A stretch of 63,842 nt of DNA, the filler included, from Albugo candida (Eukaryota): the NCBI GenBank assembly GCA_040437565.1. It is 19 parts of 19 records of this genome, joined end to end, with 100 filler letters (N's around TTAATTAATTAA, not from the genome) between each part and the next. Parts side by side here need not be neighbours in the genome. Positions count along the whole stretch, not along the records: positions 1 to 3,365 come from JBDOQK010000221.1; positions 3,466 to 6,826 come from JBDOQK010000222.1; positions 6,927 to 10,271 come from JBDOQK010000223.1; 16 more parts are not named here. One strand, written 5' to 3'. This document shows positions 1-63,842 of the stretch, one piece after another. The translations under genes and the position numbers were made by a program. Position 1 is the first letter of the stretch, and each line of letters starts with the position of its first letter. The notes beneath the pieces were generated by a model. It did not search any database. It saw only the letters and a program-made list of their open reading frames with translations, and had not been told where the DNA came from.

Positions 1-225
1 TTTTTTTTTGAAACAAGTTTATAACCCGAAACAGCACCATAGACAGGTTGTTATTTAGGTTAGAGTAAAGACAATTAAGCCTATAATGAATTACAGACAT
101 ATTTAAAGCTATTGTTTGTGAAAGAGAGAAAAAAATAACAACGACATAACATTAAACAGTTAAACAACATTATTTACAAACACATTCCCTTTTCGAAAAA
201 CCAAAAATATTATTTATTTATTTTT

Positions 226-1350
226 TTATTTCTTAGTACGCTTACTAGCTCTTGTTTTTCCTACCGACGCTGTTTTTTTGGTCCTTTTTTTATTACTTTC
301 ACGATTCTTACCCTTATTAGAGCTGCTTTCATTATTATTAGAGGGAGGCAACTCAGACTGCTCAAGCACAGGTGTTGAATCCCTATTCATAATACTACAT
401 AGTGTTAATAAATTTTAAAAGCTTCATCAGTTAAACATAACAACTTACGAGAAAGGCTCATCCTCAACAACTTCATTTTCAATTGGTGAAATAATAGGAG
501 GGCTATTAGCTACTTGTTCATCATTATCACTTGTTCCATCTTCTATATCATTAGTTCTTGTTGTGGAGGCGGAAGGATTGTTTGTTTCTTCTACATTCTC
601 TTCACCAGAATCGCCCTGTTTAGTTCCCCTAAATGCTTCAAACAACAAACGATCAGCACCCCACATTTCCACACAGTAATGAAGGTTGATCTTGCTTTGA
701 AATGCTTTTCCCTCCAATTGCATCATAAGGTTGTTCTTTAGTGAAGGGTGATTTTCTCCTAACTTATACCATGAAAAGCCCTTTAAGTTGGTGTTGTTGA
801 GAACAAAATCGCCATGAACTCGACTAGCAAGTACCTTCAAAGTTTTATATTTTTCAGCTATATCCTCGTCATTAATACTGCCAAGTTCAATTCCTTCCTC
901 TACACTTCGTAACACTTTCAACATAGCTTTGATACGATCTTTGTTAGATGGTGTTGCCGTGCTGTTAGTCTTTCTAGCTCCTTGAGGTACCTTTACAATA
1001 AAACGATCACCTCTCATGTTAGCATTAGCAATGGAAGCGGTTGCACTTTCTTGGGCTATTTAAATTTATATGAGTAAAAAGTAAAAGCTTCATATTGTTA
1101 TATATTTACCATCAGCAGCGGCTTCGTTGAGTGATTCATGTAAATTCTCACTCTCATCAATTCTTGGGAACAAAGGTGACAAAATCTTAATGAGCTGTTC
1201 TTGAGTTCTTTGAAGTTGATCGATCTTATTGTTCAACACACGAATTTGATGTTGATTCATTTCGTTCGAATTACTTTGTTCAACTACAGAGGTGTTACTT
1301 CTTCTCAATAAAGGGAGAGGTGTTGGGTTGTAGTTACTGTTATAAGACAT
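226..1350 (-). CDS. Transposon-associated hypothetical protein (family X), spliced, head-to-head with a CMC transposase
   Basis: ORFs 1090-1350 and 445-1017 plus a short Lys/Arg-rich last exon (...KTRASKRTKK*) are separated by AT-rich intron-like gaps. Core motif RIKAML...EKYKTL...W...LE...LHYCVEMWGADRLL is shared with 3466-3690 and 8251-9783. Confidence 0.7.
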
Positions 1351-1943
1351 ATTGTTTTTAAAAAGAAAATAAGATAAGTATATACGTAAAATAGTTTAAC
1401 GAAATTCAACAAACATGACCTTTTTATAATCAACAAATGACACCATGTTTCGGTTTTCTAATAAAAACAACGAGAGGAAAGTTAGTAATTAAAAAAGAAA
1501 AGAACTCAAAAAATCCAGGTGCGTAACAAATAAAAAATAAATTCCAGGTCAAGTAGTAGCATTGTTTGTTTGAACCCTAAAGTAAAAATTAAGGGACGTC
1601 AATTATTCTTTTGTTTGTTATATCGTAAACTCGATTATTACATAGCAGTCTGTGTTCACCTCGCATGATTTACTTGGTGAACATTTTTTTCAAGGTACAT
1701 ATCATATTAATGGTTGTATATTAATTGACAATTAAAGAACAAAATGCGCGCACAATTTCGGTACAAATATGTATACATTTTTTTTATCTCGCTTAATAGC
1801 AATTGTTTCCCTCGTATAATTATACCAACAATTCAACAATTCAACAGATATGAGTATATAAAGAGGAACTTCTACTTTTTTTACTTTTTTTTACTTCTTT
1901 ATTATTTCATTTTATTTTATTACTTATTAAATATATTACTTAC

Positions 1944-3365
1944 ATGCCTAAATCCAGAGTAGAAAGATATTCTTGTCAACGTGGTTGCCAGTTACGTTTT
2001 AACACAATAAAGCAACGCACAAATCATTATAGAAATAACCATGTCAATTTTTGTAACACAACATCCTCACAAGTAGTTGATAATGTAGATGATATTGTAG
2101 ATGATATTGTAGATGATGTTGTAGATATCTATGAAGATAATTGTAAGTATTCTATATCATAATTATAACAATACCAAATCTTATTAACGCTTTATTTCAA
2201 GCTACTTATCACAACCAAACAGAGCCTCTCTTATTCAATGTGTCTTCATCTGAGGTCGACATGTTCACCAAATCCGAGTTATATACTATGGTGTTTCAAA
2301 ATACAATCGACACATACGGTGTACCAAGAGAAGCAACAAGAGAATTTGTACGTCTAAACAACTCAATTGCTCAAGATAATCTCAAAGCCAATAATGTTCC
2401 TTTGGGTAAATATTTTCATTTGTAGTATTTGAGAATACAGTATTAACTTTTTCTTGTTACATAGATAATATTTCCAGCTCCTTGAAATTTTTAGACACTA
2501 TGAGTAACGCAATGAACAAGAAAACACCAATTCGAACAATCACTTACGAAATCTGCAAAAAGGGCTGTATGCTTTACCAGGAGAACGATACTACCACCAC
2601 CCATTGCTTGAATACAGAATGCAAGGAACCAAGATTTAAAAGTAATGGCGAAGCTCAACGAAAGATGCAAATGTTAACTGTCGGTCAGCAGATTTCAGCA
2701 ATGTTAGCTAATCCACAAACCAGGGACTTGATGAGATACCGTTCACAATACCAGTCGCAACCCAACGTGTACCAGGACTACTTTGACGGTGAATGCTATA
2801 AGGAGTATCAAAGCCAAGGATTATTTGCCGGTGATGATGATGTAGCTCTTGCCATGTTTGTCGACGGTTTCACAGCAACTAAGAGTGTCAAAAGCCCAAA
2901 GCTCCATATTGTACATTTTCTCAACTTGAATCTGCCACCAAGTATTCGTTATCAAGACAACTATACTTTTCAAGTTTGTGTAGTTCCAGGTCCCAACAAC
3001 CCTAAAAGCCTTATGGACACATTTCTTCAACCTATAGTAGAAGAATTGAAGCAACTTGCTACTGCTGGTATGGTGGTAACTGCTAATGGTGAATTTGTTT
3101 GTGAAGCAAAGGTACATTTGGTCATGGCCACTGGAGATTTGCCTGCCTCTATTGAACTCTGTCATCAAAAGACATATTCTGCTACATATGGTTGCCGCAT
3201 CTGTTCCACTAAGACTACAAAAGTAGATCACCATACTTGCTTTCTTGAAGGTCTTCAGCAACTTGAGATTAGAGATATTAATCAATTCAAACAACCTGAA
3301 TTATTTTGTCAATTACCTTCTTTCAATGGTCCTGCCTTTTTTGGTCTTGATGAAATGCACTTACT
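1944..3365 (+). CDS. CMC/CACTA (EnSpm-like, Transposase_21-type) DDE transposase, 3' truncated by contig end
   Basis: Removing GT-AG introns 2143-2201 and 2406-2464 (59 nt each) gives one frame. Motifs: N-terminal C2H2-like CQRGC..F..H..H, YEICKKGC, YQDYFDG, LAMFVDGF, NLNLPPSIRY, PGPNNPK, FLQPIVEELKQL, GDLPA, YGCRIC, LDEMHL. Confidence 0.9.
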
Positions 3366-3465
3366 NNNNNNNNNNNNNNNNNNNNNNNNNNNNNNNNNNN
3401 NNNNNNNNNTTAATTAATTAANNNNNNNNNNNNNNNNNNNNNNNNNNNNNNNNNNNNNNNNNNNN

Positions 3466-3690
3466 TCGAGAATCAACGAGTATTTCAACTTCACTTCTTT
3501 TGAAACTTCAGACCAAGGACACAAATAGTTGGTATCGTTGTTTACTTTCTTCAAATACAGAAGCATTTCATCATGTACCATTTTTGCCATCTGTTGCAAC
3601 GATTTGTATTCCATGTTTACCTTGTCTTCCAGATCATCTCCTAAGTAATTGCTTCTTTGTTTAAAATATGTCAACATGGCAAGAATTCTC
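3466..3690 (-). CDS. Fragment of family X accessory protein, head-to-head with the KDZ transposase
   Basis: RILAMLTYF...EYKSLQQMAKMVHDEMLL...PWSEVSKEVKLKYSLIL aligns by eye with both other family X proteins. The 3' end is cut by the contig and the 5' exon is unresolved (in-frame stop just upstream). Confidence 0.6.
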
Positions 3691-4116
3691 AGCCCCCTTC
3701 AACAAATACACAAAAAAAATATCTAAGTAGTGAAAATTCTCCGCTTGTAAGGCTTATCATTTTTATAAGTTTAAGCTTGTGATTGGAAGTTTGAGGAGTA
3801 TTCACTAAATGATAAAAAGTTGAAATACCGATAACCTCATTGATACGCTCTTATACAGCTTTATATCATAATAAATCAATACTAAACACATTATAGAGTA
3901 TAGTTATATTATTTATGGCTTTAAATTTTCAAAATGGTTGAAAAATGACGAATCAACTATGAGTTAAAATTTCCCCTGGGGAAAGAACCTACTTTGAAAA
4001 AATTCGAAAAGAGTAAATTTTGTGAAACGTTCCCAAATTTAAATATTTTTTCGCTAAGTCTCGTATTCATTACTCTTTTCCAATTTTTCTTATATAAAAA
4101 ATTTTACTTGTGCAAA

Positions 4117-6826
4117 ATGCAAACTGCTAAAACCTGGAAACGTAATAGACGCGATATCAACCCTCCCAGCGAGCATAGTACCCATTCCCAAGAAAATTGC
4201 GCCATCTCTCAACATTCTCACGATGAAGAACCAGCTAGATCTCGCCCTAGACACCAACTACTTCTCAGCAACACACCCTTCGACGCTTATTACGAACCTG
4301 AATTTGGTGGTTCAAATGATGATGTAGATCCAGTTGCAATTGAAATTGCTACTCAAAAGTGTAGCTGGAATCAAGTTCTTCCAACTTTGGTTGAACCATA
4401 TTTGGACTTCGTCGGCCGAGCTGGAATCCCCTTACCCATTCCTCATAAAAAGTGCACTGATTGCGACATCATCCGTACCGATTTGAGATGCAAGAAGGGC
4501 TGCACACCTATCGAATTTGTTTGCAACAATGGATGTGCACTAACTGAATTTCGAGAAATGAAGTTCTATGAACTTCATGGTAAGCAGACAAATTATAAAT
4601 ACATGTAAAACTGTCATTCCTAATACTACATTTTAGGTGTTGTAGTTCAAACATTCTTGTATTGCAATTGTGTAAGCTTGGTTCAAGCATTGATGAGAGT
4701 GGGCATGTTTCCCGTCTCTCCTAAATTTCCAAGATCTGCGGTAAGTCTTGGAGTACTTAACTTCCTGACAGTTATCAGGGACAACGGTGCCATCTCTGGG
4801 GAAGGATTGGCAAACATTTATAACGCCTTGGTGAGCGGTTGCAGCTCCAACGTATGTAATTTATTATTTCCATCGACTTTTGTACTAACGTAACTTTTTT
4901 GCTATCAATTAGAACCTGCTCAATGCTGGTGTTTGCCGCAACATTATCTACTATCATAGTAAGTTAATGTTGTTGGTGGAGAAACGCCTTCGTGATGAAA
5001 CTGAGGCCGCTCTCACCAGCTTTGAGTGCCCAGCCTGCCCCAAGGTAGTTATTCTAGTTAACATAATAAAAGCTTAAGTTGTTCACAGTTTATTGATAGG
5101 TTGGATACTCAAACCTCACCGCAAACAATATGCAGATTATCAACGGTGATGGTAACTTCAACCATAAGTGCAAGTTTGGTCCCGATCTTCTTGAAGAAAA
5201 CTTGGTGACTGAAGAGGAAGAGGAGGTTTGGGTAAGCCCCGAAAGCGTCAAGAAGTTTGAGAAAAACCAAATCTCCAAAGAGGTACCTATACACTATTGA
5301 ACATAATATGTATGCTTAAGTATGTGCAATTAACTTTAATAATAGGACCTAAATGGAGAGAACCATCACCGTGCAGCAGGCCATAGAGAAAATGTCAAGT
5401 CTCGCATGTATCCCATTACAGGCATCTTTGGGGCTGCATGCGCTCGCCATGGTACCATCCATAAGGTGGTAGATATGGAAACTGGCGAGGGGTAAGCTCC
5501 TATTCTACAATTACTTTGTTACAATATAGATTATACTAAGCACACTATCTTAAATAGCTCCAAGTATATTTTGGCTGTACTGCATGAGATGTTTGGTGGG
5601 CAATCGCCTATTGGTAGACCCAAAACTGGCGTCATGTACGATATCGTCTGTGTCGTTAAGAACTCATTGAAGGTACGAGACGTTTTATTTTAGCGATCAA
5701 TACATTCATAGTATTTTAACCATCTACATAGAAACATTTTCCTCAGTTCATGGGCGAACCGGGGCATAGGGAAGAAGATGCCTGGGTGTTGGCAGTTCCT
5801 GTGTTTCATGCATTTGCACATGTAATGCATTGCCAGGCTGCCTTCAACCCAGCTTACACCAATGTCGTTGGAAACGTAGACGGTGAAGGTATGGAGAGAT
5901 TTTGGTCGGATATGGCTTCTTTGATTCGTATGACAAGAAATATGTCGCATGCCAACAGAAGAATGGTATGGACAAAAGCAATGTTGTTTTTCAACAAGAA
6001 AAAGAAGAACATCATGGGTAATGTGTTGAATGCAAAAAGAGATGCAATATTGTAGTGCTAAAATTCGTAATATAATATGTAATTTATAGGAGAATTTCTT
6101 GGAAAAAGGTTCCAAACCACGACCAATGCTTTGGTTGAAGCTAATTGGGCCTTAGAGTCTCCTTTGGTATCTGAGAGTAGCCTTGAAGATACTTGGTCAG
6201 ACTTTTTACAAAGAATGCTGGCTAGGTCTTCTTCTGGCAGTAACTGGTTTGACATCCCTGAGGAGCTTGAGCTGAAGGTGAAGTACCACTTCTTGGCCGC
6301 TTATGAAAAGTTTTTCACGTACGTACTCAATTGAATATAGGTATTATTTGACTAACTGTCGTTTTTCGTTACTCAGTGAACAACAGCTGTCTGAAGAAAG
6401 GTTTGAAGGAAGAACTTACTTCACCTCAGGTGTAAAAGCCATCCAAGAGGAAAAGGATGCGATTCTGAAATTGGTACTAGAGGCAGACAGTGATTTTGAT
6501 CCTACTCCTGTAGATCTTAGCGCTGCTGTTTTCACTGCAGAAGAACTGCGCCAATTAAAGAAACGTATTGTCGTAGGTTGCGTCAAGATGTTGATGGTCT
6601 TGTACAAGAAAATGGACAAAAAGCAAAAAGAGGGTCGTATTGGTAATGTATAAATTTTATTGTGTTGGTTGTATTATTCTTAATACTTTACACCTTTGGT
6701 AATTTTTTCTGTAGGTAGTAGAAACATTGGCAAGTACAAGGAATCCTTGGCTAAATACGCAGACAAGATTAACGAGTTGCTCAAGTTGTATAATACCACT
6801 CTTGTTGCTATTGCTGGTAACTATAT
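4117..6826 (+). CDS. Kyakuja-Dileera-Zisupton (KDZ) transposase with N-terminal CxC-type cysteine cluster, 3' truncated
   Basis: About nine short GT-AG introns (first 4580-4636, last about 6643-6714) join exons encoding YCNC...LMRVGMFPVSPKFPRSAVS, ECPACP, NGDGNF, GAACARHG, DMETGE, MYDIVC, VPVFHAFAHVMHCQAAFNP and GNVDGEGMERFWS. These are the canonical KDZ motifs. TATA-like TATATAAAAA at 4091. Confidence 0.92.
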
Positions 6827-8250
6827 NNNNNNNNNNNNNNNNNNNNNNNNNNNNNNNNNNNNNNNNNNNNTTAATTAATTAANNNNNNNNNNNNNNNNNN
6901 NNNNNNNNNNNNNNNNNNNNNNNNNNGTGATGTACGTTTGATAAGGTGTTGTAAGGGAGTTGAGCATTTGAACGTTCCCATCCGTTAAATTTACGACGTA
7001 TTTGAGCATTCAGATGCTCATCTGTGCCGTATGTATTACTGCCATATGCTCAGATGTTGAAATCCGTCTTACGCGTATAAACGTTAAAATCACACTTATG
7101 TTGACTGAAAACAACTCCCATACGTTTTGATTTAAGTATATTTGAACGTATTTCAGCATTTATAATTTTTAAAATGGTCTCATGCGCGAATATATGCTTG
7201 TATATATTAATTTGGGTTTTAGGTTCAACGAATGATATAATTGCATTTAAAGAATGAGACGAATAGAAATACAGATATTATTATTAGATTTAGTCAAAAT
7301 ATATGGCTTTTATTGAAAAAAATAGCATTAAATTTGCTAGGGTACATATGCTTGACTATATATATATATATATTATGAAATAAAATAAAATAACATAATT
7401 GTTTAAAGATAATGAAGAAACATAGTCAAAATATATTCTATAGTAAAGGGCTTGTAACACATGAGAGCAATAGAAGAGGTCGACCGAAGAAAGTTTTATG
7501 TTATGGCAGCCAGGGATTAATAATTTATTCTAATACACTCCAACCTATTAAGAATACTATAATGCATTAGCAAAGAATGAAAAAAATATATCACATCAAT
7601 TTATACCGCGGTAGTCTTACAAGAAATAGACGTGAAGAGAGAGAGAGCCTTGTTAAGTAACCTATTAAAAAAAGTGAAGATTATTAGTTGTTGAGATGCA
7701 GCGATGAAGTTAAATGAGGTTACCAAGTTAAACGACGAACTTGTTGTGGGTATAATAAGCACTACCTAAGAGTATACACATAAGTTAGAATACTAAGATT
7801 TGAGATGTGAGAGAGTTCTTTATTTACCATTTCGAAATGAGGTAAAGAGGAGAAAGTAAACACAAAAGTAACCAAGATGGTCTTGACATGCAGCACCGAG
7901 ATCACTAAAAGCAACAATAGACAAAGACAAGGGTAAGTTATATAAATATTTACCATGAATTAAACCGTCAGACAAGAGAAAATAGCCCGCATAGGAATGC
8001 TAGACGCCAGAAAAGTTAAACATAATATAATGGAAGGGGAATTATTTTTTTGAAAAAATTGTTTATTTAAAAAAAAGCGAGAAAAAAAACCCTATGGGAA
8101 GTGGTTGAAAGAGAAAAGAAAAAAGATAAAAAGAGGTAAAAAAAAAGAAAAGCTTTTATGCTTTTTCAAAAAAAAACGGTCCTACAAAAAAAAAAGATGT
8201 TTAGATTAGTTTTAGCTGAAAAAAGAGATGACTATATTTAGACTTACAAT

Positions 8251-9783
8251 TTATTTTTTTGAGCGGGTTCTTTTGGCGGCAGGCTCTTTACCCTTTCCCT
8301 TGTCTTTAGAAGAACCACCAGCAGATTTCTTTCCACCAGAAGAAGTAGGCTCTTTCCCCTTTCCCTTCTTGTCTTTTGTAGAGCCAGCACCAGTAGCAAC
8401 AGAGTCATCAGCACGCTCTTTGCCTTTACGAGACCCCTTTGAAGAAGCAGCAGCAGCGTCCAAGAAAACTTTTTCTGCTGGAGTAAGCAAAGGTGAGGAG
8501 GGGGGAGATATTTCTTCAATATCTTCATCACCAATACTTACCTGACCCCCCCTCAATTCACTTACCAAATCCTCGTCATCATCACTGCTATCAGAGGCCA
8601 CATGAACAACTTTTCTTTTACTACTGGCACTAGTAGAGCTTTCACCTCTACAGAAAGAAGAAGGTACAAGGTTCTATCAAAAGTAAAATAAAATTAGCTC
8701 ATTTTTTATATTTGATATACATATATAAAATTACCTGGACAGGTGGTGTTCTTTGACTAGGAGCACGAGACTTGCTATTTCTTAAAATAGCAGTCAAGAA
8801 GAAGTTCACCGCATAGAACTTTTCAGTACAAAAAAGAGGGAGACCAGCACGCATTGCCGAAAGGCTTCTTTCAACATAATCTTCTACTAAAAGACTGTAG
8901 GAGTCACGAGTAGATCTACTCAAGTCAGACCAATTGGGAACAGAGTCTCTACCAGCTAAAATTTGTACATCCACAAATCTTCTTATAGCAGCATAGGTAA
9001 GATCATACCTTTCGTTCAAAATATTTTCAACGTCCTCTTCGCCATTTTCATTCAACAATTTGACACCCATTTTTTTGTAGTACAATTCCATTACACTCAA
9101 GAGGGCTTTCTTTCCATTTAAATCACTAGGAGCGTCACTTCTTGAAAAATCTCTTGTACCATGAGCAAAAGGTTGGCTATACACCGCATTCAATTTCTCT
9201 TCAGTTCCATAATAACTCATAATAGTTGCATAAGTTTGCTCAGAAGAGTGATCTTCAATTTCCAAAGCTAAAATATAATTACAAAAATAATTAAAAAGTG
9301 TGTTCGTCGTATATGAAAATATAATAACTTACGTCTATTTCTTTGGGATCCTAATCCAGCACGACCTTGTTCACCAATAGCTTCAATGACGGCTGCCTTA
9401 ATCAAAGTAGACAATTCAGGTTTCATAGCTTCGAGAATAAATCTGTAAAGCACCGTGAGATCTTGATTGTTGTCTTGACCTTGTTGTTGTTGTTGCTGTT
9501 GTTGACCACTATTGGTGATACTGGCAAAAGACAAAGGCACAAAAGGAGGAGCATTACCAGAAGAACCACTATTGTTGGCAGAAGAGTTGCTGTTGTTAAT
9601 GATGGTACTATTCAATACCGAATCAAAAAAGTCATCATTACTTTGACTAAAGTCTTGGGTATCAGCCAAAGGAGACAAATAAGAATTCATATTGCCGTCA
9701 GAATCATTGAAGCTGTTGCTATTAGGAGCAATGTCAGAAGGAAGGTTGTTGTTGTTGTTGTTGTTGTTGTCGTTGTTAAGCAT
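8251..9783 (-). CDS. Family X accessory protein, apparently complete (3 exons)
   Basis: ORFs 9268-9783, 8699-9265 and 8251-8601 are separated by intron-like segments. N/Q-rich N-terminus, core NERYDL...NWSDLSRSTRDSYSLLVE...GLPLFCTEKFYA, basic KGKGKE-repeat C-terminus ending KRTRSKK. Confidence 0.75.
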
Positions 9784-10371
9784 TTTAAAGTGTTATAAAT
9801 TTGACGTGAAAGAGAAAGATAATAATGATACAAAAAAAAGAGAAAATTAGCGTCCTTAAATACTTTTTATTTTGAAAAAAAAATTATACATTCACCTTTT
9901 TTGAATGGGGACCGACATTGACTAATCACAAAGTAGCTGATCTTGGGAAAACGGGCAATTTTTCTAAAGAGGAAATACGTCAAAGAAGGCTTTGTCTCTC
10001 TTTTTTTTTTTTTTTTTTTTTTTTTTGTGTCGAGAAAGGTTGAGTTGAAAAAAAAACTAATTTTAGCCTCAGTGTTGTGCCACACTATAAAAAAGACGTA
10101 ATACTTAGTAATATGAATTTGTAGGAATAAATACATCATTATCTTACATTATTTCTATAGATATGTATTTTACTGTTGATATAGCTTCTTCAATAGTAAT
10201 CATTGTATATATCCATTCTTTTGAAAGCATTAGAAGTTTTGTCGAGAAGTAATTTCAAGGTTGCATATTTTNNNNNNNNNNNNNNNNNNNNNNNNNNNNN
10301 NNNNNNNNNNNNNNNTTAATTAATTAANNNNNNNNNNNNNNNNNNNNNNNNNNNNNNNNNNNNNNNNNNNN

Positions 10372-13301
10372 TCTGAATTCGCAGACCTTCCTTTGGATAT
10401 TGGTTTTCAAGAAGAAGAAGATTATGATGATGAACCTATTGAAGATCTTAACAATGATTTTAATTTTTTTGTTGACGATGATGAAGGTAAATAATTTGTT
10501 TATTTAATTCTTTTATTTTTATAACTTTTATTAATCATAATTAATAGATACTGAACCTGAATTCCAACAAGAGACTAGCTTTAGTGATCCCAACAAGTAT
10601 CCTACTGAACCTTTCTCTTTTGCTCTTGTTTTAATGATGTTGTGCATTCATCCAAGATATCTTACTGATGAAGGTGCTGAAATTGTAATGGCTTTTTTAA
10701 ACGTTATTTTGACTCTTGCTCAAAAGCAATTTCGTTTTCCCAAGACAGTCAAAACGTTCCAAACCAGAATCAATTATGATGAAAACTTCTGTTCAGGTTT
10801 ACAAACTTATGTTGCTTGTTCCTCCTGTCATTGTATCCACAAGTTACCAGCAGATCAACAAGTACGCCGCAGAAACCTAAAGTGTACGTTTGCCAAACGT
10901 ATATCGGACGGTGGAACGGTGTATGAGAAGTGTAATACATCAATGTATAACATTTCGAAGAAGGGGTTGTTACAGCCAAAGTCTATCTTTATGTATAACT
11001 CTATTATTAATACAATCAAAAAGTTTTACTTACGCCCCAACTTTGTTGAATCCATCTCTGCTTGGAAAACAAGATCCCTCCAACATGAAGACTACTATTT
11101 CGACTGCTATGATGCTGATATCTTCAAGAATTTCAAGCTCCATTCCTCTGATCGCATTCCCTTTGTCCAACAAAGTCCCCACAATCTTATGCTTTCAATG
11201 AATTTAGACTGGTTCAAGCAGTTCAAGAACAGCGAATACAGTATGGGTGGAATTTACATGACGATTTTGAACTTACCTCTTGAGCAACGAAATCTTCGTA
11301 AAAACATGATATTTGTTGGTTTAATGCCAGGAGGTAATGGCGAAGCCTCTTTAGAACAGATCAATAACTACTTGAAACCTCTTGTTGATGAGTTGTTAAT
11401 ATTCATGAATGGTGTAGAGATGCATGTTCCTGGTGTAGGTAATGTCACTGTCAAGGCAGCTTCAACTATGTTCTGCATGGATCTTCCCGCTGCCAGCAAG
11501 ACGATGGGCTTCAGCGCTCACAATAGCTATAATGCTTGCCGAAGATGCGACAAGGTTTTCAAGACAATTCCTGGACCTAATCACCAGATTGACTTTTCCG
11601 AAACAGATGACACCAAATTTAAGCCAAGATCAAAAGAGTCTAATTTACAAAGGGCTCTACAATTCAAAGATCTTACAAATGCCACAGCAAAACAAAATTT
11701 TGTTAAAAAATTTGGAACAAGATACTCTCAGTTTCATCGCCTGCCCTATGTTGATTGTGTCAAGAATACTGTATACGATCCGTTACATTGTGTATTTATT
11801 GGTAGTTTTAAAAGAATCATGCACTTCATCTTCTTAAAAAGAAAGTTAATTACGCAAGATCATCTTAAAGAAATGGCACAACTTACACGAGAAATTGTTC
11901 TTCCTCCTGGTTATGATTCTACTGCCATTGCAGGCAAGATTGTTTCTGGTAAAGGTTTTGGTCAGATGAAAGCGGATGAATGGAAAGTTTTTACTCTTGC
12001 ACTTTCTCCTTTCCTGTTAAAAGGCCGCTTGGACACAAAATATTATGACCATTTTATGATTCTTGTTGAATGCATTCAAATAATGAGTCTCTCAAGCATT
12101 TCAAAAACTCAAGTAGACCAATGCCATCAAATGATACGTCGTTTCAACACTGAATTCGTTCAACTTTATGGAAAAGAAGAAGTTGTTAGCAACATGCACT
12201 ATCATTTTCATTTAAGTGTAAGTTTTATTTTTTATGCACAATGCACAATCGATTTATTAATTTTTTGTTTTAAACTATTAATAGGAGGATATGCATAATT
12301 ACGGTCCGTTCGCAAGCCATCACTGCTTTGGATACGAAAGATACAATGGTATGTTGAAGAACATTAGGACAAATAACAAACAGGGTTTGGAAAAAACAAT
12401 TTTCATAAGAATGCTGCAAAGTATTTTTATTGATGATTTTGATTTGCCCTTTCCCTCTTTAGGTGATTCTTTGGGTGATGCAGATTTATACTCGTCTTTG
12501 TGTGATATTTATAGTGGTAAAGATATATATGGCAATCGAAAGAGGTTTGTCGAACAGAATCTGAAAGGGGAAGTAGATAATACTAGAAACGATAAAGATT
12601 TCAATTTACTTGATTTCATTTCTTTTTCTGGTTGCTTAGATGGTAATGGCTATAAATTTGCATACGGGTATGAAAAATTACCTGTTGCTACAATTTTATC
12701 ATTGTCCTATAAAGCAAATCGAAAACCTAAATTAAATGATGATGAGTATCGACATCTTCTGGCTTATTATCAACACTATTTCAAATCATCAAATATGCAT
12801 GCTTTTGATGATAAGGCGGGTATACATGGGAAGTTAACAAGCGAATACTCAGTCGTAGAGAATAAAATTATGCGGTTTAATTCGGTGAAACTTCTGGGTA
12901 GCTGTTATAAATCTATGGATATGTCTTCAGTACGTGGTAATATCATTTTCGCATATTATCGATATTACGATGAAGAACCAGACAAAAGCTTTAATGAACT
13001 TCGTCCTGCCCAGATTCAGTTCTTTTTTAGGCACGAAGCCAACATTTTAGATGATACCTCTGGTAAATATCAGTCTTTTATTTTCACGTTTGTTTTTGTC
13101 AAATGGCTTCAGGAAGCTGATTTGGATATTACTACATACAATACTAATAATACTAGAATATATAAGGATACGTATTTAAATGACTCGTATTTATCAATTT
13201 TACCTGTCAGTTGTATTCATTCTCCTGGTGGTATTTACGATGCTCCTCTTGAAGGTTATAAAGTCGTGTTTAAATTGCCAAGAAAGATATATGAAGAATA
13301 A
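10372..13301 (+). CDS. CMC/CACTA-type DDE transposase, 5' truncated
   Basis: Introns 10487-10547 and 12218-12284 restore one frame. Motifs: YVACSSC, LSMNLDWF, ILNLPLEQR, YLKPLVDEL, CMDLPA, ACRRC, DPLHC, MKADEW, NMHYHFHLSEDMHNYGP..HCFGYERYNG, and C-terminal RPAQIQFFFRH..FVKW..ILPVSCI. Confidence 0.92.
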
Positions 13302-13371
13302 AAATTATCATTATTTAAATCTACAACAAAGAAAACAATGTGCTATATTTTTTTCAAATTTTTTTTTATTA

Positions 13372-13710
13372 TTAATCATTATTATTATTAACAGCCCAAG
13401 AAGAAAGTCTCAAGTTTGTTGGAACAGGAAGATTTACTTCCACAACCCTTCTGACCTTTTTTGCACTTACGCGAGAAGCAGGGTGAAGTTCCATATGGGT
13501 CTCTTCCAACGTTTCATAAAACTCGTTCAACTATTAAAAAAAAAAAGGTAAGATTAATAAATATGAAATGACTAGCAATGTATTTATTATTAATGAAACT
13601 TACTTTGGAAGACCTCCAATTAGGACGTAAAACTTTGAATGTCAAAGCGCTGTCACCAATCATTTCATCGTCCTCTTCTTCTGATAAATATGCTTTATCC
13701 AACAAAGGCA
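13372..13710 (-). CDS. 3' end of CMC-element second gene (family Y, [ML]S[DE]EE / P.[WY]R[ST] / WA motifs), convergent with the transposase
   Basis: YLSEEEDD...VLRPNWRSSK, an intron, then LNEFYETLE...LRLSSWA. The same motifs and orientation occur at 39607-40776. Confidence 0.7.
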
Positions 13711-14115
13711 NNNNNNNNNNNNNNNNNNNNNNNNNNNNNNNNNNNNNNNNNNNNTTAATTAATTAANNNNNNNNNNNNNNNNNNNNNNNNNNNNNNNNNN
13801 NNNNNNNNNNGTCTGTTTTTGAAATAACTCTTTTAATTTTGATGATAGAAAGACGTTCTATGCAGAATAAAGTGTTGTTATCAATATAGCTATCTAGATC
13901 AATCATAATAGAGTCTATGGGGAGAGATCTTTGCAGAACCCGGTCATCTGACCAAATATATATAGTTAGTGGATTTTGTTGTACTACATGACCTCATATC
14001 ACTATAAACGGTTTACGAGATTCGAGTTTTACTAAAATAATGAAATCATAGCATTATAGCAATTTCTGTTCTTTTTCTCTTTTTTTCTTTAAATAATTTA
14101 ATAAAAGTTTCTACA

Positions 14116-15547
14116 ATGTTTCCTTCACCAAGCTCCCAATTATCTATCCGATTAGCTGCACTCAGACAAATTGCAGAAGCTGAGAATCGTATCAGAGCGT
14201 TAAGAAGAGAACGTATTTTAGAAGAGCATCGTCGACAACTTGCTGTTATTGATAGGGTGCGTAGCATTCGCGAGCAGTTAGGTACTTTGAAAATTGACCA
14301 GTTACCTGATGAAGATTGTTTAATTTTGTTCCGATTCACGTATCAACAAGTAATTTCATTTCAACTTCTTTATTACATATAAGTCTTGTAGTGTTTACTT
14401 TTTTTTTTTTTTTTTTTTTTTACTTTTAGATAAAAGAAATGACTAGAGCCTTTGGTTTTGGTGAAAAAATCAAGATAAGAGCAGAAGATCCTAGTCATGC
14501 ATACGACGTTGATGCTGTTGAAGTTATTGCAATTATGCTTAAGCGACTTAGCTTCCCAGCTAGGTTAATTGACCTTGGCTTTCTATTTGGTAGAAGTCAA
14601 CCAGAAATGAGCCGCATATTTAGAACAATAATAAACATTTTGTACCATAAATACAGCAAAGCAATGGAAGTAAATCTTCATCAATTTAGCCCAGCCAATC
14701 TTCGTAGATTCAGCGAAGCAATTCATTCAGCTGGTGAGTAGATATATCATTATAAATTGCGATCGTTGTCATTTAGAAATTAACTTCTATAATATATATA
14801 AGGGTCTCCATTCCCAAAGTGCGCTGGATTTATTGACGGCACCTTTATGCATTGTGCTCGACCCGTCGAAGACGCTATCCAACGTATTCTGTACAATGGA
14901 CATTATGTAAGTGTGCTATTTATTAAAAATCAACAATAAATGATATCTAATCTGCTTAATTGTAGAGGGGTCACGGGTACAAGTTTCAATCAGTTGAAAC
15001 ACCCGATGGACTTACCTCCTGTTTATGGGGTCCAATTACAGGTAATCGACACGACGCACAAATGTATAACGAAAGTCACTTGGAAGATATTTTGCGTCCG
15101 TTATTTGATAGAAGAGAAGAGGAAGGTTGTCATTACCACTTATATGGTGACCAAGCGTATGGACAATCAGCAGTAATGGAACGTCCATTCAGTAGAGGTA
15201 CAGATCAATCTATTATGCGCCTGTTGTAGTTTCAGTAAGCTAACATTTTTTATATACTAGTTACGACAAATGAAGAACAAAAAGCCATAAACAGAAATAT
15301 GTCTAGCGTTCGCGTTAGTGTGGAGAACGGGTTTGCCCAAACAACAAGCCTGTTCGCTTATCTCGATTTTGCTCGTACTTTGCGGTCAATGGGAAGCCCA
15401 GTTACCAAAGACTTCGTGATTGCCACTCTTTTGAAGAACATTCTCGCTTGTATGAATGGTGGTAATCAAATCAGCCGTAGGTTTGGTGTTCTTCCACCTA
15501 CATTTCAAACATATATGAATTCTTTGGAGACACATCAACAACAATAA
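14116..15547 (+). CDS. Harbinger/HARBI1-like DDE transposase (DDE_Tnp_4 type), 5 exons, apparently intact
   Basis: Four GT-AG introns give an open frame with LKRLSFPARLIDLGFLFGRS, CAGFIDGT, QRILYNGHYRGHGYKFQ, PDG, GNRHD, LYGDQAY and MSSVRVSVENGF (D, D, E triad present). Confidence 0.92.
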
Positions 15548-15593
15548 ACGATTAGTATACTTTTTATAAATTTTTTATTGTTATTTTATTTAT

Positions 15594-16520
15594 TTATTTA
15601 TCAGCAGGCATTATAGGGTGGACTGTTGGACGACCACCAAGCAACGTCTTCAACATTTGCTTTATCTCCTTCATGTCATCACGAAGAGACTGAACTTCCT
15701 TCTTCAGTTCATCCTGTTTCTTCTCGAAACTTTTCATATTAGCAACTAATTGCCGATTTTCCTTCTTGGCCTCTTCATTCTCATTCAACAATCCTTGAAG
15801 TTCTTCCTGCAAGCTTTGGAGAACGTTCGTGTCATTGAACACCACAGGAGCATCTTCAACATATTTTTCGATGGCATCCCCCTCAGCATCACCTCTTGTT
15901 TTTCTCTTCTTTATTGCAGAAGAACCTTTTTCTTTTCTTCTCTTTTCTACGGGAGGACCCATGCTTTCCAAGCGCTCGAGAACAACGCTTTGCGTATCCG
16001 CATCCTTATTCTTCTTTTCTTCTTTTTGACGTTTTTCTTCCGTCTCTTTCTTCTCTTTTTCATCGCTCTATAGTGTACATGTGAATATGTATTACTTTTA
16101 TTATCGATTATAACATTTTATTACCCTGGATTTGTAATCGTTGATAAGTCTATCTAGCTTACCGTACTTTTCATTACCTCCACTCTCGTTGGCACCTTTT
16201 TTATCTCTTGCTACATAATCGTTGACCAAGATCTTACATCTTTGGTGGATAGTCCTCAAGCTTAAAGGTTCTTTTACATCCTTATCAACTAGATTTACGG
16301 CTTCCATGATCCTTTTCCAAGCAATGTTTCTCTCCTTGTACTTCATCTTGGTAGGATCCTCGTCTATCATTCCTTCCATTAACTTGATATCACGATCTAT
16401 CGTCCATTGACAATTGGCGTGAGCGTACAAGTGATCTAAATTTTGACTCTTTTTGTTATTAGAATCGTTGTTGTTGTTGTTGTTTTTAGAGTTAGTAGTT
16501 AAGATATTGTTGAGATCCAT
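15594..16520 (-). CDS. Harbinger accessory protein, Myb/SANT(trihelix)-like DNA-binding domain plus coiled coil
   Basis: Exon 1 encodes QWTIDRDIKLM...NIAWKRIMEAVN...LSLRTIHQRCKIL. One intron (about 16071-16124) leads to a charged coiled-coil exon. It lies inside the TIRs, convergent with the transposase. Confidence 0.8.
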
Positions 16521-17694
16521 TTTTTAAAATATTGAGAAGAGACAAAAAAAAAGAAAGGAAAAAAATTAAATAATATACAATAATATTATTCTTTATTTCA
16601 TATCGACGTAATGACATAAAAAAAAGGACGTTTTGGGAGTTTAGTAGCCTAAATGATTGGCTATTATTGTTCTGCAAACTTCAAAAATTTTTGCAAAACT
16701 CTTGCAAAATTTGAAAAAGTTTGCAAGATTTTTTGTGTAACATGGCGTCATATTTCCTTATAGGGTCCTGCAAAGATCGTTCCCCATAGACTCTAATAAA
16801 TAACTCTACACAGCCAGAGGGACTTCGGATATATTGGGACTAGTGTGTTTTAATCGAAAAATGGAAAGGCCATTCATTACTCTTTTAAGAATAGGTTGAA
16901 AAACTTGGGGGTTCCCCCAAATTATCGTTTTATTCTATATCCGGAATAGACTACTATTCATCCCCTTCACCCCCATATTCCCATATCCCCCAGTTATTAT
17001 AGCTCATAAAAATGATTGCCCTTGCAAAATATAAAAAATTTATTATAATATCATAACAAAATTCTACAGACATGGCCTTGGCAGCACATACCACAGAAAG
17101 TGGTAAAGAGAAACACTCTTCTTGCNNNNNNNNNNNNNNNNNNNNNNNNNNNNNNNNNNNNNNNNNNNNTTAATTAATTAANNNNNNNNNNNNNNNNNNN
17201 NNNNNNNNNNNNNNNNNNNNNNNNNACTAAGTATTATATTTGAGCTTTATGTTGTTCTACTTACTTTAATCCTCAGCTTCAATCTAGCAAACAGCTACTT
17301 TTGATTTTTGGGTTTGGGAAGAATTTTATTATAAAATATTGTTCTAAAGATTTAAACGGCAAGATGGCCCACACGTTCACAAAGTCTGTCCAACACAACA
17401 TTGATGATTTTCTATATACAATAAAACTTTAGATTTTTTCCTTCACACAAAAACAAAAAATAGCATTACTTACTGACGCGTTCTTAAAGCAACGATATGC
17501 ATTTTGGAGGCAAAAAAATTATCCTTGTGTTCTGGGAGCCCACATCAGTCAAATTCGACTATTCTAACTTGTTTGCTCAATAATAAGCAATAATAGCTTC
17601 TTACTGATACTCTATTATTAAACTTGCACTATGTTAAAATCCTTCTTTATTGCTTAGCTGTTTCTGACCTGTATTGATCACGCAATTTTTGATT

Positions 17695-18075
17695 TTAATG
17701 GACATGTGACGAATTTATGACTAGTAATTAGCAAAAAAGTTTTATTTTTGTATAAATTATCATCAAGGATTAAATATTCTCTTTTCTTTTTACTTTTTTA
17801 TCATAATAAAACCACAAGAACCACAAAACAAAGCATATCTAAAGTTTAGGACCCTGGAAGAAAATGAAGCATTCTACTCATCCTGAGTTTGACCTGCTGA
17901 ACGTAAACCTGAATCTATTACTGCTGAATCTACTACTCTACTCATTCTCAACCTGAACCTGAACCTGATCTATTGAACTTATAAAACCTATTAAACCTAT
18001 TGAGCCTTTTGAATTTGAATCCAAACCTATTGAACCTGAACGGGAACCTGCTGAATATACTCTACTCATCCTACT
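17695..18075 (+). pseudogene. Internally deleted, decayed copy of the downstream gene (18842-) and its promoter
   Basis: 17698 ATGGACATGTGACGAATTTATGACT matches 18726 ATGGACATGTGACCAATTTATGACT. Similarity continues into ACCACAAAA..AAAGCA, then jumps to TTCTACTCATCCTGAG and GAACCT/GCTGAATCTA repeats like those at 19588 onward. Confidence 0.65.
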
Positions 18076-18841
18076 TTATTATCCCACCATTTTTTTTAAA
18101 AATAAAATAAAATTTAACTTTATTTTGCTTATTTAACGCGTCATTTTTTTATACATGTACATGAATGTTTATTTTTTATTTCTTATTTATATACTTCATA
18201 ACATGGCTCTTGCACTACCAACCTGTAGCAATGACATTTGACGACAAAATGAATATAAACAAAATCGGACAATGACAAATTGTTTTACTCGACAAAAAAC
18301 CATACAATAACTTTTTGCTCAATTTTGGATTATGTTATAATATTTATGTCAAATATTGTACAATGCATAAAAGTTTGGTTAAAACATTTATTATAAATAT
18401 TTGGTTTTTGTAAAATTTATAATTAACAAAAGTATTTGTTACAAATTGTACAAAAACAACACAGTTTTGGTAAATATTTAACATTGTATTTTGTTATTTG
18501 TTACATATTGTGCAAAAACATTATTTTTACAAAATATTTTAAATGTTTTTTGTTTTTTGTTACATGTTAAACGAAAACATATTGTGTTCTCTTCACTATT
18601 AAATAAGTCGACATTTTTCTTGCTTAATATTTTACAAGTCAGTGCTTTGTTACCTAGCATTGAATGCTAAACTGTTCAATATCAAACAATTATGGCTCTC
18701 ACAAAAAGCCTTTTGCTTACACCTTATGGACATGTGACCAATTTATGACTGGTATTCAACAAAAATTTTTTTTTTTAATAAATCTTCAACAAAGATTAAT
18801 GTCTTCCTTCTCTTCATTTTTTTCTTTCTTTTTTTGCAAAA

Positions 18842-20539
18842 ATGAATAATTCTACAAAAGAAACACCACAAAAGAAAGCAAACAAAAAATTTTATGGTAA
18901 AAGAGAAAATAGAGATCGTCTCTACTCAGTTCGTTGGTTGAGGGATTTGGAAGCGAAAGCAAAAATATTTATGAGAGAAAACGAGGCAAGAACGAACATG
19001 TACGTGGAAAGGTATAATTTACTTCAACGAGAGCATCCGGAAGGCGTTGAAAACAAAGATGAATCAGAAGTACTAGCTTTTGCTAGATACAGAACCGAAG
19101 ATGAATCCAGGGATTATTTTATTCATTCAAAGTATACGGTGTTAAGCCAACGACAAGAACAAATTGAATTGTTGGAACAAAAATTCTGTCATTTTTTTTG
19201 CCTTGAGTAAGTTCTAATTCTTCATCAAACTTAGTACTTTATACTAACCTTTTTTAATAGAGACACTAAGAAGCTTTTGTCGTGGCTGTTCGTGCTTATT
19301 AATGAACATTGTTTAGTTGCGAGAATGCACATCAATCGAAGAACATTGTTGCAAGGAATAAAAAAAATATGTGAGGATTTTGAATTTGATACGTCATTTG
19401 ACTTCAGTCACGAAGTAAAAAAGGGCGTGTTTGAAATGTTCAAAATGAATCGTACTCTCATCAACAACATGGCTGCCGTGGTTCTTTCTTTGGGATTTGA
19501 GTTAAATCATGATATTTTTATAAAAAACGTTACTCGAAGCAATGCTATCTTCCCTCGTCTTGAGACAACTCGTTCAAATCGTACTGTTTCTACTCATCCT
19601 GAGACTAGTGAAATTGAATCGGAAGGATCCCTTGAAAACGAACATGATGAAATCGAATCTGATGGATCCCTTGAAGCTGAACCTCTTGAATCTATTCCAC
19701 TCATTGAATCTCATGCTGAAAGTGAGCCTACTCGTGTTGAACCTGGCCCTGCTGAACCAATTCTACTCTACTCACCTGAAACTGCTGAATCTATTCCACT
19801 CATTAAATCTCATGCTGAAAGTGAGCCTACTCGTGTTGAACCTGGCCCTGCTGAACCAATTCTACTCTACTCACCTGAAACTGCTGAATCTATTCCACTC
19901 ATTAAATCTCATGCTGAAAGTGAGCCTACTCGTGTTGAACCTGGCCCTGCTGAACCAATTCTACTCTACTCACCTGAAACTGCTGAATCTATTCCACTCA
20001 TTAAATCTCATGCTGAAAGTGAGCCTACTCGTGTTGAACCTGGCCCTGCTGAACCAATTCTACTCTACTCACCTGAAACTGCTGAATCTATTCCACTCAT
20101 TAAATCTCATGCTGAAAGTGAGCCTACTCGTGTTGAACCTGGCCCTGCTGAACCAATTCTACTCTACTCACCTGAAACTGCTGAATCTATTCCACTCATT
20201 AAATCTCATGCTGAAAGTGAGCCTACTCGTGTTGAACCTGGCCCTGCTGAACCAATTCTACTCTACTCACCTGAAACTGCTGAATCTATTCCACTCATTA
20301 AATCTCATGCTGAAAGTGAGCCTACTCGTGTTGAACCTGGCCCTGCTGAACCAATTCTACTCTACTCACCTGAAACTGCTGAATCTATTCCACTCATTAA
20401 ATCTCATGCTGAAAGTGAGCCTACTCGTGTTGAACCTGGCCCTGCTGAACCAATTCTACTCTACTCACCTGAAACTGCTGAATCTACTCGTTCTCTCAAT
20501 AACAAGAGAAAAAGACGAATAATGAGCGAAGCTCATCGT
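18842..20539 (+). CDS. Hypothetical protein with eight 33-aa Pro/Glu/Ser-rich tandem repeats, 3' truncated
   Basis: Intron 19207-19260 (GTAAGT..TACTAAC..TAG) joins ORFs 18842 and 19277 in frame. Basic KRKRR follows the repeats. Confidence 0.8.
19687..20486 (+). repeat. Coding minisatellite, 8 x 99 bp
   Basis: GAGCCTACTCGTG recurs at 19724, 19823, 19922, 20021, 20120, 20219, 20318 and 20417. Copies appear identical except one A/G in the first. Confidence 0.97.
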
Positions 20540-20830
20540 NNNNNNNNNNNNNNNNNNNNNNNNNNNNNNNNNNNNNNNNNNNNTTAATTAATTAANNNNN
20601 NNNNNNNNNNNNNNNNNNNNNNNNNNNNNNNNNNNNNNNGTTAAGAGCATGGTTTTTGGTTTTTTTGAAGCTTCTATTAGTTTCAGTACTAAACAGATTT
20701 TGATTGGCTAAAATATGTACCTGCCATGCGCGAACTTAATAATGAATTAATAATTTTTTGAAGCTTTTTTTTATATATATTTCTTTCTTTTTTTTATACA
20801 TAATCTTAAAACTTATATTTCAGTTAAGCA

Positions 20831-22152
20831 ATGTCCAGATTAAATTTAACAAACGCAGAAAAAATATATGCTGAAATGGACTCTCACCTCCTTTTTAAAC
20901 AAAGACAGTTTGAGCAGTTGCAACAACATTACGAGCAAATGTCTGTTCGTACTGGAATCTCGGTAGAAGAGTTGAAGATCGAACTTGATGGCGAAATACG
21001 TGCACCCCGTAGGGCTGTTAGTGCTTTCACTGCCTTCAAGTTTGTTCCTCCAGCTAGTTCCAAAAAGCTGGAAAAAGGTAACGGTTTTTTGTCGAATAGT
21101 AGTTTCAAGGATTAACGATCACTTTTATGAACAGGAGAGTACGCCAAGCTTAAGGCTGCAGAGTACAAGAACTTGACCGAGGAGAAGAAGAAAAAGTTGG
21201 TTGAAGAAGCCAAGGAAGCTCAAAAACCTGTGGTTTTGGCTAGCGAACGCCGCGAAAAAGTCAATGATCTTATAGAACGCTTCCAGTACCAATGCCAAGA
21301 CTTGGATGTGTCAATGTACACTGTATGTGTATATAAAGTTACGGAAAAGCGTAAAAACAAATACGTGAATGTAGATGTTTTTTCCGATGGTAAGTTAATA
21401 GCGCAGAACTATGCTTGGTTAAAATTATAGTTTGGCTGAAAGAATTGTTTTTAACAATATTAGCTAATGGTTCACAATTGAAGGAGATGTTAGCCAAGCA
21501 TGATGTCAAGACAAAACTACTTGAAATATGTGGTTGTAAAGCTGGTGATAGACCAAAGCGTGTTGGTAATTAATATGTTAAAGATTATGTTTTGACAACG
21601 ATGATAACCATGCTTCCGTTATAGTTAAAAAAGGTACTCCTGCACGCACCAAGACAGATAATGCTTTCAAGAGTGCAGTTAGAAAAGAGGTTTTGAATAC
21701 ACTTAGTAATAAAGTAAAATAGGAGCTATAACCGCTGGAAGCTAACTTTTTTTTTTCTTACTTTAGATCATGACCTCAATTCACGCTTACAGAGAGTACC
21801 TTGGTCTTTGATCAACGATAATTCTGGTACACTAACAGTCAAGAATTGGCCTGAAGGTGTAAACATTGGTGAGATCAAGGAGATTGAACAAGCGCTCAAG
21901 GTCAACGCTCGTGTAAGAAACCCTGTTCCTTACAAAGGAGAGCCTACGGTGCAAGAAAATGAGTTGATTTGCTTCTCTGGTGTTCCGAAGAAGAAAAGAA
22001 GTACCGTTTCTACTCGTATTCCTCCCGCACCTGTTGCCAATACTTCGGGAGCTAATTTTACTAATGAACTATTAGAGCTTATGTTCCGTAATATGGATCC
22101 TACCATATTACAGAGTGTTGCTAATCGCTTTGCTTCTTCAAACTCTAACTAG
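20831..22152 (+). CDS. Divergent HMG-box-like protein, probable DNA-transposon (KDZ-type) accessory gene, 5 exons
   Basis: After intron 21078-21134 it reads APRRAVSAFTAF...GEYAKLKAAEYKNLTEEKKKKLVEEA (HMG-box pattern). Later exons give QRVPWSL...VKNWPEGV. Confidence 0.65.
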
Positions 22153-24029
22153 CAAAAAAATATATCATTTTTCAAACACTATGTAGATGTTAAGTCCCTC
22201 AATACAAAGTGATGTAGTCTACCGTAACTGAACTGTCGCAATTGCTTTTAGACATTAGCTCGAGATCTCATAATTTAAACATTTTGAAGCAAACATGGCT
22301 TGACATAAAGATATAGCGATTGGAAGCAAAGTAAAAGATAAGTTTATTATTAAAAAAGAAGAGTTTTTAGATATGCATATTATAACTGAAATGACAATAC
22401 ACTGGCAGCAAACAAGATCTAACAATGCAAGGTAATCTCTTTGAATGCATACCAATTTTCAACTGGATAGATGCAGGTTAACAGCTTCAAGTGGAATAGA
22501 AGTGATATTCTGTTAGTTGTAGCAAGTCCTCCAAGGCAATTATCGGTAAACATCTAATGAATGCAACAAGCAAAAAGTCTAGAGGATAAGCTGTGTAAAG
22601 GCTAAGTACCAAAATGTTCATCTATATTGTATGTAAAGATCTAATCATTCAATTCGACAAATATTACAAAGTGTATACTTCACATGTTTATTAACTTATT
22701 GAAATAAAGCTGAACGATACGGTGCATTTAATTCTGTTAATTATAAGGTAAAGCATTTAAAATGATGTTGAAAAGAAGAAGGACAAGGGGAAAAAAGTTA
22801 CAAATAAAAAAAATTTACCACTCTATTTACTGGGGTTAACTCCGCGCTAATTTTTTGATTTATGATAATGAGATATGTTCACACTTAAAATATTTGAGCG
22901 GTTATGCTCATAATAATCAATAGACAATAACGAGAGATTTTAAAATGAAGTACTTGTAATATACTTCTCAAATGCACAATAATTACATTTTTTAAAAACA
23001 AGATAATTTGCTTACAGTTTACACATACAAAACACATAAGGCTCTTTACTGCACGACACTTAATGCTCTTCGCCACTTGCTGAGGCTAGATTGTGTAAAT
23101 AAATGTAATTGGATCAAAAGTAAAATGAGTCATAGATTTTTTTTCTCATTTCAACCCCAGAATAATTTACAGGGTCAACGGTACTTTTTTCTCATCCCCC
23201 AAAATTTTTTATTTTTTTCTCTGTAGTCTACCTTTGTATAATGTTGAAAATGTTGCAATCTGTCAAGTAAACGTAACAAGAACTGTAAATAGATTGTAAA
23301 GATAGTATAAAAGTATGTTGTAGTAACATTTTAGTTTTTAAATAGGTCGAATTCGCAAAGTTATGGCCCTTTAAAATTTTTGAATTAACGTAATTACATG
23401 GGAGAACTATTGCCATTTTTTTTTGATTCCAATGCACATTTCATGTGCTTTTTTCCCCTTTTTCTTCTTTCTCTATCAATACTCTATTGTTTAACAGTTG
23501 CCCTGTTGTACTGGTAAGTGAATAACTATTTTTTTTAGCTAATTACTCGAGATTATGGCTTCGACCTTAGTCTACGGTACAACGCTCGATCGTTGTCTAC
23601 GGTGCAACGCTGTACAGGTATCGGCGTTACAACGGTGAACCTCCGTAGGCGGTATAATGCCTACTAGATTTTTCGTTAACTTAATATAATAACCAATAAA
23701 TGCTAAATACTTTTTAAATACTATAACTCTTCTTGTAAACTATGATATTTACTGTTGTTTAATGTGACCTATACATGCTATTTACAATTCTATCTATTCA
23801 GAGGGTTACTACGAAGCAACCCTAACCCTAACTTTTTCAAGCGTGCGTGTAAGTCCGCTGAGCATAATAAGAATTCAACGACTTGATCTTATAAGAAAAG
23901 CATTGCATACTTTTGTTGTTTTGTATAAANNNNNNNNNNNNNNNNNNNNNNNNNNNNNNNNNNNNNNNNNNNNTTAATTAATTAANNNNNNNNNNNNNNN
24001 NNNNNNNNNNNNNNNNNNNNNNNNNNNNN

Positions 24030-24148
24030 TCCTTTAATTTAATACACTTCCTTATCATTACTTTCTTAACAAATAACTAAATCACGTGACACGCTTACCA
24101 AGGATAACATACCACCAAATAACACAGTTATCAAGTACCCCCCCTTTT
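24030..24148 (-). repeat. Polypurine tract and start of 3' LTR of the Ty3/Gypsy element
   Basis: About 30 nt after the integrase stop the minus strand reads AAAAGGGGGGG, then TACT, then TGATAAC. Cut by the contig end. Confidence 0.55.
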
Positions 24149-24177
24149 GAATTCTTGGATAAACGTGGAAACAAAAG

Positions 24178-25512
24178 TCATGGACACAGATTCCTTGCCT
24201 TAGACTCCAACCAGCTTTGTAACTTGACATTAGCATTAGCAATGCCAACTTCAGGAATCATACCTTGCACCGTTTTATCAAACATTTTCAACATGTCACC
24301 ATTCACAGCATGCTTGAGACGAAGACTATTTTCACCAGTTAAGTGGTAAGTACCATTTTGATTCACACGAATAACAGTAAAAGGACCTAACCATTTATCC
24401 GAAAACTTAGTAGTAGGAAGAACATCCTTCATCAAGACTTCATCACCAACTTCAAATTGTTTTCTAAACACCACACGAGAGTCATACCTTTGCTTTGCCT
24501 TAGCCTTACGAGCATCCGACCTCTGACGAGCAATTTCCTTTACTTGAACCATCTTTTCCTTGATTAGTTTCACCCTATCAACGACTTCTTCCTCTTCTTC
24601 ACCAATAACAAAATCAACTCTAGGAGCAACCCAGACAGCAGGGGTACGAAACTCATAACCCATTAATAGATACGACGGAGAGTAACCAGTACTAGCATTC
24701 ACCGTAGAACGGATAACCATCAAGGCAGAGTCGATATACTTGTCCCATTCACCAATATCACTTTCATCACGCGCAATTTTAGCCATAATTGACACCAAGG
24801 TACCATTCAATTTTTCGCACATACCGTTACATTGAGGCCTGTAACTAGTAGTCATAATGTTTTTGCAGCCTAGTTGTTTCAAGAATTCATGGACATAAGT
24901 TGATATAAAATTAGACCCTCTGTCAGACAAACAGTATTGCATCACACCATAATCCTTCACAATAGAGAACAAGAATTTAGCAGTTGTTTCTTCATTTATA
25001 TCCTTAACAGCAACAGCAACAGGCCAGCGAGTCAAGTAGTCAATACCAGTCAATATGTATTTGTTCTTGGATTTAGTAATTTGAAGAGGACCAACAGCAT
25101 CAATACCAATCATGAAAAATGGATGGCGGGGAGTCTTGAAAATAACACCAGGATTACTTCTTAAATTCTTAATTCTAGCGCGGTGTTGACAGGTTTCACA
25201 GGATTTTACTACAGCTGTAACCAATTTTCTTCCGTCATGTACCAAGTAATGTTTAATGACCTTGTCCAGAGTATTCAAAATTCCTAGATGTCCTTCCTTG
25301 TGAATTCTAGTGATAGCTTCAAGAGCATTACCTTCATGTAATAGTTCTCTACCACTCTTCTTTTCCAGTAAGCGACCATCTTCGGCAACCATCAATAATT
25401 TAGCTCTATAGCGGATCCTTCGACATACATCACTTGTAGCATCCTTGGGAAAAGTACCATCAGATAAGTAGTAATAAAGAGACAAATACCAAGCAAGAGA
25501 AATTAAACCCAT
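24178..25512 (-). CDS. Ty3/Gypsy-type integrase in its own ORF
   Basis: HKEGHLG..CETC zinc finger, IGIDAVGPL, IDYLTRW, LSDRGSNF, YRPQCNGMCEKLNGT (DDE) and C-terminal KFSDKWLGPF (GPY/F). First ATG at about 25512. No internal stops. Confidence 0.92.
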   Translation of the reverse strand: MGLISLAWYLSLYYYLSDGTFPKDATSDVCRRIRYRAKLLMVAEDGRLLEKKSGRELLHEGNALEAITRIHKEGHLGILNTLDKVIKHYLVHDGRKLVTAVVKSCETCQHRARIKNLRSNPGVIFKTPRHPFFMIGIDAVGPLQITKSKNKYILTGIDYLTRWPVAVAVKDINEETTAKFLFSIVKDYGVMQYCLSDRGSNFISTYVHEFLKQLGCKNIMTTSYRPQCNGMCEKLNGTLVSIMAKIARDESDIGEWDKYIDSALMVIRSTVNASTGYSPSYLLMGYEFRTPAVWVAPRVDFVIGEEEEEVVDRVKLIKEKMVQVKEIARQRSDARKAKAKQRYDSRVVFRKQFEVGDEVLMKDVLPTTKFSDKWLGPFTVIRVNQNGTYHLTGENSLRLKHAVNGDMLKMFDKTVQGMIPEVGIANANVKLQSWLESKARNLCP

Positions 25513-25990
25513 AATATTTGATTTTAGTACACCAACAACAATAATATCCACCAGTAGATCAGCAACAGCAATTAGAATTATTTTACTTGGATTAAAATAC
25601 ACCAGGGCAATAAGGATAAGTTAAGACCAGGTTCTTGGATCACCAGGGTAGGTTTACTTCAGAATAGATATATAAAGGGATCTTATATAAAAATGTACAG
25701 TAATCAGAGAGAATTAAATTAGATAAATAAAGGATCTTATTTAACGAAGTTAATTTCAACAAGTAGTATTTAAGAATAATAAAGTGGGATTTATTTTATA
25801 AGTATCAATGAATAGAAAAGAGATAAAGATAAAGATAAAAAAAATAGGCTAAAGATACGATAAAAAAAAATTTTGCCTCCAAAAGAGATCATTATTGAAT
25901 GTCCAAATATATAATGTTTTTGAGATTGTTTTTTAAAATTTTGTACTGTTTTTGAAATATTGAATCACCACTACCGTTTCCACAGAAGCT

Positions 25991-27314
25991 TCAGACTATC
26001 TTGATGATATCCCGCACATCACCTTCTTGTAATTCCACGACCTTTCGAGATAGAGGATCCGCTGGATTTAATTTACCAGGCCTAAATTTAAGCACATAAT
26101 CAAAAGACAACAAACAGGCAGCCCATCTAGTTAATTTAGGAGACAACTTCGATTGACCAAATACAGAAAGCAAGCTATGATGATCAGTTACCAAGACAAA
26201 TTTTCTTCCACGCAACCAGTGTTTATACTTGTTTACTGCATAAACTAGAGCCAAAGCCTCCTTGTGATGAATATGCATCTTGACCTCAGTATCAGTAAGC
26301 AATCTAGATCCATATGAAATAACCTCTTCATTTTCAAGACCTTCCATCGAGTCAACTTGAGTTACAACCACAGAAATCGCAAAATCAGAGCTATCACACG
26401 TTACAATTTGTACCTTGTTCTTGTCTGGGTAAGCTAATAGAGGTTTAGAGATTAAAGCCAACCTAATCTTCATAAAGTTTTCTTGACATGTTTCAGACCA
26501 CACAAAATTACTGTTCTTCCTAGTCAAATTACATAGAGGTTTGCACAATTCAGAGTAACCACAGATATACTTGGAAAAGTAATTAGCTAAACCTAAGAAA
26601 GACCGTACCTCAGTAGCATTAGTGGGCTCAGGAAAATCCTTCATTCTTGCAATGTGAGAGTTACTAGGAGAACTGCCTTCCTTTCCAAGAACATGACCTA
26701 AGTATTCTACAGAGTCTTCACCAAAGTGGCACTTCTTCCTTTTTAAGCGGACATCATATTCACGAGCCAAAGAGAGAAACCTTCTTAAGAGCACCTTATG
26801 AGATTCCATATCAGGAGAAACCAAAAGTAAATCATCCAGAAAAATATACAGAGAACCTTCTTCTACCAATTCTTTAAAGATACCATACATAGCATGTTGG
26901 AAACTCGAACAACCAATAGTAATACCCATAGGAAGTTTCTTAAACTTATAGCAGCCCATATGTGTAGTGAACCCAGTGACTTCAGAATTTTCTTCGTCTA
27001 GACCCAGTTGAAAATACCCAGATGCCAGGTCACAACAAGAGAAAACCTTCATTCCAGACACAGCTTCTGTAATTTCTGAAACAGTCGGCACAGCAAAATT
27101 TTCCTTCACGATCATTTCATTCACCTTTCTAAAGTCTACCAGAACACGTTTGTTATTGTCAGACACAGGACCACGCTTGTCAATTAAGAACAATGGAGAA
27201 GTAAAGACACCAGAAGCAGGTTCAATAATACCAAGTTCTATCATTTCTTCAATGTATTTCTTGACCAATTCTTGTTCATGCCAGCCTAGCCTAAAGGGAC
27301 GACACCTTACCGGT
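25991..27314 (-). CDS. Ty3/Gypsy reverse transcriptase-RNase H, 5' truncated
   Basis: RVLVDFRKVN, DLASGYFQ, LPMGI, YIFLDDLL, YLGH, RSFLGLANY, CDSSD, KEALAL, TDHHSL, NPADPLSR. Ends in a stop at 25991. Confidence 0.95.
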
Positions 27315-28890
27315 NNNNNNNNNNNNNNNNNNNNNNNNNNNNNNNNNNNNNNNNNNNNTTAATTAATTAANNNNNNNNNNNNNNNNNNNNNNNNNNNNNN
27401 NNNNNNNNNNNNNNAGGATCTTGAATTCATAAAACGTAATTGGTAAGTGTGTCACACGTCATGTGCAACGTTGGTAGTTGCCCGGAAGATAGAATATGTA
27501 CATCAAGGAAATACTCATAATGGATGCAATTATCTTCGCTTTTCTTTTTAATTCAGAGACAAGAAGGATTCAAGCCTTTTAATATGAAGGGATGCATAAA
27601 GTGAAGGATGCAAATCATAACGTAAAAGATGACTCGGAGCTTATCATATAATGGGATCCATGGTCTTGTACATTTGATTTGTCGTTGCCAAATTACACAA
27701 CCGGCCGAAAGTCAATGTATTTACGGCGTACATATAGATGCCACAAGAAATAGAAAGCATGACCGAAAGTCTTGATAGGTAAGATAGACGACTAGATTTG
27801 ACTATGTCTTTACTTGGAAGGAGCATTGGAGAAAAGCCTAAATTTAATTCTCATCATTTCTGTCACGGATGTCTTCTGTTTTCCATTGACGGAGACCGAT
27901 AGAACGCTCCATTTTTTTTTCGATCATCATCAGCGAGGATTGAGCAATAAGCTTCCAGCCATTGTTCCAAATATGAGAGGGCGCCTGAAGCATCCAAACA
28001 TATCCAGAAGATTCATTCTGGTCAGGGTAAACAAAATTTATTTCCGAGTATTTATTTCGGTCGCTTTCACAATCCAATTGTTCGGACATTGCAATTGTGA
28101 AGTCGACAAAAGCGATGACGAAAGAGATTTTGGTGCAAATAGACCATCTGTTCGTCCCTGAATCCGAGATGAAAGGAGTCAAATAGCTTGGACTTCAAGT
28201 GCCGTTCCTGCTATTTTTGCAGTATTTTGACTGAAAAGAGGCCACACACCCACGGAGATTTTATCTGCCGTGATCTCATATATCGTAAGTTAATTTTTCT
28301 TTCGCGTTACCTCTAGAGCAGATGACATATCGCTATAAGCACGGTGCATAGAGCAAAACCAATTCGGCACTTGTTGCCTTTTCAGGGATGAATATCTTTT
28401 GTGACATGACGTACTCTCTCCAAATAATCTTAGTTTGACTTGTCGGCTGGTTTCGAAACCATCAAGTAAGGTCTCAAAGCCGTACATAGCCGAAGTTTCT
28501 TTACGCCGAACCTTTTTATCGCACAACCAGCACATCCACCTTTTCTAACTGGAAAACACGCCTGGGACAGGGAAACAGATCGCATTTTAAGGAGAATCAA
28601 TATTTTGACGATGGGTAGGAAGGCAATTGCGATGATGAAGATATTGTGGTACAAGACCATAGAAGTATATATCAAAGGATCGTTATATGCTGATTTTAGT
28701 TAGTGATGATGCAACTCTGTTCAAGGAGCGCGAGTACTGGGGTGAAAGGTTGCTGCTATTGGAATAGGCGTAGTTTCATGGAAACTTACTCAGAAGGAAT
28801 TGAAGGTAACAGACACGGAAGGTAACTAGGCTCATAAGCCAAGAATACATTCAGTGCTCCGTTTTCCATCTACTTCTAAGCTTACTAAGA

Positions 28891-30692
28891 GGTTATAAGC
28901 CCAACAGCAAACGACTCGATTCGTCGACAGAAGTTCCCGGAAAGGGATGATGCCGAGACACACGTGCCCACACTGGACACGGTCACTGATCCGTTACAGC
29001 TGCACGAGGAGACTCGGGCGATCTCGAGCGCGTCCGAGTCACAAGAGAGCGCTAGTCGTATTTACGATGTGATCTCTGAGCGGGTAGACCGTCTTGAAAG
29101 ACTCCTCGCAGGTATGGCACAGCAGCAGGTCCGATTCATGGAAAATCAGCTGAAGATGCAAGATCATCTGGGTCGTCGGGCAGAATCTGCGCCCACGTTA
29201 CGCTCCGACCACCCATCTAACGTGTCAAGCGCTTTCACTAATTATATCAGAGCTCAAGACAGTCGAATGAGTATGGGATCACTCGATGAGCCAACACATA
29301 ATTCCGTACTTCCTCAACAAACGCGCATGCCACCGCAAAATCAGCCGCCTTCTAGCCAGCTGCTGCAACAAGAGGAGCAGTATCAGGCAGCAATTCCGTC
29401 GCAGTATATCACGACACTGGAGGCTCATGGATGGAAAATATCAAAGCTTCGGGATCTCGACTGGCCCGGATTTTCAAAATTCACGGGTAAAGAGACATAC
29501 CCGGTGTGGGTGCAGGGAATGTATTTCCTAAAGCGTTTCGGCGCAGCTCGGCTGACGAGCGGAGGTGATCGGCCGGAAGATCATAAGGTCCTCGAAGTGA
29601 GTAGTACGATGAATAGCGCGGCACTAAGGTTCTAAAAGAAAATGTTACCGGTATGGTCGGGGGTGTCGAATAAACTCGAGTACGTCATGAACAGCATGCT
29701 GTTTCTGTATATGACTCCAATACCATCTACGGAAGGTAATGAGATGATGAAGAGTGAAAAGGATAAAGTCAAGACATGGCCTGGCACTACCTCGACCTTT
29801 CTTACATGGCAGAACGGTCAGGTCACTCTGAGAAAATTGTGCTCGAATGTTTGTGCAGGTCGGCACTAGCCCCTTAAGACCGCGATACTAACTCGGCTAA
29901 ATGCGCAGCAGCCTGAGTACCTGGTGCAAGCCGCTGAGCTTGTTGCGTTCGCGATCGACTTCGAGATTAGTATGAGCAAGTTGAAAAGCGAAGGGGGTAG
30001 GGGCCGAGTTGAAAAACCAGACCGTGAGCAAGGAGTTCGGGTACCTCAGTGGTGCTCGAAGACATCAAAGAATGAGCGGAGTCATAAATGTCGTACGGGT
30101 GGGAACAACCAAGTCTCGTATATGTAGTGGTGGCGGCGAGACTGAGCACATCAAAGCCACGTGCCCCAAACGAAAGAGTGATGAAAATGCAACCTCGAGC
30201 TGAGTTGCATTGACCATAGGGACTGGTACGAGTGCTGACTCCAATTTGTGGATTCTGGACATCGCGCTGAGCGTGCATCTAGTGAAAGATGTGATGTTGC
30301 TGAAGAATGTCGTGAGCCTCCTGACAAACAATACGATGGTGCGAGTTGCCAAGGTGGGATCGGTCGAGTTGAGGGCAGTAGTGAATGGCATACAGTTATA
30401 GTCGACATAACCGAGGTTTACTACGCTTAGAATCTTGCTGACAACATCATCAACTATTGTATATTGGAAGAGAGTGTTGCGTTCCTTAATCGAGATGGTA
30501 ATAGAAGCTATTGGTGCGCAAAGCGGAAAATATGAATATTTTTGAAGTAATCCGCCGCAACAACGTCTTAACCAATCGACTTCATGGGCCAGTAAACGAA
30601 GGAGGCACGCATTCGATTGATCGACTCAGCCGATGTACAAGGTTGTAATGAAAAAAAGTGAAGCCGTAAGGGATACAACCTTGCTAGAGTGG
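28891..30692 (+). mobile_element. Decayed Ty1/Copia LTR retrotransposon (gag-protease), oomycete-like
   Basis: Copia-type PBS GGTTATAAGCCC at 28891, gag-like ORF from about 28950, degenerate zinc knuckle (..HIKATCP), protease-like WILDIALSVHLV, VYYA*NLADNII and TLLEW at the contig end. Several stops and frameshifts. Confidence 0.75.
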
Positions 30693-30792
30693 NNNNNNNN
30701 NNNNNNNNNNNNNNNNNNNNNNNNNNNNNNNNNNNNTTAATTAATTAANNNNNNNNNNNNNNNNNNNNNNNNNNNNNNNNNNNNNNNNNNNN

Positions 30793-31200
30793 TTTGAAGA
30801 TTGTTGTGACAATAAAGAGGTCTTTCATCTATCGAGTCCTCTCTTTCAGAGTCTATAGGCTGACGCTGTGTGGCTTTAGCCTTGAAGTATGTCTCTAGCT
30901 TTCTTCAACCACTAGCTGCTTTTTCCTGCGCTGCTCATTTGCGCCGCTTCGCTCTGTCGGAATCTCCAAGGTATCGAGAAGGCCGTTTACAAGCATACTC
31001 AACACTCACAATAATGGTGTCCGTTTGCTCTTCCTCAAAATCATCGAATTCAACTTCTAAATTTGCCTTTATATCGCTCCTAGATTCGATAGTTGAACTT
31101 GATATATTTCCGGCTTTTTTTCGTCTTATAAGCAGCCCGCATAGCTTTCATGTGACGTTGCTGGTTTGATGTTCGAGGCATGCTGCTTAGATCCGCGGGC
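30793..31200 (-). pseudogene. Possible decayed N-terminal fragment of a DNA transposase
   Basis: A stop-interrupted minus frame reads KRPSRYLGDSDRAKRRK*AAQEKAASG*RKLETYF, resembling leader regions of large fungal/oomycete DDE transposases. No catalytic motifs are present. Confidence 0.3.
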
Positions 31201-32971
31201 TGGCAGAAAAAAGAATGTGTTTTGTTGTCAAATAAGCAGGATGGTTGGTATCAAGATGAAATGAGATGGGGAAAAAGCTGTTGGAAAGGTATTGGGGGGT
31301 TTGAATTTACGCGGTTATAGATGACTTGCACTATATTTCAAATATGTATACAAGAATTTAGTGCTTCCCGCAGCATGGAAAGACGCTCGATACATTACCA
31401 AGATCTTCCAGGTTATCTTTATGTGATCGAAGCATCGGATGCCGAAGCATTCCGAAACTGGTGTTCGGCAACGAATTTCTGCAGAGGCGCTTCACTTGTA
31501 TTATCAGAAACTCTATATATGCAACGAGTTCAAGAAGATATGGTCAGATGCGGAGCTCCCTGAAGAAACGGTGGAGCTGAATTTCCGATGCATATATAAA
31601 ATCATTGTTTGGATCAAATTCTAATAGTACACAAACGGTACTAGCTCGTGCTTTAGCTCGAGACATTGCTTCACCATCATGTTGCTTGCAAGCAACAAAA
31701 GCGTTCGATAAATCTGGTACTTGCTGGAAATGCCTGGTCCAAAATATGAAGGACTGGTTGTTTTGGACAGTGTTGAAGCGGAAAGTGTAGAAACAAACCT
31801 GCTTTAGATGTATTTGTTCACTGCAAAATCCATCCTCATCGCCCATGCATAACATGTAGGTTCCAGTTCTTGTGACAATGTCATTTTCAGCGACAGATGC
31901 AATTCAGGAGTCCGACACGTAAATGCTTTAATGCCTTCTCATATTGTTATAACCTGGATGGAACGCGTCGCCGGCAGATCAAATCCTTGTCCTGGCTGTT
32001 TCCTTCTGCGTTACTTGTATCTATCCAGTTGTCGTGCCTGCTTTGAAGAATCAATGAGAACACAACCTATTACACCATTTACATTTTTAGTTGCCTTTGA
32101 TCCAAATAAAAACTCAAAAGCTCTCGATAATTTTAAATGCTCACTGGATCAGTGCGCGGATTTCGATGTCAAGCCGTTCCATTTCTGCGAGTGCGAATTC
32201 GGAACCGGAACGATGAGTCTTGTTCTTAAACGGGATTCGAGTGTATATGACTCATCATTGTTAATTGAAGAAGATGATGCTGCAATGGTGCAAGTCTTCT
32301 AATGGATTCCATACGGCCAATATAGCACAACTTTTGGCGCTTGCGTTGCCTTTTTTGCGCGCAAGCGTAAAGTTGTGGTCGTGTCTGCGACAAAGCAGTA
32401 TGTATGATTGTTGATGGGCGATTCTTTATCAGATTATGGAAGTTGTAATTTCAATTTGAGATTTGGTCTGCGAGTTCGATATGATCAGTTTCTTTGACAG
32501 GTACCGACCAATGATGTGATGGATTACTATAATAAACAGACGAAGTAGAGTGAACATATCTGTATCGAAGGAAAACGGCTCTATAAGACAAAGCGCTCGA
32601 CAAATGCAACCACGAAGACTTTGGTCATTTAGTAATTTCGCGATAGTTTGATACTAAATAAACAAAAGAAATGACAAGACTTGATCCATTCGTTTGATTA
32701 ACAGATAAGTGCGCTGTCACTTCACTGGACCTTATTATCCGAATTTGAAAGGAAACATAAATCTTGTCGATAATTATGACTTATGATACATATTCTTAGA
32801 CGTTCAGTTGAGATTGTCTGTATTACTAGAATTAGACGAAAATGACTTCTCTAAATGCCTAGACTGTAATAAATAACATAAAATACATGCAGATGTGACT
32901 TGAAATGTCACACAAAAGTGAACTTGGCGCAAGCAAGGACCGGTGAGTAGACTAGACCACTCAGACCAGAC

Positions 32972-34062
32972 TTATAACCGCTCACGCCTTCGTATCTTGA
33001 AAAGAGTTGATTTAATGGAGAAATATCGTATAGCTGAACTCGATTGCAATAGGCCAAGCAAAATCGTCTGAAGCTGATCAAGCTGTGCGGGATCATAGCA
33101 CTGCCGTTGATAAAACCAAATATAGGCACTGAATGTGCTATAGATCACCGATATAGCTGATCCTGTTGGTGTTGAAGATGCTTGATCGAATAGTCGTCGA
33201 TTGCGATCTGTCCAGATGAAGTGGATCGTAATGGAAACCAATGAAAACCAAAGATCCTCCAACACCACCCTAAATGGCTTCCACATTTCACGGAGGAGAG
33301 GAAGTCGTAGACACGGAATGTGCGACCACTTAGGTCGAGCTAAAAAGAAAGCTATCTACGATGGAAATTGCTCTTCCTAAATCGTGTATGTCCTACTACT
33401 GTCGAAAAACAGATGCTAATAACTTTCCACCTCACCACAATGCTCCTGTGTGCACAAGATGATTTCCGGATGAGCTTGCTTCATGAACCAGAACCGGGAT
33501 CGCACTGGTAGAATTGAATATGTCAGTCGGAGCTGATTGTCCGAGTAGATTGGTAATAAACGTCCGCGAAGACGTTGAAAACCCTTTGAGAAATCCTTCA
33601 CCCAAGTCGAAGCAGCTGTCCGCTCCTTCTCCGGTAAGTGCAGCAACATTGGGTGCGGCTTATCCGGTGGTTCTGCTTTACGAACAACACAAAAGAGTTG
33701 ATTCCGAGGAATATTTGGGAAGAAAACTTTCTTATCCGAAACTTGAATGTCAAAATGAAACGGGTGAGCTCCGGAAGTGAACGCTCAGGGCACAGCAACA
33801 CACCCTCTGGTTGAGTCGACGAAGAATTTGAGTAGCTTCTACGTACAATCGTCCCAAAAGCTTGGTCGTGGAAACTTCGGCTGAATTGCCACCTGAGTGC
33901 GTACTGGAACGCAAGAAAAACTCCGAAAACGAATCGAACCAAGTTGATCTTCCACCGAACAAGTCACGCAGAGAACGGATACGAAACGCTTGAGCGAACT
34001 GCATCCGAAAAGTACGCGCAGGTTCTGGGACCGATTTCATACATCGACGATGAGCAACAGCA
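32972..34062 (-). mobile_element. 3' part of a decayed L1-like non-LTR retrotransposon ORF2, oomycete-like
   Basis: zf-RVT-type region LPVRSRFWF...ILCTQEHCGEVESY*HLFF followed by LWFSLVSITIHFIWTDRNRRLF. Frameshifted. Confidence 0.75.
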
Positions 34063-35453
34063 NNNNNNNNNNNNNNNNNNNNNNNNNNNNNNNNNNNNNN
34101 NNNNNNTTAATTAATTAANNNNNNNNNNNNNNNNNNNNNNNNNNNNNNNNNNNNNNNNNNNNAAAATAACTTAAAATAAACGAAGTAAGAAATGAGTCTC
34201 TATTATCCTTTATTTTTAGATGGAGAGCTTTCATGGTAAAAGAATAGTGTTCCTTTTTATATCAAATCATATACTTTTAGGAGGAGTTATAATCTTGTAT
34301 TACTAACATATATTTATACAACATATAATAGTCTATTCAGTTATAATACGTGACACAAGTCAGTATATAACTGAATGGCCAGAGTAATTACATTCGATTT
34401 TTATAGAGGAAATACGACACACACCTTTGGAAAGAAGTACTCTTCTAATGACATTATTTTTTAAAAAGTAAAGCCGCCACTTTTACAAACGAAAAATCTT
34501 CTATCTTATAAAAGAGTGGCCGTTTGCAGTTTTGTGTCTAGCCTCTTTTTTATAACAGTTACATAGTGACGCTTCTTTGCAAGCTGATGATGCACATAGT
34601 CGGTAACATCGTCAATTGATTACTTGTAACTAAAAATATATACGCTTAAAGAAGCAGCCGAAATTATTAAATTAAATGGTTGGGCTGCTGTTTTTATTTT
34701 TGATATTTAGGGGCGAACCTTGCGATACCTAAATAGTATATATAAATGATGTTGAGATATTTATGCAAATAAGATGAGGGACGAGGAGAGCATGTATACT
34801 GCGTGATAAAAAGTAGAATGTATATTACAAAATATGTAGCATAATAGTTTTATTAGAAGTGTGAAATTATCTTGTGATAATGAAATATTATTTGCATATT
34901 AAATTTCACATCTAAATAAAGGATGGTTTAATATAAATAACATGAAAATAATAAGAGATGTTTCTTCTTCTTCTTATTTATTAACACTTAACACTACTTA
35001 ATCAGATGCTGCTTAACAATATCATGCAAACCTATTAGGGTGACCAAAGATAGTAGTCACCCACCACAACAAATAACAAATGGACCACTAATGTTTTTTT
35101 GAAGAGACACATTTATTAAAAACTGAAATGCCTTATTATATGATTTTGTATAATACATAATAAGTAGTTAATAAAGGCTTCTTAAAGAAAAAGAAGCTGT
35201 TAATAAAGAATCAGTTAATATAAGATTACTATGTATTTTGTGATTTTATTGTTTGAAAGATCATTTCTTTAATTAGGAAGAATTTAATAGTATATAACGG
35301 CAAAAAAGAAAGCTTTATGTAAAAAAAAGTATAATAAATGCAAAAAAAAAAAAAAAAAAAAAAAAAGAATGGCTTTTTTATAGAAGACCAAGAAAGAGAA
35401 AGGTATTTAAAATGATCTACTGTAATACAGCTAGTAAACTATGTACTTCATCA

Positions 35454-37100
35454 TTATCCTTTTTTATTATAGTGTGTATTTTGTAGGGCTAATAAATACA
35501 AAAAAACCTTGACTTCGGAAGGGTAGAACATATTAGATAAGCCAACGCGGGGTGTCTCCAGTAAATAAATATTAATTCTTGTATTTTTAGAATTTTGGCA
35601 CAATTTAATTTGCTTTGATACTGCACTTTTCTTGAATTCAACGTTTGCCAATTCTAATTTGATTTGATCTCTTTTATGGACTATCAATAAATCTGCCTTT
35701 CTTACATTTTCATCATCGTGTGACTCTAAGTCAAGAATTTTGTTGTTTTTTGTGGCTTGACAGCCTGTTTCTCCACTAAATAAATATGGGTTAGTCGCAT
35801 GTTGTTGCATCTGTATTTCTTATCTTCACTTACTCTCTCACTACGAATTCTCTATCTTCAAATATAACATCAATAATTTGTCCAAATTTTCTTACATAGG
35901 TGGATTCGGACAACTCTTTCTCATCTCCTTCAAACATCTTCATAAAAGAAATTCTAAAGAAAAAACGATGAATGACATATTTCTGATATACGTTATTAAT
36001 GCGTAACTTACACATCTTTTAATATTCTTACAGTTTGGTAACTGATACTTTCAGTATCGTCTTCCTCGTATTGTAGTTTGTCGAGGTATTTTAAAGCTCT
36101 TTTATTGTTTGTGCTAAAGAAGAGAAAGTCAATATTTTTTTTTCACCACGTTAATATTGCTTACTCAAATATGAATTCTTCAACACCATTAAAAATACCA
36201 TCGATTTTTGACATATACTTCTCTTCTACACAAAAACTATCCTTGTAATTGATTGATTGGATTTCTTTAAGTAAATTATGATTAATATATTTCTTGTTCA
36301 AATACACAAAATCAGGGAAGACGAAGCTGATTATATAAGATACACATAATCTGTTAAATATTCTAATTAGTTTTTATCCGGAAAGATACAAATGTATTTA
36401 AATAAGCTTACTTCATGTATTCTACTTCAGTTACGCTAATTTTAGTTTGGTTTAAGATTGATTTAACAGCTTTTAACATTTGTACTGTTAACTTGCTATT
36501 ATCTAAAGCACTCCAATTCAAGGTATTTATTTTGGAAGTGTCTACTTCTTTCTTAATGATATAATTCTCTACTTGCAGTTTCAAGTTCTTTAAAATACTT
36601 TTTTCGTTTGATTCTTCTTCTTGTTGTTGTTGTTCTTCTTGTTGTTGTTCTTCTTGTTGTTGCTCTTCTTCTTCTTGTTCGTTATTAGCTTCTTCTCGTT
36701 CTTCTTCTTGTTCAAGTTGTTGAGAATCGTTTCGGTTTTTTTCTTGCAACATCTTCATTATAGTAGATGAACTACTTTCCGAAAAAGCCGACAAAGTTCT
36801 CATAGCTTGATATTCGAAGCTGGCAAAGGTAGCATTATTATTTTTATAAAACTCATAAGCTGTTTTAAATGGGGCAATTGTCCCCTTGTGCTTTGCAATT
36901 ATTTTTTCCTCTGGTCTAAATGCGATTATACCATTGTTATAACACCCTCTCCAGTATTCTTGAAAGCCCATGGGCGAATCGAACGCTTGTTCGTAAAAGC
37001 TATTGGTAATATCACTATTGCATTTATTAGCAAAATGAGGAAAGCTAAGGATTTCTGTTGTGTTTAAATAATTTTTGACGATCTCGTTATGATGATGCAT
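35454..37100 (-). CDS. Spliced hypothetical protein with PD-(D/E)XK nuclease-like C-terminal motifs, probably 3' disrupted
   Basis: Multi-exon gene with an E/Q-rich linker. Late exons give LSESTYV...GETGCQAT...RKADLL...ELANVEFKK...QNSKNTRIN. Similarity appears to stop near 35560. Confidence 0.6.
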
Positions 37101-37524
37101 TATAGTTATTAAGCTCAAAGAAAGAAAGAAGGTACGTTTGATTTACGTTCTCTGTTCTATAAAAGCAAGCTTTTTTTCTCTGTACGACAACAGTCATAAA
37201 GTGCCTTAAATCTTAAAGCGCCGAAAATTGACCTACCTTTTCTACGGCTTTCAACTAGCCCCAAACATACTTTTTTTAATTTTTAAAACGATAAATCTAT
37301 TCTTAAGACCTTTTTGAACATTATTATCGAAGTAGTTTTTTTATTTAAGTATAAAATGTTTTATTTGAAAGTTATCAAAGTTGATCGGTAGTTTAACTTT
37401 TTTAGCTGGGGCTATAGTGGGGAGNNNNNNNNNNNNNNNNNNNNNNNNNNNNNNNNNNNNNNNNNNNNTTAATTAATTAANNNNNNNNNNNNNNNNNNNN
37501 NNNNNNNNNNNNNNNNNNNNNNNN

Positions 37525-39329
37525 TTTCTGCTGCGCTCTATAGCATTTCTTGTGACTTACCAAGTCAAAGAAAGGTGGCTGGTCTTACTTCGTATATGTC
37601 CACTCGAGCTTGCTTTCTTTGCCGTAGATCGTTTCTTACTATTCCTGGTTGTAATCGACTTGATTTTAGCTGTGCCAATGACATTGAACAATGCAGAAAT
37701 GATAACAAGAAATTAGTAGACTTACAAGCAGCAAAATGGTCAACACTCACCTCGAAAAAGGAAAGAAAAATTCATGAGAAGGCTACTGGTATCCGTTATA
37801 GTGAGCTAAGAAGACTAAGAAATGTGGATGTTCTGGCGCAATCGACTTTTGATGTTCTACACAACTGCTTGTTGGGGATTACTAAATCTATGATTGACAT
37901 CTGGAAATCTGATGAGTATAACTTTTTTAATACAAAACATTTCACTGCCATGTCAAAAATTTCTCAAGACATCGTTTTACCAAGTAATGCTGAAAAGATT
38001 GTTTCAAAAATCGGTGATGGATTCTCTAATGGTAAAGGCATCGAGTATCAATCTTGGACCCAATTGTATTCTGAATACATTCTTTGTCACTTTGTCATTC
38101 CTAATGGTGGTCCAAAGCAATTCCAAAAGAAACATTACTTGAACTGGTTGCAGTTTGTTCAATTCTTTAAAATTATTTCTATGCCAGCAATAAGCGCAAA
38201 CAATGCTAAAGAAGCTCATCAAGTTTACAAGTCTTTTTTGGTTGACTACAATCGCTTATATCCAAATACTATGAAACCAAACTTTCATTTTGCTCTCCAT
38301 TTTTGTGATCAAATTATTGCGACTGGTAATGTCAACAACACCTCCCTGTACTCGTTTGAAAGACTTAACCAATGCATTAAAGAAGTTAGAACTAATGGTC
38401 ATGCTGAAGATCTGGAAAAAACTTACATGATGAACTTTTTACAGACTTCACATTCTTCCACAATAATTGATAAAATGTGTGCAGGTGTCTTAGATGATGA
38501 AGAAATACAAATTTTGAAAGACGTTACTGGTGGTCCAAAAAAAGAATTCCCATCAGAAATCCCTGATTATGCTTCTCGCATTGCTTTCTACAACCTCTCC
38601 TCACTCTTGTTCACATCAAAAAAGGGCAACGTAACTGGTGCTGAACCACTCTACCACAATCCGGGTGCAAAAGAAACAACATTCAAAGGCCCGATAGAGT
38701 TGGATCCTCTACATCACCAAGTTCTGATTGAATACTACAGTAATTGCTACGCTGGTCGTTTTCGCTTTTCTGGTTCCTTTGCAGATTCCTTCAGTTCTTC
38801 AAACTTGTCCCTTTCTTCCTCTTCTTCCTCCTCCAATTCTCTCGACAATTTGCATACTACTCATGTTGATCATAGTCTTCCCTGCATTTTCGTAAAAAGT
38901 CAAGTATTCCAATCGTCCACTTTTGAAGCTGACTGTCATTACAGTAGTGTCAGTGCTGGTTCCTCCAAGGGTGCTTACATTCAAGCTTTCTTTAGACTCG
39001 GTGACTCATCTGAATGTGCTTCTTACGTCGGTGAAATTCAATATTTTTTTGTTAGTACCATAGTTATTGATGGTGAACCGACTGCTCATACCTATTGTTT
39101 CATTCGCTGGTTTCTCCAAGGTAATAATCAACAAAACAAGTCCAATGATGAAGGTATGGAATGTAATTGGAAACGGGAGTTTGAGCCGGTCTCTTCTGAA
39201 TGTATTCTCCCTGTTCACCGAATTTACTCGCAAGTGGCAGTTGCTTGTAGATACAATAACAAATATAACCCAAAAATCCATCCCGACTACATTGTTGTAA
39301 TTCCTTATCAAAGAAGAGAAATTGTTTAA
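37525..39329 (+). CDS. CMC/CACTA-type DDE transposase, C-terminal part
   Basis: SCDLPS..KVAG, ACFLC, GIRYSELRRL, DVLHNCLLG, KPNFHFALH, YSFERLN, YVGEIQYFF, FIRWF, CILPVHRI. Collinear with 10372-13301. Confidence 0.92.
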
Positions 39330-39606
39330 CTGTATATATATTAGAAAAAAAATCATTAGAATAAAATTTAATAAAAAAAAGTTTATAAGCAATAATTTTA
39401 CCTAGTTACACGTTTAATTAATTTATTTAATTTCTCAACATTGCGATTGTCATTAAGTACAAGTAGAATGACTAAAGAGATGAACAGTTGTTTTTTTTTT
39501 AAAAAAAAAGGGATGTAGATTAACAAAAAAAAAAAAGAGTTGAGAAAAAGAGAAAAGAAAGAGATCTAAATTATTTTTTATTTCCGATTTTACTTTAAAC
39601 TAAATT

Positions 39607-40776
39607 TTACAACTGGTGGTACGCCCATGCAGGAAGCTCTGCTCTTCGAGTAGCACTTAATGTGACGTCTACGGGTTCACCAATACGACAATAAAGAGCT
39701 TCCCTATTTGCGTTTGGTCTTATTTCAAGATCTTTGTTGTTCAAATCCTTATAGAAATTGGTAGCCTAGTATATATATATATATATATAAGAGAGTGAGA
39801 ATTTTTATAATAACAAATAAAACATAATACAACAATACCTCTGTAGTACGATAAGTTGGGGGTCTAACAACCACTTTTGGAAGGCTATTATCGTTTGGCA
39901 ATTGACTACTATCAGTATCATCTTCTTCGTCACTCATATAATCAAGATGGAGAAGAAGAACACATTCTATACCATATCTTTCATTCATTTCTTCTTCCAT
40001 TTCCTCATACGCTTTAGTTCTATTGCTAAGTTTCTATTTATAACCATATTAGTAACAGAATAAACAAACATGATAATCTGTCAATTAAAATACTTTACTT
40101 TTAATCTTCTATTACGCAACTTAGCAGCATAATTTCTCTTATTTTTTTTTTCTTCGGAAGTGTTATTATCTGCTTTTTCGTTATTAAACTTGCGTTTAAT
40201 TTTCTCGTACAAGGATGCATCACTGATATATCCTGTATACCCTTCACCAATTGAAGGACGACTGACATCCAAACTAATTTCATTTTTGACGTATTGCTTA
40301 ATCATATTAACAAACTTTTGATTATCCTCGTGCAATATACTTTCGTTTTCATCAAAATTCCATGCAAGTCCATCCTGTTTCAATTGCTGTATGGCATTAC
40401 GAATCCAGCACTACACAATATAAAAAAGGTTACAAAATGAAAAGCAAATAAAATGTAGACCGTTTTTCTTTTTCTTACGTTGATGTTATTATTTGCTGTT
40501 ACGTCTTTTTCAACTAACGTAATATTAGTAGCGCCGTTTTGAGATGAGCTATCTTCATGTAAGAGACTTGATCTGTTATGGTCTTCTTGAAGCTTTAAAA
40601 TTTTGGTTAATTTTTCGTCCATTAAAGAGAGAGATCGCTCCATCTCATCTACTTTTCTTTTCAAGCTAATGTTGGCTTGCTCCATTTCTCCGTACTTCAA
40701 ATTGAATGCACTGTTTCTCATACCATTAGTAATGGCTGTGTTTATTTGTACACCCAAATCTGAAAATCCGTCTTTG
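39607..40776 (-). CDS. CMC-element second gene (family Y), spliced, 5' truncated, convergent with the transposase
   Basis: Exons give a coiled coil, WNFDENES, AAKLRNRRLK, LDYMSDEEDD..VVRPPTYRTTE and a final ATNFYKDL...ELPAWAYHQL*. Confidence 0.75.
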
Positions 40777-41213
40777 NNNNNNNNNNNNNNNNNNNNNNNN
40801 NNNNNNNNNNNNNNNNNNNNTTAATTAATTAANNNNNNNNNNNNNNNNNNNNNNNNNNNNNNNNNNNNNNNNNNNNAAAAAAAAAATTAGCACTGTATAT
40901 TGTGTAATTTGCATATCCACCCTTATTTTTCATTTAATGAAGCATTCTTTAAAATTTGGGTGCGCCGTATACACGTACAATTAATTATTAAATTCATGCA
41001 TTGTTTTTTTAATATATAATTAATAAAATTTTCATTTTTTATGAAAAGAATGATACTAAAGCAGTGATATGACTTGAAGTTCTAATCAAGTTAAATACAT
41101 AAACTAATAACATGTCAGGGTAACATTTGAAAAAATGCGCAAAATTTATAAAAACGTAATAAGGGTATTGAATTAAAACCTCTCTTTCTTCATTCTTTAT
41201 TTCATTTTATAAC

Positions 41214-42038
41214 ATGGCTAACAACATTAAATCTCAACGCAAGAAAACTGTTAAAGTTCTTTCAGAAGAAGAAAAACAAATAAGGGCTGAAAAACAAAAG
41301 ACAAGACATGCCAAGGCAAACAAAACATATTACCAAAATAAAAAAAGGTACATAAATGGAAGCGGCAAAATGCATCGATTCAAAACCGACGTTGTAAATG
41401 CTATTCGATTATCCAACAGTGATCAAATGTCTCTTCTTTTGCAGTTTGAAATGGAGTTGGTGAAATGGAAGTCTTTTGTTTTGGGGGATGGTGGAAGCTT
41501 TACTCTTCTTCAATCAATCATCCTTTGTTACGCCTATGCAACCACTGTCATTACGTGTAATAGATTTTTGGAGTTTGATATTGCTCCTAGAATAGTTTAT
41601 ATAGGTTTTTTCTCAGGAGCGAAGGCATTCTTTGAAAAGTGCCGAATTTTATTTTGGAGAATCACAGCACCACCTGCTCAAGACCTGGTTAACCGATTTT
41701 GCTCTTTGTCAGGTGTTGAATCAAGAAAGTTTCGGCCTGCTCTCGTTCTGTCTACTGCTCTCCTGGTTACTTTTTGTTCGACTTTTCCTTTTGAAGAAAA
41801 ATATATGGTAAGCTTTGAATTACGAGAGTTTCTGTGTGGATCGGGTTTTGGAGCTGGCGATGAAGACGATTTAGAAGAATCTGTGAACGATTCAACACTT
41901 CGTCTGAATCACACACCTACAGATCCAGCTCAAGATGAGGAATTCATGAACGACGAGGAAGACTATGGAGATCTCTTTGACTCTGATGACGAGGTTTCAG
42001 GCGATGACGATGAAGAAGAAGATGACAGTAGTGAATAA
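41214..42038 (+). CDS. Intronless hypothetical protein (family A): basic N-terminus, acidic tail
   Basis: 274-aa ORF flanked by AT-rich DNA. Clear paralog at 43248-44011. Confidence 0.8.
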   Translation: MANNIKSQRKKTVKVLSEEEKQIRAEKQKTRHAKANKTYYQNKKRYINGSGKMHRFKTDVVNAIRLSNSDQMSLLLQFEMELVKWKSFVLGDGGSFTLLQSIILCYAYATTVITCNRFLEFDIAPRIVYIGFFSGAKAFFEKCRILFWRITAPPAQDLVNRFCSLSGVESRKFRPALVLSTALLVTFCSTFPFEEKYMVSFELREFLCGSGFGAGDEDDLEESVNDSTLRLNHTPTDPAQDEEFMNDEEDYGDLFDSDDEVSGDDDEEEDDSSE

Positions 42039-42543
42039 AAAATTAAATACAAAATAAAAATAATTTTTTACAATATATTGTTTGATAAAGCTTTTTTATT
42101 TAAAACTATTTTGCCCTTTTCATTTCGGTCATTATGATTACTATTTTTTTCTGGAAAGAATTACATTTAAAAGACCATCTGTACAGTGATTTTTGTTAGT
42201 AGAAGTTCATATTTTAAAAATATTATTTTCGAGTTCAAAAAATAATAAATTCCCCCTTTTCTAATTTTTAGGTGGTGTGCAATAAAATTTATATACATTC
42301 CATCCAACATATAATAAGACTTTTTGTAATAAGAGTTTATATTATGAGACTTGATAATATTTTTGTAGTAAAACTTAATAACATTTTTATAATAAGAGTT
42401 TATAATATTTTAAACACGATAGAGGAGATTTATAACAATTGGTATATATAGCTACGATTTTATGAAGTTTACGTTCCTGAATTTTGATCCTTTATCTATA
42501 TTTGCTACTGTTTATTTATATATTTTTTCCGCACAAAAACAAA

Positions 42544-43113
42544 ATGTCCTATCTCTCGAACATCCTCCATCCTTTAAAAGAAGCTGACAATAACGACACT
42601 GATGAAATTGGTTCTATTAGCAGTGAAGAGGATAATATTAGTTCTCCTAGACAGCTTCCTGTTAAAAGAAGACTAATTGCAACAAATGATAAAGAAAATG
42701 CAGCAACTGATGAAGCAAATTCATCAAATGTTATTGACACCACCAACACCAGTAGACCGGCTGAAATTCATAGATACGTCAAGCTTAAAGAAAAAATAGA
42801 GGCTTTACAAAAGAAATTTGATGAAAAGTATGAAGCTTTTGTTGTTATCAATGGTGCTGAAGCTTTAGAGGATAAAACTAAAGTAAAAAATAATATTGAA
42901 ATGTTGAAGCGGTTTGATTTAATAGCACGGGATCTTAAACTCACTTGTTTGAGGGTTAAAAAAAGAGAAATTCTTTATCCTAATTTGCTTGAACGCGAAG
43001 GGATTGTTGACTGCAAGCAATTTGTGGATAACAAATTGAAAATTTTGTCTTTGGAGACAGAAGTAAAAAAATTGAAAAACACAATATATCATTTTTTTGA
43101 AAGAAAGAAATAA
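42544..43113 (+). CDS. Intronless coiled-coil hypothetical protein (family B)
   Basis: ATG at 42544. Homologous to 55297-55827 (EKI..LQ.KF...YE.F..I.GA.A..DK...LRV..RE.LY......G.VDCK.F). Confidence 0.8.
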   Translation: MSYLSNILHPLKEADNNDTDEIGSISSEEDNISSPRQLPVKRRLIATNDKENAATDEANSSNVIDTTNTSRPAEIHRYVKLKEKIEALQKKFDEKYEAFVVINGAEALEDKTKVKNNIEMLKRFDLIARDLKLTCLRVKKREILYPNLLEREGIVDCKQFVDNKLKILSLETEVKKLKNTIYHFFERKK

Positions 43114-43247
43114 TTGTTATAAATAAAAATAAATCCAATTTCGTGCATATTATGCTTTTTTTTTTGTATTGCTGGTAGAAAAAAACTCCTTAAAAGAGCG
43201 TTCCCCCTTTTTTTTTTAACAATTTTACTATTTTCGTTTCATTCACC

Positions 43248-44011
43248 ATGGCAATTACGAGATCTCAAGACAAAAAAAGACCAGCAAAACAACCAGCAAA
43301 AAAAAGGCAAAACAACCAACAAAAAAAAAGATAAAACAACCAAAAAAAAAAATTACTAGTCAAGAAAGAGTTGAAAAAAGAAAGGCCGTTCTTAGCAAAG
43401 CTGGAAAAGTATATTTCAAAAAAAAGAAAGGCGATATACTTCCCAAGGCCAAAATACACCGCTTTAAACTTAGTGTAAAGTCGGCTATAGAATCAGCTAA
43501 TAATTATAGTGAAGTTCTTGCAATATTATTTGAAAAAGAATTAGAGAAATGGGAAACAGTACCTGGAAACTTCACCATTCCTCAAGCAATGCGACTTTGC
43601 TACACCCACGCAAGTTCGTTTATTGTCAATAATGGCCAGTTTTTAAAGGTTGAAGTTGAACCAAAAGTTGTACGATTGGCTCGTTTTCCTGGAGCAAAAG
43701 AATTTTTTGACAGTAAAAGACTTCTTCCTTTGATAAACCAGCCACTACCTACTCAAGACTTGATAAGCAAGTTTTGTTTAATTTTTGACAAAGAAAAATC
43801 ACCTGTTCGCGATTCTCTTGTCTTCTTCACTGCTCTGTTGATCAGTTTTCTCCCCGTTTTCCCTTTCAATGACAAATATAAGTCAAAACTTGGCTTTAAA
43901 TATTTACCATCTTTTTCTGAAGACGCCTCTCTCCAACCTGGGGAGCTTCTTGAAGAAGAAGAAGAAGATGAAGAAAGAGAATATGATGGGTTGATGGAAG
44001 AAAGTGATTGA
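43248..44011 (+). CDS. Family A paralog with a single frameshift in an A8 run
   Basis: ATG 43248. One extra A at 43298-43305 gives a continuous frame through IHRFK...FEKELEKW...FTIPQAMRLCY...FPGAKEFF...QDLISKFC...TALLISF...FPFNDKY, matching 41214-42038. Confidence 0.75.
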
Positions 44012-44910
44012 AAATGCAATCATCTTTATAGTTTATTTTAAATAAAAATGCTCTTAAAAAAACATTTCATGAAAGGACAAATAATACTTCTTTTTNNNNN
44101 NNNNNNNNNNNNNNNNNNNNNNNNNNNNNNNNNNNNNNNTTAATTAATTAANNNNNNNNNNNNNNNNNNNNNNNNNNNNNNNNNNNNNNNNNNNNAATTC
44201 TATTGCTCAAGTCAACTCGAGCAATATTTCTCGCGCTGAATTTCACCACTGAAATATTTCTATGAGATTTGTCCATGCACGTGACATTTACATTGGTATT
44301 CAAATGTGACGTCTTTCACAGATTGCGGACAGAGAAATACTCGAATGATTAAAACATTTACCGTCATATCTAACGCTTTACTACCGATTCCATGCACACC
44401 TGTAGCAACCCGTACATAGCAGGGGCATTTGAAGTGCTACTTCGATGATTGTGTCCGGATTGATGTGGTACCGTGTACACGTTGCATCTACGTCGTCCTG
44501 AATCAGTTTGTCTGGCAGAAGTATTTAATCGTATTTTGAAAACGAATTAGATGCATAAGGTCTTCACCTCACCAGCTCGTATGATTTGTTCTGAGTTTTC
44601 CACCACTTAGGCGCAATTGACACAAGTCGGTCACTTGTTTAATCAGGCTACTTTCTTCGCTTTACTGGAATGATAAGATTTGTTTACTATGAGCTGGATT
44701 GTTCACCTCCTTGTATTATAGTTCCCACTTACAGAAACCACATAGAAGAGAAAAAAGTGCCCAACCAAGAACGTTGACGAGTTTGCCTTTGAAAGAGATT
44801 TCTCGAGATGGGTCAATGCGGGGATTCTTTCCTCTAGATCGAACCACCTGCATGGTCCTTTGCTCCTGCCTCTAATTTGATGGTACAATGAATCCAGAGA
44901 GTGGTGACAT

Positions 44911-47412
44911 TGTCATGCCGCCGAGTCGGGCAACAATATGGAGCTGACTCTATGCTAGACAGGCCATGACGTCACAGGCCATGACGTCACAGCCTGACGT
45001 CACAAGATGACGTCATTAGGAACATTATAGAGTGACCTAGAATGATAGGCTTAGAGGTAGCACAGGGTAGCGAACTAAGGACCTATATTAAGTCAGTTTT
45101 AAATTTCTAAGTGAACAATCAGTCTTCAAATCTGGTAGCACTTGTTGGTCCTCACCGTCCCCGCCGTCCTCGCCGTCCCTACCGCACCAGCCGCATTCTT
45201 GCCGCCTCGAGAAACACCTGGACACGTCTCACCGCTCCGACTCGCGCAAAAAACATCAAAATTCCCTTACTCTCGCACGCCAGTGACTTCTTAGATTCGA
45301 GACCACTGTGAACCTGCGCATCTCACGCAAAATCACTAAGCACAGGGTCAAAATTATCCGAGTTTCTTGTGCCGACCGCTAATTCAAAAACCTCCTTGGA
45401 ACCCGGACCAAAGGTTGTCAAGAGAAGCACCCAAGAGCCAAAAAGGACCCCAGATCAACCACGTAGAGTTAACTAATCGTATTGGCTCAACAATGTCCAC
45501 CCCGATGACTTCTGATCAGCATGCACAATTGCTGTACTCTATGGTTAAAACTATGGAAAAACAAGCGCAATTGCTCGAGCAATTTCAAAAATCAAAACAG
45601 CTTTCGGAAATCAATCTAGAGGCTGTGACACTTCCGACGTATGGAGGTAGGCTGGATGAATCCTTCAACTCTACAAGGAGCAAGTGGAACAATACTTCTT
45701 TGCAAGAGGAGTGGACTGATAGAGTCTACAACTTTCTCAAAGAATACTCGCTGTCTTAGGCGGGACAATGAAGAAAGGAGCCGCTCAGTGGTATGTGATG
45801 CAAAAACAGTATGTCACAAACGTGGACGACTTCTTCAGCAAAGTCGAACGTGAATTTGTCCCTGGTGATCTGCAAGAGCGTCTGCGTGAGAATATGAACA
45901 ATGGGAGAGAGCGCGATTGCGAAGATCTTCCTGATTATGTGTGCAAGTTTCGCCACTTAGTCACTCGAGTTCAAGAGATGAGCGAGCTGGACCAGATCAT
46001 GTACTTTATCTGTGGACTGACAGGTCGCACGCGGAAAGATGTTCAGTACCGTCGCCTGTACAACACTCTCCGAAGCTATCACGGTTGCGTTAGACTTTGA
46101 CCATTCTCATCCGCCGAGACATTCTCGAGGAATTTCGCACGATAGACCGCGGTACAGGTCATACGAAAGCAGTCGTCGATATCGATCAAACGATGGTACG
46201 GATCCAATGGACATCAGCTACGTGCAAATTCCGTCTCGCGACGAATGTCGCCGCCGTAATTTGTGCTTCAAGTGCGGAAGTCCAAATCATCGCTGCGCAC
46301 AGTGTCGTCATCGCCAGCCACGTAATGATCGAGGTAACAATCGTCCAAACGGAATTATCAGCAAAATGGAAGTCGTCAGCAAGGCAACAATGTGGACAGC
46401 CGTGAGGACGAAAAAGAATCCACTTTTTACGACCGTGTCATGATCAATGTCGTGGAGGTCCAAAAGACGACAGAAGTAGAACCTATTGTCTTAGAATCAA
46501 GCAACTTTGGATCGGACATGCCAGTGGAAGGTCGACTACTAGTACGTGATGGTGTCATTAGAAACAAATCCGTCAAGATTTTGATCGACTCTGGTGCGTC
46601 CACAAATCTGATCAAACCTGGTCTGTTCTCAAAAATACTAAGCGCACAAAAGGTACAAGCGCGTCGTTTTGACGGAACGTGGACATCGAGTCATCCCACG
46701 AAGAGAGTGGAAGATACCCTTCGCATCGACGGTATGGAGTTCCCAAGGATGCAGTTCATGGAATGGGATTTACCGGATACGCATGAATTAATATTTGGTC
46801 AACCATGGTTCACCAAGTACAACCCACGAATTGATTGGCGATCGCAACATATTGAAGTTGGAGCCCAACGAAGTTCGAAGACGTGGATGGTCCTACCTTC
46901 CAAGAGAAACTGAACAGGGGAGCATATGAGGAGATATATCAGCTGAAGATTACCAACGTAGAACCATCAGAAATATCTCAGGAGCTGAAAGCAGTTCTGG
47001 ACGAACACAAGGACGTATTTCCAGAACAACTTCCGAATGAAATGCTTCCAAAGCGATCAGTGAACATCGAACTGCAAATAAAGCCTAATGCGGTGCCGAG
47101 CGCCCGTGCTCCCTTTTGTCTTTCGAAGGTTAAGCAAGAGGCACTGCAGCAATTCGTTGAAGAGAATATACGAAACTAATGGATAGAAGTAACCAACCCT
47201 TCATGGGTCTCCAATATTTTTGATATCTCAAAGAAAGATCCCACAACCGAAAAGTTCCCAAAACGCGCCGAATGGCTCCGAAGCGGAAATTCGAAGATTC
47301 CCATTCGCTGGGTAATTGAATACCGTTTTGTGAATAGCATGTCCGTCGTGGCAAAAATTCCTTTGCCATTAATCGAAGAACTACTCGACCGCATGGTTGA
47401 ATGCAAGTATTT
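44911..47412 (+). mobile_element. Decayed Ty3/Gypsy LTR retrotransposon (5' LTR, gag, protease, RT start), oomycete-like
   Basis: Putative LTR TG..CA 44911-45128 with TGGTAGCA PBS-like sequence at 45133. Gag with DPMDI and CFKCGSPNHRCAQC, protease LIDSGASTN, LIFGQPWF, and RT start KKDPTT..IPIRWVIEYRFVN..PLPLIEELLDRM. Frameshifts and stops. Confidence 0.88.
44967..45015. promoter_or_regulatory. Four tandem TGACGTCA (CRE/bZIP-type) palindromes in the putative LTR
   Basis: Perfect TGACGTCA at 44967, 44982, 44995 and 45008. Function inferred only. Confidence 0.55.
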
Positions 47413-49864
47413 NNNNNNNNNNNNNNNNNNNNNNNNNNNNNNNNNNNNNNNNNNNNTTAATTAATTAANNNNNNNNNNNNNNNNNNNNNNNNNNNNNNNN
47501 NNNNNNNNNNNNTCAATTTTCCTCTTCAAGAAAGCCATTACTAGTAAAGATGGATAGCATGTGACGTGGCCAGCGTCTGGATATCCTCTAAGAGTGGTTT
47601 TGACAATATACACTGCCGAGCATTCTATTTGTACCGTTTTCCGATCCACCCCGACATGTTTACATTGTATCGACACGGAGAAATACCCATGCATAAGCCC
47701 GTAACTCAGGACTGTTTATTTCAAGCAGGACATGAGTCAATGTCTTGCCGAGTATTTGCAGTTTCAGACAACAACGGCTTACTACAAGCGGTTAATTGAG
47801 ACGAAGTTTGATTCATAGTGCCAGTTGCTTACCCTTTATTGCCATTGTTGTGATTCGGTAGGAGCTCAAACAATGAGGAGCAAATCCATCAAGGCATTCG
47901 GCGTTTCCACGTGCTGATGGGGTTCTGAAGCTGTGCACTCTTCACCAACGTTGTTGATAATAGTAATAATATCACAGTAGGAGCATTTCTTACTTCAATA
48001 TGATCAGAGGACGAGAACCGGAAACTCTATGGAGAGAGTCGAGCAAGTTGGATCGGATTTTAGGGAGCCTATTGGATGTTGACAGTAGGCAATCATAATC
48101 ATATTCATAAGCATAACCGTCCACCTGCACAGGAGACAGCATCCCGTGCAGCTGCACAAAGTCTGCCTGCCCAGACTAGAACGATAGTGCAAAAACTTGT
48201 TCCAGGCTAGACCAGCCTAATTCTTATTTACTACGCGGCAAGATCTCCATAATCTCGCAAGTAGCATGCTTATCATTATGCAAGGGTGCATTTCGACAAA
48301 GAGATCATGTTGGTAGTGAAGCCATAGCATTTTTATTCCACATCGTTCGGTCTTGTGTGATGGAACACGCTCAGTCACAATGTTCTTCTTTCTCATCCTC
48401 CATCCGTCATACTGACCCACAATTATCGATATTTTATCCTTTCAAGTGACTCTCGCCTTCCCAAACAAATCGAATTCTTGTGCCTATGATGGATGTCGTG
48501 GTCCTCATATTTCAAGACAACTGTGTCATACCTCTCCTGTTGTTCTGGAGGAGGAAACAGAACATATCGCATACTGTGAAGTGGTCGCACGGACAAAGAG
48601 TCTGCACTCACGATTGTCATCAGGCGAACGGTTCATAATGCCAAGAAAGAATCCTTCTGACGAATGTGTAACCTTACATGAGATTGATTGGAATTGTTAA
48701 TGGGAACCATGGCACCTTTTTGAAAAAATTGACAGAGCTTGAACGAAACTTCGTAAATCATGTAAACGTCATGAAGAAAATGTGAAACTCCATGAAAACT
48801 CTAAGTGCCTCCATCTCGGAAACAGTAGACGTTGAGGGTATAAAAAGTCATGAAGCTATAGGGATGGCTGCAGGTGTCAACAACGGATTTGTAACAGCCA
48901 CAACAGAGTAAGATTTGGTAGCATTTTGAAAGGATACTCCAAATAAATGTCTATGATGCAAATTTGACTTGGACAAATGTATGTCAGGAAATATAAGAAT
49001 GTCCTGCCCAATTGTAGCCGGAAACATCTTTTCTCATTATAGACTTCTCATTAAGTAATCCTAAAGAGCACTACTTAGAAATTTCTCCTCGCCCCAGGTT
49101 TTCTTCCATGAGGTTCATTTTCGGGCTCGGATCTGAATTGAGCGGCATGATAATTCCTCCAGACCCAAACATGTATTCAGCTCTATGATTGCGCTCACGG
49201 TTCATTGAAATTTATATTGACAAACATGAACATTACATTAGCCCATCATAACGGGCTGTGATAAATCATTACGATTTGCACTGAAGGAAGTGCACCATCT
49301 GATAGCACCAGATAATAGAGCATCGACGCAGTATATCTGGGCCTGCTCACATCAACTTCTAATCTTCCATGTCTGTAATATTTTCCACTAATATCAGTAC
49401 CGTTTAGCAGCATATGGCAAATCAGGCTCCGCAGTTGACGTCTTAATCTACCTCCCCAGTGAATGTCTGCTTCTTGTCCTCTGATCAGATTGAAGTAGGA
49501 AATGCTCATATTGTGACATTATTACTAATATCAACAGCGTTGTTGAAGAGTAGGTAGCTGCAGCCCCGTATCAGCACGTGGAAAAGCCGAATGCCTTTGG
49601 ATGAATTTCGCTTCTCATTGTTTGAGCTCTTAATGTATCCCAATTAGAAATCAAAGACACACTATGATATTATATCAACGCAGGGGAATCAACTCAAAAC
49701 GACGAGATGTCAAGATCTTCTTTTCTTTACTTTTATAGTAGTCACTATGCCATTTTCTGAAACCAGGAGTTTTTTAAATTTCTTATCGATCCCCGTCAGA
49801 ATCGTTATCTTTTGTCGGATGACATCGGCACCTATTGGGATGTTGCGGTAATCAAGATAGGATT

Positions 49865-50686
49865 TTAGAGATAATCAAAACACCGGGAATGTTTCACGTA
49901 AGCTACATCTGTAGCTTTTCGTTTAGCTCGTCTGGTATCAGAATCACCTGTCGAATCGCTACGAGTTTCTCCGTCTGACTCGATTCCTCCACAAAAAATG
50001 GATACCAAATCGTTAACGGACAAGGCTTGTAAGAGCTGGAAGTCATTAAAATGAATCTCAAGTCTCGGGTCGGGATGCACCAGGATGGAACACTCATTTT
50101 CGCATTTCGCAAGCTGGTTCAGACCATTTTCTTTTTTCGTCAACCCTATGTATGCCTGATTTAAAGAGATCAACGGTACCTCTTCATTTACGACGATGTG
50201 TTCAACGCATTGGAAAAGGTTCAGCTCCATCTTATTTGCTTCTTTGTCGAAATGAATCACGGTAGCAATTGTTCCGAATGACTGGGACGAGGTCAATACT
50301 GTCAATTCACTTGTCAAAGGCGTACCTTGTTCCTGCGTTGACGTTGACGTGGATTCCATATCTATTCCCGGTGGTGGTTCCATGTTAAGATCAAAGCCGA
50401 GGGTTTGCGTTCGCCTTTGCTGAGAAGCTTGGCGAGTCTTGATTTTTTTTGCATACGTACATATACTCTCCGGTACGTTACGTAGAGAGTGACATTTCGA
50501 GTGAAGATGCACGCATTTGAGAACGCTTGCCTGACCAGTACGCAACAAGGCCGTTGTCCGTGACAGTATCGTAAGCAAATCTCCAATGTCCGTTATTTGA
50601 CTAAGACATGCCCGACAATTCTCCGGCATTGTGAAAAAGACCCAAATGCAAAGGCTTGGTTGCTGATTTGAAAATGAAGCTTCTTC
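49865..50686 (-). CDS. Cys-patterned hypothetical protein (oomycete-like), 5' truncated, probably pseudogenised downstream
   Basis: 254-aa ORF that extends upstream to a possible acceptor near 50686. CRACL near the start and further C..C clusters. Coding-like sequence continues in another frame after 49865. Confidence 0.45.
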   Translation of the reverse strand, partial: EEASFSNQQPSLCIWVFFTMPENCRACLSQITDIGDLLTILSRTTALLRTGQASVLKCVHLHSKCHSLRNVPESICTYAKKIKTRQASQQRRTQTLGFDLNMEPPPGIDMESTSTSTQEQGTPLTSELTVLTSSQSFGTIATVIHFDKEANKMELNLFQCVEHIVVNEEVPLISLNQAYIGLTKKENGLNQLAKCENECSILVHPDPRLEIHFNDFQLLQALSVNDLVSIFCGGIESDGETRSDSTGDSDTRRAKRKATDVAYVKHSRCFDYL

Positions 50687-53600
50687 TAATTAAGCGCTTG
50701 GCAGTCAATACATACCNNNNNNNNNNNNNNNNNNNNNNNNNNNNNNNNNNNNNNNNNNNNTTAATTAATTAANNNNNNNNNNNNNNNNNNNNNNNNNNNN
50801 NNNNNNNNNNNNNNNNATACTAGTGATTAGAATAGAGTAGATAACCACCAAACTGTAGTAACAGAAAGGTGTCTAAATAAAAGTACTACGGGCGAACACC
50901 CTTAACTGAACTGGGTACGGAGAACCCCAACCGAGAGATACAGAGATATCTACCGTCACGCATCCAAGCTTCCTTTCACCTTCAAACGTAGAACAACCGT
51001 TCCGTCATGCTATCCAACATCTCCAAGCTGAAGCACGGAAGAGTTCGTTTGGTTGATCCAGTTCAAAAAAAAAGGAGATGACGAGAGGAAGCATGCATTC
51101 AAAAAAACTTGCATCCTGTATTGCTAAAGTCAGCAATATCTAAGTTGTGTCACCTGTTTCATGGTATATACTTACGAGTTCTTTCATGTATGAACATGTG
51201 GTTCAATTCTACGGTCCGATTGAGAGTTCATTAATTGATATCATCTCCTATGGATACACCGATATGGGCGCTGTTGCACAAACATTGAGCGATAAAGCTG
51301 TTGAAAAGTCTTTGGTTTACAGCCTTGTCGAATTGTGCGCTATGAATAAACCTGGGACTAGTATGAAAAATGAAAAGACGTCCGACAGTGTAAGCCCAGA
51401 GGATATTACAAAGGTCGATCAGGCATGAAGCTATGCAATGCAACGCAATAATTCGACATCGTGTTTGCATTCAATCGGTAGGAATTTTTTTATATCAATT
51501 AAATTTTCAAACATAGAACGATCAGTATCGATACCGTACTTTCCAGTTGTTTAGAAAGCATATCTTGTTCAGTAAATCGTGCAACGAGACTTCTGGGACC
51601 ATTGAATAGTTTGCACGACTAAACGATACATGCATTCATACCGGGAATTGCAAATCTTCCTCCCGATTGTAGAACCAGACGTTATGATACCAATGTTGAA
51701 AGTGGAACATGTTGAAGAAATGATGACGAAGCCATGCGGAAATGCGTGAACTACATAACATTGTTGTATTGTAGCGAGGCGTTTCGTATTTAGCTGAAGA
51801 ATAATAATAAATCAATGTACCACTTTTCAAGTGGGAACTAAAGACTTTGTTCTAGTTCGCTTCCCTGTGTCGTGTCTGTCGTAACAGCACCAGGGTTTAA
51901 CACATTACCATTCCCTTTCAGCCACAAAGTGTTCGTAAACTACCTAGGCCAGCGCTTGGTCGTTCTTTATTAGCTACGCGTCCGACTTGTCTTTTCTATA
52001 GCGTTCGAAATTCGAAGTATCGAAGGCAAACGAACTCATAGGCTCTATCTTTGGACCACATGACAAATTTGTGACGATGTTAGGGTGTGTCAAAAGAAGC
52101 ACGCTAAATAAGTCATCAAGCTCATGCCAAAGAGCGTGCAAAATCAAATTTCCCGGGTTATTGAGCTAATTCTAATTTGATAGTACCTGCTACTTGTTTC
52201 ATAGCTTCGATGATAGGCGCTACGTGTAATTTATTCTCCTCCAATAATCCCAAATTGGGTATGCGCGTCTATTTCTGGTAACGGAGATTTATTCTTTCAC
52301 ACAGGAAGAATCGACTAAATATACGAAGGTAGTCTTACCTGCATATCGCTTAGATTGTGGCTCTTATTGGGATATTTACACCGATGACAATTCGGCAAGA
52401 AATCCTATACACTATTTTCCAATTTATTTTCGTGTTTCCGAATATACGAGTGAGTGTATGGAATATGTAGCCATGTCGCCCAAGAAGGAGTTTCAGGTAC
52501 CATCACAGAGTGGCACTAATGTCATGTATTGATTGTATCACGTAGAAGTGGATCATATAGCGGAATCTACAAAAGAATTCATTTATCCATGAGCCAAGTG
52601 AAAGTAATTTGCAAGCCAAATTCGAAGTCCTCTCTATCAATGCCATTGCCAGACTGTGAACACTATGGTCAGTTTGTTATGGGATGGTGGCAGCACTTGG
52701 AAAGTGTATGTTACAAAGAAGGGAAATTCAGCGCCAGTCTTTGCTACCCACGGTCATCTTTAACGCTTGAATCTGCCTACACTTGGCATTGCTCCGGGGT
52801 TCTTTCTTGGTCCACTAGAAGCCACATTTGTACTTACTGATCCTTCTCCCTCAACGCAGAATGAAAGAAGTGGAAGTGTGAGCTTCTATTATGACGAAAT
52901 GTGGACCTATATTCCACCTAAGGTGTATGAGAACTGCGTGGAAAGCAAGAAAAAGAAACCGTCTCTTCCTCATCCTGCTTCATCGTATTCAGGGCATCTC
53001 TCTTCCAATGCTCCTGTGCATCGTTTTCGCTGTGATGTGCTCCAACATGCGAAAAGGCTATCCTTTAAAATCACGCTCAAAGACGATACAGTGTTACAAA
53101 TTGAATAGGAGAACTATACTATCAGAGACCCACTAAAGCCACATGAGCCTTAAGTGTGCTACATTGCGATCAAGAAAAATGGAATGGACAATTTTCGAAG
53201 CTGGCGGCCATTTCTCATGCTTCAAGCAATGAAATTCAACATCATTAAGAGTTGCAGTGACTTTAGTCTTGAAGTCAAGCCATTGACCTCAACTCCTTTG
53301 TCCCAACCACCGTCTTGAACTCTGTCTTGGCTGTAAAGAATCATGATCAGATTTCCCTTTTTTGTCTTGTCATCACTCCCACAAGTGTTAGCGTATAAGT
53401 GCACGATCATGACTTTGATATTAGTATGACTGGGACAAATAGTATATAGTTAGAGTGGGATGTCTTCAAAAGGTTTCGTGAAAGTGACATAGCTTTATTC
53501 AGTGCCAATCAAAGGACGTCAAATCTCAATACCAAAGATGCCCAGCGCGCTAGCACAAAAGGGTTCGCTACGTTGAGAATTGTTGATTGCAATAGAAGCC

Positions 53601-54119
53601 GCTGGCAGATGCTTCGAAACTGATTGCAAGAATATATAGGCGCTATTTGTTGAGGATCATCAGCGAGCCTTTCGTAGAGACTGACATTCAGCGTACAATG
53701 CCTCGTTTGCGTAGTGCCACAAATATTTCGCATCGATGTACTCTTTGGCCGACCGCATCGTGGCGAGGTGCCGAGGCTTTGTCGATATCGATCACCCTAC
53801 TGCACTAATTATACCATATAAATCAAAAGTTTTTCGGTTGATAGCAATGTAATCGATGTCAAAGAGAGAGCGAGTCATTACTATCAACGTATGGACGTGC
53901 TTGGACGAACGACATGCAACGAAAAAGATCCGATGACGTTGTAGGAACCGGCAGTGCGACAAAATAAATGAGATTGCGCACAAGAACAGTATCTTTGAGC
54001 AGATCTTTATCAAGATTATNNNNNNNNNNNNNNNNNNNNNNNNNNNNNNNNNNNNNNNNNNNNTTAATTAATTAANNNNNNNNNNNNNNNNNNNNNNNNN
54101 NNNNNNNNNNNNNNNNNNN

Positions 54120-54916
54120 CAAAAAGATATACAGCGCTAGTAGTATTATCAAGAAAATTACCTATACAGTACAATATTGATTAATAAAAGTTATTTTTTT
54201 TTAAAAAAAAAGGATAAACATACCATGCACATCATCTACGTAATTATTTAAGTCATTTTTATCAATGTCATCAACATCGTTTGACATCTTCATCATGTTT
54301 TGCAATATTTCTTCGGCAGTGTAATCTTCAGTAGTGCGATAAATATGCTCTTCTCTTTCTCTCATTGCTTCTTCGTCGTCATAATCGGTGTCACTGATGT
54401 CTGCGTCACTGTTAAAGGTATCTAATTATAATAATAGAGTTTAGTCATTCCGTTCTATATGGTGTTTGCTAATAAGGTTATTTACCTGTGTCAAGAATAT
54501 AGTCGCTTGAACGAGAATTATGGGCAAAGTCTTGTTCTACAGAGTTAGCATTGTCCAAATTGCAATTATTAAAAAGCTGTTCAAGGGTGATAGCACCATT
54601 ATCAGGAATAACAGCTAAATAAAATCAGAATACCTTTTAATATCGCTGAACTGCTACTACCTTTTATGAAACAGTGTACTTTACCTGAATAATCTTCCTC
54701 TTCTGACGGAGCGTTGTTATTGGTTTCAGCGGAAACCCTATCAATATCCATAGGGGTTACCATTTCTGGGTTTGCTTTTTGTTGTGCAATTTGCTGTTGT
54801 ACTTTTCTCAATTCCTCATGTTCTTCATAGCGTCTTCTTGAAACTAACTTCCCCTTGTCCTTTTCGCAATGACATGGTACTGAATCACTTTTTCTTTTTT
54901 TAGAGTAATTGGCCAT
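54120..54916 (-). CDS. Probable 5' exons of a CMC-type transposase gene
   Basis: MANYSKKRK..PCHCEKDKGKLVSRRRYEEH (Cys/His leader) is followed by several short acidic exons, like the acidic leader at 10372-10630. The catalytic region is off-contig. Confidence 0.5.
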
Positions 54917-55296
54917 GTAAGATTTAATGTGATAAAAATGAGGGAGGAAAATTGAAATTAAAGAATAATACTCTGTCCAACTCAAATAAATTGCGAGGTA
55001 TTTATACAAATCAAAATCCCTTTCATTATTCTAAACCAAATTATGATCCCTCCCAATAAAAATGGCATGGTATGGTACGCATATCTCTTATTGCAGTAAA
55101 TCAACCTTTTTTTTTTTCATCAATCAATGATATTATGCAAATTACGTATATACAAATGTTCCATTATGCAAAAATTTAATTTCTCAGCCCACAAATCGTA
55201 TGCTTTTGTAACAACGTTTTTTAATAGATATTTTTTTTTGTAAGTAGTATGCTAAATCGTCTTTTACTATTTTTCGAAAATTTTATTTTTTCAAAC

Positions 55297-55827
55297 ATGT
55301 CTTTATTATTCAATGTATGTCCCTCTTTGACGGAAACAAACGAGGAAAGCAGTAACATCAGTAGCACTATTGATTTGGATGATGGAAGTGATGGTCACAC
55401 CATTGATTTGGATAACGATGACACAAGACCCGTCGAACTTGTTGAATACGTAGAATATGAAGAAAAAATTTCAATTTTACAAGAAAAATTTAACGTTAGC
55501 TATGAAAGGTTTCTTTACATTTATGGAGCCAAGGCATATGACGACAAGAAACTGTTAAATGATGTCGATGGAAAGAGATCTCGCTTGCGATTGAAGAAAA
55601 TGGAGATAGATCTTGTTTTCTTGAGAGTAGAACAAAGAGAGCTACTCTATCAAGGTAGATGTGATTCTGATGGCCTTGTTGATTGTAAGTCTTTTATCAA
55701 TCAAAAAATGAAAATGGATGAACTTACTTCAGAAGTCGCGGTATTGAAAAAAATTCTTGAAGAAAAAGGAAAGTGCTCTCACTGCAGCAAGTCTATTTCA
55801 GAAAGATTATCAGGATTATATAAATAG
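55297..55827 (+). CDS. Family B hypothetical protein, head-to-head with the gene at 54916
   Basis: ATG 55297. Aligns end to end with 42544-43113 and adds a C-terminal CSHC. Confidence 0.8.
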   Translation: MSLLFNVCPSLTETNEESSNISSTIDLDDGSDGHTIDLDNDDTRPVELVEYVEYEEKISILQEKFNVSYERFLYIYGAKAYDDKKLLNDVDGKRSRLRLKKMEIDLVFLRVEQRELLYQGRCDSDGLVDCKSFINQKMKMDELTSEVAVLKKILEEKGKCSHCSKSISERLSGLYK

Positions 55828-57421
55828 TATCCTCAAAAATAAAACTGCTGCTTTTTACAAAAATTAATACCTTTTATTGTTTATTGCTTATTTGTTTAAT
55901 GAATTATCCCGTTTTGAATTGACAGCATGCAACAAATTTAGAGTGACACAGGTTATGCAAATTGAGATTTTCACTTGAAATACCGCCACAATGCAAATGT
56001 ACTTTTATTAAACCCATTCTCTTTTTTCTTTGAAAAAAAACAAGGGTTAAGGAATACGAGCTCCGTGTTTTCCCACTGTTGTATTGTTGTTGTTATAAAA
56101 AGTAGCTATTATGTACCTTGAAAATTAATTCAAACTTATAATAAAATCAATAACAGCTTTTTATTTATTGACATTGCTATGCGCTTTCAACATTTGCAAA
56201 TATTCTCAGTTTATGACAAAAGCTAATTTTGTTGATTGGGAAGCGAATTTTTTCTCTAGTTTAAAAGTAAGACATATCTTTGAAGCAGAATTCTTTTCGA
56301 AAGCCACCCCTTGTTATACATGCAAGGAAAGTCCTTTAGCGTCATACATTTCACACACTAAAATTGAATATCAAATACGCTGAAACATACAGGGCCAGAG
56401 ACGTATTTTCTTGCTTTTACAAAAAAAAAAAAACAATCTGAGCTTAAAGGATTGCTTTGCAGAGTCTCTCCCCCCCACATGTTACCAAAATATTCAAAAG
56501 CAAATAATTTCACTTTCAGATTGGTATGAACAGTTTCAAAGTGATGAAAAATGAAATAAATTGTCGTTTTTTATTGAGAGAGTAAATTACTTTTTTTTTC
56601 AAAGAAGCCAATCTAGGTCACATTTTAAGTAGTTTTTTATGCTTTGCATATCAATATACAGATCGTTAATTTTTAAAAAAAAAAAAAAAAAAAAGTTCGC
56701 TCCTACAAACATTTTATACGAAACTTGAAGCTGTTCATAGCAAGAACAACCACTGTTAATGTATTTGTTTTCAAGTTCAGCCATTTTCAACGAAATTGAA
56801 AATTTAAAATTTTTATTCAATTTCCACACATTTTTCGTCATAACGAAAACATCATATAAATCAAGTTTTTTGCTGTGTACATCTTTTATTTCAGGCTCAC
56901 ATTTTTTTTGTTCAAGTCAATAAGCACAACAATCCAACAAAGACAAGATTGTGAAAGCGCTTTGCATTGTCAACAATTAGCAAGGTCATTGAGTCAATGA
57001 CTGTTATAGAAGTCATGCAAAATGAATTTAAGAGAAAGCAAGGTAATGCAATCAGTATAGAATTACCAAGCATAATATCTTTTTATTAAACGGTATTATA
57101 TAACACTTCAATTTAAAAGAGCCCTTCTACTACTTGCTCTATTTTGTAATGACAACAAAAGCAATGTCGCATTACCTTGAATGTATACTCATGAATGACT
57201 ACTAAATGAAAAGTAGTATCCTTATATTATGTGAGTAGCAGTTAGCAGTAGCCTAAATAATCAAAAACTAATATCATATTCTACACACCAGTGGAGTTTT
57301 CTTTTATTGCAAATATTATGGNNNNNNNNNNNNNNNNNNNNNNNNNNNNNNNNNNNNNNNNNNNNTTAATTAATTAANNNNNNNNNNNNNNNNNNNNNNN
57401 NNNNNNNNNNNNNNNNNNNNN

Positions 57422-60400
57422 GTGAAAGCAGTCAATCAAATGATGACTGCTTGAAAGTGCCAGCTTCAAACCTGTTTCAAGATGGGCATCGACGTGGCAG
57501 TCGCTGATTGGTAGTAGCAGAAGGCTTAGACTAGCAGTAGCAACAGAGTTGGCGAACTAAGGACCTTAATAAACATCAAGTATTTTACTATCAAGTGCTC
57601 AAGGGACCTTTATTTCTTTAGGTTTTGAGCTCAAGCACCGTTTTTTCAACTGAAGACACCAACCACGCTTTCGCCATGGACGCCTCCACGACCGTTCGTA
57701 TCAACAAGTTCCAAGGCACCAACTTTCACACATGGTAACTCAAGATGTAGATGGTACTGGAGGAGCGCGACTTGTGGGATGTGACGAGCTGAGATATCAA
57801 GCTGGAGCACTGCGTCACCGTGATGGACCAAGCGACGTTCAAGAAGAAGTCGCGCAAGGCGCTCGAAATCATCTGCCTCGCAATCGAAGATTCGCAGTTG
57901 CCACTGGTTCGCTCGGCGAAGGGCGCGTATGATGCATAGTCACGGCTGGAGGGGCACTACGAGAAGAAGAGCCTAGCGAATAAGCTATTTCTTCGTCATC
58001 GCTTCTTCACCACGATGATGTGCGAAGGAGATGATGTGCTGGAGCACATCAACAAGCTGAGGAATATGGCGGAACAGCTCGATGCGGTCGGCGCTCCGGC
58101 CAGTGAAGACGAATTGGTGATCACGCTTCTGGGAACTTGAATGAGTCGTATCAGCTCCTGATCACGGCGTTAGAGTCACGTGCGGACTCACTGTCGTGGG
58201 AACTCGTGACGTATCCGCTGCTACACGAGGACACGAAGCGCAAGGAGCAAGGTGGCGTCATCGATGGAACCGCACATGGCCAAGTGTTCATGACAAGTGA
58301 CCACCGCAAGCGCAAAGGAGTGTGGCAGGCACAGGAGGGCAGCGCTTACCACTACTATGTTGAACAAGGGCATTGGATCGCCAAGTGTCCTGTGAGAATT
58401 CGCGAAAATGCGGAGCGGCAGAACCCGCAAAGAGCAAGCGTCGCTCAGATCGAGTACGAATCTGGCGAGTATCCGTTTTCGGTTGGTGGGAGTGCCACCA
58501 AGTCGAGTGATGATTGGCTGGTCGACTCGGGGGCGACGCAGCACAGGACATACTCGAAAGAGTACATGACGAACTACAAGAAGATTACGCCGGTGGACGT
58601 ACATCTCGCGGACGACGGCGTTGTTCAAGCTGTGCGAATGGGTGACCTTACCATGTCGATATAAACGCAGCGTGGAATCAAGAAGGGTGTGGTTTCCGGT
58701 GTGTGGCATATCCCGAAGCTATCGCGCAACCTGCTCTCCGTCGAGCGCTTCACGAAAGATGTTAGACCAGTCACGTTTGAGAGAGACGGGTGCTTTGCAG
58801 AGGCAAAAAGCACTAAGTTGCAGCTTAGTGCACGCATGGGCAAGGGTCTGTTTAAGTTGTGCATGACGCCTCTCATGTCTGACGAGGCAAATGTGGCAAG
58901 CTCGAAGGTCCACGAACGGGACACCACTTCGTACCTCTGGCACCTTCGACTTGCTCACATCGGTCATGGTGGTCTTGACGCCATTGTCAAGAAAGGCTAT
59001 GGTGCTGGCATAGGCATCTCGTCGGTGAAGCAGTGGGAGCTTTGTGACTGGTGTGCTCTTGCATGCAAACGCGAGTGAGCTTCATGCCGAAGTCGCAGAT
59101 GCGTGCCACAAAACTATTTGAAGTCGTTCACAGTGATGTCTGGGGTCCGATGCAGACACCCACCTTTGGTGTAGTCGGTATTTTGTCACGTTCATCGACG
59201 ATTACTTATACTTGTGTGTGGTGTACTAGCTGCGAAACAAGTCGGAAGTGCCTGCCAAGTTTGCAGAGCTCGTTGCATTTGCTGAGACTCAGACCGGCAC
59301 TTGAGTCAAGATGCTCCGCAGCGATAACTGCGGTGATTACAAATTGCGTTCGATGACCAAGTTATGCGGTATCACCCAAGAGTTCACACCACAATAACCC
59401 CCCCCCCAACTCAATGGAGTGGCCGAGAGGATGAACTGGACTTTGGTTGAAAGTGCTTGGTTCATGATCGAACGTGCGGAACTTTCAAGTGCTACTAGGG
59501 AGAAGCAGTAATGACTGCGACACTCCTCCGCAACCAGTGTCCCACACGTGCGATCAACCATGACAAATCTTCACACGAGGTATGGACAAAGAAGAAGCCG
59601 CTGCTAAAGAGCCTGAAGGTCTTCGCATGCCATGCGTATGTACATATGCCGCGCGAGAAACGGTCTCAACTCGACCCGCGGTCAATGTTGTGTCATTTCA
59701 TCGGCTACTCGGACCACGAGAAAACGAGCTGGTTCGAAGATCAAGTGGAAGAATCGTTATGAGTCGCGGTGCCCAGTTCATGGAAGACACGTTCGAGAGT
59801 GGCAAGCGCAGAGTTGCTGAAGACAAAACGGTCGAATTCAGCGAAGATGATGACGTTTCCGACTGCGAAGATCACATCGCTCAAAATACTGACACTGACG
59901 AAGACATGGGCGACGGGTCGTTGGAGTCACAACCTGCGAACGAGCGTCCGCAATGGCAACGACCGCAAGCACCGCGACAATAACAGGTGCGGCAGGCTCA
60001 GGCAGAATTCCCGCCAGGTGCCAATCGTCATTCACTCACACATTCGCTTGAGTGGTTGTCCGAGCAGACATATCGGCAATGATGACGTCCATCGAAGAAG
60101 ACGAAGAATAATGCACTCGCGTCGTGTATTCAGTGGAAGATTTGCCGTCGTCGTTGAAGTCGGCGATGGAATCCAGCGACGCAAGCAAGTGGAAAGAAGC
60201 GTGCGACTCCGGGTTCGAGTCTCTGCGCAAGAATAGGACGTGGGAGCTGGCACCGTTACCACGTGGTCTCAAGAATATCAGCAGTAAGTGGGTTTTCAAG
60301 GTGAAGGAGACCATGAGGGTCTCATCGAGCGGTACAAGGCGCGTATCGTGGCGAAAGGTTCTCTAAAAGACATTCGCGCTAGTTTCCAATTCCGCGTCAA

Positions 60401-60586
60401 TCCGGATCATCCTGAGCATCGCGGCGCAGCACAAGTTGATTATCCACCTGATGGATGTCAAGACAGCGTTCTTCAACGGAATGCTTGACGAAGAAATATA
60501 TAGGAAGCAACCGGACTGATTCGTCGATCCCAAGTATTCTGATCATGTGTGCAAGCTCAAGCGCGCGCTGCACGGACTCAAGCGGT
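57422..60586 (+). mobile_element. Decayed Ty1/Copia LTR retrotransposon (LTR end, gag, PR, IN, RT start), oomycete-like
   Basis: PBS-like GGTTTTGAGCTC at 57621, gag from 57676 (INKFQGTNFHTW*..LEERDLW), WLVDSGATQH, LWHLRLAHIG, VHSDVWGPM, NGVAERMN, NRTWEL..SKWVFKVK, RYKARIVAKG and MDVKTAF. Copia domain order with many stops and frameshifts. Confidence 0.93.
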
Positions 60587-60686
60587 NNNNNNNNNNNNNN
60601 NNNNNNNNNNNNNNNNNNNNNNNNNNNNNNTTAATTAATTAANNNNNNNNNNNNNNNNNNNNNNNNNNNNNNNNNNNNNNNNNNNN

Positions 60687-60817
60687 TTGGAGTTGCGGTT
60701 AGCGATTACAAAAATAAGCTACGGTTTTGAATATTTTAAATATTTAAGCAGTAAAAACCTTAAAGTTGCGGTTTGCGATTACAGAAAAGTGGCTACGGTT
60801 TAGTCGTGAACAGCTCT
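60687..60817. mobile_element. Probable right terminus of another TIR DNA transposon
   Basis: Two direct copies of AGTTGCGGTTwGCGATTACA..GCTACGGTTT end in GTGAACAGCTCT|AAT. This is the same CTCT|AAT junction as the element ending at 16794. Confidence 0.4.
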
Positions 60818-61961
60818 AATTATAAGTATATTGGGAATTTAGTAGGTTTATTGGCTATATTGAACCAAGCGATAATTATTAGACATATCATGTACATACG
60901 ATAACATGGACATATTAATAGTAATTATATGTGTACGGCATTGCTGCTTTATTCTTCTCGGCTGAAATGAGCTCACAAAGTAAGAAGAGCAAGAGGTGAA
61001 GGAGAGAAAAAGGGTAGCGATATGCTATAGAAGAGCAATGCAATATGATGTGATTTAGGTAGGTAAGTAGATAAAGCAAAAGTAATAAAAGACAAGAAAG
61101 TCGATCAGCACGCAAAATAATCTAATTATCTTTATTCAATTCAAATAAAAGTCTTTCTATTTATATTATTTCTATGCTGAGTTATTAAAGTAAAATCTAT
61201 TGTTCTGTCAGATCTAATATACGGGAGATTCTGGGTATTCTGGGTATTCTGGGTATTGTGGGTTATTGATGATTATTAACCAGTAGGATAAATTCAATGT
61301 GTATTCATGATCTGTGGAAGCCAGGAAAAGGTGTATTATTGGCACACCTTTAATGCACGACACGGTAACTGAATTATAAAGATCTATGTTATTTACGCTA
61401 TACAATTATAAACGTTATCATTTTGAGATATGGCCATAGAATTGAAGTAGATCAAAGTATATTATAAATCACCACTCGGGTACCTCTTTATTAGTCATAC
61501 TAGTTTAGCCGTGGATTAGAGTAGGGAAGTCGGGAAAGTGTGTAATCATTATGAGTATAATGATTGTGATCACAACATAGTAGTCTGAGCATTTTTTAAA
61601 TAAATAGTTGCGCTTTAATTAGCCGGTCAGATTTTAATTAAGAGCGCTTAATATTTAAAGCGTGTTTAAAATATTTAAGCGATTTTGATTCTTATTACAC
61701 ATTCAACAAGTGGTGAAGAATAAAATTTTTTTTACAACTGAATTGTTTAAAAATAAACCCTATAGCTACATACCCACTGTTACTGCTTTCACCGCTTCAG
61801 GTTTTTTTCTTAGAAGAAATACTTTGATTACTGTTGCTGTAACCGACAAAGTTGTTACAATACACAGTTTCGGGTAAAAGTATGATTTTAACAGAATAAA
61901 TCTCGCTTTAGTGGGATGAAGAATAAAGTTCAATCAAGGCTATCGTTATTACAAGTAGTTG

Positions 61962-62088
61962 TATTAAAAAAAGGGCATATTAAAAAAAAAAAGGGCATAT
62001 TAAAAAAAAAAAGGGCATATTAAAAAAAAAAGGGCATATTAAAAAAAAAAGGGGCATATTAAAAAAAAAAGGGCATATTAAAAAAAAA
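61962..62088. repeat. Tandem repeat TATT(A)nGGGCA, about 6.5 copies
   Basis: Directly visible. The unit varies only in A-run and G-run length. Confidence 0.9.
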
Positions 62089-63120
62089 TAGCCCGTGTAT
62101 TTTTTAGCTGACGGTGAAGAATGTTCTTTTCTTTTCTTTTTTCAAGGTCTACTTGGGCTCATTGCTTCTTTGCAATCTTATTCAAACCAAACAAATAACA
62201 AGAATCACTACCCGAAGAAATGTCTTCTCTTTACAATCACTCATTATTAATACCAATCAGATCATTTCAACAAGACAACACACGGGATCTCTTCTTACTA
62301 CGACTGCCATTACCATTGATTATAACTCATTTCAACTAAAAAAAGTTTTCTTTGCTTAAATTCTTTTATGGCATGACAAAAAGAAGCCCACAATAACTCT
62401 TCTAATTCTTTGCAAGCGTCACTTTTACCCATCGCTAATGTAGAAACGACAAATGAGGTAAACATTGTTGAATAGTAACAGGGTTAAGTTCAAGCTACTA
62501 CACTACAGCGTTTAAAGAAAGATACAGCCGGGAAACTTTGGATCTGTCTTGAATAATGTACAACCTATATCAACAAGATTTTATATGACAAGCGCATGCT
62601 ATTTATGTGATTCGCACTATAATCAAATATTTTGATCCTAATAATGTGGTAAAAAATCCAATGATGGGAGATGAATCCAGTAAACAGACTGTAGTAATTT
62701 GTATGTAAATAGGAAGGGAATATAATGATCTGCCACTAATAGATTATTTCCTAGTAGGAATGATGTATACTGTGTGCAACATATACATATAAAAGAGTGA
62801 CAGGAACCACGCAGTAATGCAATGTATTTTATATCGATCAGCAAGCTAGTTATAAGAAAGTAGTAAATCTTTAACACGCGATGATAAGAGAAAGGATAGT
62901 GTCAAAAACTCGGCTGGCTAAATATGTAATATTACTAGAAGAAAAAGGATGCTTGCAAAGAAGAGATATAATTCAGACAGGAGAGATAACAGACAGAAAG
63001 TAATACAATAGTTTAGTTAAAAGAGTAATTTATTGATAAGCTATCAGATAAAGACTGGATAGCAGTGCTACTGATAATGCCTATGCTTATTGCTTAATTA
63101 CGACTGAGGAGGTAGAGCGC

Positions 63121-63348
63121 GGTATCAAGGATAATTTTGGTATCAAGATCAAGGATAATTTTGGTATCAAGATCAAGGATAGTTTTGGTATCAAGATCAA
63201 GGATAGTTTTGGTATCAAGATCAAGGATAGTTTTGGTATCAAGATCAAGGATAATTTTGGTATCAAGATCAAGGATAGTTTTGGTATCAAGATCAAGGAT
63301 AATTTTGGTATCAAGATTAAGGATAGTTTTGGTATCAAAATCAAGGAT
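63121..63348. repeat. 24-bp minisatellite GGTATCAAGATCAAGGATARTTTT, about 9.5 copies
   Basis: Units start at 63139 and every 24 bp to 63331, with a truncated unit at 63121. Confidence 0.95.
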
Positions 63349-63842
63349 CAATGATAAAGTCAGGTCTATAGGTGAAGGGGTTAATATTGCTGTACTAATA
63401 AAAAGACAAGAAAATAAACAAGTGAATAAAGAAATGATTCTTTATTTTTTGAGGAAGAGCTTTCCATAGCAAAATAATTGGAGCCCTTTATACCAAACTA
63501 TACTTTTAGAGAGGTGTTGTAACTATTAGTAATACCAATATAATCCTATATCCGATTTCCGTTATCACACCGGTAAAGGGTGATAGATATAATTATATTA
63601 TAGCTGTTTGATTATAATACGTACTGCCTAGTAATAATACTATAAATCTATAAAGGAGTAATTACATTTGATATATTAGATGAAATATGACATCTTTAAC
63701 CGCTGCATTTAATTAAGAGTACTTAATATTAAAACATCTCTACTTAAGCGATTTTGACTTTTATATACATTCAAGTGGTGAAGGATAAAATTTCTTTTAG
63801 AATTGAATGGTTTAAAACTAGATCCTATAGCTACATCCCCAC

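Follow-up and report, generated by a model that had tools for sequence, protein, structure and literature searches.

The window analysed here is a 63,842-nucleotide stretch, filler included, made up of 19 contigs of 3.2-3.4 kb each with N spacers between them, from an assembly labelled as Albugo candida. Its contigs are mostly transposon pieces, and apart from poly-A they have no DNA repeats in common, so element ends cannot be mapped from the window. Contigs 1, 2 and 3 carry, respectively, X1, X2 and X3, three genes that an initial annotation had described as one orphan family lying head-to-head with two types of transposase; our coordinates agree with that description. All named members of the family come from Mucorales (7 species), as expected from the Mucoromycota origin that the annotation had assumed, and this flags mould DNA within an assembly labelled as an oomycete.

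On the minus strand of contig 1, X1 is spliced from three exons. Starting from the ATG at position 1350, exon 1 (1110-1350) encodes an Asn/Ser-rich N terminus, a coiled-coil-like helix and, at its end, the family motif L..L.P.FPR, which is also present in P0078, P0022, P0044 and the homologue on contig L001, described below. Intron 1 (1056-1109; 54 nt, GT..AG, phase 1) is removed in a contig from a public run (run X4, record 17, 314 nt; run kind unrecorded), which joins 1055 to 1110 and omits exactly these 54 nt, with ends CT..AC on the plus strand. The sequencing-run pieces on contig 1 (runs X2-X5) are short and of low depth, and the parts that they leave uncovered are uninformative. Exon 2 (449-1055) encodes the conserved core, of approximately 105 residues in five predicted helices, and then a disordered acidic stretch. 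After intron 2 (395-448, GT..AG), exon 3 (226-394) encodes a Ser/Asn-rich segment and a Lys/Arg-rich, NLS-like tail, with the stop codon at 226-228. Exons 1 and 3 and intron 2 are read from the sequence; exon 1 agrees with the NCBI model P0001, which splices the final few codons differently and has a basic end as well. X1 has 6 homologues with E-values from 1e-24 to 1e-51. In the AF2 model of X1, residues 40-140 have a mean pLDDT of approximately 90 or more, and helices span residues 39-55, 64-88, 97-103, 105-121 and 130-144.

Facing X1 across a spacer of 590 bp between divergent start codons (1351-1940; about 600 bp in the initial annotation) is a CACTA/EnSpm-type transposase gene on the plus strand (1941-3365). 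The gene is multi-exon, with a C2H2-like first exon followed by a Transposase_21 domain (2410-3363; Pfam PF02992, E 2.7e-15), and its 3′ end is cut at the contig end. The same arrangement is found on L001, an independent contig, where an X gene lies head-to-head with a Transposase_21 gene (PF02992, E 2.8e-9) across a spacer of 405 bp (3798-4202). The two transposases are 48% identical over 287 amino acids and the two X proteins 34% identical, and in a tree of the family the X1 and L001 clades adjoin within a 30-row clade (SH-aLRT 85), with X2 elsewhere. A second, non-transposase gene is thus kept beside a Transposase_21 transposase across divergent copies (n = 2, contig 1 and L001). L001 is one of two X-family loci found in metagenome contigs, the other being L002; none was found in prokaryote genome contigs or viral contigs. 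Contig 1 and L001 are the only two informative X-CACTA neighbourhoods, L002 and X3 having less than 0.5 kb of upstream sequence. At the loci with at least 0.4 kb upstream (contigs 1 and 2, and L001), a transposase lies there in 3 of 3.

No convincing TIRs or TSDs enclose X and the transposase in L001, where the best inverted pair is 22 nt at 82% and AT-rich, and TIR searches of contigs 1-3 gave nothing convincing. Given this result, and window contigs too short for termini, the placement of X inside an element is putative. L001 also carries short repeats, possibly subterminal: a unit of approximately 23 nt occurs three times at 1-79, and a different, 18-nt motif three times at 6386-6548.

The X2 copy of contig 2 is a fragment on the minus strand (3466-3698), corresponding to residues 80-153 of an intact, full-length paralogue, P0078 (KAL0582471.1), which is encoded on a 6.1-kb contig. 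In a tblastn search of contig 2 with P0078, 73 of 74 residues are identical at X2, and residues 1-79 match nowhere on the contig. The missing 79 codons include the coiled-coil exon and the NP.L.G.R.I..EA..TP part of the domain, a conserved N-terminal motif that in relatives of the subfamily sits directly before the point at which the window copy begins. An in-frame stop lies directly upstream, there is no start codon, and at its 3′ side the gene runs off the contig; the initial annotation had not reported that this copy is truncated at its 5′ end as well. Among 14 candidates from a word-index search, none was a longer relative of the fragment. P0063, which is identical to X2 over its length, continues beyond the contig end into the C..CW.ADRLLF motif, and P0063 and P0078 together supply the absent C-terminal half with the family motif. 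There are 2 X2 copies in this assembly.

Head-to-head with the fragment lies a KDZ transposase gene on the plus strand (4117-6653), in which a CxC1-like cluster (4624-4893; E 2e-5, 25.1 bits, slightly under the Pfam cut-off of 26.9) precedes the KDZ domain (5732-6055; Pfam KDZ, E 1.8e-18, 67.5 bits). The gene is split over several frames and may not be intact. From the X2 break to the KDZ start codon there are 418 bp (3699-4116), close to the 430 bp or so given initially, and similarity to the intact X2 paralogue stops at approximately 3698. A 22-nt sequence at the junction is unique in the window, and no inverted repeat links the junction to the other end of the contig. Contig 2 is 3.4 kb long, as against 6-11 kb for the KDZ elements with known ends described in parts of PMC11343200. 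The adjacency is real; contig 2 has no complete X gene whose start codon is turned towards KDZ.

X3, on the minus strand of contig 3, is again a three-exon reading taken from sequence for its first and last exons. Exon 1 (9333-9783) encodes an Asn/Gln-rich N terminus and a helix, and ends in a GTAAGT donor with the same intron phase as X1, phase 1; exon 2 (8735-9267), with 2 homologues and links through profiles, encodes a distant version of the X core domain; and exon 3 (8251-8673) encodes a Ser/Asp-rich region followed by a Lys/Gly-rich basic tail. The AF2 model is poor (pLDDT 54), with the helices in the same order as in X1 and of similar lengths. Direct tests of relatedness are not significant (BLASTP E 0.087 and 0.005; hhalign of the small profiles A1 and A2, E 0.28), so the link between X3 and X1 is visible only through the wider family. 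There, an X3 HMM matches 11 of 71 members at E < 0.01, with E 1.9e-5 for two, against 0.89 for the best reversed control, and hhalign of X3 with a 21-member X2-like subfamily gives a probability of 90.1% and an E-value of 1.6e-6, a result that is somewhat selected because the subfamily was chosen partly from the best X3 HMM matches; the controls give 0.11 (reversed) and 0.18 (best of 30 column shuffles). Profile-profile similarity, whose absence the initial annotation had named as refuting its proposal, is not significant between the small profiles and is significant with the subfamily. By these profile matches X3 is a distant member of the X family.

A family profile made from X1 and 6 relatives, searched against 1.84 billion proteins at E ≤ 1e-3, gives 69 matches (clusters at 50% identity), 22 of them at E ≤ 1e-10. 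X1 and X2 are joined by a weak BLASTP match (E 8e-4), by the profile, which reaches P0063 at E 1.5e-4 among the 1.84e9 proteins, and by P0078, which in tblastn against contig 1 spans the whole X1 gene over 255 columns, N-terminal exon included (E 4.2e-10). Across 53 sequences, residues W97, E116, C129 and W133 vary little or not at all, and the net charge of the core is positive in 63 of 74 members, with a median of +4. Basic tails, noted initially in X1 and X3 as the two complete copies, occur in all three complete genes seen, the third being the L001 homologue. X2 belongs to a separate deep subfamily (10 rows in the tree), distinct from that of X1. Two candidates, P0071 (1851 amino acids, with repeated short AADRLLF-like stretches) and P0061, were spurious and were excluded from the family alignments. 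In the window the iterated HMM has a fourth match, at 15597-16067 on the minus strand (E 6.6e-4); this ORF is a Lys/Glu-rich coiled coil, has no C..W motif and was set aside as compositional.

No Pfam family is common to the 53 members scanned at E ≤ 0.01, in which we saw one member with a single stray match, and at E ≤ 0.1 X1, X2 and X3 have chance-level matches only. It follows that X matches none of the Pfam families linked to CMC elements; Transposase_23 and Transposase_24, which are listed for CMC, have no match among the 53 members, and neither does the TET/JBP dioxygenase domain. The confident X1 core, taken to a fold search as the initial annotation had suggested, returned nothing above noise from the PDB: the best Foldseek E-value is 2.8, among 48,161 chains VIA-align places none at Z ≥ 5, its top value being Z 4.9 in a list without an outlier, and a PDB sequence profile search reaches E 0.0034 at best, to a hypothetical protein, which is not credible. 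The best ESM Atlas score, 0.89 to unnamed Ascomycota clusters, is under the 0.9 lead level. A word search of the literature found no description of the family; Repbase and the supplements of PMC12730594 and PMC5751038, which may hold a Mucorales EnSpm consensus with a second ORF, were outside its scope. On these sequence and profile comparisons, X1, X2 and X3 are one orphan family with no named domain, as first proposed.

The reading that we favour, with moderate confidence, is that X is a fast-evolving, Mucorales-restricted, multi-copy family that a CACTA/EnSpm-type (Transposase_21) lineage of DNA transposons carries as its non-catalytic second gene, that X2 beside KDZ is a truncated and displaced copy, and that X3 is a distant paralogue. 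CMC/EnSpm elements are described as expanded in Mucorales in parts of PMC5751038. In such an element X would be transcribed divergently from the transposase across a spacer of 400-600 bp, and its product would comprise an N-terminal coiled-coil-like helix, the five-helix core of approximately 105 residues without a known fold, and a disordered tail, first acidic and then basic and NLS-like. By analogy with two-gene cut-and-paste elements, the protein would most likely enter the nucleus and aid transposition or regulate the element through binding to element DNA, the transposase or both. The X2 piece would have reached its place next to KDZ through an insertion or a rearrangement within repeat-rich DNA and would not be a working partner, and the neighbours of X3 lie beyond the contig ends.

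A different account of the same contigs takes X for an ordinary lineage-specific host family, for instance a nuclear regulator, sitting in repeat-rich DNA with transposase neighbours by coincidence. Fragmented assemblies concentrate repeats in their short contigs, which inflates chance adjacency to transposases, and the prevalence of transposon pieces in the window and the lack of convincing TIRs around X and transposase in L001 both suit this account. Singletons are numerous among the family's 90% clusters, and part of the family sits on contigs 0.4-5.9 Mb long, so some X copies may be host genes. Yet the pair persists, with its orientation and spacing, in two elements whose proteins are now 34-48% identical, every locus with enough upstream sequence has a transposase there, and near-identical paralogues are spread over many contigs; two Thamnidium elegans assemblies have 7 members of at least 90% identity, distributed over 6 or more contigs. 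We consider a host family unlikely for X as a whole.

The initial annotation went further than our preferred reading and made X a helper module shared or swapped between superfamilies on a bidirectional promoter. Its helper half fares well, X being probably a transposon partner gene in view of the recurrence of the Transposase_21 pairing in L001; its sharing half does not. That X is a portable module for CACTA-type and KDZ transposons, divergent from the transposase each time and exchanged in the manner of TET/JBP in Dikarya, strikes us as improbable. The 418-bp head-to-head placement beside a gene with CxC1 and KDZ domains speaks for it, as does the separate X2 subfamily, possibly with a transposase partner of its own, and there are precedents in TET/JBP genes on 11 transposon lineages, among them KDZ, EnSpm and Plavaka (parts of PMC12730594), and in Cryptococcus KDZ elements that bear extra ORFs without known domains (parts of PMC11343200). 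The sole X-KDZ case, however, is a copy without codons 1-79 or a start codon, and with a stop directly upstream. Because this copy is a broken fragment, sharing between CACTA and KDZ transposon types is unsupported, and because it has no start and an upstream stop, no bidirectional promoter can be serving it. Searches of metagenome contigs, prokaryote genome contigs and viral contigs found no second X-KDZ neighbourhood. A version in which subfamilies serve different superfamilies, the X1 type with CACTA/EnSpm and the X2 type with KDZ, and in which the window X2 is what is left of a decayed but real pair, is equally doubtful in our estimation; the own partner of the X2 subfamily could be KDZ. 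The junction may even be an assembly chimera at a repeat boundary with no true genomic adjacency, for which the high fragmentation of the assembly, the start of contig 2 within a multi-copy X2 gene and the abrupt end of paralogue similarity at 3698 can be cited and against which no observation tells directly; we regard this as very unlikely. As it stands, the X2-KDZ adjacency is closer to juxtaposition or nested insertion, the latter an outcome that the initial annotation itself had named as speaking against its proposal.

In two-gene DNA transposons, import into the nucleus, recognition of the ends or evasion of silencing rests on poorly conserved accessory proteins, and to our knowledge hardly any of them is described from outside plants. 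With its 69 clusters, a small helical domain modelled with confidence and no entry in Pfam, X is a sizeable family that appears to fill such a role for CACTA-type elements in Mucorales. How RNAi and heterochromatin control transposons is under active study in this order, whose members include agents of mucormycosis. A profile of the family would improve transposon annotation in Mucorales genomes and provide a candidate for functional tests. Were X a portable nuclear module after all, early-diverging fungi would have in it a parallel, without enzymatic function, to the TET/JBP cargo that moves from one superfamily to another in Dikarya.

Among known second genes, the Myb-like second ORF of PIF/Harbinger provides nuclear import and end binding, and VANC of the Arabidopsis VANDAL (Mutator) elements serves its element through sequence-specific anti-silencing. 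Both belong to superfamilies, and have folds, that differ from those of X, and the likeness of X to either, VANC being the one that the initial annotation had invoked, is conceptual only; VANDAL elements are mentioned in parts of PMC12730594. The extra ORFs of Cryptococcus KDZ elements, such as CNA07680 in KDZx1, are domain-less, have no assigned function and lie beside the KDZ transposase inside defined TIRs and TSDs, according to parts of PMC11343200; X resembles them, by description only, in being domain-less beside KDZ, and the window copy is truncated. TET/JBP genes in fungi lie beside transposases of different superfamilies and move passively between lineages, according to parts of PMC12730594, and as an accessory gene of this kind they are the model for the idea of sharing. 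Unlike this Dikarya cargo, X is from Mucorales and has no TET/JBP Pfam match, and sharing across superfamilies is unsupported for it.

The comparison that bears most directly on our preferred reading is with TnpA of maize En/Spm, which transposition requires alongside TnpD and which, besides binding the DNA of its element, modulates the element promoter, as described in parts of PMC1636069. A single transcription unit yields TnpA through alternative splicing, whereas X has a gene of its own that diverges from the transposase; TnpA binds DNA, whereas DNA binding by X is putative; and X has no sequence similarity to TnpA, the 53 members scanned sharing no Pfam family and so none of those linked to CMC in PMC5751038. 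The accessory proteins of CACTA elements are described in parts of PMC1636069 as fast-evolving and unrecognisable between lineages. Like TnpA, X is non-catalytic and is found with an element whose transposase has a Transposase_21 domain.

X1 and X3, the members of orphan protein family X on contigs 1 (1–3365) and 3 (6927–10271), are three-exon genes on the minus strand, whereas X2, on contig 2 (3466–6826), consists of an open frame that extends from 3698 to the end of the contig at 3466 and is immediately preceded by an in-frame stop. All 19 window contigs are short, at 3.2–3.4 kb each, with N spacers between them. X1, annotated in the source as ‘hypothetical protein ABG067_007742 [Albugo candida]’, occupies 1350–1110, 1055–449 and 394–226, and its two 54-nt GT–AG introns are both matched by the NCBI model P0001. 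Intron 1 is exactly skipped, 1055 being joined to 1110, in a contig of public run X4 (run kind unrecorded), so a spliced copy of X1 exists. X3 (9783–9333, 9267–8735 and 8673–8251) has the same layout as X1: a low-complexity N terminus with a helix, a phase-1 intron and a core-domain exon, followed by a Ser/acidic stretch and a Lys/Arg-rich tail.

The initial annotation took the three proteins to be related, and this is borne out, for X1 and X2 through two database proteins and for X3, at a greater distance, through profile comparisons. Pairwise BLASTP similarities are weak (X1–X2, E = 8e-4; X1–X3, E = 0.087; X2–X3, E = 0.005). Exon 2 of X1 has six clear homologues (7 of 92 candidates at E ≤ 0.01, counting X1's own protein), among which the block C..MW.ADRLLFEAFRG is invariant. 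A profile of seven X1-family sequences, searched against 1.84 billion representatives, matches 69 proteins at E ≤ 1e-3, 22 at ≤ 1e-10 and 7 at ≤ 1e-30. One match, P0063 (E = 1.5e-4), matches X2 without a difference along the window fragment and runs past the end of the contig into the family X motif C..CW.ADRLLF. Its 90% cluster includes P0078, an intact X2 paralogue of 265 aa on a 6.1-kb contig of the same assembly, which in a tblastn search of the window contigs matches the entire X1 gene, N-terminal exon included (E = 4.2e-10). From the identity of P0063 to X2 and the match of P0078 along X1, we conclude on sequence grounds that X1 and X2 are homologous. X3 has two homologues besides itself (3 of 94 candidates at E ≤ 0.01); its small profile does not match the X1 profile significantly (E = 0.28), and reaches E = 6.6e-4 with a probability of 27% against a 71-member family X alignment. 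An X3 HMM finds 11 of the 71 members at E < 0.01, two of them at 1.9e-5 and all in register, compared with 0.89 at best for reversed family X sequences. In hhalign, X3 matches a 21-member X2-like subfamily with a probability of 90.1% (E = 1.6e-6), a figure somewhat favoured because the subfamily was partly picked from the best X3 HMM matches; the reversed control gives E = 0.11, and the best of 30 column shuffles gives 0.18. AF2 models X3 poorly (pLDDT 54), with helix order and lengths as in X1. We accept X3 as a distant member of family X.

Family X is a real, sizeable and unnamed family restricted to Mucorales. As the initial annotation had it, X carries no recognised domain: a Pfam scan of 53 members finds no common family, with one stray match in one member, and a profile search of PDB sequences returns nothing credible. 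The X1 core is modelled confidently by AF2 as five helices (residues 40–140, mean pLDDT about 90 or more), with no clear match in the PDB by Foldseek (best E = 2.8) and none at VIA Z ≥ 5 among 48,161 PDB chains. W97, E116, C129 and W133 are invariant or almost so, and 63 of 74 members have a mildly basic core. Every member from a named organism belongs to Mucorales (Pilobolus umbonatus, Parasitella parasitica, Rhizopus delemar, R. stolonifer, Mucor flavus, M. plumbeus and Thamnidium elegans). The family is multi-copy, with one 90% cluster of seven members spread over at least six contigs of two Thamnidium assemblies, and two copies of X2 in the present assembly. A quick tree of 78 rows resolves several deep subfamilies: an X1 clade of 22 rows, an adjoining clade of 8 rows with the homologue from metagenome contig L001, a separate 10-row clade containing X2, and the X3-like protein P0009 on a long branch alongside Rhizopus proteins. 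Word searches of the literature, with Repbase and paper supplements outside their scope, found no description of the family.

Since all named relatives are Mucorales, the X-bearing contigs are mould-like DNA in an assembly labelled as an oomycete, and contigs 1–3 (1–10271; introns of about 54–65 nt, GC 30–37%) have the appearance of DNA from a mould that was sequenced together with the oomycete. Runs of at least four other studies contain short, nearly identical stretches of contig 1 at low depth. Contig 5 (13811–17125) bears a PIF/Harbinger-like piece with an HTH_Tnp_4 match at 14430–14738 (E = 3e-4, below Pfam's cut-off) and further plus-strand ORFs, together with minus-strand ORFs at 16101–16523, which resembles a small partner gene for a DNA-binding protein, and at 15594–16067, a Lys/Glu-rich coiled coil. 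Retrotransposon pieces lie at 24181–27313, 45723–46910 and 58107–59075, with RT/RNase H/integrase (Ty3-type), gag-protease and copia-type gag/pre-integrase content. The higher-GC contigs may come from another organism than contigs 1–3.

The divergent arrangement of X1 and a CMC/CACTA transposase stands, and it recurs elsewhere. The X1 start codon at 1350 faces a Transposase_21 gene (E = 2.7e-15), which begins at 1941 after a 590-bp spacer. Scanning metagenome contigs for X loci yielded two, L001 (6641 nt) and L002 (1785 nt). On the plus strand of L001 lies an X homologue with three exons (4203–5285). It is arranged head-to-head with a Transposase_21 gene on the minus strand (E = 2.8e-9), the first exon of which begins at 3797, leaving a spacer of 405 bp. 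The transposases of contig 1 and L001 are 48% identical over 287 aa and the X proteins 34% over 174 aa; thus pair, orientation and spacing have outlasted deep divergence, with X evolving faster. The sequence upstream of X in L002 (105 nt) and contig 3 (488 nt) is uninformative on neighbours. Around X and transposase in L001 there are no convincing terminal inverted repeats. Both ends of L001 bear short direct repeats that differ in sequence, with three copies of a unit of about 23 nt on the left (1–79) and, on the right (6305–6548), an array with a 44-nt period in which an 18-nt motif occurs three times; despite their two differing motifs, they may represent subterminal repeats of the element. 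The window contigs, compared with one another, have no repeats in common, so that, with no enclosing inverted repeats in L001, the place of X inside a transposon is putative. On balance we lean slightly towards family X being an accessory gene of a CACTA-type element.

Contig 4 (JBDOQK010000224.1) carries at 10541–12298 a further Transposase_21 gene (E = 1e-9), distantly related to that of contig 1 (23% identical); the roughly 170 bp upstream of it to the contig end are too short to show a partner gene. Within the contig 1 transposase gene, contigs of sequencing runs X2 and X5 (unrelated to the proteins of similar label) have a 33-nt in-frame insertion (11 codons) at 3299/3300 relative to the window, and loose ends in run X3 at that position are consistent with it; the cause may be a polymorphic indel or a slip in assembly.

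The adjacency of X2 and a KDZ gene is likewise real, the X2 frame starting at 3698 and a gene with a CxC1-like cluster and KDZ domain at 4117. The KDZ gene is spread across six or more frames, and its single-ORF Pfam match covers the last third of the model only. The proposed bidirectional promoter is untenable here, X2 being a fragment without a start codon. tblastn of P0078 against contig 2 finds residues 80–153 only (73 of 74 identical) and no match on either strand to residues 1–79, which include the coiled-coil exon; the X2 of the window is therefore fragmentary, with a break near 3698 and a second cut at the contig end. Subfamily relatives conserve NP.L.G.R.I...EA...TP within the missing part, immediately before the first residue of window X2. 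This arrangement is most simply explained by insertion of a KDZ element into or beside an X2 gene, by a rearrangement of another kind, or by chimeric assembly. Just upstream of the break, another minus-strand frame (3715–3810) reads ..NTPQTSNHKLKLIKMISL.., faintly like the family X segment TP....R(I/L).A(L/M)L, a likeness that may stem from a decayed duplicate or from chance. The sole X–KDZ case being this truncated copy, the suggested sharing of one helper between the CMC and KDZ superfamilies is unsupported, and we consider it unlikely.

How X would act as a CACTA accessory protein can be proposed solely by analogy. Maize Spm requires, besides TnpD, TnpA, which binds element DNA and controls the Spm promoter, and the accessory proteins of animal and fungal CACTA-like elements have no detectable similarity to one another (PMC1636069). 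CMC/EnSpm and KDZ elements are both reported from Mucoromycotina (PMC5751038), and Cryptococcus KDZ elements carry extra ORFs without domains (PMC11343200). TET/JBP genes, found in 11 lineages of transposons (KDZ, EnSpm and Plavaka among them), pass passively between lineages and so offer a published precedent for one accessory gene common to several superfamilies (PMC12730594).
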